The position numbers and the translations under genes were made by a program. This document shows positions 1-32,000 of a DNA stretch of 32,000 bases, one piece after another. Origin of the DNA: Puniceicoccales bacterium (lineage in GTDB: Bacteria; Verrucomicrobiota; Verrucomicrobiia; Opitutales; UBA9783); contig JAIRMU010000010.1 in assembly GCA_031258545.1 (NCBI GenBank), positions 1 through 32,000 on the forward strand, read 5' to 3'. How positions within the stretch are numbered: position 1 is the stretch's first letter; each line of letters begins with the position of its first letter. The notes beneath the pieces are model-generated. The model searched no databases. It saw only the letters and a list, made by a program, of their open reading frames with translations, and was not told where the DNA came from.

Positions 1-110
1 GGTCTTGAGGTCTTGAGGTCTTGAGGTCTTGAGGTCTTGAGGTCTTGAGGTCTTGAGGTCTTGAGGTCTTGAGGTCTTGAGGTCTTGAGGTCTTGAGGTC
101 TTGAGGTCTT
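1..110 (-). repeat. Perfect 8-bp microsatellite: (GGTCTTGA)n on + strand, (TCAAGACC)n on - strand; 13.75 units, cut by the left window edge
   Basis: Direct reading: the string returns to the same phase every 8 nt from 1 to 110 with no mismatch. It ends at ggtctt|cacag. It lies immediately downstream (on the - strand) of the promoter at 123-152. Confidence 0.97.
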
Positions 111-758
111 CACAGTTAAGTTATTATATCCTTCTCCACCTACCTTTGTCAAGGGTTTTTCAAGGTTTTTCGGAGGTGTTTGGAGAGAATTCGGCCCTTC
201 AATGCAAGGGCCCGAGGCATAAACAGACCTTGAAAAGTTCATTCGCCGTCAAATGCAATGCAGTAATTTGTTTTGTACAACATAATTCCCAAGGATTTTA
301 CAAGTACGTAACCGCACATACGGGGTTAATCTTTCATCGCGGTGTAGCAGGAAATATTGGGTGTTAAACCGAGAATCTGGATTTAGGTAAACGACCAACG
401 TATTCCTAAATTTCACCCTCATTTGGTCCCACAAATAACTTGCAAAAATAAAAACTTTAAACCGAAATAAAGCAATCATGCACAACGCTTTACCCAAAGT
501 ACTTTTATTTGGATGCACCAACGTTGGCAAAAGTACTTTGTTCAATCGTTTAAGTCAAAGTCGCATGGCGATTGTGCACGATCAACCCGGTGTAACGCGT
601 GATTTCTTGTCGGCAACCGTGGATGAAAAATTTCAACTTGTGGACAGTGGAGGCATAGGCAGTCCTAACGACTTATTTGCAAATTTGGTTGAAGACCGTG
701 TCAGAGGCATTTTGGAGAAAGCAGAGGTTGTCATTTGGGTTTTGGATGGAAAATGTGG
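111..758. repeat. Left arm of a large inverted duplication: pilin-module promoter, intergenic region, der promoter and der codons 1-93
   Basis: Its reverse complement matches 8594-9540. The der N-terminus is duplicated with 7 of 93 residues different, and the overlapping 98-aa shadow ORFs differ at 9 of 98 residues. Homology ends after AAATGTGG (751-758). Confidence 0.9.
123..152 (-). promoter_or_regulatory. Near-consensus sigma70 promoter firing leftward into the microsatellite (module copy 1)
   Basis: On the - strand: TTGACA (152..147), 18-nt spacer, TATAAT (128..123), then AACTTAACTGTGAAGACC. Preceded by an A-rich stretch (GAAAAACCC). The same module recurs at 9499-9540 and 10793-10840. 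Confidence 0.7.
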
Positions 759-1860
759 ATTGGCCGCCAGAGATTATGAAATTTCTCACACGTTGCGTAG
801 GCTAAATAAACCGATCATTTTGGCAGTTAACAAAATAGATAACGAACGAGATGAGTCCAGTTGGGTTGAATTTTACCATCTGGGTTGGGAAATTGTCATT
901 CCCATTGCCGCCGAGCATGCGATTAATATTACCATTTTAAAAGAAGCCATCATGCATGCGTTACCTTCGGCCAAAGCTCTTGAGAGTACCGTTGATTTTA
1001 GTGCAAAATTTGCCGTTATAGGTCGACCTAACGTGGGAAAGTCTTCCTTGGTTAACGCTTTGCTAAAAGAAGATCGCATGCTTGTGAGCGATGTTGCGGG
1101 AACAACGCGTGACGCGGTTGAATGCCCATTTTCATGGCAATTTCAAACGGGCCAGAAGGAGAATTTTGTTTTGGTGGATACGGCAGGCGTTCGAAAAAAG
1201 ATAATCGATCCCGTAGAGTATTACGCTTACGTAAGAACCGAGAAAGCATTGCAAACGGTGGACTTGTCTCTCATTTTATTAGATCTATTGGAAGGCCCCA
1301 CCGTTATTGATAAAGACCTGGTTCGCCACGTATACGCATTGGGAAAAGCGTGCATATGGGTGGTGAATAAATGGGATATCGCAAGGCAGCAATTGGACGC
1401 AAGTGGTGAAAATGTAGAAAAATTCCGAAATAAATTTTTACAGCAAATAAACAGTTTGTATCCATTTTTCAATACCCCTGTTGCATTCGTTTCAGCCAAA
1501 TCGGGAGAAGGCATAGACGCTTTACTGAGGCAAGTTGCCGCATTACACAAACGCCTTCACGCAACCGTTTCCACCGGTTTGCTGAACCGTTATTTGCAGA
1601 AAATTATCACCCAAACACCGCCTCCTTCATATAACGGAAAACATTTTAAAATTTATTATGCCGTTCAGATGAAATCGGCCCCCTTCACCCTGCGGGTGTT
1701 TTGCAATAAACTACGCTGGCTGCCCAATCATTACCAACGATTTTTAGAAAATTCCCTGCGGCGGCAATACGCATTGGATGGCTGTCCCATTGTGTGGCAA
1801 TGGGTTGAGAAGTCTCCTCATGCCCTGTTAAACGCATCACCATTGAAGCAAGTGGTTTAG
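478..1860 (+). CDS. der: Ribosome-associated GTPase Der/EngA
   Basis: 460 aa with two tandem GTPase domains (G1 GCTNVGKST and GRPNVGKSS; G3 DSGG and DTAG; G4 NKID and NKWD) plus a C-terminal KH-like region. Confidence 0.95.
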   Translation: MHNALPKVLLFGCTNVGKSTLFNRLSQSRMAIVHDQPGVTRDFLSATVDEKFQLVDSGGIGSPNDLFANLVEDRVRGILEKAEVVIWVLDGKCGLAARDYEISHTLRRLNKPIILAVNKIDNERDESSWVEFYHLGWEIVIPIAAEHAINITILKEAIMHALPSAKALESTVDFSAKFAVIGRPNVGKSSLVNALLKEDRMLVSDVAGTTRDAVECPFSWQFQTGQKENFVLVDTAGVRKKIIDPVEYYAYVRTEKALQTVDLSLILLDLLEGPTVIDKDLVRHVYALGKACIWVVNKWDIARQQLDASGENVEKFRNKFLQQINSLYPFFNTPVAFVSAKSGEGIDALLRQVAALHKRLHATVSTGLLNRYLQKIITQTPPPSYNGKHFKIYYAVQMKSAPFTLRVFCNKLRWLPNHYQRFLENSLRRQYALDGCPIVWQWVEKSPHALLNASPLKQVV

Positions 1861-1868
1861 TTGTTCGC

Positions 1869-2822
1869 ATGCCTAAAGTACGTACCGTTTTTTTATCCGC
1901 TTCCGATATTGCGGTTCCATGCTTGGAACGGTTGTTGAAGATAAATGACTGCCAACTGGTTAGTATTGTGACGCAACCTGAACGTCCCAGAGGGCGTGGA
2001 CAAAAGCATAGCCCGAATCCAATTGCAACGTGGGCACAATCGCATCGCATTGCCTGCCTGCAAACGGAGCAAATGGATGATGGCATATTTGTTGAGTTGC
2101 GGCAAATGCAAATCGACATTGCACTTGTGATGGCGTTTGGCCACATCCTTAAACAACGTTTTTTGGATCTTCCCGCGTTGGGTATGTGGAACTTTCACAC
2201 TTCACTTTTACCCAAATACCGTGGGGCGTCCCCCATTCAAACATGCCTGTTAATGGGTGAACATGAAACGGGTGTTACGCTGATGCGTATGGTGGAAAAA
2301 CTGGATGCGGGTCCCTGGATTGCGCAAAAAATTGTGGGCATCGAGACCCAAGAGACGGCCCACACGCTCACGCAAAAATTAGCCCACGCGAGCGCAGATC
2401 TGTTGGTCGAATGTTGGAGTCGTCTTATCCAAAAAAATTACTCGGTCGTCGAGCAAATTGAATCGGCTGCCACCGTAACACGTAAATTGAACAAGGCGGA
2501 TGGGTTGCTTGATTTTAATGAAACCGCTTTGTCTTTAGAACGAAAGGTTAGAGCGTTAAATCCTTGGCCAGGCACCTTCTTCCAATGGAAAAGTGAATGC
2601 ATAAAAGTTCACACCGCCCACATAATCGACGAAGAAATTGCCCGTAAGCCCGGTACGGTATTATTTGATTTTTGTCAATGTCCGCTGGGCATAGCAACTT
2701 CGAAGGGCATTTTGGCCATAGATCAATTGCAGCGTCCTGGTGGGAAAATTCTACACGCAAAGGAATTCTTAAACGGAAATAAGTCTTTACTTCAAGTTAA
2801 TCATGATAACGCTCAGTTGTAA
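1869..2822 (+). CDS. fmt: Methionyl-tRNA formyltransferase
   Basis: 317 aa. Formyltransferase core HTSLLPKYRGASPIQ and a C-terminal Fmt domain. Starts 8 nt after der. Confidence 0.9.
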   Translation: MPKVRTVFLSASDIAVPCLERLLKINDCQLVSIVTQPERPRGRGQKHSPNPIATWAQSHRIACLQTEQMDDGIFVELRQMQIDIALVMAFGHILKQRFLDLPALGMWNFHTSLLPKYRGASPIQTCLLMGEHETGVTLMRMVEKLDAGPWIAQKIVGIETQETAHTLTQKLAHASADLLVECWSRLIQKNYSVVEQIESAATVTRKLNKADGLLDFNETALSLERKVRALNPWPGTFFQWKSECIKVHTAHIIDEEIARKPGTVLFDFCQCPLGIATSKGILAIDQLQRPGGKILHAKEFLNGNKSLLQVNHDNAQL

Positions 2823-2845
2823 AAAAGTCGTAAAACAGAGGTTGT

Positions 2846-4324
2846 TTGCGTGTAAGGATTTTGTACATTGGGAATGGCATACAAATCGTACTTCGGTTTT
2901 TTAGGTTGAAGTTTTCGGATCCACGCGTATATGCTTCACGTGTGAGAGAATTTCTGCAGCTTTTCCCAGAATTACGTACGTGGACGCAAACACTCGACCT
3001 AGAGCAGACGCGCAGATTGTGTCAGTCGTTTAGAAAGATTCCTTTTCGGGAATGGCGGGCATTAAAAACTGTGTCGCAAAAAGCTTTCAAAAAAAGGTCT
3101 TCATCCGTTAAACGGTGGACACAGCCCGCATGTTTTACGTTGGAAGACAGGCAAGTGCAATCGGCTTTGTGGCAGCAAGCTGAATCCAGAGGCATGCAGC
3201 ATTTACGTCAGGGGAAAGTGGCCGCCTTAACGGTTGCAGGAGGGTTGGGTACACGCTTAGATTTCCCAGGCCCCAAAGGTTTGGTTCCCGTAACACCTCT
3301 AAAACGTAAAACGTTATTTCAGGTGTTTGCCGAAAAATTAAAAGCCATTGAAAAGCTGCACGGCATACGTATGCACTGGTTTATCATGACAAGTGCAGAT
3401 ACGCACGAAGCAACGCAGGAAGCTTTTCAATCCAATCATTGGTATGATTCAAAATATGTTCATTTATTCCAACAGGGAGCATTACCTGCATTTACGATGG
3501 ACGGAACATGCTTACTGACCCATGAACCCAGCATCCATTATTATCCGGATGGCCATGGAGGTGTTTTTAAGGCTTTAGCATCGACCGGGTATCTGGATAA
3601 AATGTTGACATATGGCATAGAAACGCTGAGCTATTTTCAAGTGGACAATCCACTTGTTTGCATTGGGAATTGCAATTTCCTTGGATTGCATCTCAATGGC
3701 ATGTCCGATTTTTCCACAAAAGTTGTTGCCAAAACAAGTGCCGACGAAAAGGTGGGTGTTTTCGTCAACCAAGGTAATGTTTTACGATTGGTGGAATACA
3801 ATGAAATACCGGAGTATTTGTCGGTAAAAAAGACGAAAGAGGGTCAACTTTATTTTAAATGGGGTAATACGGCCATGCATCTCATTCAACGTAGTTTTTT
3901 AGAGGCAATGGCAAAGAAAAATCTGCCCATTCACGTAACGCATAAACCTATGCAACATTGGCATCCTTTACTGCAAAACAATTGTTCTGCCTCTTGTCAA
4001 AAATTAGAATATTTTATATTCGATGCGCTGCCTCTTGCAAAAAATCCACTCTTACTTGAAATAGATCGAAAAGAGGAATTTAGCCCTGTCAAAAACGCTC
4101 ATGGGCAAGATAGCTTGGACACTTGTATGAGGGATCAAATAAGTCGCTGGAATCGTTGGTTTTCAAATTGTGGATTAAACGTTGACCTTGGCAACAAAGC
4201 AAGCGATAATACCCATCGTCTCGAAATAAGTCCTTTGTTTGCGGATGATTACGTAAGCTTTAAAAATATGTGGCATGCATTGGTCATTAAACCTAATTAT
4301 TTTGAAAATCTTTATTTGGAGTAA
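2846..4324 (+). CDS. UDPGP-family (UAP1/USP-like) UTP:sugar-1-phosphate uridylyltransferase; true start uncertain
   Basis: Motifs GGLGTRLDFPGPKG and YFQVDNPLV are typical of the UDP-sugar / UDP-GlcNAc pyrophosphorylase family. The track start is a TTG and the first ~90 residues are not recognisable, so the real start may be further downstream. Confidence 0.75.
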   Translation: MRVRILYIGNGIQIVLRFFRLKFSDPRVYASRVREFLQLFPELRTWTQTLDLEQTRRLCQSFRKIPFREWRALKTVSQKAFKKRSSSVKRWTQPACFTLEDRQVQSALWQQAESRGMQHLRQGKVAALTVAGGLGTRLDFPGPKGLVPVTPLKRKTLFQVFAEKLKAIEKLHGIRMHWFIMTSADTHEATQEAFQSNHWYDSKYVHLFQQGALPAFTMDGTCLLTHEPSIHYYPDGHGGVFKALASTGYLDKMLTYGIETLSYFQVDNPLVCIGNCNFLGLHLNGMSDFSTKVVAKTSADEKVGVFVNQGNVLRLVEYNEIPEYLSVKKTKEGQLYFKWGNTAMHLIQRSFLEAMAKKNLPIHVTHKPMQHWHPLLQNNCSASCQKLEYFIFDALPLAKNPLLLEIDRKEEFSPVKNAHGQDSLDTCMRDQISRWNRWFSNCGLNVDLGNKASDNTHRLEISPLFADDYVSFKNMWHALVIKPNYFENLYLE

Positions 4325-4330
4325 GTTTAC

Positions 4331-6313
4331 ATGAATGCTATCTTTGATCAATTGCAGCAAGCGGTTCGAGCCGGGGAATTGCTCGAAAGTACATTGAATA
4401 ACATCGTTTATTACTTAAACGTGCAACAATTACCCGATTGGTTTACGTCAAGTCTTGAAGAATTGGTGGAACAAGGTCGGTGGGCTGAATTGAATGACCG
4501 ATTTTTTAAGTGCATAGAATTTGGTACCGCCGGCATGCGCGGACGTACCATAGGCAACCATGCAACGGCTGCTGAAAAAAAGGGGGATAATCATTACGTA
4601 CATGCCGCCATTGGAAGTAATTGCATGAACGATTTTAATGTTATTAAAGCAACCATAGGGCTTTTCAAATATTGCCGCATTTACCTTGAAGAAACTTTGG
4701 AATTCCCTCGTAGACCTAGCCTTGTGGTGGCTCACGACATGCGTTACTTTTCGCGACATTTTTGCGAATTGACGGCGTCCACGTGGAGTCGGTTGGGTGG
4801 AGACGTTTACGTATTTGATGGGCCTCGATCAACCCCGCAACTAAGTTTTTCAATTCGCTATTTAGGTGTTACGGCAGGCATTATGATCACGGCGAGCCAC
4901 AATCCTTTCTACGATAACGGTTATAAAGTTTATCTTCAGGATGGTGCTCAAGTTTGTGATGTGCATGCCAAAGGTATTACGCGCTGCATTGAGCAAGTAA
5001 GTTTACGGGACACTTTACCCTTTTTGATGAAGGACATAGAACCAGTCTTTTGCTTGTCTCCTTTAAGCGACGAAGCTTATCTGGAATGCGTCCAAGAGGT
5101 CCTGCTGGATGTGGATGTACTCAAAGTTTATAAACCCAAAGTTGTTTATACACCGCTGCACGGTACAGGTTCTGTCAGCATATTGCCGCTCCTGAAAAAC
5201 TTTGAATGGAATGTTCACTGTGTGGATGCACAATTGAAGATGGATCCAGCATTTCCCACCATTCGGTTTCCCAATCCCGAGCACAAAGAAGCTTTAAAAA
5301 TGGCCTTAGACTTAGCGCAGGAAGTGGACGCGGATGCAGTCATTGCGACAGATCCCGATGGCGACCGCATGGGTGTTGCTTTAAAAAATGACCAAAAAGA
5401 ATGGTGTGTTTTAAGCGGCAATACTTTGGCTGTTTTATTGGTCGAGTATCGAATATTTAAAATGATTGGTTTAGGGATCCTCCCCCGTAAGCAGGAAAAA
5501 CGTCGGAATGGGGCCCTCATTAAGTCGTTTGTAACCACACCAATGCTAAAGGCGATAGGCGATTATCACGGCCTCAAAACGGTTGAAACGCTAACCGGAT
5601 TTAAGTGGATCGGTGCGAAGTTAAACGATTACGAGATAGCATTGAAGCAGCGTGTTCGAAAGATGCAAGGACTGGGGATAGACTACGATAAAACATCTTT
5701 TAAAAAACGTAAGGATCTGCTGTTACAACATTCTACGTTTTATATCTTTGGAGGCGAAGAAAGTTACGGCTATTTGGCCAATGATCGCGTTAGAGATAAG
5801 GATGCCAATGCCGCCGCTTTGATGTTTTGCGAATTTTTAGCTTACCTAAAATCTAAGGAAATGAACTTTTCGGATTATTTGGACGAAATGTATTGCAAAT
5901 ATGGGTATTTCCAAGAAGATTTGCTGAGCTTTTCATTTGAAGGTGCTGCCGGATTTTCCACCATGCAAAAGTTATTAACGTCTTACCGACAGGATGTTCC
6001 AAAAAAAATAAATAATGTTCGTGTTTTGAGCATAGCTGATTTTTCTCGCGAAGGACACCATAAAGATTGCGAAGGTAAGGTAATTGCCGTTGCCAATTTT
6101 TTGATCATTAAACTTATCGATGGCTTTAGTGTGGCCATTCGCGGCAGTGGAACAGAACCCAAGGTAAAGATATATTTGCTGGGGCAATCGGAAGTTGAAC
6201 ATGAAGATTTACTGCCTCATATTAAGCAGGATGTTGCGCAACGTTTAGGACAATTGAAAGAATTTTTACGTGAAGATGTGGCTAAGCGTATTCAGGCAAA
6301 GCAAAACGCGTAG
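4331..6313 (+). CDS. Alpha-D-phosphohexomutase (phosphoglucomutase/phosphomannomutase, PGM2/PgcA-like long form)
   Basis: Active-site serine loop TASHNP, Mg-binding DPDGDR, sugar-binding GGEESYG. 660 aa. Starts 6 nt after the preceding gene. Confidence 0.88.
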   Translation: MNAIFDQLQQAVRAGELLESTLNNIVYYLNVQQLPDWFTSSLEELVEQGRWAELNDRFFKCIEFGTAGMRGRTIGNHATAAEKKGDNHYVHAAIGSNCMNDFNVIKATIGLFKYCRIYLEETLEFPRRPSLVVAHDMRYFSRHFCELTASTWSRLGGDVYVFDGPRSTPQLSFSIRYLGVTAGIMITASHNPFYDNGYKVYLQDGAQVCDVHAKGITRCIEQVSLRDTLPFLMKDIEPVFCLSPLSDEAYLECVQEVLLDVDVLKVYKPKVVYTPLHGTGSVSILPLLKNFEWNVHCVDAQLKMDPAFPTIRFPNPEHKEALKMALDLAQEVDADAVIATDPDGDRMGVALKNDQKEWCVLSGNTLAVLLVEYRIFKMIGLGILPRKQEKRRNGALIKSFVTTPMLKAIGDYHGLKTVETLTGFKWIGAKLNDYEIALKQRVRKMQGLGIDYDKTSFKKRKDLLLQHSTFYIFGGEESYGYLANDRVRDKDANAAALMFCEFLAYLKSKEMNFSDYLDEMYCKYGYFQEDLLSFSFEGAAGFSTMQKLLTSYRQDVPKKINNVRVLSIADFSREGHHKDCEGKVIAVANFLIIKLIDGFSVAIRGSGTEPKVKIYLLGQSEVEHEDLLPHIKQDVAQRLGQLKEFLREDVAKRIQAKQNA

Positions 6314-6616
6314 TATAATCTGGGCCGATAGAGGCTTTAGGAATGCCTTTGTGCAAGGTTGAGTTATTGGGATGAATTGACCCAATATGTCTTCGGTTAA
6401 ATAAAAATTCCCATAGGGGTAGTGTATCGGTTAATTCCTTTTGCACCCACCGTTAAGGTTTTTTCGAAATGGATTCATGTGTATTGTCTGTACGCAATGG
6501 AAAAAATATGTCGGACATTTGTGGTATTTTAAAACGCATGAGACGTCCTGTACAATCGTGAGCAGTTTAGTATTGACGTTTGGAATGTTATATAGCTTAG
6601 TTTGTTTACAGTACTG

Positions 6617-6692
6617 GCCGAGATAGCTCAGTAGGTAGAGCAACGCATTCGTAATGCGTGGGTCGTGAGTTCGAATCTCACTCTCGGCTCCA
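6617..6692 (+). tRNA. tRNA-Thr (anticodon CGU) with encoded CCA
   Basis: Hand-folded cloverleaf: acceptor GCCGAGA/TCTCGGC, D stem GCTC/GAGC, anticodon stem ACGCA/TGCGT with loop TTCGTAA, T stem GTGAG/CTCAC with loop TTCGAAT, discriminator T, CCA. Confidence 0.96.
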
Positions 6693-6716
6693 GTGGTTAT
6701 CACAAGTGGGGTTTTT

Positions 6717-6872
6717 ATGTCACAACATGCAAGTTTTCGTCAGGGACGTTCTGCTTTGACAAGCAATAAGACGGTGTTAAAACGTTTTGAAAGGGTTGAA
6801 TTACTCAAAAAACGTGGTCAATGGAAAGAAGGACAAAGCGTATTAGGTTTGCGCAAAACAAAACCAGAGTAA
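6717..6872 (+). CDS. Small basic protein, 51 aa (below the ORF-track cutoff)
   Basis: ATG...TAA gives MSQHASFRQGRSALTSNKTVLKRFERVELLKKRGQWKEGQSVLGLRKTKPE. From memory it resembles the ~50-aa 'small basic protein' family (core VL.R.ER.E.L...G.W....S..GL.K) of Planctomycetes/Verrucomicrobia-type genomes. It fills the tRNA-efp gap. Confidence 0.6.
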   Translation: MSQHASFRQGRSALTSNKTVLKRFERVELLKKRGQWKEGQSVLGLRKTKPE

Positions 6873-6896
6873 TGGCACTAACGTACTTTTTATCTT

Positions 6897-7454
6897 ATGG
6901 CATCTGCAACGGATATTCGTAAAGGACAGGTTCTACTGTATCAGAATGTGCCCCATTGGGTGGTAGATATGCAACATCGTACGCAGGGGCGTCAATCGGG
7001 GTTTGTGCAGGTTACTTTGCGCAACTTGCATACGGGTTCATCGACAAAAACTAAATTTGGATCCAACGATAATATTACCTTATGTTTTACGGAATCCAAA
7101 GACTTGGAATACGCCTATGCGGATGATGTTGGGTATCACTTTTTGAATCCCAATACCTTTGAAGATGAAATCATTCCAAGTTCTCTGTTGGAAGATCAAA
7201 AGTTGTACTTAATTTCAGGTATCGTTTATGCGGTGATGTTTGTGGAGGCAAAACCCGTTCAATTGCAATTGCCGACTGCACTTTCCATGAAGGTCATTGA
7301 AGCATCGGAAGGGTTACGCGGAGATACGGCGAGTAATGCCCAGAAACCTGTTGTTACCGAAAGTGGACTGACCGTGCAGGTCCCTTTATTTATCAAACGC
7401 GGAGAAGTCATTCGCGTCAGTACAAGTGATGGTTCCTATTTGGGGAGAGCCTAA
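6897..7454 (+). CDS. efp: Translation elongation factor P, with Arg at the loop-tip modification position
   Basis: 185 aa. Aligns without gaps to canonical EF-P (VVD.QH....G.....FV...LRNL.TG ... TSDGSY..RA). Residue 32 is R (cgt 6990-6992) where Lys-type EF-Ps have K. Confidence 0.95.
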   Translation: MASATDIRKGQVLLYQNVPHWVVDMQHRTQGRQSGFVQVTLRNLHTGSSTKTKFGSNDNITLCFTESKDLEYAYADDVGYHFLNPNTFEDEIIPSSLLEDQKLYLISGIVYAVMFVEAKPVQLQLPTALSMKVIEASEGLRGDTASNAQKPVVTESGLTVQVPLFIKRGEVIRVSTSDGSYLGRA

Positions 7455-7457
7455 TTT

Positions 7458-8396
7458 ATGGCCAAAAAACCTTCGGAGGATGCGGTAAATAAACCTAAGG
7501 TTATTTATACAATTACTCTGGAAGAAAGCCAGATCCAAGCTCTCGAAACCTGGTGTGACCATCGTGCATGGGAATTTTACCATGTGGATTACGCTCGTTT
7601 TGCCTTTCGGGGTGACGGCGTCAACGTGGTTGCCTATCAAAGTGGCAAGGTCGTAATTCAGGGAAAAAAGACGGAAAGTTTTGTGACTTATGTTTTGGAA
7701 TCTGAAATTACTCGGAAGCCGCAATGGGGTTTGGAAAGGGTCCATCATCCGGAATGGTTTGTACCACATGCGGGCATGGATGAAAGTGGTAAGGGTGATT
7801 TTTTTGGTCCCTTGGTTACGGCTTGTGTCATTGCCGATGGTCCCATGGTGGACGCTTGGATACAATCGGGACTCAGGGAAAGCAAAAGACTTGGCAATGA
7901 TTTAACCGTTTTTAAAATGGAACAGTTGGTGCGCCGGACGCAGGGCGTTGTGATTGAAATTGCTTTTGCCGGCATGGAAAAATATAACTCGTTATACGGG
8001 CAGTTTGGCAATTTAAACGAATTATTGGCTTGGTTGCACGCAAAATCATTGGACAATGCGTTGAAAAAACATTGGGTACCGGAAGGCTTGCTGGATCAGT
8101 TTGCCAAAGGTAAACTGGTTCAAAAATATTTGGAAAATACCCAATTCAATCTGAAACAACGCGTACGCGCCGAAGAAGATCCCGTCGTGGCCGCGGCCTC
8201 GGTTGTTGCGAGGGCAGAATACCTGAGACAATTAAAAAAATTAAGCGATGAAGCGGGGATGCCTTTACCAAAAGGCGCAGGTGCCCGTGTGCAAGAAATT
8301 GCACATACTTTGGTTAAAAATCTTGGACGGGAACGATTGGGTTGTTTTGCCAAACTGCACTTTAAGACGACCGACAAAATTGTAAACGACAGCTGA
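7458..8396 (+). CDS. rnhC: Ribonuclease HIII
   Basis: 312 aa. N-terminal RNase HIII-type extension, then an RNase HII/HIII catalytic core with GMDESGKGDFFGPLV. Starts 3 nt after efp. Confidence 0.85.
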   Translation: MAKKPSEDAVNKPKVIYTITLEESQIQALETWCDHRAWEFYHVDYARFAFRGDGVNVVAYQSGKVVIQGKKTESFVTYVLESEITRKPQWGLERVHHPEWFVPHAGMDESGKGDFFGPLVTACVIADGPMVDAWIQSGLRESKRLGNDLTVFKMEQLVRRTQGVVIEIAFAGMEKYNSLYGQFGNLNELLAWLHAKSLDNALKKHWVPEGLLDQFAKGKLVQKYLENTQFNLKQRVRAEEDPVVAAASVVARAEYLRQLKKLSDEAGMPLPKGAGARVQEIAHTLVKNLGRERLGCFAKLHFKTTDKIVNDS

Positions 8397-8547
8397 GTAG
8401 AACGCTATGTCTAGAAAAATGAAGGATTGCGCGAAGTAGTCGTTGCGACTTTGGGCAATAATTAAATCCTTATCTCAAGTAGCGTTGATTTTAGAAAGTA
8501 AAATAAATCTCCATAATTTTTTTGCCACGAGGTCAAATTGATCTCAT

Positions 8548-8874
8548 CTAGAAGATTGAGACATACGAATGTAAGCTAAATGTGGCTGTCGGGCCACATT
8601 TTCCATCCAAAACCCAAACGACAACCTCTGCTTTCTCCAAAATGCCTCTGATACGGTCTTCAACCAAATTTGCAAATAAGTTGTCGGGACTGCCTATGCC
8701 GCCACTGTCCACAAGTTGAAATTTTTTATCCACAGTCATCGACAAGAAATCACGCGTTACACCGGGTTGATCGTGCACAATCGCCATGCGACTTTGACTT
8801 AAACGATTGAACAAAGTACTTTTGCCAACGTTGGCGCATCCAAATAAAAGTACTTTGGGTAAAGCGTTGTGCAT
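8548..8874 (-). pseudogene. Truncated duplicate of the der 5' end (codons 1-93 plus 15 unrelated codons)
   Basis: MHNALPKVLLFGC(A/T)NVGKST...VLDGKCG matches der with 7 of 93 differences, then diverges and stops. It lacks G4, the second GTPase domain and the KH domain. It lies in the right arm of the inverted duplication. Confidence 0.88.
8578..8601. other. Perfect 9-bp stem, 6-nt loop palindrome at the inner breakpoint of the duplication
   Basis: AAATGTGGC tgtcgg GCCACATTT. The right half is the last 9 nt of the duplicated der sequence; the left half is its inverted copy. There is no T-run on either strand, so it is not called a terminator. Confidence 0.8.
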
Positions 8875-9540
8875 AATTGCTTTATTTCTGTTTAAAGTTT
8901 GTATTTTTGCAAGTTATTTGTGGGACCAAATGAGGGTGAAACTTGGGAACACGTTGGTCGTTTACCTAAATCCAGATTCTCGGTTTAACACCCAATATTT
9001 CCTGCTACACCGTGATAAAAGATTAACCCCGTATGTGCGGTTACGTACTTGTAAAATCCTTGGGAATTATGTTGTACAAAACAAATTACTGAATTACATT
9101 TGATGGCGAATGAACTTTTCAAAATCTGTGAGTATAACATTTCATGGATGATGATAGACTTATAATACCATAAGCCGGCAATGTGTCATAAAGTTCAACC
9201 TTCAACATGAGTCAGTCTACAATCTATAAGTTTTGAAAATCCTCCGAGAAATTATGTATGTACGCGTATATTCAAGAGGACTGCATCCGTTTTACTACCA
9301 CCGACTGGAGTTGATAAAACTGTTTTGAATATCTCTGGGAATGATGCAATACGACGAAAAACGAAATCACATCCGTCTTACCGCATATCAATCTTAACCC
9401 ATAAACCCAGTTTTACCGTAAGACAAACATCCCCTTGGCCATTGCATCGGATAATTGAATTTTCCTTCAAAACCCTCCGCAAATACCATGAAAAACCCTT
9501 GACAGAGGTAGGTAGGGAAGGATAGAATAATTTAACTGTG
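8594..9540. repeat. Right arm of the inverted duplication; carries roughly 300 bp extra relative to the left arm
   Basis: Reverse-complement match to 111-758. The distance from the der ATG to the module -35 box is 624 nt here and 325 nt on the left. The extra DNA lies roughly at 9128-9420. Confidence 0.88.
9499..9528 (+). promoter_or_regulatory. Sigma70-type promoter of pilin-like gene A (module copy 2)
   Basis: TTGACA (9499-9504), 18-nt spacer, TAGAAT (9523-9528), then AATTTAACTGTGAAGACCTCAA. Nearly identical to copy 1. Confidence 0.65.
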
Positions 9541-9614
9541 AAGACCTCAAAGCGTCTGAGCGCTTAGTTGCCAACCTCATTCCGGAGGTCGAAGACCTCG
9601 GTCAACGGTTGGGA
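9538..9614 (+). promoter_or_regulatory. Conserved 5' leader, copy 2: 9-codon GTG mini-ORF, 20-nt invariant box, and a segment complementary to the box that contains the TTG start
   Basis: GTG 9538 to TAG 9567 encodes MKTSKRLSA. The box TTGCCAACCTCATTCCGGAG (9568-9587) is identical in copy 3. CAACGGTTGGGA (9603-9614) contains GGTTGG, complementary to CCAACC in the box, and the TTG start at 9609. An inner hairpin GAGGTC-gaa-GACCTC sits at 9585-9599. Confidence 0.4.
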
Positions 9615-10457
9615 GCCGATCGAGAATCGGAACTAAGTCGAGAGTGGGAAGCCGTCTGTAAATTAAGACTAAGCCAGAAATCGAGACCGATCCAGAGATT
9701 GGCCCTAAATCAACTGTCTGGATCAAGTCGAGACCTGGAGCCAAAACAAAAGTTAAAGTCGGTTCGAGGGCCAGAGCTAAGCCAGGGATTAGGATCGGTC
9801 CGGAGATTTGACCCCAATCGAAGATCCGATCGAGGATTACCTCGAAAATTGGAAGCGAGTCGGGACCTATGGTCGGTTTATGAATCAGAGTCTCCATCCC
9901 CATCCGTAACCCGAAAAGGTTTTACGCTCATCGAAATCGTTGTCACCCTGTGCATCGTGGCCATCCTGACCGCCATTGCCATTCCTGGCTTTAGGAAAGC
10001 CACGGAAGATTTTCGATTGAATTCCACACTCGAAGACACGGTGGACATACTCAAAGCCTGCCGCAATTACTATCTCATCTTTAATGAGTTCCCTCTGGAT
10101 TCATGCGATAGTGTCATACCGAATCGCCTGAGGCTATTTGTACCCCATCGTCTTATTAACACCGCAACGGGCAAATGGAATGCCCTTCCACTAGGCAATA
10201 AAGCCTACAGTTATGACATCGACAATTGGATGGGTAATACCTCCAACAAACAACACAGTATAGGTATATCACTGTGCGGCATCAGACAAAATACTGCCGA
10301 TTGGAATAAGTGTTATAATAAGTTTAAGTCGCGTATAGGAGAGAGGTATATTACACCCTGGTCGGTTAGTTCTTATTACATGATATGCCTTTTACCCGAA
10401 TGTCCTGGATCGACGGATCATAATAGAAATACGACGTGGGAAAATCGATACTATTAG
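9609..10457 (+). CDS. Type IV pilin / pseudopilin-like protein A with a long N-terminal extension; start codon unresolved
   Basis: Prepilin motif RKG|FTLIEIVVTLCIVAILTAIAIPGF (G at 9918-9920, E at +5) followed by a ~178-aa Cys-containing domain ending PECPGST...WENRYY. The frame is open from 9531. The first canonical start is TTG 9609, giving a 104-codon leader. There is no in-frame ATG before the motif. Confidence 0.8.
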   Translation: MGADRESELSREWEAVCKLRLSQKSRPIQRLALNQLSGSSRDLEPKQKLKSVRGPELSQGLGSVRRFDPNRRSDRGLPRKLEASRDLWSVYESESPSPSVTRKGFTLIEIVVTLCIVAILTAIAIPGFRKATEDFRLNSTLEDTVDILKACRNYYLIFNEFPLDSCDSVIPNRLRLFVPHRLINTATGKWNALPLGNKAYSYDIDNWMGNTSNKQHSIGISLCGIRQNTADWNKCYNKFKSRIGERYITPWSVSSYYMICLLPECPGSTDHNRNTTWENRYY

Positions 10458-10792
10458 ACGAATTCCTTATTTATTTGGATTCAATACTTGGAGTTATGTG
10501 TGGGTAAAAGGTAAAACCATGACATCCTTTTAATTTGAGTAAACAATCGATGAATCCGCGTTAAAAAAACGAAGGCATCCATTATTTACAAGTCCAGCCC
10601 TTCAGGAAGTTAGTGGAACGCATCTGTTCTGACGACAATTGCGATGTAAAAACCATGACGCCATTAGACTAACCATTTTCCCCAAAAACAATCTTGTGAA
10701 CCAAAGCAATAGGTGATTTAGGAGAAATTTGCCATATGGCGTCTTGGGGAGTTAATCCCGGCAATGAATTCTAGAAAAAAGATCCAATCTCC

Positions 10793-10820
10793 TTGACAAA
10801 GAACAAAAAACGACTATAAT
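10793..10820 (+). promoter_or_regulatory. Sigma70-type promoter of pilin-like gene B (module copy 3)
   Basis: TTGACA (10793-10798), 16-nt spacer, TATAAT (10815-10820), then AACTTAATTGTGAAGAC. Confidence 0.65.
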
Positions 10821-10829
10821 AACTTAATT

Positions 10830-10906
10830 GTGAAGACACCGAGATCTCTGACCGTTTAATTGCCAACCTCATTCCGGAGCTAAAGGACCCCAGGCAACGG
10901 TTGGGA
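10830..10906 (+). promoter_or_regulatory. Conserved 5' leader, copy 3: same architecture and spacing as 9538-9614
   Basis: GTG 10830 to TAA 10859 encodes MKTPRSLTV. The box TTGCCAACCTCATTCCGGAG is at 10860-10879 and CAACGGTTGGGA at 10895-10906, with the TTG start at 10901. Box-to-TTG distance is 41 nt in both copies. Confidence 0.4.
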
Positions 10907-11692
10907 TCAGGTCAAAGGGTAAGATCAGATCGAGGATTGGAGTTAGGTCGAGATCTGAAACCGATCCAAAGGTCGGAACCCAGCCAAAGATCTGATCAAA
11001 GATTACCTCAAAGATTTTGGCAAAACCGGAAGTTGAGACCAACCTGGGGATTGGGATGGTTGAAGTTCTTCGGAGGTTCGGGATTATTTCACGGGGTCGC
11101 CTACACCCTACCGTTTTCGAGTAAATACCTAGAAAGGCAATCTAAGCATCCATCCGCAAGCCGTAACGGATTTACGCTCATCGAAGTTGTTGTCACGCTG
11201 TGCATCGTGGCCATCCTTACCGCCATCGCCATTCCGGGGTTTAAAAAGGCGACCGAAGATTTTCGGCTTAATGCAACGCTAGAAGATACTGTGGATATTA
11301 TGAAGGCTTGCCGCGCTTACTACCTCATCTTTAATGAATGGCCTGCTGACGCAGGTGATAATATAGAAACCAAATTGTGCCCTTTTGTACCTAATCGTTT
11401 GATGAATCCCAGCAAGCGGTGGAATCGTAGGCCATTGAATAGTACAGCCTACAACTATGATTGGGAAAATTTTGTAAGCTATGCAAACACGTTACCTCAT
11501 AGTGTTGGGATATCTCTCATAGGTATTAAATTTGGTACTGCTGTTTGGGATAAATGTTACCTTAAGTTCCAACCTGTGATTGGAGGCAAATACATTATGA
11601 GTCGTAATGATCGCATGTGTTGCCTTATGCCCGAATGCCCTGGTTCGACAAATCCTAACAGTAACACGCTTTGGGAGAATCGATACTATTAA
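10901..11692 (+). CDS. Type IV pilin / pseudopilin-like protein B, paralog of A; start codon unresolved
   Basis: RNG|FTLIEVVVTLCIVAILTAIAIPGF (G at 11168-11170). The first ~55 mature residues are nearly identical to A, the middle is diverged, and the tail PECPGST...WENRYY is shared. The frame is open from 10823. TTG 10901 gives a 90-codon leader with no in-frame ATG. Confidence 0.8.
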   Translation: MGSGQRVRSDRGLELGRDLKPIQRSEPSQRSDQRLPQRFWQNRKLRPTWGLGWLKFFGGSGLFHGVAYTLPFSSKYLERQSKHPSASRNGFTLIEVVVTLCIVAILTAIAIPGFKKATEDFRLNATLEDTVDIMKACRAYYLIFNEWPADAGDNIETKLCPFVPNRLMNPSKRWNRRPLNSTAYNYDWENFVSYANTLPHSVGISLIGIKFGTAVWDKCYLKFQPVIGGKYIMSRNDRMCCLMPECPGSTNPNSNTLWENRYY

Positions 11693-11720
11693 AAAACCGA
11701 TTTCTCGTTTGAATGGGGTT

Positions 11721-11798
11721 AACTGGACTCCTGGTATGGCAAAACTCTTTTGCGTACTTTCCAAATGTCCGGGGAAAGTTGAAAATAAATACTATTAA
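11721..11798 (+). pseudogene. Orphan 3'-terminal fragment of a further pilin-like paralog
   Basis: Translates to NWTPGMAKLFCVLSKCPGKVENKYY*. This parallels ITPW...MICLLPECPGST...WENRYY* and ...MCCLMPECPGST...WENRYY*. DNA tail GAAAATAAATACTATTAA versus GAGAATCGATACTATTAA. It begins 29 nt after the gene B stop. Confidence 0.45.
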
Positions 11799-12144
11799 GA
11801 ACTTCTCCTAATAACCGTTAAAAGTTGGCCGGAATTTTAATAATCCGAAAAACATCACCCCAATAAACATCAAATAAGTACACTCATTATTTAAAATATT
11901 TTGAGGATATTACGATGGTTCATTCTCTCATTTTAGTAAGACATGGCAGTACCCTATAAAGATTAGTGACCGTAATTGAGTTTAAAAAATACGGCCAAAT
12001 TTTACAATTTGCAGAGTTCATTGCAAGCGGCTACGGGTAAGCTTGTAGAGTCCTGGGACAGGCCAATGCAAAAAGTGGCTTGAGGCCTGACCACTTATAT
12101 GTCTAAAAAAGTTGCCACCTTAAATTTAGAAGTATAAATGTAAG

Positions 12145-14832
12145 ATGCATATGAAGTCCAGTGAAATTAGGCAAAGTTTTCTCAATTTTTTTGAAAATAA
12201 GGGACACCGCATTGTCGATTCAAGTTCCTTGCTGCCGGAAACACCTAATTTATTATTTACCAACGCCGGAATGAATCCATTGGTTCCTTATTTTTTAGGT
12301 GAGCGATGTCCGCAATACAAGCGCGTTGCCGATACACAAAAATGCATTCGAGCGGGTGGCAAGCATAATGATTTGGAGGAAGTTGGATTTGATACTTACC
12401 ATCACACGTTTTTTGAAATGCTCGGCAATTGGTCTTTGGGAGACTATTTTAAAGAAGAGGCCATTTTATGGGCCTGGGAGCTTTTGACCCAAGTTTGGCA
12501 TTTCCCCAAAGAACGTCTATACGCAACCGTTTATCGACCTGCAGTGGGCGAACCCGCAAGTTTTGATGAAGAAGCCTACGTGTTGTGGGAAAAGATTTTT
12601 TTAGCGGAAGGTATGGACCCTGGTGTCCACATCTTAACGGGTAGCAAAAAAGATAATTTTTGGATGATGGGTGATACGGGACCGTGCGGTCCGTGTTCGG
12701 AAATTCATATGGATCTTACACCCCAAGGGGATACGCAAGGTCGTTGGGTCAATCAAGGAGATGCACGCTGCATGGAGATCTGGAATCTTGTTTTTATGCA
12801 GTACAATGCGCTGCCCAACGGTACATTCGAGTTGCTCAAAAGTAGGTTTGTGGATACCGGCATGGGATTTGAGCGCGTCGCCGGAATTTTTTCAAGCACG
12901 CAAAATTTAAAAAACTTTTCCCAAACACCCTCCAATTACAACAGCGATCTGTTTACTCCCCTACTGCGTCAATTGGAACAATGGTCCGGGTACAAATACG
13001 GTGGCCGCATTGCCGCAAATTCTCAAACCATTGTCGATGCGGATACCTTAAGAGATTGTTCCTTTCGTATTATTGCCGATCACGTCAGAACGTTGACGTT
13101 TGCGATTGCGGATGGCATTTTACCAGGGAATGAAGGACGTCACTACGTTTTAAGACGTATCATTCGAAGGGCTATCCTTTTTGGACAAAAATTAAATTTG
13201 CCCAATGGATTTCTTGCAGATCTTTCCCGCATCGTCGTGCAACACATGCATACCTTTTTTAGAGAACTCATGCAACAGTCGGAGATCGTTAAAACCGTTC
13301 TTAATAATGAAGAGCAGTCGTTTAAAGTAACGCTGCAAAAGGGCCTTAATCTGTTTGAAAAGTGGTCTTCCGATAACGCATACCTAAGTGGGGACCAGGC
13401 ATTTCTGCTCTACGACACCTACGGATTTCCGCTCGATCTAACGCAATTAATGGCCAGAGAGAAAGGAATCACCGTAGACACAGCGCAATTTAACGTACGC
13501 ATGCAGGAACAAAAAGGACGTTCCAAAGCGGCGCTTAGGAAAACAACGATTGCCCTGCAGGAAAACGATTCACCTAAAACGCATTTCGTCGGATACGACA
13601 TAAGCAATTGCACCGCATACGAAAGCGTGGTCAACGATTGCGTACCAGAAGATGCAAACGTAAGTTATGTCATTACGGCATCCACCCCTTTTTACGCCGA
13701 AAAAGGAGGGCAAGTGGGCGATGGTGGCCAAATTATCTTCCAGGATGGCACCGTAGGTGAAGTTGTGAACACACGTTATCAAAATCAAATCATTTTACAC
13801 CAAGTCCTCTTACCCCATTCGACGATCATTAAATACAAACATACACCCGTTACTTTATCCGTCGACGTCGAACGACGTAAACACATCTCCCATCATCATA
13901 CGGCAACCCACATACTGCATTGGGCATTGCGAAAAATATTGGGGGAACACGTTAAACAAGCCGGATCTTGGGTGCAGGCAGATCAACTTAGATTTGACTT
14001 TTCTCACTTTGAAAAGCTCAGCGAAACAACGATTGCCGATGTGGAAAGACTCTGTTGCGAAAAAATCTTGGAAAATCTTCCCATCAGCACCCTGGAAGTT
14101 CCATTTGATCAAAAACCTAAGGACTGTTTGGCATTTTTTGGCGACAAATATGGAGATACGGTACGCGTTGTTCAAATCTTAAACTGTTCCAAAGAACTAT
14201 GCGGAGGGACCCATGCAACGCGTACAGGCGATTTAGGTTTGTTGAAAATTAAACAAGAAAGCGCTGTAGCAGCGGGCGTTCGACGGATCGAAGCCACCGT
14301 GGGTGTACATGCAATCCAGTACATCAATACCTATATTACCTGCGTGCAACAATTGGAAAAAATGATGGATTGCCCATTGCAGAAGCTCCAAGAACGATTT
14401 CAGTTACTGCAACAACAAAAAGCCGAAGTAGAAAAGCGGTATCAGCAAGCATTACAAAAGACTTCCAGTCAACTTGTTGCCGAAACAGTCACCCACAATA
14501 CGCTCTGCTGCGTTCGACTCGCACTGCAGTCCGTAGACACGCATACGCTCAAAAATCTCAGCAAACAGTACTTTAACGAACAAAAACCGGACATCTTATG
14601 CTCATTTGGAGAGCAAACGCAAAAAGGATTTGTATTTGTTTTTTGTTCAGAAAAAGCTATTCAAAAAGGATTTACGGCGTCAACACTGATTCAACGGCTG
14701 TTGCAACCCCTAGGTGCCAATGGTGGCGGTAAAGCTGATTTTGCAAGTGGTGGCGTGAAACGCAGCATCGACTTGGAACGGTACTTACAAATTTTCTCGC
14801 TGGAAAAATTTTTCAACGGGAGTAAAATTTAG
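12145..14832 (+). CDS. alaS: Alanine--tRNA ligase
   Basis: 895 aa. N-terminus (MH)MKSSEIRQSFLNFFENKGH, class II core HHTFFEMLGNWS, editing-domain metal ligands HHHTATH and CGGTH, C-terminal DHHA1-like region. The start is probably the ATG at 12151. Confidence 0.97.
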   Translation: MHMKSSEIRQSFLNFFENKGHRIVDSSSLLPETPNLLFTNAGMNPLVPYFLGERCPQYKRVADTQKCIRAGGKHNDLEEVGFDTYHHTFFEMLGNWSLGDYFKEEAILWAWELLTQVWHFPKERLYATVYRPAVGEPASFDEEAYVLWEKIFLAEGMDPGVHILTGSKKDNFWMMGDTGPCGPCSEIHMDLTPQGDTQGRWVNQGDARCMEIWNLVFMQYNALPNGTFELLKSRFVDTGMGFERVAGIFSSTQNLKNFSQTPSNYNSDLFTPLLRQLEQWSGYKYGGRIAANSQTIVDADTLRDCSFRIIADHVRTLTFAIADGILPGNEGRHYVLRRIIRRAILFGQKLNLPNGFLADLSRIVVQHMHTFFRELMQQSEIVKTVLNNEEQSFKVTLQKGLNLFEKWSSDNAYLSGDQAFLLYDTYGFPLDLTQLMAREKGITVDTAQFNVRMQEQKGRSKAALRKTTIALQENDSPKTHFVGYDISNCTAYESVVNDCVPEDANVSYVITASTPFYAEKGGQVGDGGQIIFQDGTVGEVVNTRYQNQIILHQVLLPHSTIIKYKHTPVTLSVDVERRKHISHHHTATHILHWALRKILGEHVKQAGSWVQADQLRFDFSHFEKLSETTIADVERLCCEKILENLPISTLEVPFDQKPKDCLAFFGDKYGDTVRVVQILNCSKELCGGTHATRTGDLGLLKIKQESAVAAGVRRIEATVGVHAIQYINTYITCVQQLEKMMDCPLQKLQERFQLLQQQKAEVEKRYQQALQKTSSQLVAETVTHNTLCCVRLALQSVDTHTLKNLSKQYFNEQKPDILCSFGEQTQKGFVFVFCSEKAIQKGFTASTLIQRLLQPLGANGGGKADFASGGVKRSIDLERYLQIFSLEKFFNGSKI

Positions 14833-14996
14833 TTCAATGTAGATACTTAAAAGATACCACTAGGCTTGATTGACCGGCAAAAGTGTGGCTTTTAGGTTAT
14901 TTATTGACAATAAAAGGAAGGGGGTACACGCACGCATCCATCGTTAAAATCAAATGACATTCGCATAAAAACGAGATTTTGCATTTCAAACGTTTT

Positions 14997-16193
14997 TCAA
15001 GAAAACCAAGAAGACAAACGTTTCCACAAAGGCACATGCGATGATTTCTTCGAGGAACCAATTTGCTGCTGCAATGCGTAATGCAACAAGCCAAAGCAGG
15101 TTGCGTAGTTGGGAGATTGCAATTTTTCTTCGGTTACGGCCAAAGGGCCACGTACGTAGCAATCGCACTGAAATACTTGGGTCGCCGTTTTTTCGATATT
15201 TTTCAAAAGTGCTCCTCCACCCGTTAGGACGCAACCTGCCAAAAGCTCCTCTTCGCGATGCGCTGACTTTAAACTTTTTTGAATGTAATCGAAGAGTTCT
15301 TGCGCTCTTGCCTGAAGGACAACGCGTACATTTTTAGTTTTCACCTTTTTATCACCAATTGCTTGATTGCCGACCATCCAAAAATCTTCTTCCTGATTAT
15401 CCATTTCAATTTGCGGGATACCTTGTTTTATTTTAAGGTGTTCTCCGTCATCCAAATGCATGCGTAACCCCGAACATAGATCGTAGGTAAAGCTTTTACC
15501 ACCCACGGGGATCGTCCCTAATGCGAAGGGACATTGATGTTTAAACGCAATAAATTCTGTCATTTCGGCCCCTATGTCAATGACACATACGCCATTTTCC
15601 CTTTCAATGGCCGTCGTCGTTGCCAAGGCGGAAGCTAATCCTGAAAAAACGAGCTCTTTTACGTGGAACCCAAACTGATTGGACATATAAATATGATCTC
15701 GAATGGCCTGCGTGTCCCCCAAAAGTCCGCAATAGTGGACGCTCAATTGATTTCCCGAATGGCCGCACGGGTTATCCATAACGCTATTGTCGACGGTATA
15801 ATATTGCTTAAAATGATGGAGAAACAATTGATGTTCGGGTAGTTGTTTCTCCATGGCCAACCGGTTAACGGCGATGACATCCTGTTCTTCAATGACATGA
15901 TTAAATCCCGTAAGTGGTAAATTGGCCGCATAGTGGATGTTACGTATGTGACTTCCCGTTTGGGCTAAACAAATGGCCACGGGTAGTGTTGCATGTTTTT
16001 TATTCAATGGACTCAAGCCATTTTTGAGCGCACCCGTTAAAGCCTTTGAATCTTCAATGGTCCCTTTGCGTACACCTTGGCTTGGAAAATCAACGTAATC
16101 CACCAGATGGATTGTATTGTCAATTCTGGCCAGCAAAAATGTGATATTTTCCGACCCAATATCGAGTGCTCCCAAGTAATTTGCCATCTTCAC
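14997..16193 (-). CDS. ftsA: Cell division protein FtsA
   Basis: 398 aa actin-like ATPase. Phosphate-1 motif ALDIGSENI, segment GGKSFTYDLCSGLRMHLDDGEHLKIKQG, C-terminal amphipathic tail LWKRLSSWFS like the FtsA membrane-targeting helix. Confidence 0.82.
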   Translation of the reverse strand: MKMANYLGALDIGSENITFLLARIDNTIHLVDYVDFPSQGVRKGTIEDSKALTGALKNGLSPLNKKHATLPVAICLAQTGSHIRNIHYAANLPLTGFNHVIEEQDVIAVNRLAMEKQLPEHQLFLHHFKQYYTVDNSVMDNPCGHSGNQLSVHYCGLLGDTQAIRDHIYMSNQFGFHVKELVFSGLASALATTTAIERENGVCVIDIGAEMTEFIAFKHQCPFALGTIPVGGKSFTYDLCSGLRMHLDDGEHLKIKQGIPQIEMDNQEEDFWMVGNQAIGDKKVKTKNVRVVLQARAQELFDYIQKSLKSAHREEELLAGCVLTGGGALLKNIEKTATQVFQCDCYVRGPLAVTEEKLQSPNYATCFGLLHYALQQQIGSSKKSSHVPLWKRLSSWFS

Positions 16194-16239
16194 ATCTCTT
16201 ATACGACGCTTTTAGATAATGCTTTGTTTGGATACATAA

Positions 16240-16839
16240 TCAAGGATTACCACGTTGGGAGAAAATTTTCTTCAGGATGCTTTCAACCGAGTCTTCCATA
16301 CTCAATTGCTGCGCTGCACCTTCAAACAATTTTTCCGCCTGTTTCCTCGCATAACCTAAAGCCATCAACGTCGCAATTACATCGTTGTGAATGCGAGGCA
16401 ATAAAGCGGTCGTCGCATTACTTTTTTCCACAGTTGATTGCTTTTTTAGAAAATCTTTCAAATCCAAAATAAGCCTTTGGGCCGTCTTTTTACCAACGCC
16501 GGGGCATTGGGACAAAAGGGTAAAATTTTCAGAAAGAATCATTTGACACAGATCATCCATGGGGAAATAAGCTAAAATGGACATGGCTAATTTAGGCCCA
16601 ATGCCGTTTACTTTACCAACAAGCAATCTAAAAAAATTCCTTTGGGAGGGATCCAAGAAGCCGTACAATTGCTGACTATCCTCTCGGTAAACAGCCGCCG
16701 TGTACAATTTGTAGGGTTCGCCCAAACGAAATGCATTCGATGCGTGATTGACCATCAATTCGTACCCTATGCCGTGCACGTCTAAAACCAAAAAACTTTC
16801 CCCCAATTCAACCAAAATACCTTCCACAAATGCAATCAT
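16240..16839 (-). CDS. ruvA: Holliday junction branch-migration complex subunit RuvA
   Basis: 199 aa. N-terminus MIAFVEGILVE...VLDVHGIGYEL and HhH motifs (VNGIGPKLA, CPGVGKKTAQRL). Confidence 0.9.
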   Translation of the reverse strand: MIAFVEGILVELGESFLVLDVHGIGYELMVNHASNAFRLGEPYKLYTAAVYREDSQQLYGFLDPSQRNFFRLLVGKVNGIGPKLAMSILAYFPMDDLCQMILSENFTLLSQCPGVGKKTAQRLILDLKDFLKKQSTVEKSNATTALLPRIHNDVIATLMALGYARKQAEKLFEGAAQQLSMEDSVESILKKIFSQRGNP

Positions 16840-17519
16840 GCCTCCAGAACATCTTGCATATTATATAAGCCGTGGGAAGGTTTTTTTTGAATTATCCATT
16901 CGATTGCATATAGAGCGCCTTGGGCAAACACTTTTCGATCTAAAACTTCATGTTTAAGCGATAGAATTTCGTCCATGCCGGAAAAAATGACCGCATGTTC
17001 ACCGCGAATACCTCCACCTCTTAGGGATAAAATAGGAATTTGCCTAGGTTGTCCCGATAGTAAAACTTGCCGTAAACTTTTTGCCGTTCCACTTGGCTGA
17101 TCTTTTTTAGTCCCGTGATGCGCTTCGAAAATCGTAACACTAAAATCTTTCAACGCCATGCCCGCCTGATAAGCCAATTTTTTAAGGATGTTGGCGCCTA
17201 CCGAAAAATTAGAATCGTACACAACTACTTGCCCTTTAGACAACTGAACCAATTGGCGCATTTGTGCTTTTGATAACCCCGTTGTTCCCATCACTAGGGG
17301 ACATTGTGCCCTCCGCACATTTTCAAGCATCTGATCGAATGCATCGGAGCTACTAAAGTCCACCCATACCAAAGGTCGTAGGCAGTCACCCACACAATGA
17401 TGCGCATCGTAAACATGAGTAGGCGTACCTTCCAACAAGGCACGTATGCATTTCCCCATTTTGCCACCGAACCCAGAGATAATGAGATGTAGGTCAGTAT
17501 TTACCATGCAAGGAATCAA
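16836..17519 (-). CDS. dapB: 4-hydroxy-tetrahydrodipicolinate reductase
   Basis: Nucleotide-binding GFGGKMG and DapB signature EAHHGTKKDQPSGTA. Overlaps ruvA by 4 nt and dapA by 26 nt. Confidence 0.85.
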   Translation of the reverse strand: MIPCMVNTDLHLIISGFGGKMGKCIRALLEGTPTHVYDAHHCVGDCLRPLVWVDFSSSDAFDQMLENVRRAQCPLVMGTTGLSKAQMRQLVQLSKGQVVVYDSNFSVGANILKKLAYQAGMALKDFSVTIFEAHHGTKKDQPSGTAKSLRQVLLSGQPRQIPILSLRGGGIRGEHAVIFSGMDEILSLKHEVLDRKVFAQGALYAIEWIIQKKPSHGLYNMQDVLEA

Positions 17520-18393
17520 AAACGTCGTTTACAAGGTCTACGCTTGTTTCCAACAAAGGACTCAAAGGTAAACGAACTTCCGGACTCGCAATTAATCCAG
17601 CTCTGTGCAAAAATTGCTTAATGGGAACGGGATTCGTTTCAACCGTTAAAGCTCTGAAAAATGGATAAAATAGACGATTAATATCGGCGGCCGCTTCTAG
17701 ATTATTCGATAAAGCATAATCCATCATTTTTACCAATGGTTGGACGGCCAAATTGGACGCAACACTGATGATACCTCGTGCACCCAATGCAAAGAAAGGG
17801 AGGGTCAGTGAATCATCCCCGCAAAATACGCAAAAATCTTTGTCCAAAGCCTTGACAATTTGAGAAACCCGATTGCATGATCCTCCGGCTTCTTTAATAC
17901 CGATAATATGTTCGTATTTTTCACGGAGTCTTGCAATTGTTTCAACACCAATTTCTATGCCACAGCGAGAGGGTATCGAGTACAAACAGATGGGTTTTGT
18001 GGTGGATTCGGCAATTTTTTCAAAATGCATGCATAATCCAGGCTGCGTTGGACGATTGTAATAGGGGGCCACAACCAACATGCCATCCGCACCTAATTCC
18101 GTCGCTTCGCATGTATATTGAACCGCTTTGCGGGTACAATTGGATCCGGTTCCCACAAGAATGGGAATACGATGATCAACTTTTTTTATGATAAACTCTA
18201 AAACTTGAGCACGTTCCTCGTCATCCAAAGTCACACTTTCTCCCGTAGTTCCCAACAGAACTAAGCCATTAATGCCAAATTTTAGCTGATAATCCACAAG
18301 ATTTTGCAATGAATCAAAATCTACAACTCCCTGGTTAAACGGTGTTACCAGAGCTGTATAGACACCACGAAAATTTTTTGGATTTACCTGCAT
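17494..18393 (-). CDS. dapA: 4-hydroxy-tetrahydrodipicolinate synthase
   Basis: 299 aa. GVYTALVTPF and LLGTTGES N-terminal motifs of the DapA/NAL family. Adjacent to dapB. Confidence 0.9.
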   Translation of the reverse strand: MQVNPKNFRGVYTALVTPFNQGVVDFDSLQNLVDYQLKFGINGLVLLGTTGESVTLDDEERAQVLEFIIKKVDHRIPILVGTGSNCTRKAVQYTCEATELGADGMLVVAPYYNRPTQPGLCMHFEKIAESTTKPICLYSIPSRCGIEIGVETIARLREKYEHIIGIKEAGGSCNRVSQIVKALDKDFCVFCGDDSLTLPFFALGARGIISVASNLAVQPLVKMMDYALSNNLEAAADINRLFYPFFRALTVETNPVPIKQFLHRAGLIASPEVRLPLSPLLETSVDLVNDVFDSLHGKY

Positions 18394-18511
18394 ATATATT
18401 TATATCGTTTAAAGTTTACAATTCTTTAAAAATTTTTTCAACAACATTTATTCCTTCAATTTTAAATACGAATCCCTAAACGGCTGTTAAGATTTAATGC
18501 CACCGGCATAT

Positions 18512-19345
18512 TTACAAACAATCTGCTTGCAGACAACGCGTGGCAAAACGTTGCCAAACTTCAATCGGTAGGCATTCGGCCCTACAAGATAAATCGATGG
18601 CATTTTCCTGCAAAAAGGCTATTAGAGCATTTGCATAAATGGATTGCAATGCTTTACATACGTGACCTATCTGCTGTCGCCTATGCACGAATACGCTGCG
18701 TATAAACTGCTTGCAGGTGCACTCAAATATAAAAACCTGAGGGTTTTTCACTAAACTCAGCAACATAGAATCAACCTTAGGTTGCGGATAAAAGCATCGC
18801 TTCGCAACTGTACATTTATTTTCCAACCGATAAATTGATTGTAAAAAAATAGACAATGGACAAAATTGTTTTGAATTTTCTCTGGAAAACCATCGACCCG
18901 CCGCTTCCGTTTGTAGCATTAAAACCATTCGTGTGGGCAATTGAGGTAACTCCAAGATACGATCCAGCCAAACGCTGGCGATGGCGTAAGGTAAATTGGC
19001 AACTATTTTATAATTGGCATCATCGGCATTATGCAATCCAACGGGATACTGAACCGCATCCTCACAAATAATGCACACCCTATTCCAAGTATTGCGAATG
19101 TACTCAAATAAAATGGGATCTTTTTCAATGGCAAAGACATGTGTTTTTGCCTGAACCAAATCACCCGTTAAAGTACCACAACCAGATCCAATTTCAACAA
19201 CGACGTCATCTGCTTTGATTTGAGCCCATTTTAGGGAACGTTCCACAAATGTAGGATTCACAAGGAAATTTTGTCCCCATCTGCGTTTGGGATACATTGC
19301 AAGTCGTTTCAGTAAGTCTTTTGTTTGTAAAAGCGTTAAAGCCAT
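18512..19345 (-). CDS. rsmA: 16S rRNA (adenine1518/1519-N6)-dimethyltransferase
   Basis: RRWGQNFL, SAM-binding EIGSGCGTLT, catalytic NLPY. Confidence 0.9.
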   Translation of the reverse strand: MALTLLQTKDLLKRLAMYPKRRWGQNFLVNPTFVERSLKWAQIKADDVVVEIGSGCGTLTGDLVQAKTHVFAIEKDPILFEYIRNTWNRVCIICEDAVQYPVGLHNADDANYKIVANLPYAIASVWLDRILELPQLPTRMVLMLQTEAAGRWFSRENSKQFCPLSIFLQSIYRLENKCTVAKRCFYPQPKVDSMLLSLVKNPQVFIFECTCKQFIRSVFVHRRQQIGHVCKALQSIYANALIAFLQENAIDLSCRAECLPIEVWQRFATRCLQADCL

Positions 19346-19628
19346 ATTTTAACCCTATTTTAGGGCAAATTTACCATTACTAAATCTAAAACTTTAAAAG
19401 AATTGTTCGGTTGCACAAAATGCAAACACACCATTGAAATTAAAGACTTGAAATTGAATACCTCGCCATCCTGAAGTGTTTTCAAAATTGCTTACAATGA
19501 AGGATTTTATCGGGAACCCAACAAGCCTAGAGGAAGCTACATTTACCCGAAGACAACTTAAACTTTATCGAGAATTTTCTATTGTTTTACCTTATTCCAA
19601 TGTACCCCTTAAACGAAATTATACGTAC

Positions 19629-19667
19629 AAAAAAACAGAGTAACCAAATCCTCCTTGATTACTCTGT
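19629..19667 (-). terminator. Rho-independent terminator downstream of rpsU
   Basis: On the - strand: ACAGAGUAAUCAA ggaggau UUGGUUACUCUGU, a 13-bp stem including one G-U pair with a 7-nt loop, followed by a run of 6-7 U. It lies 47 nt after the rpsU stop. Confidence 0.8.
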
Positions 19668-19713
19668 ACATATGAATTTTAACAATGAATATACTTATTT
19701 TACCCAAAAAATA

Positions 19714-19914
19714 CTAAGCGGCATCATGTTTTTGACGTAGCATATTATTGAATGCGGCCACCTTTTCTTTTTGGCGTCTTATTTCGCAAGGTTTTTCGAA
19801 ATAGCGTTTCGCTTTTACCGCACGCAAAATCCCTTCGCGGTCCAACTTCTTTTTTAAGCGACGCAATGCCTTTTCCAGAGGTTCACCTTTGCGCATTCTT
19901 ACTTCTACAGACAT
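19714..19914 (-). CDS. rpsU: 30S ribosomal protein S21
   Basis: 66 aa, very basic. MSVEVRMRKGEPLEKALRRLKKKLDREGILRAVKAKRYFEKP matches the S21 pattern. Confidence 0.9.
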   Translation of the reverse strand: MSVEVRMRKGEPLEKALRRLKKKLDREGILRAVKAKRYFEKPCEIRRQKEKVAAFNNMLRQKHDAA

Positions 19915-19989
19915 TTATGCTCCCTTGTAATTAAACTGTTTTAAATATATGCATCGTCCTACGCCAAGGTCAAGTTTTTATTTAAAAAG

Positions 19990-21210
19990 TTACAAATTTA
20001 ATGAACTGCTGAACTGCATAACGCTGGATACGATACCTAACGCCAAAATACCAACGAGAAAAAATGCAAACCCCAGCGCGCTGGATGTAATGGCGTGGGT
20101 CAAGAAACGAAATTTTGCATCCAATTCCTCATTATGCAATCGATACACTTCCTTTAAGCTCTCATGCATGTTACCCGTGCTTTCACCCACCGTTAATATA
20201 TCCAAGGCTAAATCGGTAAAAAATGGGATATTTTTAGCTTTAAAAGCCACCGACATGGCCACACCATCGTTAATTTTATTGCGCGCTTCCTGGTACAATT
20301 TCCGCAGACAGACATTGCCAATTACTTTTTCGGTCAAACGCATACCTTCCGTCAAATTCACGCCGCTGCTCAACAAAGTAGACAGCAAATTCGACACCCT
20401 GCAAATTTCCACATACCTGATCAGCGTATTTACGACGGGTAATTTCAGGATAAAACTATCCGTCTTAAATTTTCCACTTGCAGAAAACTTTCGCCAAAAT
20501 CGAATGGCAATATAGCCCACCACTAGGCCCACAATAATAACCGGGAACCCATAAAGCAAACCGTGCGAAAACCCAATTAAAATGCGTGCCGGCAGCGCCA
20601 TTTCTCCGCCCAATGAAGTTAACATACGTTCAATGCGTGGTAACAGAAAAAATAAGAAAAAACCCACCACGATAATGGCAACAATGGAAACGATGGTGGG
20701 ATAAGCCATGCCACTCAGGACCTTTTTTTTCAATTGTTCCCGTTCCGTTAATAAATGAATAATCTCTTTGAAAACAGGCGCCAAATTTCCGGTTACCTCC
20801 GCAGCTTCAATGGGGTAAATAATATCTTCTCCGAAAACATTGGGATAATTTTTGAGCGCATCTCCCAAGCTCTTGCCTTCACTTAAATCTTTCCACAATA
20901 CAACCGCTAATGCTTTCTGATTCTGATCCCGAAGACGCGTTTGCAGAATTTTTAATGTATCGCCAATCGGCAATCCAGCCCCATGCAACTGAAAAATTCT
21001 CTTCAGAAACGGCAGCGCTATTTTGGAATTCAATTTTTTAACATTTTTGGCGGGATCCTTTTCGACCCCTTTCGCAATCAACACCAAATCGGAAGGTTGA
21101 ATCCCCTGACGTACCAACAATTGCAATGCCTGCTTTTTGTTTTTTGCAAAAATGAAACCTTCTTTTTTTCTGCTCTCGGTTTTATATTTAAATTTTAACA
21201 TCGTACCCAT
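19990..21210 (-). CDS. gspF: T2SS/T4P inner-membrane platform protein GspF/PilC family
   Basis: 406 aa with the duplicated T2SSF-domain organisation and hydrophobic segments. Its start overlaps the gspE stop (TAATG). Confidence 0.88.
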   Translation of the reverse strand: MGTMLKFKYKTESRKKEGFIFAKNKKQALQLLVRQGIQPSDLVLIAKGVEKDPAKNVKKLNSKIALPFLKRIFQLHGAGLPIGDTLKILQTRLRDQNQKALAVVLWKDLSEGKSLGDALKNYPNVFGEDIIYPIEAAEVTGNLAPVFKEIIHLLTEREQLKKKVLSGMAYPTIVSIVAIIVVGFFLFFLLPRIERMLTSLGGEMALPARILIGFSHGLLYGFPVIIVGLVVGYIAIRFWRKFSASGKFKTDSFILKLPVVNTLIRYVEICRVSNLLSTLLSSGVNLTEGMRLTEKVIGNVCLRKLYQEARNKINDGVAMSVAFKAKNIPFFTDLALDILTVGESTGNMHESLKEVYRLHNEELDAKFRFLTHAITSSALGFAFFLVGILALGIVSSVMQFSSSLNL

Positions 21211-22919
21211 TATTTAGACGCAGACGCCTCTAAATCGCCCGCAGAAAAATGCAATGCAGCTTCCAAACTCGTGAAACCACATTTTACTTGGTTCCATGCA
21301 GATTGTTGCAATGTGCGCATACCTTCTTTTAAAGCAATTTCCTTAATGTCATTCGCAGACTTATTTTTGATAATCGCTTTATGGATTTCTTCACTGATAT
21401 TTAAAATTTCAAATATGCCGACGCGTCCCTTATATCCTAAATTTCTACACTGATCGCAACCTACGGCTCTTTTTACTTGAGATGCATACTGGATTTCGGA
21501 TGCATGTACACCCAGTTGATTTAGCTGCATACGCAAGGTTTGTTCGGGTAAATTGGCGGGGGTAGAGCAATGCGGGCACAGGCGACGCACCAGACGTTGT
21601 GCAACAATCATTTCCACCGATGAAGTGATCAGAAACGGCTCAATGCCCATATCGACAAGACGTGTCAACCCACCTGCGGCGTCGTTTGTGTGCAGAGAAC
21701 TCAATACTAAATGTCCCGTTAAAGAAGCACGGATTGCAATATCGGCCGTCTCCTTGTCGCGAATTTCACCAATCATGATAACATCCGGATCTTGACGTAA
21801 AATATGCCGCAATGCACTGGCAAAACTGAAACCAATTTCACCGTGTACCTGTGACTGATTAACGCCTTCAATTTCATATTCCACGGGATCTTCCACGGTA
21901 ATTATACGTCGTTCCGGAGTTCTAATCCTACGGACGAAGGCACTGAGCGAAGTCGATTTACCGGAACCCGTAGGTCCTGTCACCAAAATGATTCCATGGG
22001 GCTTACGGATATTGTGATCAATTACTTTTAAATCCTCAACACTCAATCCCAAATCTTCCAAAGTCACGGGTCGACTTCCCTGACTTAAAAGACGTAGGCT
22101 GATACTTTCTCCATACATCGTTGGCAAAGTAGACAAACGAATGTCCAATTCAAACGGCCCCGAAGTAAAACGAATTCTTCCATCTTGAGGACGACGTTTT
22201 TCGGAGATATTTAGACGGGCCATAATTTTCAAACGCGAAATGATGGCCGCTTGAAATTTTACCAAATTTTCTGGCAATTTAATGGAAACTAATTGGCCAT
22301 CAATGCGATATCGTATTTGAATGGAGTTTTTCTGCGGTTCAAAATGAATATCCGTCGCACGATCCGTGACCGCTTTGGCAATAATTTCATTCACAAAACG
22401 AATAATGGCAGCATCTTCGTCTTCTTCTACCTCTACCTCATCTTCTGCACGTAAACTTCCTTCTAGATCACTGTCCGATAAGCTATCTGAGCCTACGCCA
22501 AAATGTTGAATAATGGTATTGGCGACATTTTGGGCAACCGTTAAATGCCAAATAGCCTTACGTCCACAAACCACTTCGATCCAACGGATCATGGACACAT
22601 CGGGAGGCCAAACGGTAATTAAGTGTAAACTGTCTGCATTTAAATCATTCTGAATTTCAATGGGTAAACATTGATATTCATGGATTAAACGCAGGGGTAT
22701 TTGGGTGGTTGCATCGCTGGCTATCTTAAAATTTTCTAAAAAATCGAGACCGTTTTCTTCCGCAATCAACTTACCTACAACGTTTGTTGAACGATCCAAC
22801 ATTTCTGCCAAATAATCCAAACGTTCGTGCCTTAACAGCTTTTGTAAAGTGAGCTTTTGAGACTCATCTAACCGTTCTAGCAACGATGGAATTTTAACCC
22901 TATGCTTTTGTAAATTCAT
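21210..22919 (-). CDS. gspE: T2SS/T4P assembly ATPase GspE/PilB family
   Basis: 569 aa. T2SSE N-terminal domain, acidic linker, Walker A GPTGSGKST, Asp/His boxes, tetracysteine CPHC...CDQC. Confidence 0.95.
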   Translation of the reverse strand: MNLQKHRVKIPSLLERLDESQKLTLQKLLRHERLDYLAEMLDRSTNVVGKLIAEENGLDFLENFKIASDATTQIPLRLIHEYQCLPIEIQNDLNADSLHLITVWPPDVSMIRWIEVVCGRKAIWHLTVAQNVANTIIQHFGVGSDSLSDSDLEGSLRAEDEVEVEEDEDAAIIRFVNEIIAKAVTDRATDIHFEPQKNSIQIRYRIDGQLVSIKLPENLVKFQAAIISRLKIMARLNISEKRRPQDGRIRFTSGPFELDIRLSTLPTMYGESISLRLLSQGSRPVTLEDLGLSVEDLKVIDHNIRKPHGIILVTGPTGSGKSTSLSAFVRRIRTPERRIITVEDPVEYEIEGVNQSQVHGEIGFSFASALRHILRQDPDVIMIGEIRDKETADIAIRASLTGHLVLSSLHTNDAAGGLTRLVDMGIEPFLITSSVEMIVAQRLVRRLCPHCSTPANLPEQTLRMQLNQLGVHASEIQYASQVKRAVGCDQCRNLGYKGRVGIFEILNISEEIHKAIIKNKSANDIKEIALKEGMRTLQQSAWNQVKCGFTSLEAALHFSAGDLEASASK

Positions 22920-22945
22920 GCAAAATGTACCCTCAATTTTGATGT

Positions 22946-23500
22946 TTATCCTTCGCCATTGAAATCACTGCCTTCATTGTCATACATACTCGCATCATCC
23001 ATCAGATCGCCACTCATTCCCCCCATACCCATAGCAGAGGTTTTCGTTTCAGTTTTTGCTACTTCTCTTTGTACGCGGACTAACCCTTCCGGTAATTCCA
23101 ACACCAACAGTGCCTTACTTTCATCGTAGGCGTAAAATTGTACGTGCAAATTGGGATCATTGTCTTCACGTCGAGATGATATCCAAAGTCCTTTTTGCGT
23201 ATTAACATCCGTCAGGCCAAAATGATAAATATTGTCTGCTATCTTCATGACACTGTGAAATTGATAATCGGCTGTCGTCAACGTCGATAAAGTAGATACT
23301 GTACTTCCACCTTGATTAAAATAAGCAGGAATAAAAGGAGAATTTTTTATAAGTTCTTCGCATGCTTTGCTTGGGGCCAAATGCTGCTCGCCGCCATCTT
23401 CTTCCGCATTTAACCAGCCACACACCCACAACATCAGGACAACGCATATTTGAAACTGCAACATGTATCGCCTAAAATATGTCTCGATGCTTAAATTCAT
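22946..23500 (-). CDS. Exported protein of unknown function between the secretin and ATPase genes; possible GspC/PilP-like secretin-binding component
   Basis: 184 aa. N-terminal hydrophobic signal/anchor ICVVLMLWVCGWLNA, predicted beta-rich middle, acidic Gly/Met/Asp tail. Assignment rests on position only. Confidence 0.4.
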   Translation of the reverse strand: MNLSIETYFRRYMLQFQICVVLMLWVCGWLNAEEDGGEQHLAPSKACEELIKNSPFIPAYFNQGGSTVSTLSTLTTADYQFHSVMKIADNIYHFGLTDVNTQKGLWISSRREDNDPNLHVQFYAYDESKALLVLELPEGLVRVQREVAKTETKTSAMGMGGMSGDLMDDASMYDNEGSDFNGEG

Positions 23501-23512
23501 TTTCTAGTTCAA

Positions 23513-25819
23513 CTACCGATGTTTTGTCGCACCATGCTGAAATTTTGCACGTTTTGTATGCAGTATAGGGCTTGTTTTTGTGCGATGTGATTTACGCACC
23601 CTAGGTTCCGCGTGGCTTTTCTTCGTTGATGGCTTATTTTTGGCATGCAAGCGATTATCCGATTGCACGGATGCATTACGACGATTCGTATTGGATTTAA
23701 CGGCTTGATGAGTGGGCTGAGATTGCACATGGGTCTGTTCTTTGCGGCGTGCTTTACGTTTTGTTGGTTCAAAACTACTGTTTTGAGTTAATTTTCCGTT
23801 TTCAAGGTACGTATTAATATCCGATTTCGTGGATGCATCCAAACGATCTATATATCTTTTCGTATCCCGCGTTGCACTGTCGACATCCGAAAGAACGTAA
23901 GGACGTATGAAAATAATCAATTCTTTTATAACCTCCTCTTTTACTTTTCCAGAAAATAGAGCATCTCCCAACAAAGGTAGATCGCCCAATATAAACATGC
24001 GCTTTTTACGATCCATTACTTCTCTTTGTTTTAACCCTCCAAGAATGAGAACATCCCCCGACTGGATGGACACAAACGATTTAGCTTCTCTGCGCATGAT
24101 GTGTGGCATAGAAAGTTTGTTGGCACCAATGGTCGTCGATTCTTGGGAAAAATTGTCCACTTTTTGCGTAATCTCCAATTGTACAACACCTTGGGTTCCG
24201 ATGAGCGGTTTAACCGTCAACTCAATACCCGCATCCACTTTTTCAATGGTGCTGTTGGAAATATCGGCCGCAGTGGGACTGGTGCTGGAATCACTTTTTG
24301 TCTGTACACTGCTCAAATAGGGACGCGTTTCAGAAATTTTAATCAAAGACTCCCTGGCATGGGTTGTTAACAAAGTAGGCGCCGATAAAATGGACACATT
24401 GGAATTTGTTTTTGCCGTATTAATGACGGTATCTAACGCAAAATTCCTAAAAGTTAACGAAGAAATTTTGAATGAATTATTGCCGCCATTTGACGATAAT
24501 CCAGGCATTGAAACGTCTTTTAACGTATTTACTGATCCCTTATGGTTGTAACCGAACGATTCTAAACCACTCGCTTGTCCTTTGTTCAAAATAACCTCAG
24601 CGATGATAACTTCAATGCGGACTTGCGGCAATACAACGTCCAACTGTTCTATTAATTGCTGAATCTGACGAATATCGGTCGGTGTACCGTATACCACAAC
24701 CGCGTTCAATCTTTCATCACACTCTATGCTTAACTGTTTACTAAATTGAGCTACCTGATCATTCTTTATGGCATTGGGTCCGGGTTGTTCCAGGGGCAAG
24801 TCTGTTTTTTCTTGCCGATTTTGCTGCTGCACTAACCTTTTGACCAATGCCGTAAGCTCTTTACTGGAACCATGCTGAATTCTGAATACGTGGCTACGTG
24901 CCAAAGCACCCACATTAACATCCAAACGATTCATAAAGCTTTGTATGATGTCTTCATTGCCCATGGGTGTAACCACAATGAGTTGGTTTGTTCTGGTGTC
25001 GGCCTCAAAGCTGGTATTCCCCAGCAAATAACGTTTCAAGGCCCCTTTTTGCAAGTCTTCAAATTTCTGTTTCAATTCCTTTGCACTCACATTCTTGACG
25101 TCAAAAAACATGATCTTTTCCTGCACGTCTCCAACTTTATCAATCTTTGCAAAAATAGTTCCCAATCGTTGCAAATTACTTAAAGAATCTGTAATCAACA
25201 GTGCATTTGCTTTATCTAGAGTAACCACCGACGATACCACGGGCGTTAAAAATGAATGTACCATGCGTGCCGCTTCACGCGCCGTCAAATTGTTAAATGG
25301 AAACAAACAGCTGCATATCTCTTGACTGGCAGCATGCGATTGCAGTTGTTGAACATCAATGAGTTCCGGAGAACTACTCTTGGCTCTATTCACCGGAACC
25401 ACCCTTAAATACTTTTCTCCCATGGGCGTTACGGCAATCCCATTGGCGTTTAACACACTCTTAATGCTCGCAACCGCTTCTTGTTTCGTCAAGGGATGTG
25501 CAATATTCAAATTAACGGAAACTTTGGGTAAATTATTTGCAACGATTAGGATGCGCCCCGTTAGTTTTTCCAACAAAGCCAACACCTGCTGCACCGATTC
25601 TTCCACCAACGTGAGTGAATCAATCTTGCTATCGTCCACTAAAGTAGCCAGAGACGTTTCCGAAGTATCCTGTTGTTCCCCTACGGCATCCTTAGCATTT
25701 GCAGACAATTTATCATCTTCAGCGACAAGGGCACCTACGTATAGCATGCCTATTAAAAAAGTGCCGACGACAAACGGTTTTAACAGCTTCATCGTACGAT
25801 CATTGATTATTCTTTTCAT
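23513..25819 (-). CDS. gspD: Outer-membrane secretin GspD/PilQ family with an atypical basic C-terminal tail
   Basis: 768 aa. Signal-like N-terminus, N-domain repeats, secretin core (ILSAPTLLT..., VKPLIG...VQLEI, ILGDLPLLGDALF...ELIIFIRPYVL). The last 85 residues contain about 24 K/R and 8 H against 4 acidic residues. Confidence 0.9.
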   Translation of the reverse strand: MKRIINDRTMKLLKPFVVGTFLIGMLYVGALVAEDDKLSANAKDAVGEQQDTSETSLATLVDDSKIDSLTLVEESVQQVLALLEKLTGRILIVANNLPKVSVNLNIAHPLTKQEAVASIKSVLNANGIAVTPMGEKYLRVVPVNRAKSSSPELIDVQQLQSHAASQEICSCLFPFNNLTAREAARMVHSFLTPVVSSVVTLDKANALLITDSLSNLQRLGTIFAKIDKVGDVQEKIMFFDVKNVSAKELKQKFEDLQKGALKRYLLGNTSFEADTRTNQLIVVTPMGNEDIIQSFMNRLDVNVGALARSHVFRIQHGSSKELTALVKRLVQQQNRQEKTDLPLEQPGPNAIKNDQVAQFSKQLSIECDERLNAVVVYGTPTDIRQIQQLIEQLDVVLPQVRIEVIIAEVILNKGQASGLESFGYNHKGSVNTLKDVSMPGLSSNGGNNSFKISSLTFRNFALDTVINTAKTNSNVSILSAPTLLTTHARESLIKISETRPYLSSVQTKSDSSTSPTAADISNSTIEKVDAGIELTVKPLIGTQGVVQLEITQKVDNFSQESTTIGANKLSMPHIMRREAKSFVSIQSGDVLILGGLKQREVMDRKKRMFILGDLPLLGDALFSGKVKEEVIKELIIFIRPYVLSDVDSATRDTKRYIDRLDASTKSDINTYLENGKLTQNSSFEPTKRKARRKEQTHVQSQPTHQAVKSNTNRRNASVQSDNRLHAKNKPSTKKSHAEPRVRKSHRTKTSPILHTKRAKFQHGATKHR

Positions 25820-26364
25820 TGTTGTAAATCCTTTAATTGTAGTGCAATTAAATCGAAGTTAACCTCCAATAAAGTTGGGTTAAAGTTGTTGGCCCGTATT
25901 TTTACTTTTTCTAAACCAATATAAGGCTTCATCGCATAAATTGCGTTTTCAAAATCTACCAAATTTTTTAAACTCGCATTTTCACAACGCAATTGCAGCG
26001 TGTGCGCATTAAAAATATCACCCTGCCGCGTTTTAGGAGAAGTCATGGAGTACGTTAATTGATTATCCCGTGCAACCGACTCCACCTGACCTGCCAATTG
26101 GGTTCCCGAGTAAGTTTTTTCCGGATCAATCCAGGTTAAAATTTTTGTCAAATTACTTTTAACGATGGCTTCATTTTTTATCCAAAAATTAAAATGCTTT
26201 ATCTTTGATTGTACCAGCTGCCAGTCTTGCTTGAGCCTTTTAGCCCTGTGCAAACACGTTGTAAGCCAAATAAAACCGGCAAACCAAATAAAAATTAAGC
26301 AAAGCAACTTTTCTCGGCTATTGAGTTTGGTTAGAAAACCTAAAAACTTTTCAACGATCTTCAT
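25816..26364 (-). CDS. Bitopic membrane protein, GspM/PilO-like by position and topology
   Basis: 182 aa with a single N-terminal TM segment (LLCLIFIWFAGFIWLTTCL). 4-nt overlaps with both neighbours. Confidence 0.4.
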   Translation of the reverse strand: MKIVEKFLGFLTKLNSREKLLCLIFIWFAGFIWLTTCLHRAKRLKQDWQLVQSKIKHFNFWIKNEAIVKSNLTKILTWIDPEKTYSGTQLAGQVESVARDNQLTYSMTSPKTRQGDIFNAHTLQLRCENASLKNLVDFENAIYAMKPYIGLEKVKIRANNFNPTLLEVNFDLIALQLKDLQQ

Positions 26365-27521
26365 GATGGATTTTCCAAAGCCAGAAATGACGTCTTATTT
26401 TTTTCCTTAAAATCGCAAACTAAGGAAAACTTTGTACCCTGATAGGTGGTTGTCATGTTCTCTATTGTTACCGATTCAAAATGGCCACTTTTGTCCAATT
26501 GCTGACGATAAGTTTCGGCTGCAATCGCTGTTTCGGCGATGGCTTCTATGACAACATTGTGCAAATTATCGACCATGGAAGACAAAAAATAAATGGATTT
26601 GGGCCTGAAGTCATTTAAGATGCTTAGCAATTCAAAGGGACGAATTTCTTGTTCTACGGTGCTTTGAATTTTGCGTACCAGAAAGTCTTTGCTCTCAATG
26701 GATAAAGCCTTCGGCTGCAGGGAATTTTTAGTTCTCTCTTTGTACAACAAACATGCTTTTGCCCCCATTAAACAAATTTCAAATGAGAAAAGTAGAATCA
26801 AAAACAAGAACGCCATACGAATGCCTGCCTGGGAAACCTTGTCCACTTGCCGTTGCATTTTTAGAGATTTTATGAGTGCTTTGTCACGAATATCTGCATT
26901 CCAAATAACATCTGCGCGCAGGGTCACGTCACGCGTTTTTACGGAGCCATCCAGTGACTTACATTCCGCAACCCATTTAACATCCCCGGAATACCCAACA
27001 TTGGAACTGATAATTTTAATGCGTGTCAGTTGATCACCAACCTCCACCTTGGATGCAGATAAGCATTGCTGGATGTGCGTAAAACTAGCCTCTTCGGTTT
27101 TATAAAAACCAAAAATCTTTTTATCCACCAATACGGAAGCAAATTTATCTCCCGTAAAAATTTGTCCCCCCTTCTGCGCGAGCAAAAAGCCTAATGCGAA
27201 ATAAGGAACCATATGTAATCCATCCGGTAAATCGCCCGCAACACCCAGTATACGTTCTTTTAGACCAGCATACCATAACAAAACATACCCATCTTTTGCC
27301 GTTTCTCGTTCGACAAACCCCCACAATAATTGGTCCATAGGTAAAGGAGAAATTTCAGCAATTGTACTGTGTACCCACTCATTTAATTGTTTTGGAGGTA
27401 ATCGTTTTGGCCTTTCATCCGTCTGATAAAAAAACAGAGAATCAGGTAATAGCGCAATTTCCCCCACTCTATCCACGTTGTGTACGGAATCATTGGTGTT
27501 TTCTGATTTCTCCACTTTCAT
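26361..27521 (-). CDS. Bitopic membrane protein, GspL-like (or fused PilM/N-like) by position and topology
   Basis: 386 aa. ~235-aa cytoplasmic part, a central TM segment (MAFLFLILLFSFEICLMGA), ~125-aa C-terminal part. No motif-level match seen. Confidence 0.4.
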   Translation of the reverse strand: MKVEKSENTNDSVHNVDRVGEIALLPDSLFFYQTDERPKRLPPKQLNEWVHSTIAEISPLPMDQLLWGFVERETAKDGYVLLWYAGLKERILGVAGDLPDGLHMVPYFALGFLLAQKGGQIFTGDKFASVLVDKKIFGFYKTEEASFTHIQQCLSASKVEVGDQLTRIKIISSNVGYSGDVKWVAECKSLDGSVKTRDVTLRADVIWNADIRDKALIKSLKMQRQVDKVSQAGIRMAFLFLILLFSFEICLMGAKACLLYKERTKNSLQPKALSIESKDFLVRKIQSTVEQEIRPFELLSILNDFRPKSIYFLSSMVDNLHNVVIEAIAETAIAAETYRQQLDKSGHFESVTIENMTTTYQGTKFSLVCDFKEKNKTSFLALENPS

Positions 27522-27529
27522 AAATTATA

Positions 27530-28741
27530 TCAGCTTTCCCATTTCCCTTCCTGCAACGTAACTAACTCCAATGACAACACACCCCTGTTTTGAACAGGTT
27601 CGCTTTTACTATAACTTTCCTCCTTCTTGTTTGTCAAGGATTTTACTTGCTGTTTACTCTCTTTTTCTCGCATGAGCGCCTTATTAACTTTGAAAATTGC
27701 CGTAAGCGTGTAATTCACATCCGCACGTAATACTTCCACCTCCACTTTAAGTATACGTGCGGAAACGCCCATAAATTTTTCCGCAACATCATGGAGTGTA
27801 TTGTCTTTTTTATTCTCTGAAGTATGCTGTCCCAGTTTTAAATTTCCATGGCCACGTTTATTTATTTCCGCAATACTTCTGTAATATTTACCCCGACCTT
27901 GCGATTGTTCGGGTTTTCCCATAAAATTTTCGACCTGTTCCAAATCAATTGAAAAAATTTTACCTAAACATATCCAAACATCTTTGGGAGCCGTATTTAT
28001 GTTGACGGGAAGAGATCCCAACAAGGTCGTGCATTCCCTAAGGCGCTTTAACGTATCATCACAAAAATTACCCTTGCTGAAAAACCTCTTCTGAAAAGAT
28101 TCCATCTCCGCAAGCTGTTGGTAACTATTTAGGCAGGTCGGTAAAAACACACCTGGAGATTTATTGCCCTGGGGATTTTCGGATTCGTTTTTATTGTCGG
28201 TAACCGTCTTGTTATCGGTTGCATTTTCATTTTGCGACGCCGCCTTAGGCAAGGTTCGATTTTCCACCAAAGTCACCTCCGTTGGTCTACGACGTAACCA
28301 CTGCAAATAGGACTGCGTCAACGCCTGACTATCTAAATAATCACCGAACAGATTAAACAAATTTAACAACAATCTTTTATCGGGATTGTTGAGAGGAATT
28401 TTCCCCGATTCATCTTCAATACGCACTTTTAATTGGATACCTTCTGGAATTTCTATCTTAGATGTAGATATTACTTTATTCCATCCCTGCAGCGGACCAT
28501 ATAAGTCTCCATGAATTTCCAAAATTTCTTCCAATCCGGCCCACACAACATTGAGCCCATTATAAGCGTAATGCTTCAAATCTGCATTCCCCAACAATTG
28601 TGCATGTACCTTGATGTCTTGCGTTAAATTTTTCAGGAAAACAACCACCAGAAATGACAATAGCATCAACAGGCCCAAGACCATCAACAAAATAGCCCCA
28701 GACATCGGGTGTCTCAACTGTGAACGGCATCTACAAGACAT
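27530..28741 (-). CDS. gspK: Minor pseudopilin GspK-like
   Basis: 403 aa. N-terminal hydrophobic helix SGAILLMVLGLLMLLSF without E+5, DESGKIPLN and VNINTAPKDV motifs typical of GspK. The start may be the internal M at 28705. Confidence 0.7.
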   Translation of the reverse strand: MSCRCRSQLRHPMSGAILLMVLGLLMLLSFLVVVFLKNLTQDIKVHAQLLGNADLKHYAYNGLNVVWAGLEEILEIHGDLYGPLQGWNKVISTSKIEIPEGIQLKVRIEDESGKIPLNNPDKRLLLNLFNLFGDYLDSQALTQSYLQWLRRRPTEVTLVENRTLPKAASQNENATDNKTVTDNKNESENPQGNKSPGVFLPTCLNSYQQLAEMESFQKRFFSKGNFCDDTLKRLRECTTLLGSLPVNINTAPKDVWICLGKIFSIDLEQVENFMGKPEQSQGRGKYYRSIAEINKRGHGNLKLGQHTSENKKDNTLHDVAEKFMGVSARILKVEVEVLRADVNYTLTAIFKVNKALMREKESKQQVKSLTNKKEESYSKSEPVQNRGVLSLELVTLQEGKWES

Positions 28742-29510
28742 GATTGTTGTGGTCCTTGGGGGCAGTTTTTGCGTTGGGTTGTGCCGAAGGCGGTTCCTGC
28801 ACGTGAAACATTTTTGCGTCTAGCAAAGCAATAAAACGTTGCTCTTCGCAATTATCTTTACTAAAAATTATTCGTATCCCATCGGGATATTGCCCCAAAG
28901 ACTTGTTTTGATTTTCGTAGGATTTTCTCAAAGTATCCGTCCATCCTTTGAAAGACCAAGTCCCCTTTTCTAAATCCAAATACCCACATTGCAACTCCTT
29001 TACACAGTCGCTCAAAATACACCGACAAGTGACGACCGTTGAGTCTTCTTCAACGCCTACCCCAAATCGCTTTTGCTTAAGGAGCCGCTCCTGCCATAAT
29101 AATATCAATTGGTGTTCCACATGACATAAGGCAATGGAACAGGGATTCCAATTCGACGATAAAAATAAAAAAGGCTGCCGTAGTTGCTTAGTTAGGCCAA
29201 ATGTAACATCCCGACTGATTCCTTCAGATTTTATTTTCCCCGCCATAAATAACTGGCCTTTGCACCCATCTTTACCGATTAAAGATGTTATCTCATTGAG
29301 GTGTGTGGATAAAAAATGCGTACAGTAATCTACGTGTTCTAAGAATGCTTTTCTGTCTCCATTTTCTTCCCAAACCTGGACAAAAGTTACAAAAAGTGTC
29401 ATGACCGTCGACAAAATTAATCCACCTAACCCAAGTGCTAAAATAACTTCCAATAAAGTAAAGCCGTTACACCGTTGATACGCTTCAATTCTCTTGCAAT
29501 GCTTCTTCAT
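28731..29510 (-). CDS. gspJ: Minor pseudopilin, GspJ-like by order and size
   Basis: Prepilin motif NGFTLLEVILALGLGGLIL. 259 aa. Follows the gspI-like gene. Confidence 0.6.
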   Translation of the reverse strand: MKKHCKRIEAYQRCNGFTLLEVILALGLGGLILSTVMTLFVTFVQVWEENGDRKAFLEHVDYCTHFLSTHLNEITSLIGKDGCKGQLFMAGKIKSEGISRDVTFGLTKQLRQPFLFLSSNWNPCSIALCHVEHQLILLWQERLLKQKRFGVGVEEDSTVVTCRCILSDCVKELQCGYLDLEKGTWSFKGWTDTLRKSYENQNKSLGQYPDGIRIIFSKDNCEEQRFIALLDAKMFHVQEPPSAQPNAKTAPKDHNNHVL

Positions 29511-29937
29511 TTTCGTCGAAATTTTTTTCGTGCAATTTTCTTAGTTGTAACCGCTCAGATTGAGTGATCCATTCTCTACGACGTACCCAAAAACTATATT
29601 TGCAATCTTCATTTTGGATTTTTACTTCGACATTGTATAAACCCAAATAAGGGGTTAATTGTACGTTCCCTTGCCATTGTATTGTATCCGCACAATCGGG
29701 TAAGTAAAAAGTGTGGTTGCTTGAAATTTGCCCCCGTTTTATTTTGCCTAATGCATAGCGAATTGTATCCAATGTTAAGCACTTTGAATCACCTTGTGTG
29801 AGAGCACGTTTACAAATGAGACCGTTCACAAAACTCTGCGATAGCATCAATACCGAAACCGCAAACAATGCCAAAGCAATCACCACTTCAATCAATGTAA
29901 AAGCGCTTCGCTTGCAAGCAGCACTAGACTTCAACAC
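29485..29937 (-). CDS. gspI: Minor pseudopilin, GspI-like by order and size
   Basis: Prepilin motif RSAFTLIEVVIALALFAV. 150 aa. Confidence 0.6.
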   Translation of the reverse strand: MLKSSAACKRSAFTLIEVVIALALFAVSVLMLSQSFVNGLICKRALTQGDSKCLTLDTIRYALGKIKRGQISSNHTFYLPDCADTIQWQGNVQLTPYLGLYNVEVKIQNEDCKYSFWVRRREWITQSERLQLRKLHEKNFDENEEALQEN

Positions 29938-30463
29938 CGATAAGTCCTCCCGTCAACGCATCCACACGAAAAAACTCTGCAATGCCTTTCCATGTAATTT
30001 TAACATAGGCATTCTCAAAATATCCATACTGCGAAACCTTTAGGCAATTCAACTGCGTGTGCATTAACCGAGGCTGACCATCGCTTGCGTATTCTCCTTG
30101 ATAAAACTCAAATGCTACCTGTTTGGCGTCCAATTCTTTGGGGAACTTCGTCAATTCTACAATGGATGCATCGGTATCCTCGATTTGAAAACCTTCATTT
30201 GTACAGGTGAGAAGTAAATTTTCGTGCCGCTGCGAAGCCAACAGACGCATGCTTTGTATCCTGCGATTCAAGAGCCATGTTGGATTGTGTTTATAGCTGG
30301 AAAAAGCGGATTGGACTTGATTAAAATGCGATATGGATAAACTGGATATTAACCCAAATAAAGCCAACACCAATAGCAATTCTATGAGCGTAAATCCTTG
30401 CCTTTTTGCATTATCCATGCTTCCAATGACTGAAGTCTTTAATCTTCCGAGGCATTCTTCCAA
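29924..30463 (-). CDS. gspH: Minor pseudopilin, GspH-like; likely start at 30418
   Basis: Prepilin motif MDNAKRQGFTLIELLLVLALFGLI. Using the internal ATG at 30418 removes the overlap with gspG. Confidence 0.6.
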   Translation of the reverse strand: MEECLGRLKTSVIGSMDNAKRQGFTLIELLLVLALFGLISSLSISHFNQVQSAFSSYKHNPTWLLNRRIQSMRLLASQRHENLLLTCTNEGFQIEDTDASIVELTKFPKELDAKQVAFEFYQGEYASDGQPRLMHTQLNCLKVSQYGYFENAYVKITWKGIAEFFRVDALTGGLIGVEV

Positions 30464-30903
30464 TTTCCGATGTCATCCCCATCGCCGCTTTGGCCTCCGG
30501 GTCCCATAGACCAGACGTCGTAACTATTTTTATTCTTAGAACCCGGGTAACGGTATTGGTAAGGATTTCCCCACGGATCAACCAAGTCATCCTTATTCTT
30601 AACATAAGGCCCTTGCCAACGTCCCGCCTTCCCCGAAGGGGCTTTCAGCAAAGCGTCCAAGCCTTCTTCCGTAGATGGATAATTGCCAATGTGCGCTCGA
30701 TAAGCCATCAAAGGAACATCGATCACTTTGGATACAAACAAACCGGCAACCTTCTTCTGTCCGCCCCCAAAAATAGATTCGGAATTAACGACAATCAAAC
30801 CTAGAATCATCCCCATTAAGGCGAGGGCAATTAAAATTTCAATTAAAGAAAATCCAGACCTTTTATCCCTATTAATTTCTACCATATTCCCATTATGCAG
30901 CAT
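30439..30903 (-). CDS. gspG: Major pseudopilin GspG
   Basis: RSGFSLIEILIALALMGMILGLIV plus the GspG hallmark DPWGNPYQYRYPG...YDVWSMGPGGQSGDGDDIGNW. Confidence 0.9.
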   Translation of the reverse strand: MLHNGNMVEINRDKRSGFSLIEILIALALMGMILGLIVVNSESIFGGGQKKVAGLFVSKVIDVPLMAYRAHIGNYPSTEEGLDALLKAPSGKAGRWQGPYVKNKDDLVDPWGNPYQYRYPGSKNKNSYDVWSMGPGGQSGDGDDIGNWKNASED

Positions 30904-30957
30904 GTTGTTACCAGGTTCAATCTTTTTTTATTGGATTGCAATTGCGAGAAAAATATT

Positions 30958-31434
30958 TCATACATTGGTTGCCATAATTTTTATGTTGCATCCCCTCGCA
31001 ACATCTTCCTTGATAATTTCCCAATGGAGCTTTTGGTACCAGCAGTGGATGGTTGCGTCCATCGTATAGAGGTAAATTTTTTTGAATCCAAGATTTTTTG
31101 CCTGCCGTTTTACGTATTCAATTAGATTGTCTCCAATTTTTTGTCGACGATAGGGTTCCATGACAAATAAATTGGATAAACACGGCGAAAACATTTCATT
31201 ATGCGGAATATCCTTTTCGGTTAAGCTGGCGGTACCCACACATTGATGATTGTGCAAATACACAAAACATATGTTGGGCTTATCAACATTGAGACGATTC
31301 AGAAGCTTAGTTTTTGCATGCTGAATGGACGGATTTTCGCAATGTTTTCTCCACATTTTTACATACCATGCAGCAATTGTTGGAATCAAGTCTTGATGAT
31401 TCGCAAGATAATCTATGCGTATTTCATGGGCCAT
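30958..31434 (-). CDS. GNAT-family N-acetyltransferase
   Basis: 158 aa. The segment LFVMEPYRRQKIGDNLIEYVKRQAKNLGFKKIYLYT fits the GNAT acetyl-CoA-binding motif A (R/Q-x-x-G-x-G/A). Confidence 0.72.
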   Translation of the reverse strand: MAHEIRIDYLANHQDLIPTIAAWYVKMWRKHCENPSIQHAKTKLLNRLNVDKPNICFVYLHNHQCVGTASLTEKDIPHNEMFSPCLSNLFVMEPYRRQKIGDNLIEYVKRQAKNLGFKKIYLYTMDATIHCWYQKLHWEIIKEDVARGCNIKIMATNV

Positions 31435-31661
31435 GGCTTTGTTTGCTGAATAAACTCTTTAATTGGACCTGGCGCAGGCACTCCTCCCGTTAAAACCTGC
31501 AAAACAATGCTGCGTACAAAATTGTAATTCGCCATTTTACGTTTTAAAATCACCGATCTTTGTTTTTTATGCGCATAAACAATATTTCGGATTAAGGGCA
31601 TCCATTTACCATGGATAACCGACTTGTTCAAGAACTTATGTTTTATACACTTGAAGTTCAA
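31413..31661 (-). CDS. Hypothetical small protein; weak call
   Basis: 82-aa ORF overlapping the GNAT start by 22 nt. No recognisable motif. Confidence 0.25.
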   Translation of the reverse strand: MNFKCIKHKFLNKSVIHGKWMPLIRNIVYAHKKQRSVILKRKMANYNFVRSIVLQVLTGGVPAPGPIKEFIQQTKPWPMKYA

Positions 31662-31769
31662 TAAAATTTTTCTTATTTAATTATACCATTAAAATCGGTG
31701 AAGCATTTTAATCAGTGGATTTTTTTAACCTATAGGCATTGGATTGGTCTCAAAAGACAAAGTACATCC

Positions 31770-32000
31770 ATGATGTGGTTAAATCCAATCATATTGCTGA
31801 TCCTAAGCTTACTTGGCATTGCCTTTATGTACGCCATACAAAATGGCAATGTAACGCATTTAAAATGGAAATCGCAGGTTATTTGGTTATGTTTGGGTTG
31901 CTGTGTTTATTCCATAACGGCAAATTTTAATTACAAAATTTTCCTACAAAATGCCCATTGGTTATACGCGCTCTCCATCCTATGTTTACTATTATTGTGG
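31770..32000 (+). CDS. SEDS-family (RodA/FtsW) protein, N-terminal 77 codons, runs off the window
   Basis: The ATG at 31770 opens MMWLNPIILLILSLLGIAFMYAIQNG...WKSQVIWLCLGCCVYSITANFNYKIF..HWLYALSILCLLLLW, the typical first two TM helices of RodA/FtsW. Absent from the track because the ORF is open-ended. Confidence 0.6.
   Translation, partial: MMWLNPIILLILSLLGIAFMYAIQNGNVTHLKWKSQVIWLCLGCCVYSITANFNYKIFLQNAHWLYALSILCLLLLW

Follow-up and report, generated by a model that had tools for sequence, protein, structure and literature searches.

A perfect octanucleotide repeat at the predicted 5' end of a prepilin-type gene in an uncultured Puniceicoccales bacterium is a candidate translational contingency locus

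The window, a 32-kb stretch of DNA, derives from a Puniceicoccales (Verrucomicrobiota) MAG with at least nine paralogs of a prepilin-type (G|FTLIE) protein. Its left edge (positions 1-110, minus strand) is occupied by an octanucleotide microsatellite, AAGACC + (TCAAGACC)x13, with 13 exact copies of the unit at 1-104 and the partial unit AAGACC at 105-110. Tandem Repeats Finder described the same interval as a repeat of period 8 with 13.8 copies, 100% matches, no indels and a score of 220 (plus-strand unit GGTCTTGA), so that both this program and exact matching bear out the original prediction of 13.75 error-free units running off the window. Exact copies of TCAAGACC were absent from the rest of the window, where the chance expectation is about 1 per 64 kb. 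The unit length of 8 nt is not divisible by 3, and all three sense frames of the tract are open, again as predicted, whereas every plus-strand frame contains TGA. Folded as RNA, the tract is unusually unstructured: its minimum free energy is -5.8 kcal/mol, compared with a mean of -16.7 kcal/mol for shuffled sequences (z = +3.1). It extends to base 1 of the window, probably also the end of the contig, and its 13.75 units are therefore a lower bound set by the assembly and not a measured allele; the contigs of sister MAGs, assembled with MEGAHIT at k119, also terminate within such tracts. Judged by its sequence, the tract is a genuine microsatellite of the hypermutable type.

Upstream of the tract lies a sigma-70-type promoter (123-152, minus strand) in which TTGACA (152-147) and TATAAT (128-123) are separated by 18 nt and match the consensus at 12 of 12 positions. 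Only four sites in the whole 32-kb window score at least 11/12, three of which are the homologous promoters of three paralogous leaders, and promoter and spacer are conserved in another MAG (L203 and L205). The repeat had been placed 17 nt past the -10 box; the periodic run begins after 12 nt, and the first full unit after 18 nt. A candidate 5'-proximal GTG start codon (111-113, minus strand) is situated 9 nt past the -10 box and 6 nt before the tract and opens VKT(SRPQDLKT)n, with 37 stop-free codons to the window edge, in agreement with the earlier reading of the sequence. This GTG belongs to a core, GTGAAGAC, that is invariant in all five aligned promoter-adjacent copies from three genomes; at P0057/P0069, a locus of the same MAG, both the JGI and the NCBI (PGAP) gene calls start at it. 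SD-like motifs are rare upstream of genes in the source organism, so that a missing SD before the GTG is not an objection to its use.

The upstream part of the promoter cassette (153-245, minus strand) is also conserved. It contains A-tracts just upstream of the -35 box and a GGCCCTT..AAGGGCC inverted repeat, and it aligns with positions 9405-9498 and with L203. This region overlaps an inverted segmental duplication. Arm 1 (223-769) comprises an intergenic region and the first 292 nt of der (engA), and its 547 nt are 95% complementary to arm 2 (8583-9129). The der gene at 478-1860 (plus strand) is intact, with Der domains identified, and arm 2 holds a truncated copy of it (ORF 8548-8874, minus strand, 108 aa). 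Arm 2 puts a copy of the promoter cassette before the first pilin-like paralog of the window, and positions 101-189 are 83% complementary to 9462-9550.

Two prepilin-type genes follow such promoters on the plus strand. Paralog 1 (9609-10457; MDR0647173.1, 282 aa) is preceded by the promoter TTGACA-N18-TAGAAT (9499-9528, 11/12) and by an unexpanded homologue of the tract site, GTG AAG ACC TCA AAG CGT CTG AGC GCT TAG (9538-9567), which forms a 9-codon ORF out of the pilin frame. Its product has a degenerate hexapeptide-repeat leader and then G|FTLIE (G codon at 9918-9920), and its pilin frame can be followed upstream to the -10 box through 129 codons with no stop (P = 0.0015 versus dinucleotide shuffles). 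Paralog 3 (10901-11692; MDR0647174.1 with a shorter start; G codon at 11168-11170) is organised alike, with the promoter TTGACA-N16-TATAAT (10793-10820, 12/12), the unexpanded site GTG AAG ACA CCG AGA TCT CTG ACC GTT TAA (10830-10859), likewise a 9-codon ORF out of the pilin frame, and a pilin frame open for 115 codons (P = 0.0065 versus dinucleotide shuffles). PF07963 and TIGR02532 scored above their cut-offs in both paralogs, and TIGR02532 did so in P0004 and P0069. The cleavage/methylation motif G|F-x-x-x-E is present and is followed by a hydrophobic helix (sequence GFTLIEIVVTLCIVAILTAIAIPGF). Named equivalogs (GspG, GspH, PilA, ComGC and others) scored 17-33 bits, far below their cut-offs of 44-400 bits, so that the PGAP label 'GspH family' is only nominal; the globular domain, compared with named pilin and pseudopilin families, gave no match above cut-off. 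The pilin-like multigene family is Puniceicoccales-specific. Recombinant and truncated members of the family exist (e.g., L122 and P0010). A type II secretion/type IV pilus-like cluster at 19990-31434 (minus strand), with Pfam matches to GspF, GspE and secretin, three short-leader pseudopilins and a weak PilN-like match under the Pfam cut-off, is likely the assembly machinery for this family. An Rfam search of the window returned only tRNA-Thr.

The tract does not stand alone. Ten loci of the family share the expansion site GTGAAGACC|TCAAGCG, which holds at most 3 units in four of them (paralogs 1 and 3, L203 and L205) and at least 11.75 perfect units in the other six. In addition to the window copy, with at least 13.75 units of TCAAGACC, these are P0057/P0069 (13.5 units), L001 from an independent MAG and sample (at least 11.75 units of the same TCAAGACC), L204 (at least 14.75 units of ACCAAGAT), L125 (15.1 units of TCAAGAC) and L123 (18.4 units of CAAGACC, a repeat number that may be an assembly product since the tract, at 130 nt, exceeds k = 119). 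The four unit types are all 7 or 8 nt long, none divisible by 3, and all are stop-free on the sense strand. L001 and L204 represent one chromosomal locus in two close relatives, in which the products of the adjacent gene share 94% of their residues and the pilins only 58%. Long perfect tracts are present in both, yet the units differ, showing that the tract persists while its sequence turns over. Contig-end positions proved unreliable as a sign of tract-length heterogeneity, as L202 and L203 break at identical 5' regions of paralogs. When metagenomes were scanned for (TCAAGACC)x3, more than 120 unrelated contigs were recovered, most of them GC-rich and originating from soil, rhizosphere and marine samples, and the flanks of the window locus were absent from these contigs. 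The positions of these unrelated tracts relative to gene starts carried no information, since GC-rich DNA abounds in long spurious ORFs. The window tract occupies a conserved expansion site, at the extreme 5' end of the predicted transcript of a prepilin-type gene.

The leaders of the two paralogs in the window had been read as decayed versions of the octamer, and this part of the original prediction failed. Their autocorrelation peaks at 6, 12 and 18 nt and not at 8 and 16 nt, with z values of 5.2 and 4.5 at lag 18 and of about -1 and 1 at lag 8, and they align as an in-register hexapeptide array with an 18-nt register. Their Smith-Waterman similarity to an idealised tract was within the range of shuffled sequences. 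In these leaders the tract has only one genuine counterpart, GAAGACCTCAAAG, a proto-repeat of 13 nt that paralog 1 carries at the homologous site.

A pilin-like ORF had been predicted to follow the tract, and one does so in the homologous loci L001, L123, L125 and L204; a terminator or unrelated DNA in its place, named beforehand as the outcome that would speak against the prediction, was found in none of these four relatives. Past the tract of L001, L123 and L125, stops close two frames within 4-13 nt, and the remaining frame leads into the pilin. The pilin frame of L204 is also open from the tract, and its other two frames stop at 12 nt and only at 118 nt. Wherever GTG and pilin are both visible, which is so in two cases, they share a frame: P0057/P0069 reads V/MKT(SRPQDLKT)4SRPQASKRL...G|FTLIE, and in L123 the GTG, tract and pilin form a continuous ORF of 307 codons. 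Between the tract and G|F of L001 there is no in-frame ATG, GTG or TTG, and the tract itself contains none.

At every locus examined, the pilin frame runs without a stop from the GTG region into the pilin (for 103 codons in L205). Compared with dinucleotide shuffles, this openness gave P values of 0.0015, 0.0065, 0.0015, 0.023, 0.045 and 0.15 at six loci. Base composition was considered as the cause of the open leaders and rejected, as their non-pilin frames carry 2-14 stops and shuffled sequences are seldom open. These data show that the leaders are under selection to remain open in the pilin frame. The frame is open and constrained for 66-179 codons upstream of G|F, well beyond a short basic leader of about 6-30 aa, and a remnant of a short leader occurs in one subfamily only. 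L123, L125, L204, L203 and L205 have a canonical short, basic leader with the consensus L/M-K/R-Y/C-S-K/R-V-G-A-L-x-R-x-G|F and with its own TTG 12-13 codons before G|F, which means that expression of these genes may not need frame fusion. In L203, the GTG opens a 62-codon ORF that is out of frame and overlaps the pilin start.

We consider it probable that the tract belongs to a translational contingency locus of the kind known from the opa genes of Neisseria, in which the repeat would encode part of a cleavable prepilin leader. The consensus promoter would drive transcription from a few bases upstream of the GTG, and translation would start at this nearly leaderless codon, so that the repeat would be read as MKT(SRPQDLKT)n and would supply the N-terminal portion of a long prepilin leader ending at G|FTLIE. 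With a unit of 8 nt and two of the three frames closing after the tract, only every third repeat number would join the GTG to the pilin ORF. Slipped-strand mispairing during replication could then switch the gene reversibly ON and OFF. Prepilin peptidase would remove the repeat-encoded peptide along with the leader, so that the repeat number would not change the mature protein. From the homologous loci we infer that the gene to the left of the window, after the tract, is such a pilin, and a prepilin-type product would be consistent with reversible expression of a surface product. Several points weigh against this reading. The putative start at the GTG would leave the predicted transcript only about 3-4 nt of untranslated leader; the TTG close to G|F in L123, L125, L204, L203 and L205 may make frame fusion dispensable there; and paralogs 1 and 3 keep intact long pilin-frame ORFs although their GTG is in another frame. 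To our knowledge, no processing is known for prepilin leaders of 60-130 residues.

In Neisseria opa genes, CTCTT pentamer repeats are found in the region coding for the signal peptide. The likeness extends to a multigene family with its own promoter for each copy, to a non-triplet SSR right after the start codon and within a cleaved N-terminal signal or leader, where the number of units sets the frame and leaves the mature surface protein unchanged, and to paralogs with conserved ends, variable middles and signs of recombination. The two systems differ in the unit (5 nt there versus 7-8 nt here), in the product (an outer-membrane beta-barrel with a Sec signal there, a prepilin-type protein with a class III signal here), in the position of the GTG, which lies within a few nt of the predicted 5' end of the mRNA, and in the host, here an uncultured Verrucomicrobium with putative switching. 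The protein itself resembles type IV pilins and type II secretion pseudopilins in its G|FTLIE motif, its hydrophobic N-terminal helix and a neighbouring secretin/ATPase/platform cluster, whereas its apparent leaders have 60-130 residues in place of the usual 6-30, its globular domain belongs to no named family above cut-off, and there are at least nine paralogs per genome.

The repeat could instead be a regulatory element of a 5' leader or of an upstream ORF and could tune, by its length, the expression of a pilin that starts at its own downstream codon with no frame fusion, which we regard as unlikely. One route would be through the length or processing of the 5' UTR, as at H. influenzae hmw1A/hmw2A, where 13-38 copies of 7-, 8- or 9-nt units lie between promoter and adhesin gene (PMC2651432). 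Unit length and sequence vary there by strain at one locus, much as 7- and 8-nt units alternate here. The hmw repeats, however, are found 70-210 nt before the start codon, where they modulate transcription or mRNA processing in a graded way (PMC2651432), while the tract described here comes after a candidate start codon and is continuous with the ORF. It is downstream of both the -10 box and the GTG, and a proximal TTG exists in some relatives, not in L001. The distance travelled by ribosomes from the GTG (uORF overlap, occlusion or coupling) would be another route, and an attenuation-like mechanism a further one, as in S. gallolyticus pil1, where GCAGA repeats in the leader peptide (PMC3894217), a short ORF before the pilus genes, shift its frame and length and give heterogeneous piliation (PMC3894217). 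That system differs in requiring a stem-loop terminator destabilised by ribosomes, none of which was found here, and in making pili that are sortase-dependent and not type IV-like. Besides these two precedents (PMC2651432, PMC3894217), a regulatory role is favoured by the proximal TTG 12-13 codons before G|F in L123, L125, L204, L203 and L205, by the 9-codon uORF from the GTG in paralogs 1 and 3 and by the 62-codon out-of-frame ORF of L203. Terminator-like sites after the tract or uORF were absent from the window, L001, L123 and the sense strand of the paralog leaders, and terminator-based attenuation was rejected on this ground. Nor was there support for a conserved hairpin in the RNA of the unexpanded leaders or for an element of uORF coupling, as the hairpin of the paralog 1 leader was not significant (z = -1.5) and was not shared by paralog 3, which has a different fold (z = +0.3). 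Regulation by length alone fits poorly with L001, which lacks an in-frame start between tract and pilin, and with P0057 and L123, which are fused in frame; a pure UTR model would leave unexplained why every locus keeps its pilin frame free of stops as far back as the tract or GTG.

Still less probable is a neutral origin, in which the slippage-prone, conserved GAAGACC-TCAAG proto-repeat expands occasionally with no selected role, and the window copy could be a decaying or silent paralog. Four of the ten loci are unexpanded, the octamer family (Y)CAAGACC makes short microsatellites in many unrelated soil and marine contigs, and recombinant or truncated members such as L122 and P0010 would fit this account. 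Neutral expansion would not be expected to give six independent tracts of at least 94 nt, with 99-100% matches, non-triplet and stop-free in sense, at one site, nor to keep a long tract at one locus in two relatives despite complete turnover of the unit, and frame-closing stops and an open pilin frame are conserved downstream. That no real tract exists, and that the assembler added a low-complexity k-mer loop at the contig end, is very improbable. The tract does touch base 1 of the window, the k119 MEGAHIT contigs of sister MAGs end inside similar tracts, and one of these contigs has exactly k-1 = 118 periodic bases. However, in L001, which comes from an independent MAG and sample, specific flanks adjoin the TCAAGACC unit, the 13.5-unit tract of P0057/P0069 is internal to a complete ORF on the 104-kb contig that carries MDR0647087.1 in the same MAG as the window, and the units differ between loci while the flanks stay homologous. 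Assembly thus affects the length of the tract only and not its existence.

Textbook examples of SSR contingency loci come from a few host-adapted pathogens, among them Neisseria, Haemophilus, Campylobacter, Helicobacter and Mycoplasma. The original prediction supposed that none had been described in organisms of the present kind, and a full-text literature search indeed found no report of SSR phase variation in Verrucomicrobia. The type of switch that we favour is familiar, and the bacterial group is probably new for it. We put forward, more tentatively, the broader possibility that a shared 5' cassette (consensus promoter, nearly leaderless GTG and expandable 7/8-nt SSR) independently switches at least nine pilin-like paralogs in a non-pathogenic, uncultured Verrucomicrobium, varying the surface filament combinatorially, with the repeat encoding a disposable and unusually long prepilin leader. 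The turnover of the unit through four types, with a long perfect tract persisting at one locus, would imply selection for mutability itself.

Apparent translated prepilin leaders of 60-130 residues, partly encoded by a repeat, would be unusual for class III signal peptides. Short-read assemblies break systematically at the tracts and at the shared 5' cassette, and gene callers make the genes too short or too long, as a result of which the family is under-annotated in MAGs. If the translational switch proposed here is real, an uncultured Puniceicoccales lineage uses the same bet-hedging design for a multigene family of type IV pilin-like proteins, and this would point to strong fluctuating selection on surface filaments, for example by phage, protists or a host.

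The period-8 array at window positions 1-110 comprises 13.8 copies with 100% matches and no indels and reads on the minus strand as GTG AAGACC (TCAAGACC)x13; the 13 exact TCAAGACC copies in the 32-kb window all lie inside it. The promoter, TTGACA-N18-TATAAT (152-123, minus strand), matches the consensus at 12/12 positions, and a GTG 9 nt past the -10 box (113-111, minus strand) opens VKT(SRPQDLKT)n. The tract is stop-free in all sense frames, TGA is present in every plus-strand frame, and the tract RNA is predicted to be unusually unstructured (MFE -5.8 vs -16.7 kcal/mol for shuffles). Repeat, promoter and frame checks agreed with the original prediction's description of tract, promoter, GTG and stop-free frames, with positions off by a few bases.

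Promoter matches of at least 11/12 occur at only four sites in the whole 32 kb, three of which, at 152-123, 9499-9528 and 10793-10820, are homologous to one another and belong to three paralogous leaders. Window positions 101-769 and 8583-9550 are inverted duplicates (547 nt at 95% and 89 nt at 83% identity), which shows that the tract's promoter-GTG cassette is the same one that drives paralog 1 (9609-10457, plus strand). The duplication took in the first 292 nt of der and left a truncated der copy at ORF 8548-8874 (minus strand); between the two homology blocks, a 332-nt stretch (9130-9461) stands in place of 33 nt (190-222). A third copy of the cassette drives paralog 3 (10901-11692, plus strand). 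Paralogs 1 and 3 both encode prepilin-type proteins (GFTLIEIVVTLCIVAILTAIAIPGF; PF07963 and TIGR02532 above cut-offs), and neither reached any named pilin or pseudopilin equivalog. The promoter spacer, (A/G)AGGTAGGT(A/G)G(A/G)GAAGG, is kept across paralogs and MAGs more than spacing alone demands (window 129-146 and 9505-9522; relatives' contigs L203 2893-2909 and L205 1155-1172), and might serve as a binding site for a regulator or reflect mere recent common ancestry of the cassette.

The product of ORF 9609-10457 matches NCBI MDR0647173.1 at 100% identity, a protein encoded on a 38,617-bp contig of a Puniceicoccales bacterium (Verrucomicrobiota) MAG that holds at least nine paralogs of the family, and true homologues all came from Puniceicoccales MAGs and JGI metagenomes. 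The sequence behind such tracts was read from relatives' loci and from a protein of the window's own MAG, MDR0647087.1 (JGI P0057), rather than from the window's left flank. The pilin-like ORF expected behind the tract was seen in relatives L001 and L123 and in MDR0647087.1. L001, from another MAG, starts within (TCAAGACC)n and reaches G|FTLVE after 105 nt, while L123 has AACTGTGAAGACC at its start, then (CAAGACC)x18.4, then the pilin. MDR0647087.1 is a whole GTG-13.5 unit-pilin ORF on a 104-kb contig, M/VKT(SRPQDLKT)4SRPQASKRLIITGRLKTPVPGRASKSPSIPRNG|FTLIE, with its start called at the GTG by both the NCBI and JGI pipelines, and may be the gene left of the window.

Past the tract in L001, L123 and L125, two frames end within 4-13 nt and the remaining one is the pilin frame; L204 has an open pilin frame from the tract onward, and its other frames have their stops at 12 nt and only at 118 nt. 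GTG and pilin were in frame at both loci where both ends are visible (chance 1/9), namely P0057 and L123, the latter with 307 codons in one frame at a copy number that is possibly an assembly product. From the tract to G|F in L001 there is no in-frame ATG, GTG or TTG, nor one in any frame of the tract, so translation of its pilin can begin only upstream of the tract. In the family as a whole, the pilin frame runs without a stop for 66-179 codons between the GTG or -10 region and the pilin (103 codons in L205), with P values against dinucleotide shuffles of 0.0015, 0.0065, 0.0015, 0.023, 0.045 and 0.15, and the other two frames over the leaders hold 2-14 stops; the leaders are therefore coding. 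Few of this organism's genes have an SD-like motif upstream, so its absence before the GTG counts little.

We consider the tract a probable translational contingency switch of the opa type. Translation would start at the GTG, predicted to lie at the mRNA's 5' end, and the repeat would code for the first part of a prepilin leader that is presumably cleaved off. One slipped unit (8 nt) would shift the reading frame by 2, placing the ribosome in the pilin frame or in either of two frames that end at once. At an L001-type junction (…TCAAG|GCG) the gene would be ON if the number of full units, n, gives n mod 3 = 2, and at the P0057 junction (…TCAA|GCN), where n = 13, if n mod 3 = 1. Among known systems the Neisseria opa family comes closest, a multigene family in which each member has an SSR in its signal-peptide coding region. 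At H. influenzae hmw, SSRs of 7, 8 and 9 nt alternate at one locus between strains, a likeness in unit length to the tract locus, but the hmw SSR precedes the start codon (PMC2651432). S. gallolyticus pil1 combines a leader-ORF SSR with a terminator (PMC3894217), which is absent at the tract locus. A literature search found no description of SSR phase variation in Verrucomicrobia.

Occupancy of the tract site is bimodal, since four loci (paralogs 1 and 3, L203 and L205, with 1-2.7 units) hold no more than 3 units and six hold at least 11.75, among them L125, (TCAAGAC)x15.1, and L204, (ACCAAGAT) x at least 14.75. Between them the loci use four unit sequences, 7 or 8 nt long and every one stop-free in the sense strand, and the core GTGAAGAC is invariant in the alignment of family copies. 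L001 and L204, from two close relatives, are syntenic (pilin, Exo_endo_phos gene, CTP_transf gene), yet the octamer is TCAAGACC in L001 (1-2320) and ACCAAGAT in L204 (1-2262), and the pilins are only 58% identical versus 94% protein identity for the neighbouring housekeeping gene, a sign that the pilin cassette turns over or is replaced very fast. A long perfect tract has thus been kept at one locus while its unit sequence and the gene behind it turned over. Such retention is hard to reconcile with transient neutral expansion, an improbable explanation also in view of six non-triplet tracts at the same site, perfect or near-perfect (99-100% matches), and of the stops closing the other frames. 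That the tract is an assembly artefact is very improbable, since independent assemblies and the P0057 tract, which is internal to a contig, speak for its existence; only the repeat count is affected by assembly. Sister MAG contigs bear MEGAHIT 'k119' names, family loci in those assemblies are typically at contig ends with the 5' leader toward the end, and one tract has exactly k-1 = 118 periodic bases. We infer a contig end at window base 1 as well, which makes 13.75 units a lower bound.

The SSR could instead be regulatory without frame fusion, acting by attenuation or through a UTR or uORF. In favor of this are the 9-codon GTG uORFs of paralogs 1 and 3 and, in one subfamily, a canonical short leader that has a proximal TTG, but this reading leaves the open frames and L001 unexplained and no terminator is present, so we regard it as unlikely. 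The 9-codon ORFs that the conserved GTG opens in these unexpanded paralogs end in TAG/TAA (9538-9567 and 10830-10859) and directly precede a conserved block (TTGCCAACCTCATTCCGGAG...CAACGGTTGGGA) whose end is the TTG used as the PGAP start (MGADR...). A uORF-coupling role for ORF and block was considered; the predicted hairpin was not significant.

Microsatellites of the unit family, (Y)CAAGACC, CCCAAGAC or TCAGGACC over 24-106 nt, occur in more than 120 unrelated metagenome contigs (L002-L121), mostly GC-rich and from soil, rhizosphere and marine samples. Four of the contigs share an AT-rich locus whose tract differs in length (L003, at least 42 nt; L113, 42; L055, 50; L121, 58), so that this unit is seen directly to vary in copy number in another organism.

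The window also contains a type II secretion/type IV pilus-like cluster (19990-31434) that encodes homologues of GspF, GspE and secretin as well as three pseudopilins whose leaders have the ordinary short length. Its PilN-like match, in ORF 26361-27521, is weak and below the Pfam cut-off, ORFs 22946-23500, 25816-26364 and 27530-28741 had no Pfam matches, and no prepilin peptidase was identified within the window. The fourth promoter match, TTGACA-N18-TATAGT (27608-27637, minus strand), lies within ORF 27530-28741 and upstream of ORF 26361-27521; the motif TTTGTCAAGG (repeat family D5) is common to the 27630-27655 area and the tract promoter region.

The original prediction also took the paralog leaders for decayed octamers, which did not hold. 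Their periodicity is 6/12/18 nt (autocorrelation z at lag 18 of 5.2 and 4.5, against -1.0 and 1.1 at lag 8), their alignment gives an array of hexapeptides in register (e.g., LEPKQK / LKSVRG / PELSQG), and their similarity to an idealised tract was not significant; the only true tract counterpart is GAAGACCTCAAAG, at the homologous site of paralog 1. Some leaders are hybrids in which an internal '...PS(V/A)xRNGF', a prepilin leader end, is joined to 'H(R/Q)DT(K/E)xSDRLI...', another leader's translated start (L122 1-560; P0013, P0019, P0051, P0053, P0055, P0056, P0058 and P0059). All are open in frame, and they look like recombination products of tandem paralogs. In alignment A1, about 60 N-terminal residues of the family proteins are nearly invariant and the C-terminal (C)LLPECPGST...WENRYY is conserved around a variable middle, an arrangement reminiscent of antigenically variable pilin families. 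Ahead of G|FTLIE, degenerate in-register 18-nt arrays, approximately L-(K/E)-P-x-Q-(R/K), form N-terminal extensions of 90-225 codons (window 9609-9917 and 10901-11167; L122 1-537; P0070, P0071, P0048 and P0055) that stay open in the pilin frame (P about 0.002 vs shuffles). Such a length would be unusual for a prepilin leader.

Follow-up and report, generated by a model that had tools for sequence, protein, structure and literature searches.

Type IV pilin-like cassettes of a Puniceicoccales bacterium with repeat-built leaders and a candidate frameshift switch

Organization of the locus

The window, by which the whole analyzed stretch of 32,000 nt is meant, contains partly or wholly three promoter-leader-pilin cassettes, designated A, B and C, with cassette C at the left edge and its presumed pilin gene beyond that edge. 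All elements that an earlier note had described for this DNA were recovered in the same places. The octanucleotide array at the left edge had not been recognized there as the likely functional core, a slippage switch. The features are listed below, with strand where assigned.

1..110, minus strand: array of cassette C, (GACCTCAA)x13.8, a perfect octanucleotide array running off the left window edge; proposed slippage switch
111..113, minus strand: GTG of cassette C, 9 nt past the -10 box; proposed near-leaderless start, reading V-K-T-S-R-P-Q into the array
123..152, minus strand: promoter of cassette C, TTGACA-N18-TATAAT, 12/12 matches
223..769, unstranded: left arm (547 nt) of an inverted repeat whose arms show 95% complementarity; intergenic DNA and the first ~97 codons of der/engA
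478-1860: der/engA, divergent from cassette C
8548-8874, minus strand: der', a truncated copy, divergent from cassette A as der is from cassette C
8583..9129, unstranded: right arm of the inverted repeat, including the truncated der' copy
9499..9528, plus strand: promoter of cassette A, TTGACA-N18-TAGAAT, 11/12 matches
9523..9621, plus strand: 5' block common to A and B, 77% identity over 99 nt, with invariant TTGCCAACCTCATTCCGGAG and CAACGGTTGGGA
9538..9567, plus strand: upstream ORF of A, GTG, 8 codons and TAG, shifted +1 from the pilin frame; one repeat unit remains
9609-10457, plus strand: ORF A, type IV pilin-like
9609..9896, plus strand: leader of A, ~16 degenerate 18-nt units, open in the pilin frame only
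9918..10457, plus strand: Gly(-1) codon, mature pilin and stop of A; F+1 at 9921, E+5
10793..10820, plus strand: promoter of cassette B, TTGACA-N16-TATAAT, 12/12 matches
10830..10859, plus strand: upstream ORF of B, GTG, 8 codons and TAA, in the +1 frame
10901-11692, plus strand: ORF B, type IV pilin-like
10901..11167, plus strand: leader of B, ~9 degenerate 18-nt units followed by a leader-end module (..GVAYTLPFSSKYLERQSKHPSASRN) common with relatives
11168..11692, plus strand: Gly(-1) codon, mature pilin and stop of B
11712..11798, plus strand: orphan 3' end (..GMAKLFCVLSKCPGKVENKYY and stop), remnant of an ancestral P0051-type pilin, in the slot upstream of alaS
30439-30903: GspG of the type II secretion system (T2SS) operon, GspG profile score 94.6

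Pilin identity and predicted fold

Profile matches and a structure model confirm that A and B encode type IV pilin-like proteins with a predicted pilin fold. Both pass Pfam N_methyl PF07963 (A 22.9 and B 25.3 bits, cut-off 21.2) and TIGR02532 (28.0 and 28.1, cut-off 16.3). The prepilin motif of G(-1), F(+1) and E(+5) with a hydrophobic helix is present in both, as RKG^FTLIEIVVTLCIVAILTAIAIPGF in A and RNG^FTLIEVVV.. in B (the caret marks the predicted cleavage site). The AlphaFold2 model by which the fold was checked (pLDDT 87.9) has a 52-residue N-terminal helix (residues 7-58), a beta-sheet head with four strands, and a helix at 130-143. The top Foldseek matches are the type IV pilins 9iuf and 6t8s (CofA, PilA1), with a probability of 0.99-1.0, a TM score of 0.46-0.49 and 12-14% identity. 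Both bodies are intact, with every conserved residue present. The pattern of conserved ends and a variable middle, described earlier for A and B, holds over 45 family members: conservation averaged over alignment columns is 0.72-0.91 for residues 1-60, 0.41-0.68 for residues 61-160 and 0.71-0.99 for residues 161-182 (mature numbering).

Scored as GspH, A and B reach 25.8 and 22.2 (NCBIfam cut-off 80), and as GspG 24.3 and 24.6 (cut-off 88.85); the matches are confined to the N-terminal helix. Several relatives are named GspH by NCBI; by the NCBIfam cut-offs this label is not justified for A or B. The two proteins lie outside every curated pilin or pseudopilin family, in agreement with the earlier note, which knew of no described pilin family with this combination of tail, leader and 5' region. 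A complete T2SS is located 8 kb away. GspG and GspK are both encoded in its operon, together with three more pseudopilin-like genes, one of them GspH-like at a score below the cut-off. No prepilin peptidase gene was recognized among the window ORFs scanned.

As judged by sequence comparison, the family is lineage-specific and multigene. A search of 1.84 billion proteins with the head domain yielded 7 representatives, and the head family is confined to a few Puniceicoccales clusters; the named full-length relatives are all proteins from Puniceicoccales MAGs. A, B and the related loci L002b, L163 and L164 each have their own promoter and a full-length ORF.

Promoters and start region

The cassette promoters are the best three of 24 promoter-like sites scored in 1-12200. 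As had been claimed, A and B each have their own near-consensus, sigma-70-type promoter (11/12 and 12/12 matches), and a third copy (152-123, minus strand, 12/12) points out of the window. The sequence TTAAYTGTGAAGAC has exactly three occurrences. The A-type promoter block recurs in other MAGs (L002b, L164), and the promoter of B is collinear with that of the syntenic L163 gene.

A GTG is found 9 nt past the -10 box in A, B and C as well as in L002b and L164. In A and B it is part of the common ACTGTGAAGAC and opens just a 9-codon upstream ORF in each. Judged by eye, a Shine-Dalgarno sequence is not obvious in most window genes, in keeping with translation that begins at the 5' end of the transcript. 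On leaderless mRNAs GUG is a weaker start than AUG, which counts against the GTG as start. The description of A and B as apparently strongly promoted does not extend to expression, as neither has a credible start: the 5'-proximal GTG is out of frame and its reading stops after 9 codons.

Repetitive leaders

The long leaders of A and B consist of degenerate 18-nt (hexapeptide) tandem repeats, and not of the 8-nt unit. The unit in A, TTGGAACCnnnnCrArGr, encodes the hexapeptide L-E/G-P/S-x-Q/R-R/G. A common layout is evident where the two leaders can be aligned, over the initial ~100 nt and the ~20 codons at the far end; the remainder cannot be aligned. No in-frame ATG or GTG is present in A or B, and neither shows a basic leader of the short kind (about 6-30 residues) behind a recognizable start codon. 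The first 18-nt unit simply opens with TTG in both genes (9609 in A, 10901 in B), and the nearest in-frame TTG before G(-1) is 23 codons away in A and 36 codons away in B.

The frame is open over 129 codons in A and 115 codons in B. At every locus the pilin frame is free of stops between the start region and the cleavage site, and the other frames contain 0-14. The chance of zero stops in mononucleotide shuffles was 0.002 for A, 0.0005 for B and <0.0005 for L002a; for post-array leaders of just 35 codons the openness is individually non-significant. Across the family the apparent leaders are repetitive and range from 24 to >200 codons. To our knowledge, prepilin leaders of ~100 residues are unprecedented.

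Normal leaders are found in the distant paralog L006 and in a short-leader class. In the latter a conserved proximal TTG or ATG could start translation without an array, an observation that counts against the switch proposed below. This codon is replaced by TCR (Ser) in the long-leader genes L162, L002a, L002b and L163 and in A; at this position B is ambiguous. Gene callers differ on the starts of these pilin genes.

It is very improbable that the leader acts as an RNA-level element, e.g., a folded 5' UTR, or a decoy or binding target of a CsrA-like regulator that recognizes GGA, with the open frame as a by-product. Each 18-nt unit does contain a GGA-type motif (TTGGAA, TTAGGA or CGAGGA), which recalls the repeated sites carried by CsrB-type RNAs. 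The folding energy, however, is no better than that of shuffles (z = -1.7 and -0.4), the leader has no Rfam match, and a frame free of stops across >400 codons of diverged repeats would be unexpected without translation.

The view taken essentially by the earlier note, that A and B are ordinary constitutive extra pilins or pseudopilins (e.g., of the T2SS) with TTG starts at 9609 and 10901 and unusually long leaders, would make the repeats evolutionary debris that has no part in switching. It agrees with the near-consensus promoters, the intact bodies and the proximity of a complete T2SS. The TTG within CAACGGTTGGGA is also kept in A, B and L002a, and gene callers start P0048 and P0055 at the matching position (LG..). 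We nevertheless regard this view as quite doubtful. The TTG is simply the first codon of an 18-nt unit, and the DNA upstream of it is GC-rich, whereas that upstream of genuine starts in the window is AT-rich, with ATG in 19/24. The T2SS operon is already supplied with GspG, GspK and three pseudopilin-like genes, and the scores of A and B are far under the GspG and GspH cut-offs. Finally, arrays that are perfect over 12-18 units and recur at five sites, paralogous or orthologous (see below), are not debris.

Tandem arrays in related loci

The related loci share a layout in which the promoter is followed by a GTG 9 nt past the -10 box, then by a perfect array with a unit of 7 or 8 nt, a long leader open in the pilin frame only, and the cleavage site. 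Perfect arrays occupy the same position in five loci: GACCTCAA in C (x13.8) and L162 (x11.8), GACCCAA in L003 (x17.9), GACTCAA in L005 (x15.1) and GATACCAA in L165 (x14.8). No other simple-sequence repeats were found in the ~100 kb examined. Such repeats break assemblies: of the five long arrays seen, four are at a contig end or start <=7 nt from one. The arrays at contig ends measure 94-125 nt, close to the assembler k (contig names k119_), and their copy numbers may differ from the true ones. Read in this way, GACCTCAA is present in 5 copies in P0057 and in at least 11.8 and at least 13.8 copies elsewhere, and GACCCAA in 2.7 copies in L164 and at least 17.9 in L003 (these pairs may or may not be orthologous, and the assemblies do not resolve long arrays).

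The GACCTCAA unit is in frame with the pilin in the relatives P0057 and P0004/L162. In P0057 the GTG, five units and a 27-codon leader run in frame into G^FTLIE, and the product begins V-KTSRPQ(DLKTSRPQ)x4. L162 contains no ATG, GTG or TTG from the array to the cleavage site. L164 has 2.7 units and an out-of-frame GTG. In L002b a single unit is present, the body is frameshifted and an in-frame start is missing, a state that suggests decay after array loss. The in-frame state of L003 is unreliable. The trustworthy complete examples are only P0057 (ON) and L164 (OFF, 2.7 units).

The arrays could alternatively belong to a transcribed, untranslated 5' region that sets the expression level and not the frame, with translation from the proximal TTG or ATG. 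We consider this unlikely. The short-leader class does keep a TTG or ATG 13-14 codons before G^F, which gives a normal-looking prepilin leader (L/M-K-Y-S-K-V-G-A-L-S-R-x-G), the L164 gene looks intact in spite of its out-of-frame GTG, and the hmw loci take 7-, 8- or 9-nt units at one upstream site, strain by strain (PMC2651432, PMC3309571). On the other hand, the proximal start is lost in the long-leader genes, and L162 offers no in-frame start after the array. The pilin frame is open across leaders of 110-180 codons in which the other frames have 4-14 stops, P0057 is in frame from the GTG, and none of the four distinct units seen has a length divisible by three.

Proposed switch

With moderate confidence, we propose that the cassettes belong to a multigene contingency family with a frameshift on/off switch in the discarded leader, and that A and B are array-less derivatives. 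A strong sigma-70-type promoter would be followed by a GTG start 9 nt past the -10 box, giving an mRNA almost without a 5' leader, then by perfect tandem copies of a unit of 7 or 8 nt (core CAAGA), a long hydrophilic leader open in the pilin frame, and the prepilin cleavage site G^FTLIE ahead of the mature pilin, a putative fibre subunit. As neither 7 nor 8 is divisible by three, replication slippage that adds or removes one unit would shift the GTG into or out of the pilin frame and so turn the gene on or off. The repeat peptide lies within the leader that prepilin peptidase would remove, so that the mature protein would be unaltered by repeat number.

Cassette C would be one such switch-bearing copy. 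A and B may have been derived by loss of the array, which would have left the GTG one base out of frame. As they stand, A and B have no array, and switching does not apply to them. The Leu codons of their 18-nt repeats supply in-frame TTGs; A and B might be translated weakly from one of these or might be silent, intact reserve copies.

Body replacement and probable recombination between slots

The orphan 3' fragment reported behind gene B is real: positions 11712-11895 match L163, a syntenic locus in another MAG, at 80% identity over the 3' end of its intact pilin gene and the flank downstream. L163 is syntenic with gene B on both flanks, the pilin body differs, and the 3' scar stays in the window. 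On the evidence of this alignment, the fragment 11712-11798 is the scar of one pilin body replacing another. The orthologous slots L162 and L165 (flanks 85% identical) contain different pilin subfamilies and different repeat units, and the head of B is 81% identical to that of P0035, a member of the other leader class. Whole bodies have been replaced between species at syntenic slots, in one case with a 3' scar. The conserved first ~60 mature codons and the conserved tail could serve as recombination handles, by which heads, leaders and arrays would be swapped between chromosomal slots. It is a tentative suggestion that surface variation has two layers, a 7-/8-nt switch in the disposable leader of each slot and reshuffling via the conserved ends, with A and B as intact reserves.

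Comparison with known systems

In Neisseria, the repeats are CTCTT pentamers in the part of the opa genes that encodes the signal peptide, and a poly-G tract in the corresponding region of pilC. Slippage switches the frame, the mature protein remains unchanged, and paralogs switch independently. The present family resembles opa and pilC as a multigene family of putative surface proteins with a non-multiple-of-three repeat that would lie in a leader removed after export. It differs in that the units are 7 or 8 nt and vary between paralogs, in that the leader is a class III prepilin leader, presumably cut by prepilin peptidase, and not a Sec signal peptide, and in the apparent GTG start at the 5' extremity of the mRNA. 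The host is an uncultured Verrucomicrobium and not a pathogen, and switching is here proposed from sequence.

Upstream arrays of 7-, 8- or 9-nt units, with unit sequence and length varying by strain and locus, are known from hmw1A and hmw2A of Haemophilus influenzae (PMC2651432, PMC3309571). The likeness lies in the long perfect arrays between promoter and coding part. The hmw repeats, however, are untranslated and give graded expression, whereas here an open frame would lead from the proposed GTG start across the array into the pilin, and some genes offer no alternative start codon.

Like Neisseria pilE/pilS, the family shows conserved 5' and 3' segments around variable heads and footprints of body replacement between copies. 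Unlike the promoterless, 5'-truncated silent cassettes of pilS type, the copies here are complete, with their own promoter and leader, and no single expression locus is evident. The long N-terminal helix, beta-sheet head, G(-1), E(+5) and a leader longer than that of type IVa pilins are shared with the type IVb pilins CofA and TcpA and with Clostridioides difficile PilA1. The tail ..PECPGST..N.NT.WENRYY-COOH, in contrast, has no counterpart in these pilins, and the leaders here are repetitive.

Significance

Contingency loci are known in detail almost wholly from pathogens adapted to a host, among them Neisseria, Haemophilus, Campylobacter and Helicobacter. If the proposed switch is correct, it would extend contingency-locus biology to the phylum Verrucomicrobiota, with the switch logic applied to the pilin subunit itself, in a leader that is thrown away. 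The leaders would be the longest and the only repeat-built prepilin leaders known, and membrane insertion and prepilin peptidase are predicted to tolerate hexapeptide-repeat leaders of 100-200 residues. Pilus-specific phages or a host interface are plausible selective drivers. Stochastic switching of surface filaments might then be a general answer to fluctuating selection, whether by phages, grazers or a host surface.

Genes, promoters and neighbourhood

Two type IV pilin-like genes, A and B, lie head to tail in the window, and both pass Pfam N_methyl and TIGR02532. The promoters that the earlier note had proposed for these genes and for a third, leftward cassette (C) are the top three sigma-70-like matches within the first 12.2 kb of the window. 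The start region TTAAYTGTGAAGAC is found downstream of all three; in cassette C it is followed leftward by a perfect (GACCTCAA)x13.8 array, which leaves the window at its left edge.

Features of the pilin cassettes and their surroundings
152-123, minus strand: promoter of cassette C, TTGACA-N18-TATAAT
8548-8874, minus strand: truncated der' ORF, left by the der/engA duplication
9499-9528, plus strand: promoter of cassette A, TTGACA-N18-TAGAAT
9609-10457: ORF A, prepilin cleavage motif ..RKG|FTLIEIVV..
10793-10820, plus strand: promoter of cassette B, TTGACA-N16-TATAAT
10901-11692: ORF B, prepilin cleavage motif ..RNG|FTLIEVVV..
Left-hand housekeeping neighbours: der, fmt, UDP-sugar pyrophosphorylase, phosphoglucomutase, tRNA, efp, RNase HIII
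Right-hand housekeeping neighbours: alaS, ftsA, ruvA, dapB, dapA, ksgA

Beyond the right-hand housekeeping genes lies a complete T2SS operon, which, as noted earlier, includes a GspG of its own; it also contains GspK and three more pseudopilin-like genes. Three ORFs of this operon (22946-23500, 25816-26364 and 26361-27521, minus strand) match nothing in Pfam or NCBIfam; their position would allow them to be analogues of GspC, GspL or GspM. The cumulative GC skew has its maximum near 12-13 kb (window 12000-15000), and the genes converge at 14832/14997, where alaS (plus strand) meets ftsA (minus strand). Skew peak and orientation change may simply track gene strand or may represent a replication-terminus-like switch.

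The pilin family

ORF A is matched exactly by MDR0647173, a Puniceicoccales MAG protein at NCBI. The full-length search returned 63 relatives, and all those bearing an organism name are Puniceicoccales MAG proteins. The head domain of the mature pilin (123 residues) found just 7 representatives among 1.84 billion clustered proteins when searched alone, and true relatives were present in only two of the species-representative genomes scanned. No literature on pilins of the order Puniceicoccales was found. The family is undescribed and of extremely narrow distribution. In a protein of 1716 aa (P0069), a stretch of the head (query residues 32-78) is matched weakly six times (E = 5.6e-4), which may reflect a repeated head-related module or chance.

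The AlphaFold2 model, computed from 45 family members, is confident (pLDDT 87.9), and in it an N-terminal helix of 52 residues precedes a beta-sheet head. Its top PDB matches are the type IV pilins CofA and C. difficile PilA1 (TM 0.46-0.49); T2SS GspG structures match far more poorly. The helix is the only part recognised by sequence profiles. The label 'GspH family', carried by several relatives at NCBI, is unjustified for A and B, because their scores are far under the GspG and GspH cut-offs.

The pattern of conserved ends and variable middle described for the two genes holds family-wide, with conservation high at mature residues 1-60 and in the tail ..PECPGST..N.NT.WENRYY, and low between. 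The C-terminal tail (mature A 163-182, window ~10395-10454) is predicted to be disordered (pLDDT 50-66). An N-x-T motif recurs within it, its last two residues are aromatic, and it could act as a signal for modification or recognition. In the family alignment, Cys15 of the N-terminal helix is 98% conserved, and the cysteines at 51, 135, 160 and 165 of the soluble part 67-78%.

Leaders and start codons of A and B

The pilin frame has no stop between a TAA that lies within the -10 box and the cleavage site, over 129 codons in A and 115 codons in B, and each of the remaining two frames holds 6-9 stops. In mononucleotide shuffles the chance of zero stops was 0.002 (A) and 0.0005 (B). Neither gene has an ATG or GTG in the pilin frame. 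A GTG common to all cassettes lies 9 nt downstream of the -10 hexamer, and in A and B it opens just a 9-codon ORF in the +1 frame. Both leaders, the stretches before G|FTLIE, consist of tandem copies of a degenerate 18-nt unit, TTGGAACCnnnnCrArGr, which specifies the hexapeptide L-E/G-P/S-x-Q/R-R/G; at lag 18 the autocorrelation has z = 5-9. The TTG 'start' codons at 9609 and 10901 are merely codon 1 of the first 18-nt unit. Their contexts are unlike the window's usual ATG starts behind an AT-rich stretch. By eye, most window genes have no obvious Shine-Dalgarno sequence (25 nt upstream, 24 ORFs); 19 of the 24 ORFs start with ATG, with an AT-rich upstream stretch, and initiation in this organism seems to be Shine-Dalgarno-independent.

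Repeat arrays and starts in relatives

Perfect arrays are present in other loci at the equivalent place, directly after the start region or at a contig edge. Their units are of 7 or 8 nt, no multiple of three, with the core CAAGA in common, and no further simple-sequence repeats occur within the ~100 kb examined. The contig-end arrays are 94-125 nt long, about the assembler k (contig names begin k119_), and the copies listed for them may therefore differ from the true numbers.

Arrays in related loci (unit, copies as assembled)
L162: GACCTCAA, 11.8
L003: GACCCAA, 17.9
L005: GACTCAA, 15.1
L165: GATACCAA, 14.8
L164: GACCCAA, 2.7

The only two cases whose complete state is reliable are P0057 (ON) and L164 (OFF); that the GTG of L003 is in frame is not to be trusted. 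The N-terminus of the related protein P0057, V-KTSRPQ(DLKTSRPQ)x4, corresponds to a reading from the GTG across five units and then 27 leader codons, running into G|FTLIE. L162 is without ATG, GTG or TTG from the array to the cleavage site. A second gene class has a normal-looking 13-residue leader, L/M-K-Y-S-K-V-G-A-L-S-R-x-G, starting with TTG or ATG. The codon homologous to this start is TCR (Ser) in the long-leader genes L162, L002a, L002b, L163 and window A, in which the proximal start has therefore been lost; window B is ambiguous at this position. L002b has the cassette promoter, a single repeat unit, an upstream ORF of 9 codons, no in-frame start and a frameshifted body, and so is a pseudogene. 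In the distant paralog L006 the promoter is ordinary, the start codon is ATG and the leader is short.

The longest hexapeptide-repeat leader reaches about 220 codons (P0055). Leaders of two or three modules occur in P0055, P0013, P0051, P0053, P0054, P0056, P0058, P0059 and L002 (340-420), where a leader end ..KHPSVGRNGF runs on in frame into a start-region copy (HRDTKTSDRLIA..). These junctions lie up to 218 codons upstream of the real cleavage site, each internal ..RNGF resembles a cleavage site, and the leaders seem to have arisen by tandem duplication of the entire 5' module. In L163, from another MAG, the 18-nt repeats of the leader form an ORF of their own, 149 codons long (4552-5003), with an ATG that overlaps the -10 box and a TGA that shares bases with the pilin ATG (GTGTGATGCG). 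This ORF is offset by one base from P0013, whose equivalent segment is in frame; the offset could be a frameshift mutation or stop-start coupling.

Exchange between slots and rearrangement

L163 is syntenic with the window over alaS, ftsA and ruvA (11712-16827, 86.6% identity). The comparison bears out the orphan 3' pilin fragment reported after gene B: ~87 nt from the very 3' end of the ancestral gene, retained in the window. Gene B and the L163 gene have collinear promoters and leaders but different pilin bodies. L162 and L165 occupy orthologous slots with flanks 85% identical, yet contain different pilin subfamilies and repeat units, and P0035 is 81% identical to the head of B but has the other leader class. 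The body swap, the slot contents and this head likeness together point to exchange of heads, leaders and arrays between slots, for which the conserved ends were probably the route.

Cassettes C and A are located at the outer ends of an inverted repeat of 547 nt (95% complementary; arms 223-769 and 8583-9129), in which the 5' end of der/engA is duplicated together with the region preceding it. The 7.8 kb of housekeeping genes between the arms (der, fmt, UDPGP, PGM, tRNA, efp, rnhC) could be inverted by homologous recombination without destroying der. With the arms next to C and A, and L163 synteny stopping upstream of the A-B intergenic region, the cassettes mark a rearrangement breakpoint. Additional paired segments are found at 101-189 and 9462-9550; the flanking promoters are merely 83% alike, and the right copy has ~330 nt extra at 9130-9461. 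L001 (Logan contig SRR14710907_850559), an independent assembly of the same sequence (window ~703-6663), extends from a point in der that lies in the inverted-repeat arm to a point in the tRNA gene; repeats seem to break assemblies there too.

A putative slippage switch

All statements on expression are read from the sequence. The simplest reading is a slippage switch. Translation would begin at the 5'-proximal GTG, the 7- or 8-nt array would determine the reading frame, and the long hydrophilic leader, kept open because it is translated, would then be thrown away by prepilin peptidase. This reading suits cassette C, L162 and P0057 best. In A and B the array is gone. Ribosomes may start weakly at a TTG within the repeats or once past the upstream ORF, or else both genes may be intact silent copies; long-term silence is disfavoured because the leaders were kept open, and strong expression because there is no good start. 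For the short-leader class a different model is possible, like that of the Haemophilus influenzae hmw1A/hmw2A upstream repeats (PMC2651432, PMC3309571), in which untranslated repeats would tune the level of expression.

The logic of the slippage switch is that of the repeat-switched Neisseria genes opa and pilC, here transferred to a prepilin leader. The kind of mechanism, a simple-sequence-repeat contingency locus, is already known; the variant would be new in having repeats within a prepilin leader, an apparent 5'-terminal GTG start, hexapeptide-repeat leaders of up to about 220 codons, and array units that differ from paralog to paralog.

Follow-up and report, generated by a model that had tools for sequence, protein, structure and literature searches.

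Long, frame-constrained leaders in a candidate phase-variable pilin family of Puniceicoccales

How is a pilin translated when its reading frame is open for more than a hundred codons ahead of the prepilin cleavage site and holds neither ATG nor GTG? Two genes, here called A and B, from an uncultured member of the Puniceicoccales (Verrucomicrobiota) raise this question. They lie in a window of 32,000 nucleotides (the whole stretch of DNA analysed; contig JAIRMU010000010.1, positions 1 to 32,000) and comprise the following features:

9499 to 9528, plus strand: gene A promoter (TTGACA 9499-9504, 18-nt spacer, TAGAAT 9523-9528), sigma-70 consensus 11/12
9538 to 9567, plus strand: gene A GTG (9538-9540), 9 nt past the -10 box, and one AAGACCTC unit (9541-9548)
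9531 to 9917, plus strand: gene A leader frame, open for 129 codons, no stop, ATG or GTG
9918 to 10457, plus strand: gene A mature pilin (from G/FTLIE, cleaved at the slash, to WENRYY) and stop codon; AlphaFold2, Foldseek and Pfam/TIGR matches
10793 to 10820, plus strand: gene B promoter (TTGACA, 16-nt spacer, TATAAT 10815-10820), sigma-70 consensus 12/12
10830 to 10859, plus strand: gene B GTG (10830-10832), then the degenerate units AAGACACC and GAGATCTC
10823 to 11167, plus strand: gene B leader frame, open for 115 codons, no stop, ATG or GTG
11168 to 11692, plus strand: gene B mature pilin and stop codon; profile matches

Two pilin genes without a conventional start codon

Both genes are recognized by pilin profiles: Pfam PF07963 (N_methyl) scores above its cut-off in each, TIGR02532 (cut-off 16.3 bits) reaches 27-28 bits, and G1, F2, T3, L4 and E6 are invariant across 41 sequences. 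As in type IV prepilins, a hydrophilic leader precedes a class III (prepilin) signal marked by Gly at -1, Phe at +1 and Glu at +5 and by a hydrophobic helix (~20 hydrophobic residues). AlphaFold2 confidently predicts a pilin fold for the mature domain of gene A (pLDDT 88.5, pTM 0.80; helix 4-55 and four strands), and the best Foldseek matches are type IV pilins, although their E-values are no better than 3e-3; the nearest are 9iuf_A (ETEC type IVb pilin) and 6t8s (C. difficile PilA1), alongside 5vxx and 3sok. The window also carries a T2SS-like cluster (19990-31434: GspE/F/D, a PilN-like protein and a pseudopilin), and the ORFs scanned yielded no prepilin peptidase gene.

In both genes the pilin frame is open from a TAA overlapping the -10 hexamer (9528-9530 in gene A, 10820-10822 in gene B) to the codon of the cleavage-site glycine (GGT 9918-9920 and GGA 11168-11170), with no in-frame ATG or GTG. 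An earlier note on this DNA had reported as much, with coordinates that all check, and our recount agrees with its count of stops between the first TTG and that glycine: 11 in gene A (8 + 3) and 10 in gene B (6 + 4), none of them in the pilin frame. Among 5,000 dinucleotide-preserving shuffles, a given frame is open in 0.34% (A) and 0.68% (B), ATG and GTG are absent from it in 4.5% and 7.5%, and the two properties occur jointly in at most 0.02%; the open, ATG/GTG-free leader frames are more than a product of chance. Neither gene has a short leader (6-26, up to ~30 residues) running from an initiator Met, the canonical start closest to the glycine being a TTG 23 codons upstream in gene A and 36 codons upstream in gene B. 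The in-frame TTG codons are 9609, 9699 and 9849 in gene A and 10901, 10937, 11033, 11051 and 11060 in gene B; those listed in the note are among them, but it had passed over 9699, 10937 and 11033. The leaders had also been described as repeat-derived. A repeat is indeed present, with an 18-nt (6-codon) period at ~9600-9880 in gene A, but it is degenerate and was not detected by Tandem Repeats Finder.

A reading frame kept open across the family

The same properties recur in related Puniceicoccales MAGs, from which 12 leaders (1,494 codons) were examined; ten of these (1,422 codons) form a subset used for expectations. Across the 12, stop codons number 0 in the pilin frame versus 45 and 113 in the other frames, the pilin frame having the highest stop-proximity of the frames, and in-frame ATG is absent. 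In the subset, codon-position composition predicts ~88 stops in the pilin frame, where none occurs, and 22.5 in-frame ATG codons, where again none occurs and all 25 ATGs sit in the other two frames. GTG accounts for 3 of the 73 valine codons of the leaders, versus 26% genome-wide (p = 6e-7). These very strong statistics support, family-wide, an open frame under selection and a genuine lack of ATG and GTG, and they bear out, together with the shuffles, the earlier suggestion that selection keeps the frame open.

The constraint does not extend to the encoded amino acids. Substitutions between homologous leaders are spread evenly over codon positions (78/73/76) and leader length in the family varies from 35 to >400 codons, so the leader is not a conserved pro-domain, nor the cytoplasmic domain that the note had offered as the other possibility. 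In the mature domains, by contrast, the corresponding counts are 892/525/2544, a strong third-position bias that indicates purifying selection. Leaders far beyond the described range, as the note had envisaged, are nevertheless very probably translated in this family, given the frame kept open, a paralog annotated from a GTG with a leader of 67 residues, and the 290 to 400 open codons that precede G/FTLIE at some loci.

A GTG, a repeat and a double stop behind the promoter

If the leaders are translated, a start has to be found. The note had considered the TTG codons the only canonical candidates, having missed an invariant GTG behind the -10 box, which is the likelier start, along with a repeat tract at positions 1-110. 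Promoter, 9 nt, GTG (which starts 10 nt past the -10 hexamer) and AAGAC... are invariant in seven loci (A, B, a third copy in the window, L161, L165, L004 and L168). L005 reads AACTGTG followed by the repeat; its contig begins there, so the promoter lies outside the sequence. A distant paralog, L166, has an ordinary 9-residue leader, with an ATG 8 nt past the -10 box (beginning at the 9th nt). The third copy and the duplications associated with it are:

1 to 110, minus strand: (AAGACCTC) x 13.75 simple sequence repeat, extending past the window start
111 to 152, minus strand: third pilin-type promoter and start (TTGACA 152-147, TATAAT 128-123, spacer AACTTAACT, GTG 113-111)
9462 to 9550, unstranded: inverted duplication, right arm; its partner 101-189 is 83% complementary
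8583 to 9129 and 223 to 769: larger inverted arms, 95% complementary

The third promoter is nearly identical to that of gene A, and the arm at 9462-9550 takes in gene A from its promoter through the GTG to the first repeat unit; one repeat-bearing paralog lies within an inverted duplicate of the gene A promoter at the window start. Long perfect tracts of 7- or 8-nt units (11 to at least 17 units) stand directly behind the GTG or at contig ends in the window (1-110) and at L001, L005, L006, L162, L164, L167 and L168; the known units are AAGACCC, AAGACTC, AAGACCTC and AAGATACC. The family thus has perfect repeats of a unit not divisible by 3 at the 5' end of the ORF, whereas genes A and B do not. 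In a genome scan every Puniceicoccales homolog adjoins a contig end on its 5' side, which is expected if the tract is longer than the assembler's k-mer (taken from the k119 contig names).

In 7 of 10 loci, both wrong frames meet a stop within 8-29 nt of the repeat, the two stops being separated by 8 nt; L004b closes both as well, at 24 and 43 nt, so that out-of-frame tracts terminate early. In gene A this double stop consists of TGA 9557-9559 and TAG 9565-9567, shutting both non-pilin frames, and in gene B of TGA 10849-10851 and TAA 10857-10859. From the repeat to the Gly codon, two repeat-bearing loci (L001 and L162) lack any in-frame ATG, GTG or TTG, which makes a start upstream of the repeat the probable one.

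The frame that the GTG enters differs between loci. In P0057/P0143 (MKTSRPQDL...), which probably come from the same MAG as genes A and B, judging by adjacent NCBI accession numbers, the GTG and 14 units are in frame with G/FTLIE, and this is the paralog with the annotated 67-residue leader. In the fully assembled L168, the GTG is followed by 11 units and lies 295 nt from the Gly codon (mod 3 = 1), one unit short of or over the in-frame number, and its frame stops at a TAA immediately after the 11 units; the in-frame example (P0143) and the out-of-frame example (L168) are different loci. As assembled, the GTG codons of genes A and B open 9-codon uORFs (VKTSKRLSA, which takes in the double stop of gene A, and VKTPRSLTV, each then a stop) and lie 380 and 338 nt from the glycine, out of frame in both cases (mod 3 = 2). 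The same holds for all five loci with one to three units (A, B, L004b, L161 and L165), whose leaders and mature domains are intact nonetheless.

A proposed slipped-strand switch

We regard it as fairly probable that the multigene type IV pilin-like family of Puniceicoccales MAGs to which genes A and B belong is opa-like and phase-variable by slipped-strand mispairing, the long leader being a translated spacer of unconstrained sequence. A consensus sigma-70 promoter would be followed after 9 nt by the invariant GTG, the probable start of a leaderless or nearly leaderless mRNA, and then by a perfect 7- or 8-nt tandem repeat, each unit of which can be translated in all three frames. Gain or loss of one unit would shift the reading frame; the two stops 8 nt apart would end both wrong frames, and only the third frame would continue through a spacer of 35 to >400 codons, made of degenerate 18-nt repeats, to G/FTLIE. 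The spacer would be constrained only to remain open and to exclude any ATG or GTG permitting repeat-independent initiation, leaving its amino acids free, as fits a hydrophilic leader that is cut off on the cytoplasmic side by the prepilin peptidase.

What the assemblies display directly is the arrangement of elements, the statistics of the frames and two loci, one in frame and the other out of frame. Initiation at the GTG and cleavage of the leader are predicted from these sequences, and the variability of repeat length within populations is suggested by differences between loci and by broken contigs. With one unit in gene A, two degenerate units in gene B and the GTG out of frame, both genes are predicted to be OFF as assembled, which is more likely than production of the ~100-residue leader that the note had envisaged for them. 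They may be at most weakly expressed from an in-frame TTG, until switching is regained by recombination with a paralog that bears a repeat.

Several observations count against this model. In-frame TTG is enriched in the leaders (74 observed versus 22 expected), and in one subgroup a conserved TTG 12 codons ahead of the glycine could serve as a repeat-independent start. An ~80-nt block 3' of the double stop is kept among paralogs. In L163, the syntenic ortholog, the leader is frameshifted and contains an ATG in frame. Only recency or recombination can reconcile the intact state of A, B, L004b, L161 and L165 with the model. A G at position 10 past the -10 box lies at the outer limit of where transcription usually starts, and we know of no demonstration of GUG-initiated leaderless translation in the phylum Verrucomicrobiota.

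Alternative readings

Genes A and B as assembled might instead be translated constitutively from an in-frame TTG (9609, 10901 or a proximal one), yielding a pro-region of ~25-100 residues that is removed by the prepilin peptidase or kept as a cytoplasmic tail. We consider this unlikely. It draws on a 12-nt block, identical in A and B, that contains TTG 9609 and 10901, on the NCBI start of gene A and of two paralogs apparently from the same genome at the equivalent codon (MGADRE..., MGAGRG... and MGADRG...), and on the promoters and intact ORFs that both genes retain despite an out-of-frame GTG. The lack of a Shine-Dalgarno sequence, raised in the note, carries little weight here, since only 8 of the 24 genes of the window have one and its absence is not decisive. 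However, L006 has not conserved the TTG at the equivalent position, in L004b, whose 5' end is arranged in the same way, the pilin frame lacks ATG, GTG and TTG altogether, and three pipelines choose three different starts for gene B. Constitutive initiation at TTG also leaves the repeats, the double-stop module and the purge of ATG and GTG unexplained, and the leader lacks amino-acid-level constraint.

Alternatively, genes A and B could be silent or decaying copies that lack a repeat and a start and serve only as pilS-like recombination donors for repeat-bearing expression loci, or are becoming pseudogenes. The single repeat unit and out-of-frame GTG of gene A would fit, as would the long tract in the inverted duplicate of its promoter region, the leaders at other loci that are mosaics of fused modules, and the leader-to-leader BLAST matches, 30 of 30 of which are in phase. 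Yet silent cassettes need no promoter, and here promoters matching 11/12 and 12/12 of the consensus are retained; no stop or frameshift interrupts 129 + 179 codons in gene A or 115 + 174 in gene B, and the purifying selection on the mature domains speaks the same way, which makes this reading distinctly unlikely.

It is very improbable that the leader goes untranslated and works as a regulatory 5' UTR, either an array of 18-nt protein-binding repeats (CsrB-like GGA) or a structured RNA, with a non-canonical start near the cleavage site. The 18-nt periodicity has a conserved TTGGAA core, GGA is enriched in the L006 leader (42 observed versus 22 +/- 3.7) and the predicted fold of the gene A leader is somewhat more stable than those of its shuffles (z = -2.5), but the GGA enrichment is weaker elsewhere and modest overall, the gene B leader shows no such advantage over shuffles (z = 0.0), and Rfam gave no match over 9480-11250 even at E <= 5, all of which speaks against a CsrB/RsmZ-type GGA-repeat RNA. 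Moreover, a role in RNA only cannot account for the frame-specific absence of stops, ATG and GTG, and the cleavage site has no conserved adjacent start codon.

The least probable reading, one we give hardly any credence, is an attenuation-like switch in which the GTG opens a separate short ORF and the repeat-set length of that ORF controls downstream transcription or unmasks a start, for example when ribosomes stopping at the double stop melt a hairpin (9571-9576/9607-9612) and expose TTG 9609. There is precedent in Streptococcus gallolyticus pil1, where GCAGA repeats in a leader peptide and transcription attenuation produce phase variation (PMC3894217), and, as in pil1, a translated leader ahead of pilus genes contains a repeat that is predicted here to shift the frame and hence pilus expression. 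The 9-codon length of the uORF is kept in A, B and L004b, and the 3' arm of the candidate hairpin covers TTG 9609. Against this, covariation of the hairpin is weak (term +0.96) with several broken pairs, and no terminator-like site lies on the plus strand at 9000-12200, which covers promoter to pilin, so the intrinsic terminator between leader ORF and pilus gene that pil1-type attenuation employs was not found. Whereas the pil1 leader peptide is a separate ORF acting on a terminator, the Puniceicoccales leader shares one continuous frame with the pilin and stays open for hundreds of codons, neither of which a separate ORF needs.

Relation to known systems

Neisseria opa genes carry a CTCTT coding repeat in the region encoding the signal peptide, and ~11 paralogs switch independently. 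The slipped-strand model for the pilin family shares with opa a repeat of a unit that is not a multiple of 3, located in a removable N-terminal signal region and setting the frame of the mature surface protein, and a multigene organization with a promoter for each copy. It departs from the 11 phase-variable opa genes (PMC11868660) in its 7- or 8-nt unit with four variants, in a class III (prepilin) rather than class I signal, in a GTG ~10 nt after the -10 box that leaves no 5' UTR, in the sequence-free spacer between repeat and cleavage site, and in an uncultured Verrucomicrobiota host, for which switching is predicted from sequence alone.

Type IVb and Flp prepilins have leaders of 15-30 residues. 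The described range for prepilin leaders is 6-26 residues (PMC4471445), whereas the leaders predicted here span 67 to >400 residues, are repetitive, have no conserved sequence and are purged of Met codons. Long heptanucleotide tracts also occur upstream of the adhesin genes hmw1A/hmw2A of Haemophilus influenzae, where (ATCTTTC)n of 13-24 units confers phase variation (PMC8262952); there the repeats separate two promoters and adjust the level of transcription, whereas the pilin tract lies downstream of the promoter, in an open frame flanked by frame-specific stops. As in pilE/pilS, there are many pilin paralogs with sequence signs of recombination, in the form of mosaic leaders and duplicated promoter modules. 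Neisseria pilS copies have no promoter and no 5' coding part, in contrast to the Puniceicoccales copies, every one of which has a consensus promoter and a complete N-terminus.

Implications

Phase variation by coding repeats is known chiefly from small-genome pathogens, with units of 1-5 nt. We tentatively propose, at somewhat less than even confidence, that the prepilin leaders of 67 to >400 residues are by far the longest known and that each would combine a leaderless GTG, a 7/8-nt contingency repeat and a translated spacer constrained solely by the exclusion of stop, ATG and GTG, the spacer acting as a frame-sensing device that the prepilin peptidase removes and allowing many pilin paralogs to switch independently in a non-pathogenic, uncultured Verrucomicrobiota lineage. 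If true, this would place a full contingency-gene family with 7/8-nt units in uncultured Verrucomicrobiota, acting on type IV pilins through a removable leader, and would raise the length limit of class III signal peptides more than tenfold. It would also provide a rare clean case of a coding region selected for frame alone, from which stops and strong starts are purged while amino acids are free of constraint, and it would account both for the inconsistent starts chosen by gene callers and for the contig breaks of MAGs at pilin loci. Repeat counts in reads would offer a direct, testable measure of surface variation in a gut symbiont community.

Pilin frames open far upstream of the cleavage site

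Genes A and B are paralogs, and Pfam N_methyl and TIGR02532 identify the prepilin motif G|FTLIE in the protein of each. For the mature part of gene A, AlphaFold2 (pLDDT 88.5, pTM 0.80) predicts a 52-residue N-terminal helix over a small beta sheet; the PDB entries closest to this model are type IV pilins (ETEC type IVb 9iuf, C. difficile PilA1 6t8s, gonococcal pilin and FimA). A Puniceicoccales (Verrucomicrobiota) metagenome-assembled genome (MAG) encodes a protein with 100% identity to gene A, and the 63 homologs were all found either in MAGs of Puniceicoccales or in JGI metagenomes. Gene callers place the N-termini of these homologs very inconsistently: at a TTG 12 codons before the cleavage-site glycine, at a far-upstream TTG or GTG, or at a GTG within the transmembrane helix. 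Gene B itself begins at TTG 10901, 11033 or 11051, depending on which of three pipelines is consulted. Upstream of each gene lies a near-perfect sigma-70 promoter match:

9499-9528, + strand: gene A promoter, TTGACA-18-TAGAAT
10793-10820, + strand: gene B promoter, TTGACA-16-TATAAT

From the TAA at 9528-9530 (A) and 10820-10822 (B) to the Gly codons at 9918 and 11168, the pilin frame is open for 129 and 115 codons, respectively. An earlier note, made from the sequence alone, had reported this frame as held open beyond chance. Its coordinates and counts are right (11 stops between the first TTG and the glycine in A, 8 + 3, and 10 in B, 6 + 4, none in the pilin frame), and a recount agrees that neither gene has an ATG or GTG in that frame. 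The in-frame TTG codons it listed are present, although those at 9699, 10937 and 11033 were overlooked. In dinucleotide-preserving shuffles, a given frame is open in only 0.34% (A) and 0.68% (B) of cases, and open and free of ATG and GTG jointly in at most 0.02%.

The same bias extends across the family. Through 12 leaders (1,494 codons), the longest of which span 293 (locus L006) and 399 codons (L007), the pilin frame holds no stop before G|FTLIE, against 45 and 113 in the other frames. In a subset of 10 leaders (1,422 codons), about 88 pilin-frame stops are expected from the composition by codon position; for the other frames, the expectations of 48 and 79 come near the 43 and 108 actually present. 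The pilin frame also has the most one-step paths to a stop (796 vs 562 and 530). In-frame ATG is absent where 22.5 would be expected, all 25 leader ATGs lying in the other two frames. GTG accounts for 3 of 73 leader Val codons compared with 26% across the genes of the window (binomial p = 6e-7), and all three exceptions belong to a subgroup carrying a conserved TTG 12 codons before the glycine. The observation is therefore confirmed and strongly non-random; the interpretation first placed on it, TTG-initiated leaders of about 100 residues, is right only in part.

A GTG and a tandem repeat at the 5' end

What that account of the start site missed is the 5' end, a GTG followed by a 7/8-nt repeat, one tract of which lies inside the window (1-110). 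In a genome scan, the upstream side of every Puniceicoccales homolog was a contig end, and these ends enter perfect tandem repeats with units of 7 or 8 nt:

(AAGACCC)n: loci L001, L005, L006 and L168
(AAGACTC)n: locus L167
(AAGACCTC)n: locus L162
(ACCAAGAT)n: locus L164

Tracts comprise 11-17 units, all except one being interrupted by the contig end; judging from k119 contig names, the breaks probably reflect tracts exceeding the assembler k-mer. The window opens with such a tract and its promoter:

1-110, - strand: tract of (AAGACCTC) x 13.75, running off the window start; its pilin gene lies outside the window
window start, - strand: third pilin-type promoter, TTGACA 152-147, TATAAT 128-123, 9-nt spacer, GTG 113-111

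This third promoter is nearly identical to that of gene A and belongs to an inverted duplication. Seven loci have the layout -10 box, 9 nt, GTG, AAGAC... in common, and the L005 contig starts at the same AACTGTG, followed by the repeat. In L166, a distant paralog with an ordinary 9-residue leader (MHLENKQSCG|FTLVE), the ATG lies 8 nt past the -10 box, from which the family's mRNAs appear to be leaderless or nearly so, the GTG occupying the position of the ancestral start.

None of the four repeat units contains a stop or a start codon in any of the three frames, and the encoded peptides are hydrophilic (KTQDPRP, KTSRPQDL and KTQDSRL). A G-quadruplex role of the repeat was rejected, as G3 runs occur on the complement of the AAGACCC variant only and are thus not conserved over unit types. 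Peptide repeats of the KTQDPRP and RPQDLKTS types are also found within unrelated proteins from other organisms (HisH, DUF899 and TruB; P0075, P0077, P0082 and P0084), and AAGACCC-like tracts are therefore not restricted to the pilin family; the repeat-peptide search also returned many unrelated low-complexity proteins.

Proposed frame setting by the repeat

Right after the repeat, both non-pilin frames meet a stop within a conserved module (TCTGAGCGCTTAG in gene A). The two stops lie 8 nt apart (a double stop), 8-29 nt from the repeat, in 7 of 10 loci, and locus L004b closes both frames at 24 and 43 nt. In L001 and L162, no in-frame ATG, GTG or TTG lies between the repeat and the Gly codon, so the only possible canonical start is upstream of the repeat. 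The homologous protein P0057/P0143 is annotated from the GTG by both JGI and NCBI and reads M/V-KTSRPQDL x 4.75, then ASKRLIITGRLKTPVPGRASKSPSIPRNG|FTLIE, with 14 units in frame over about 114 nt and a leader of 67 residues; it probably comes from the same MAG as the window, because its accession (MDR0647087) is close to that of gene B (MDR0647174). The opposite state is found in L168, an internal, fully assembled locus of another MAG with promoter, GTG (4244), 11 units over 77 nt, double stop and Gly codon (4539), where the 295 nt from GTG to Gly (mod 3 = 1) are out of frame, one unit short of or past in-frame.

A GGAG, GAGG or AGGA motif lies upstream of only 8 of 24 likely window genes, and several have a -10-like TATAAA or TATAAT only a few nt ahead of their ATG (alaS at 12145, for instance), so that leaderless or Shine-Dalgarno-less initiation seems to be common in this genome. 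One ortholog has taken a different course:

L163, 5526-6260: syntenic ortholog upstream of alaS, with the promoter directly followed by GTTAGACCTCAAGAC, and neither GTG nor repeat

Its leader is broken by a 1-nt frameshift beside a GGGG run, and a TGA overlapping an ATG (GTGTGATG) at 6001 yields an 85-residue leader with a true in-frame ATG. Each leader half is still open in its own frame, suggesting a recent change.

In the mechanism that we propose, slippage in the 7/8-nt tract, which we infer to be hypermutable, would set the frame for ribosomes starting at the putative GTG start codon. Two of the three phases would end immediately at the double stop, while the third would read through the spacer into the prepilin. 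From known leader topology (PMC4471445), the leader would remain cytoplasmic, and a prepilin peptidase would presumably cut it off. The purge of ATG and GTG would prevent repeat-independent expression.

Present state of genes A and B

Gene A retains a single AAGACCTC unit (9541-9548) and gene B two degenerate units. Their GTG codons (9538 and 10830) are out of frame, 380 and 338 nt from the glycine (mod 3 = 2 in both), as is the GTG in five of five loci carrying 1-3 units, and each opens a 9-codon uORF (VKTSKRLSA-stop and VKTPRSLTV-stop) terminating at the double stop. Given so few units and an out-of-frame GTG, A and B would be family members unable to switch at present, either OFF or expressed from a TTG at a low level at most, and their intactness may stem from recent origin or from exchange with paralogs that carry the repeat. 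It is on this point that our account is weakest.

Constitutive initiation at TTG, as the earlier note had it, would agree with the conservation of a block of about 80 nt 3' of the double stop (9549-9625 in A; 10841-10917 in B), which is unusually similar between A and B (identical runs of 20 and 12 nt) and recurs in paralogs apparently of the same genome. It does not fit, however, with L006, with the logic of repeat and stops, or with L004b, which shares the layout of A and B and has no canonical in-frame start at all. Within the block, 9571-9576 may pair with 9607-9612 into a hairpin, its 3' arm lying over TTG 9609, the first in frame; covariation support for it is poor. Programmed frameshifting from ATG 9871 or inside the uORF was rejected on reading the sequences, gene B having no such ATG and the two genes no common slippery motif. 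That A and B are silent cassettes would accord with the duplications and mosaic leaders but does not fit their consensus promoters.

A leader selected for readability

Among homologous leaders, mismatches are spread evenly over codon positions 1/2/3 (78/73/76, p = 0.92), the mature domain giving 892/525/2544, and phase is kept in 30 of 30 leader-to-leader BLAST matches. A degenerate repeat of 18 nt (6 codons), roughly (Q/R)(R/G)L(E/K/G)(S/P)x, makes up the leader; it is too degenerate for Tandem Repeats Finder, which found no repeat in 9000-12200. Together, the even mismatches and the degenerate repeat point to a leader selected for readability and the lack of a strong start, and for nothing else. 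Descent from decayed 8-nt units was rejected, the autocorrelation maxima lying at 18, 36 and 54 nt and none at 8 or 24. In some leaders (L004 1-538, L007 1-1198; P0013, P0051), the leader-end motif (...SVSRNGF) recurs internally, and after each copy the 5' element (HRDTKTSDRLIA...) comes again, without a promoter. These leaders look as if tandem genes had fused, the first losing its pilin body and the second its promoter.

Two explanations at the RNA level fare worse than those considered for A and B. Attenuation as in S. gallolyticus (PMC3894217) would need a terminator, and no intrinsic one was found on the + strand. The frame-specific statistics contradict an RNA-only role of the leader, and so do the absence of Rfam matches at the gathering threshold or at E <= 5 and the unremarkable folding energy of the gene B leader (z-score 0.0). 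That z-score and a weak RNAalifold hairpin also led us to reject a strong conserved RNA structure.

Genomic surroundings and known systems

The pilin genes lie among the following features:

223-769 and 8583-9129: inverted duplication, 547 nt, 95%
101-189 and 9462-9550: inverted duplication, 89 nt, 83%
478-1860, + strand: der, full gene
8548-8874, - strand: der, truncated 108-codon copy
19990-31434, - strand: type II secretion/type IV filament-like cluster (T2SSF, T2SSE, secretin, PilN-like protein and at least three pseudopilins)

The inverted duplication extends over the 5' part of der, the intergenic region and also the pilin promoter, and recombination between its arms would invert about 8 kb. 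The GspE/GspF/secretin/PilN-like cluster lies 8 kb downstream of the pilin genes, and its pseudopilins have ordinary ATG starts with leaders of 8-24 residues; the leaders described for prepilins are 6-26 residues long (PMC4471445). The ORFs that were scanned yielded no prepilin peptidase. Paralog loci L166 (168-626) and L167 (2536-3238) lie near type III secretion chaperone/gatekeeper-type genes (CesT; SycN, TyeA), which hints at a host-associated lifestyle for these bacteria.

Our literature searches found no description of such a system. In the opa genes of Neisseria, coding repeats set the reading frame. Eleven opa genes are phase-variable (PMC11868660). The proposed logic of the pilin family is the same, but its signal is of class III, its units are 7/8 nt long, its GTG is putatively leaderless and its spacer is very long and unconstrained. 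In the hmw promoters of H. influenzae, heptanucleotide tracts of comparable length act on transcription (PMC8262952). On the strength of the gene architecture, the frame statistics and two loci, one of them in frame and the other not, we propose that these pilins constitute an opa-like contingency system.
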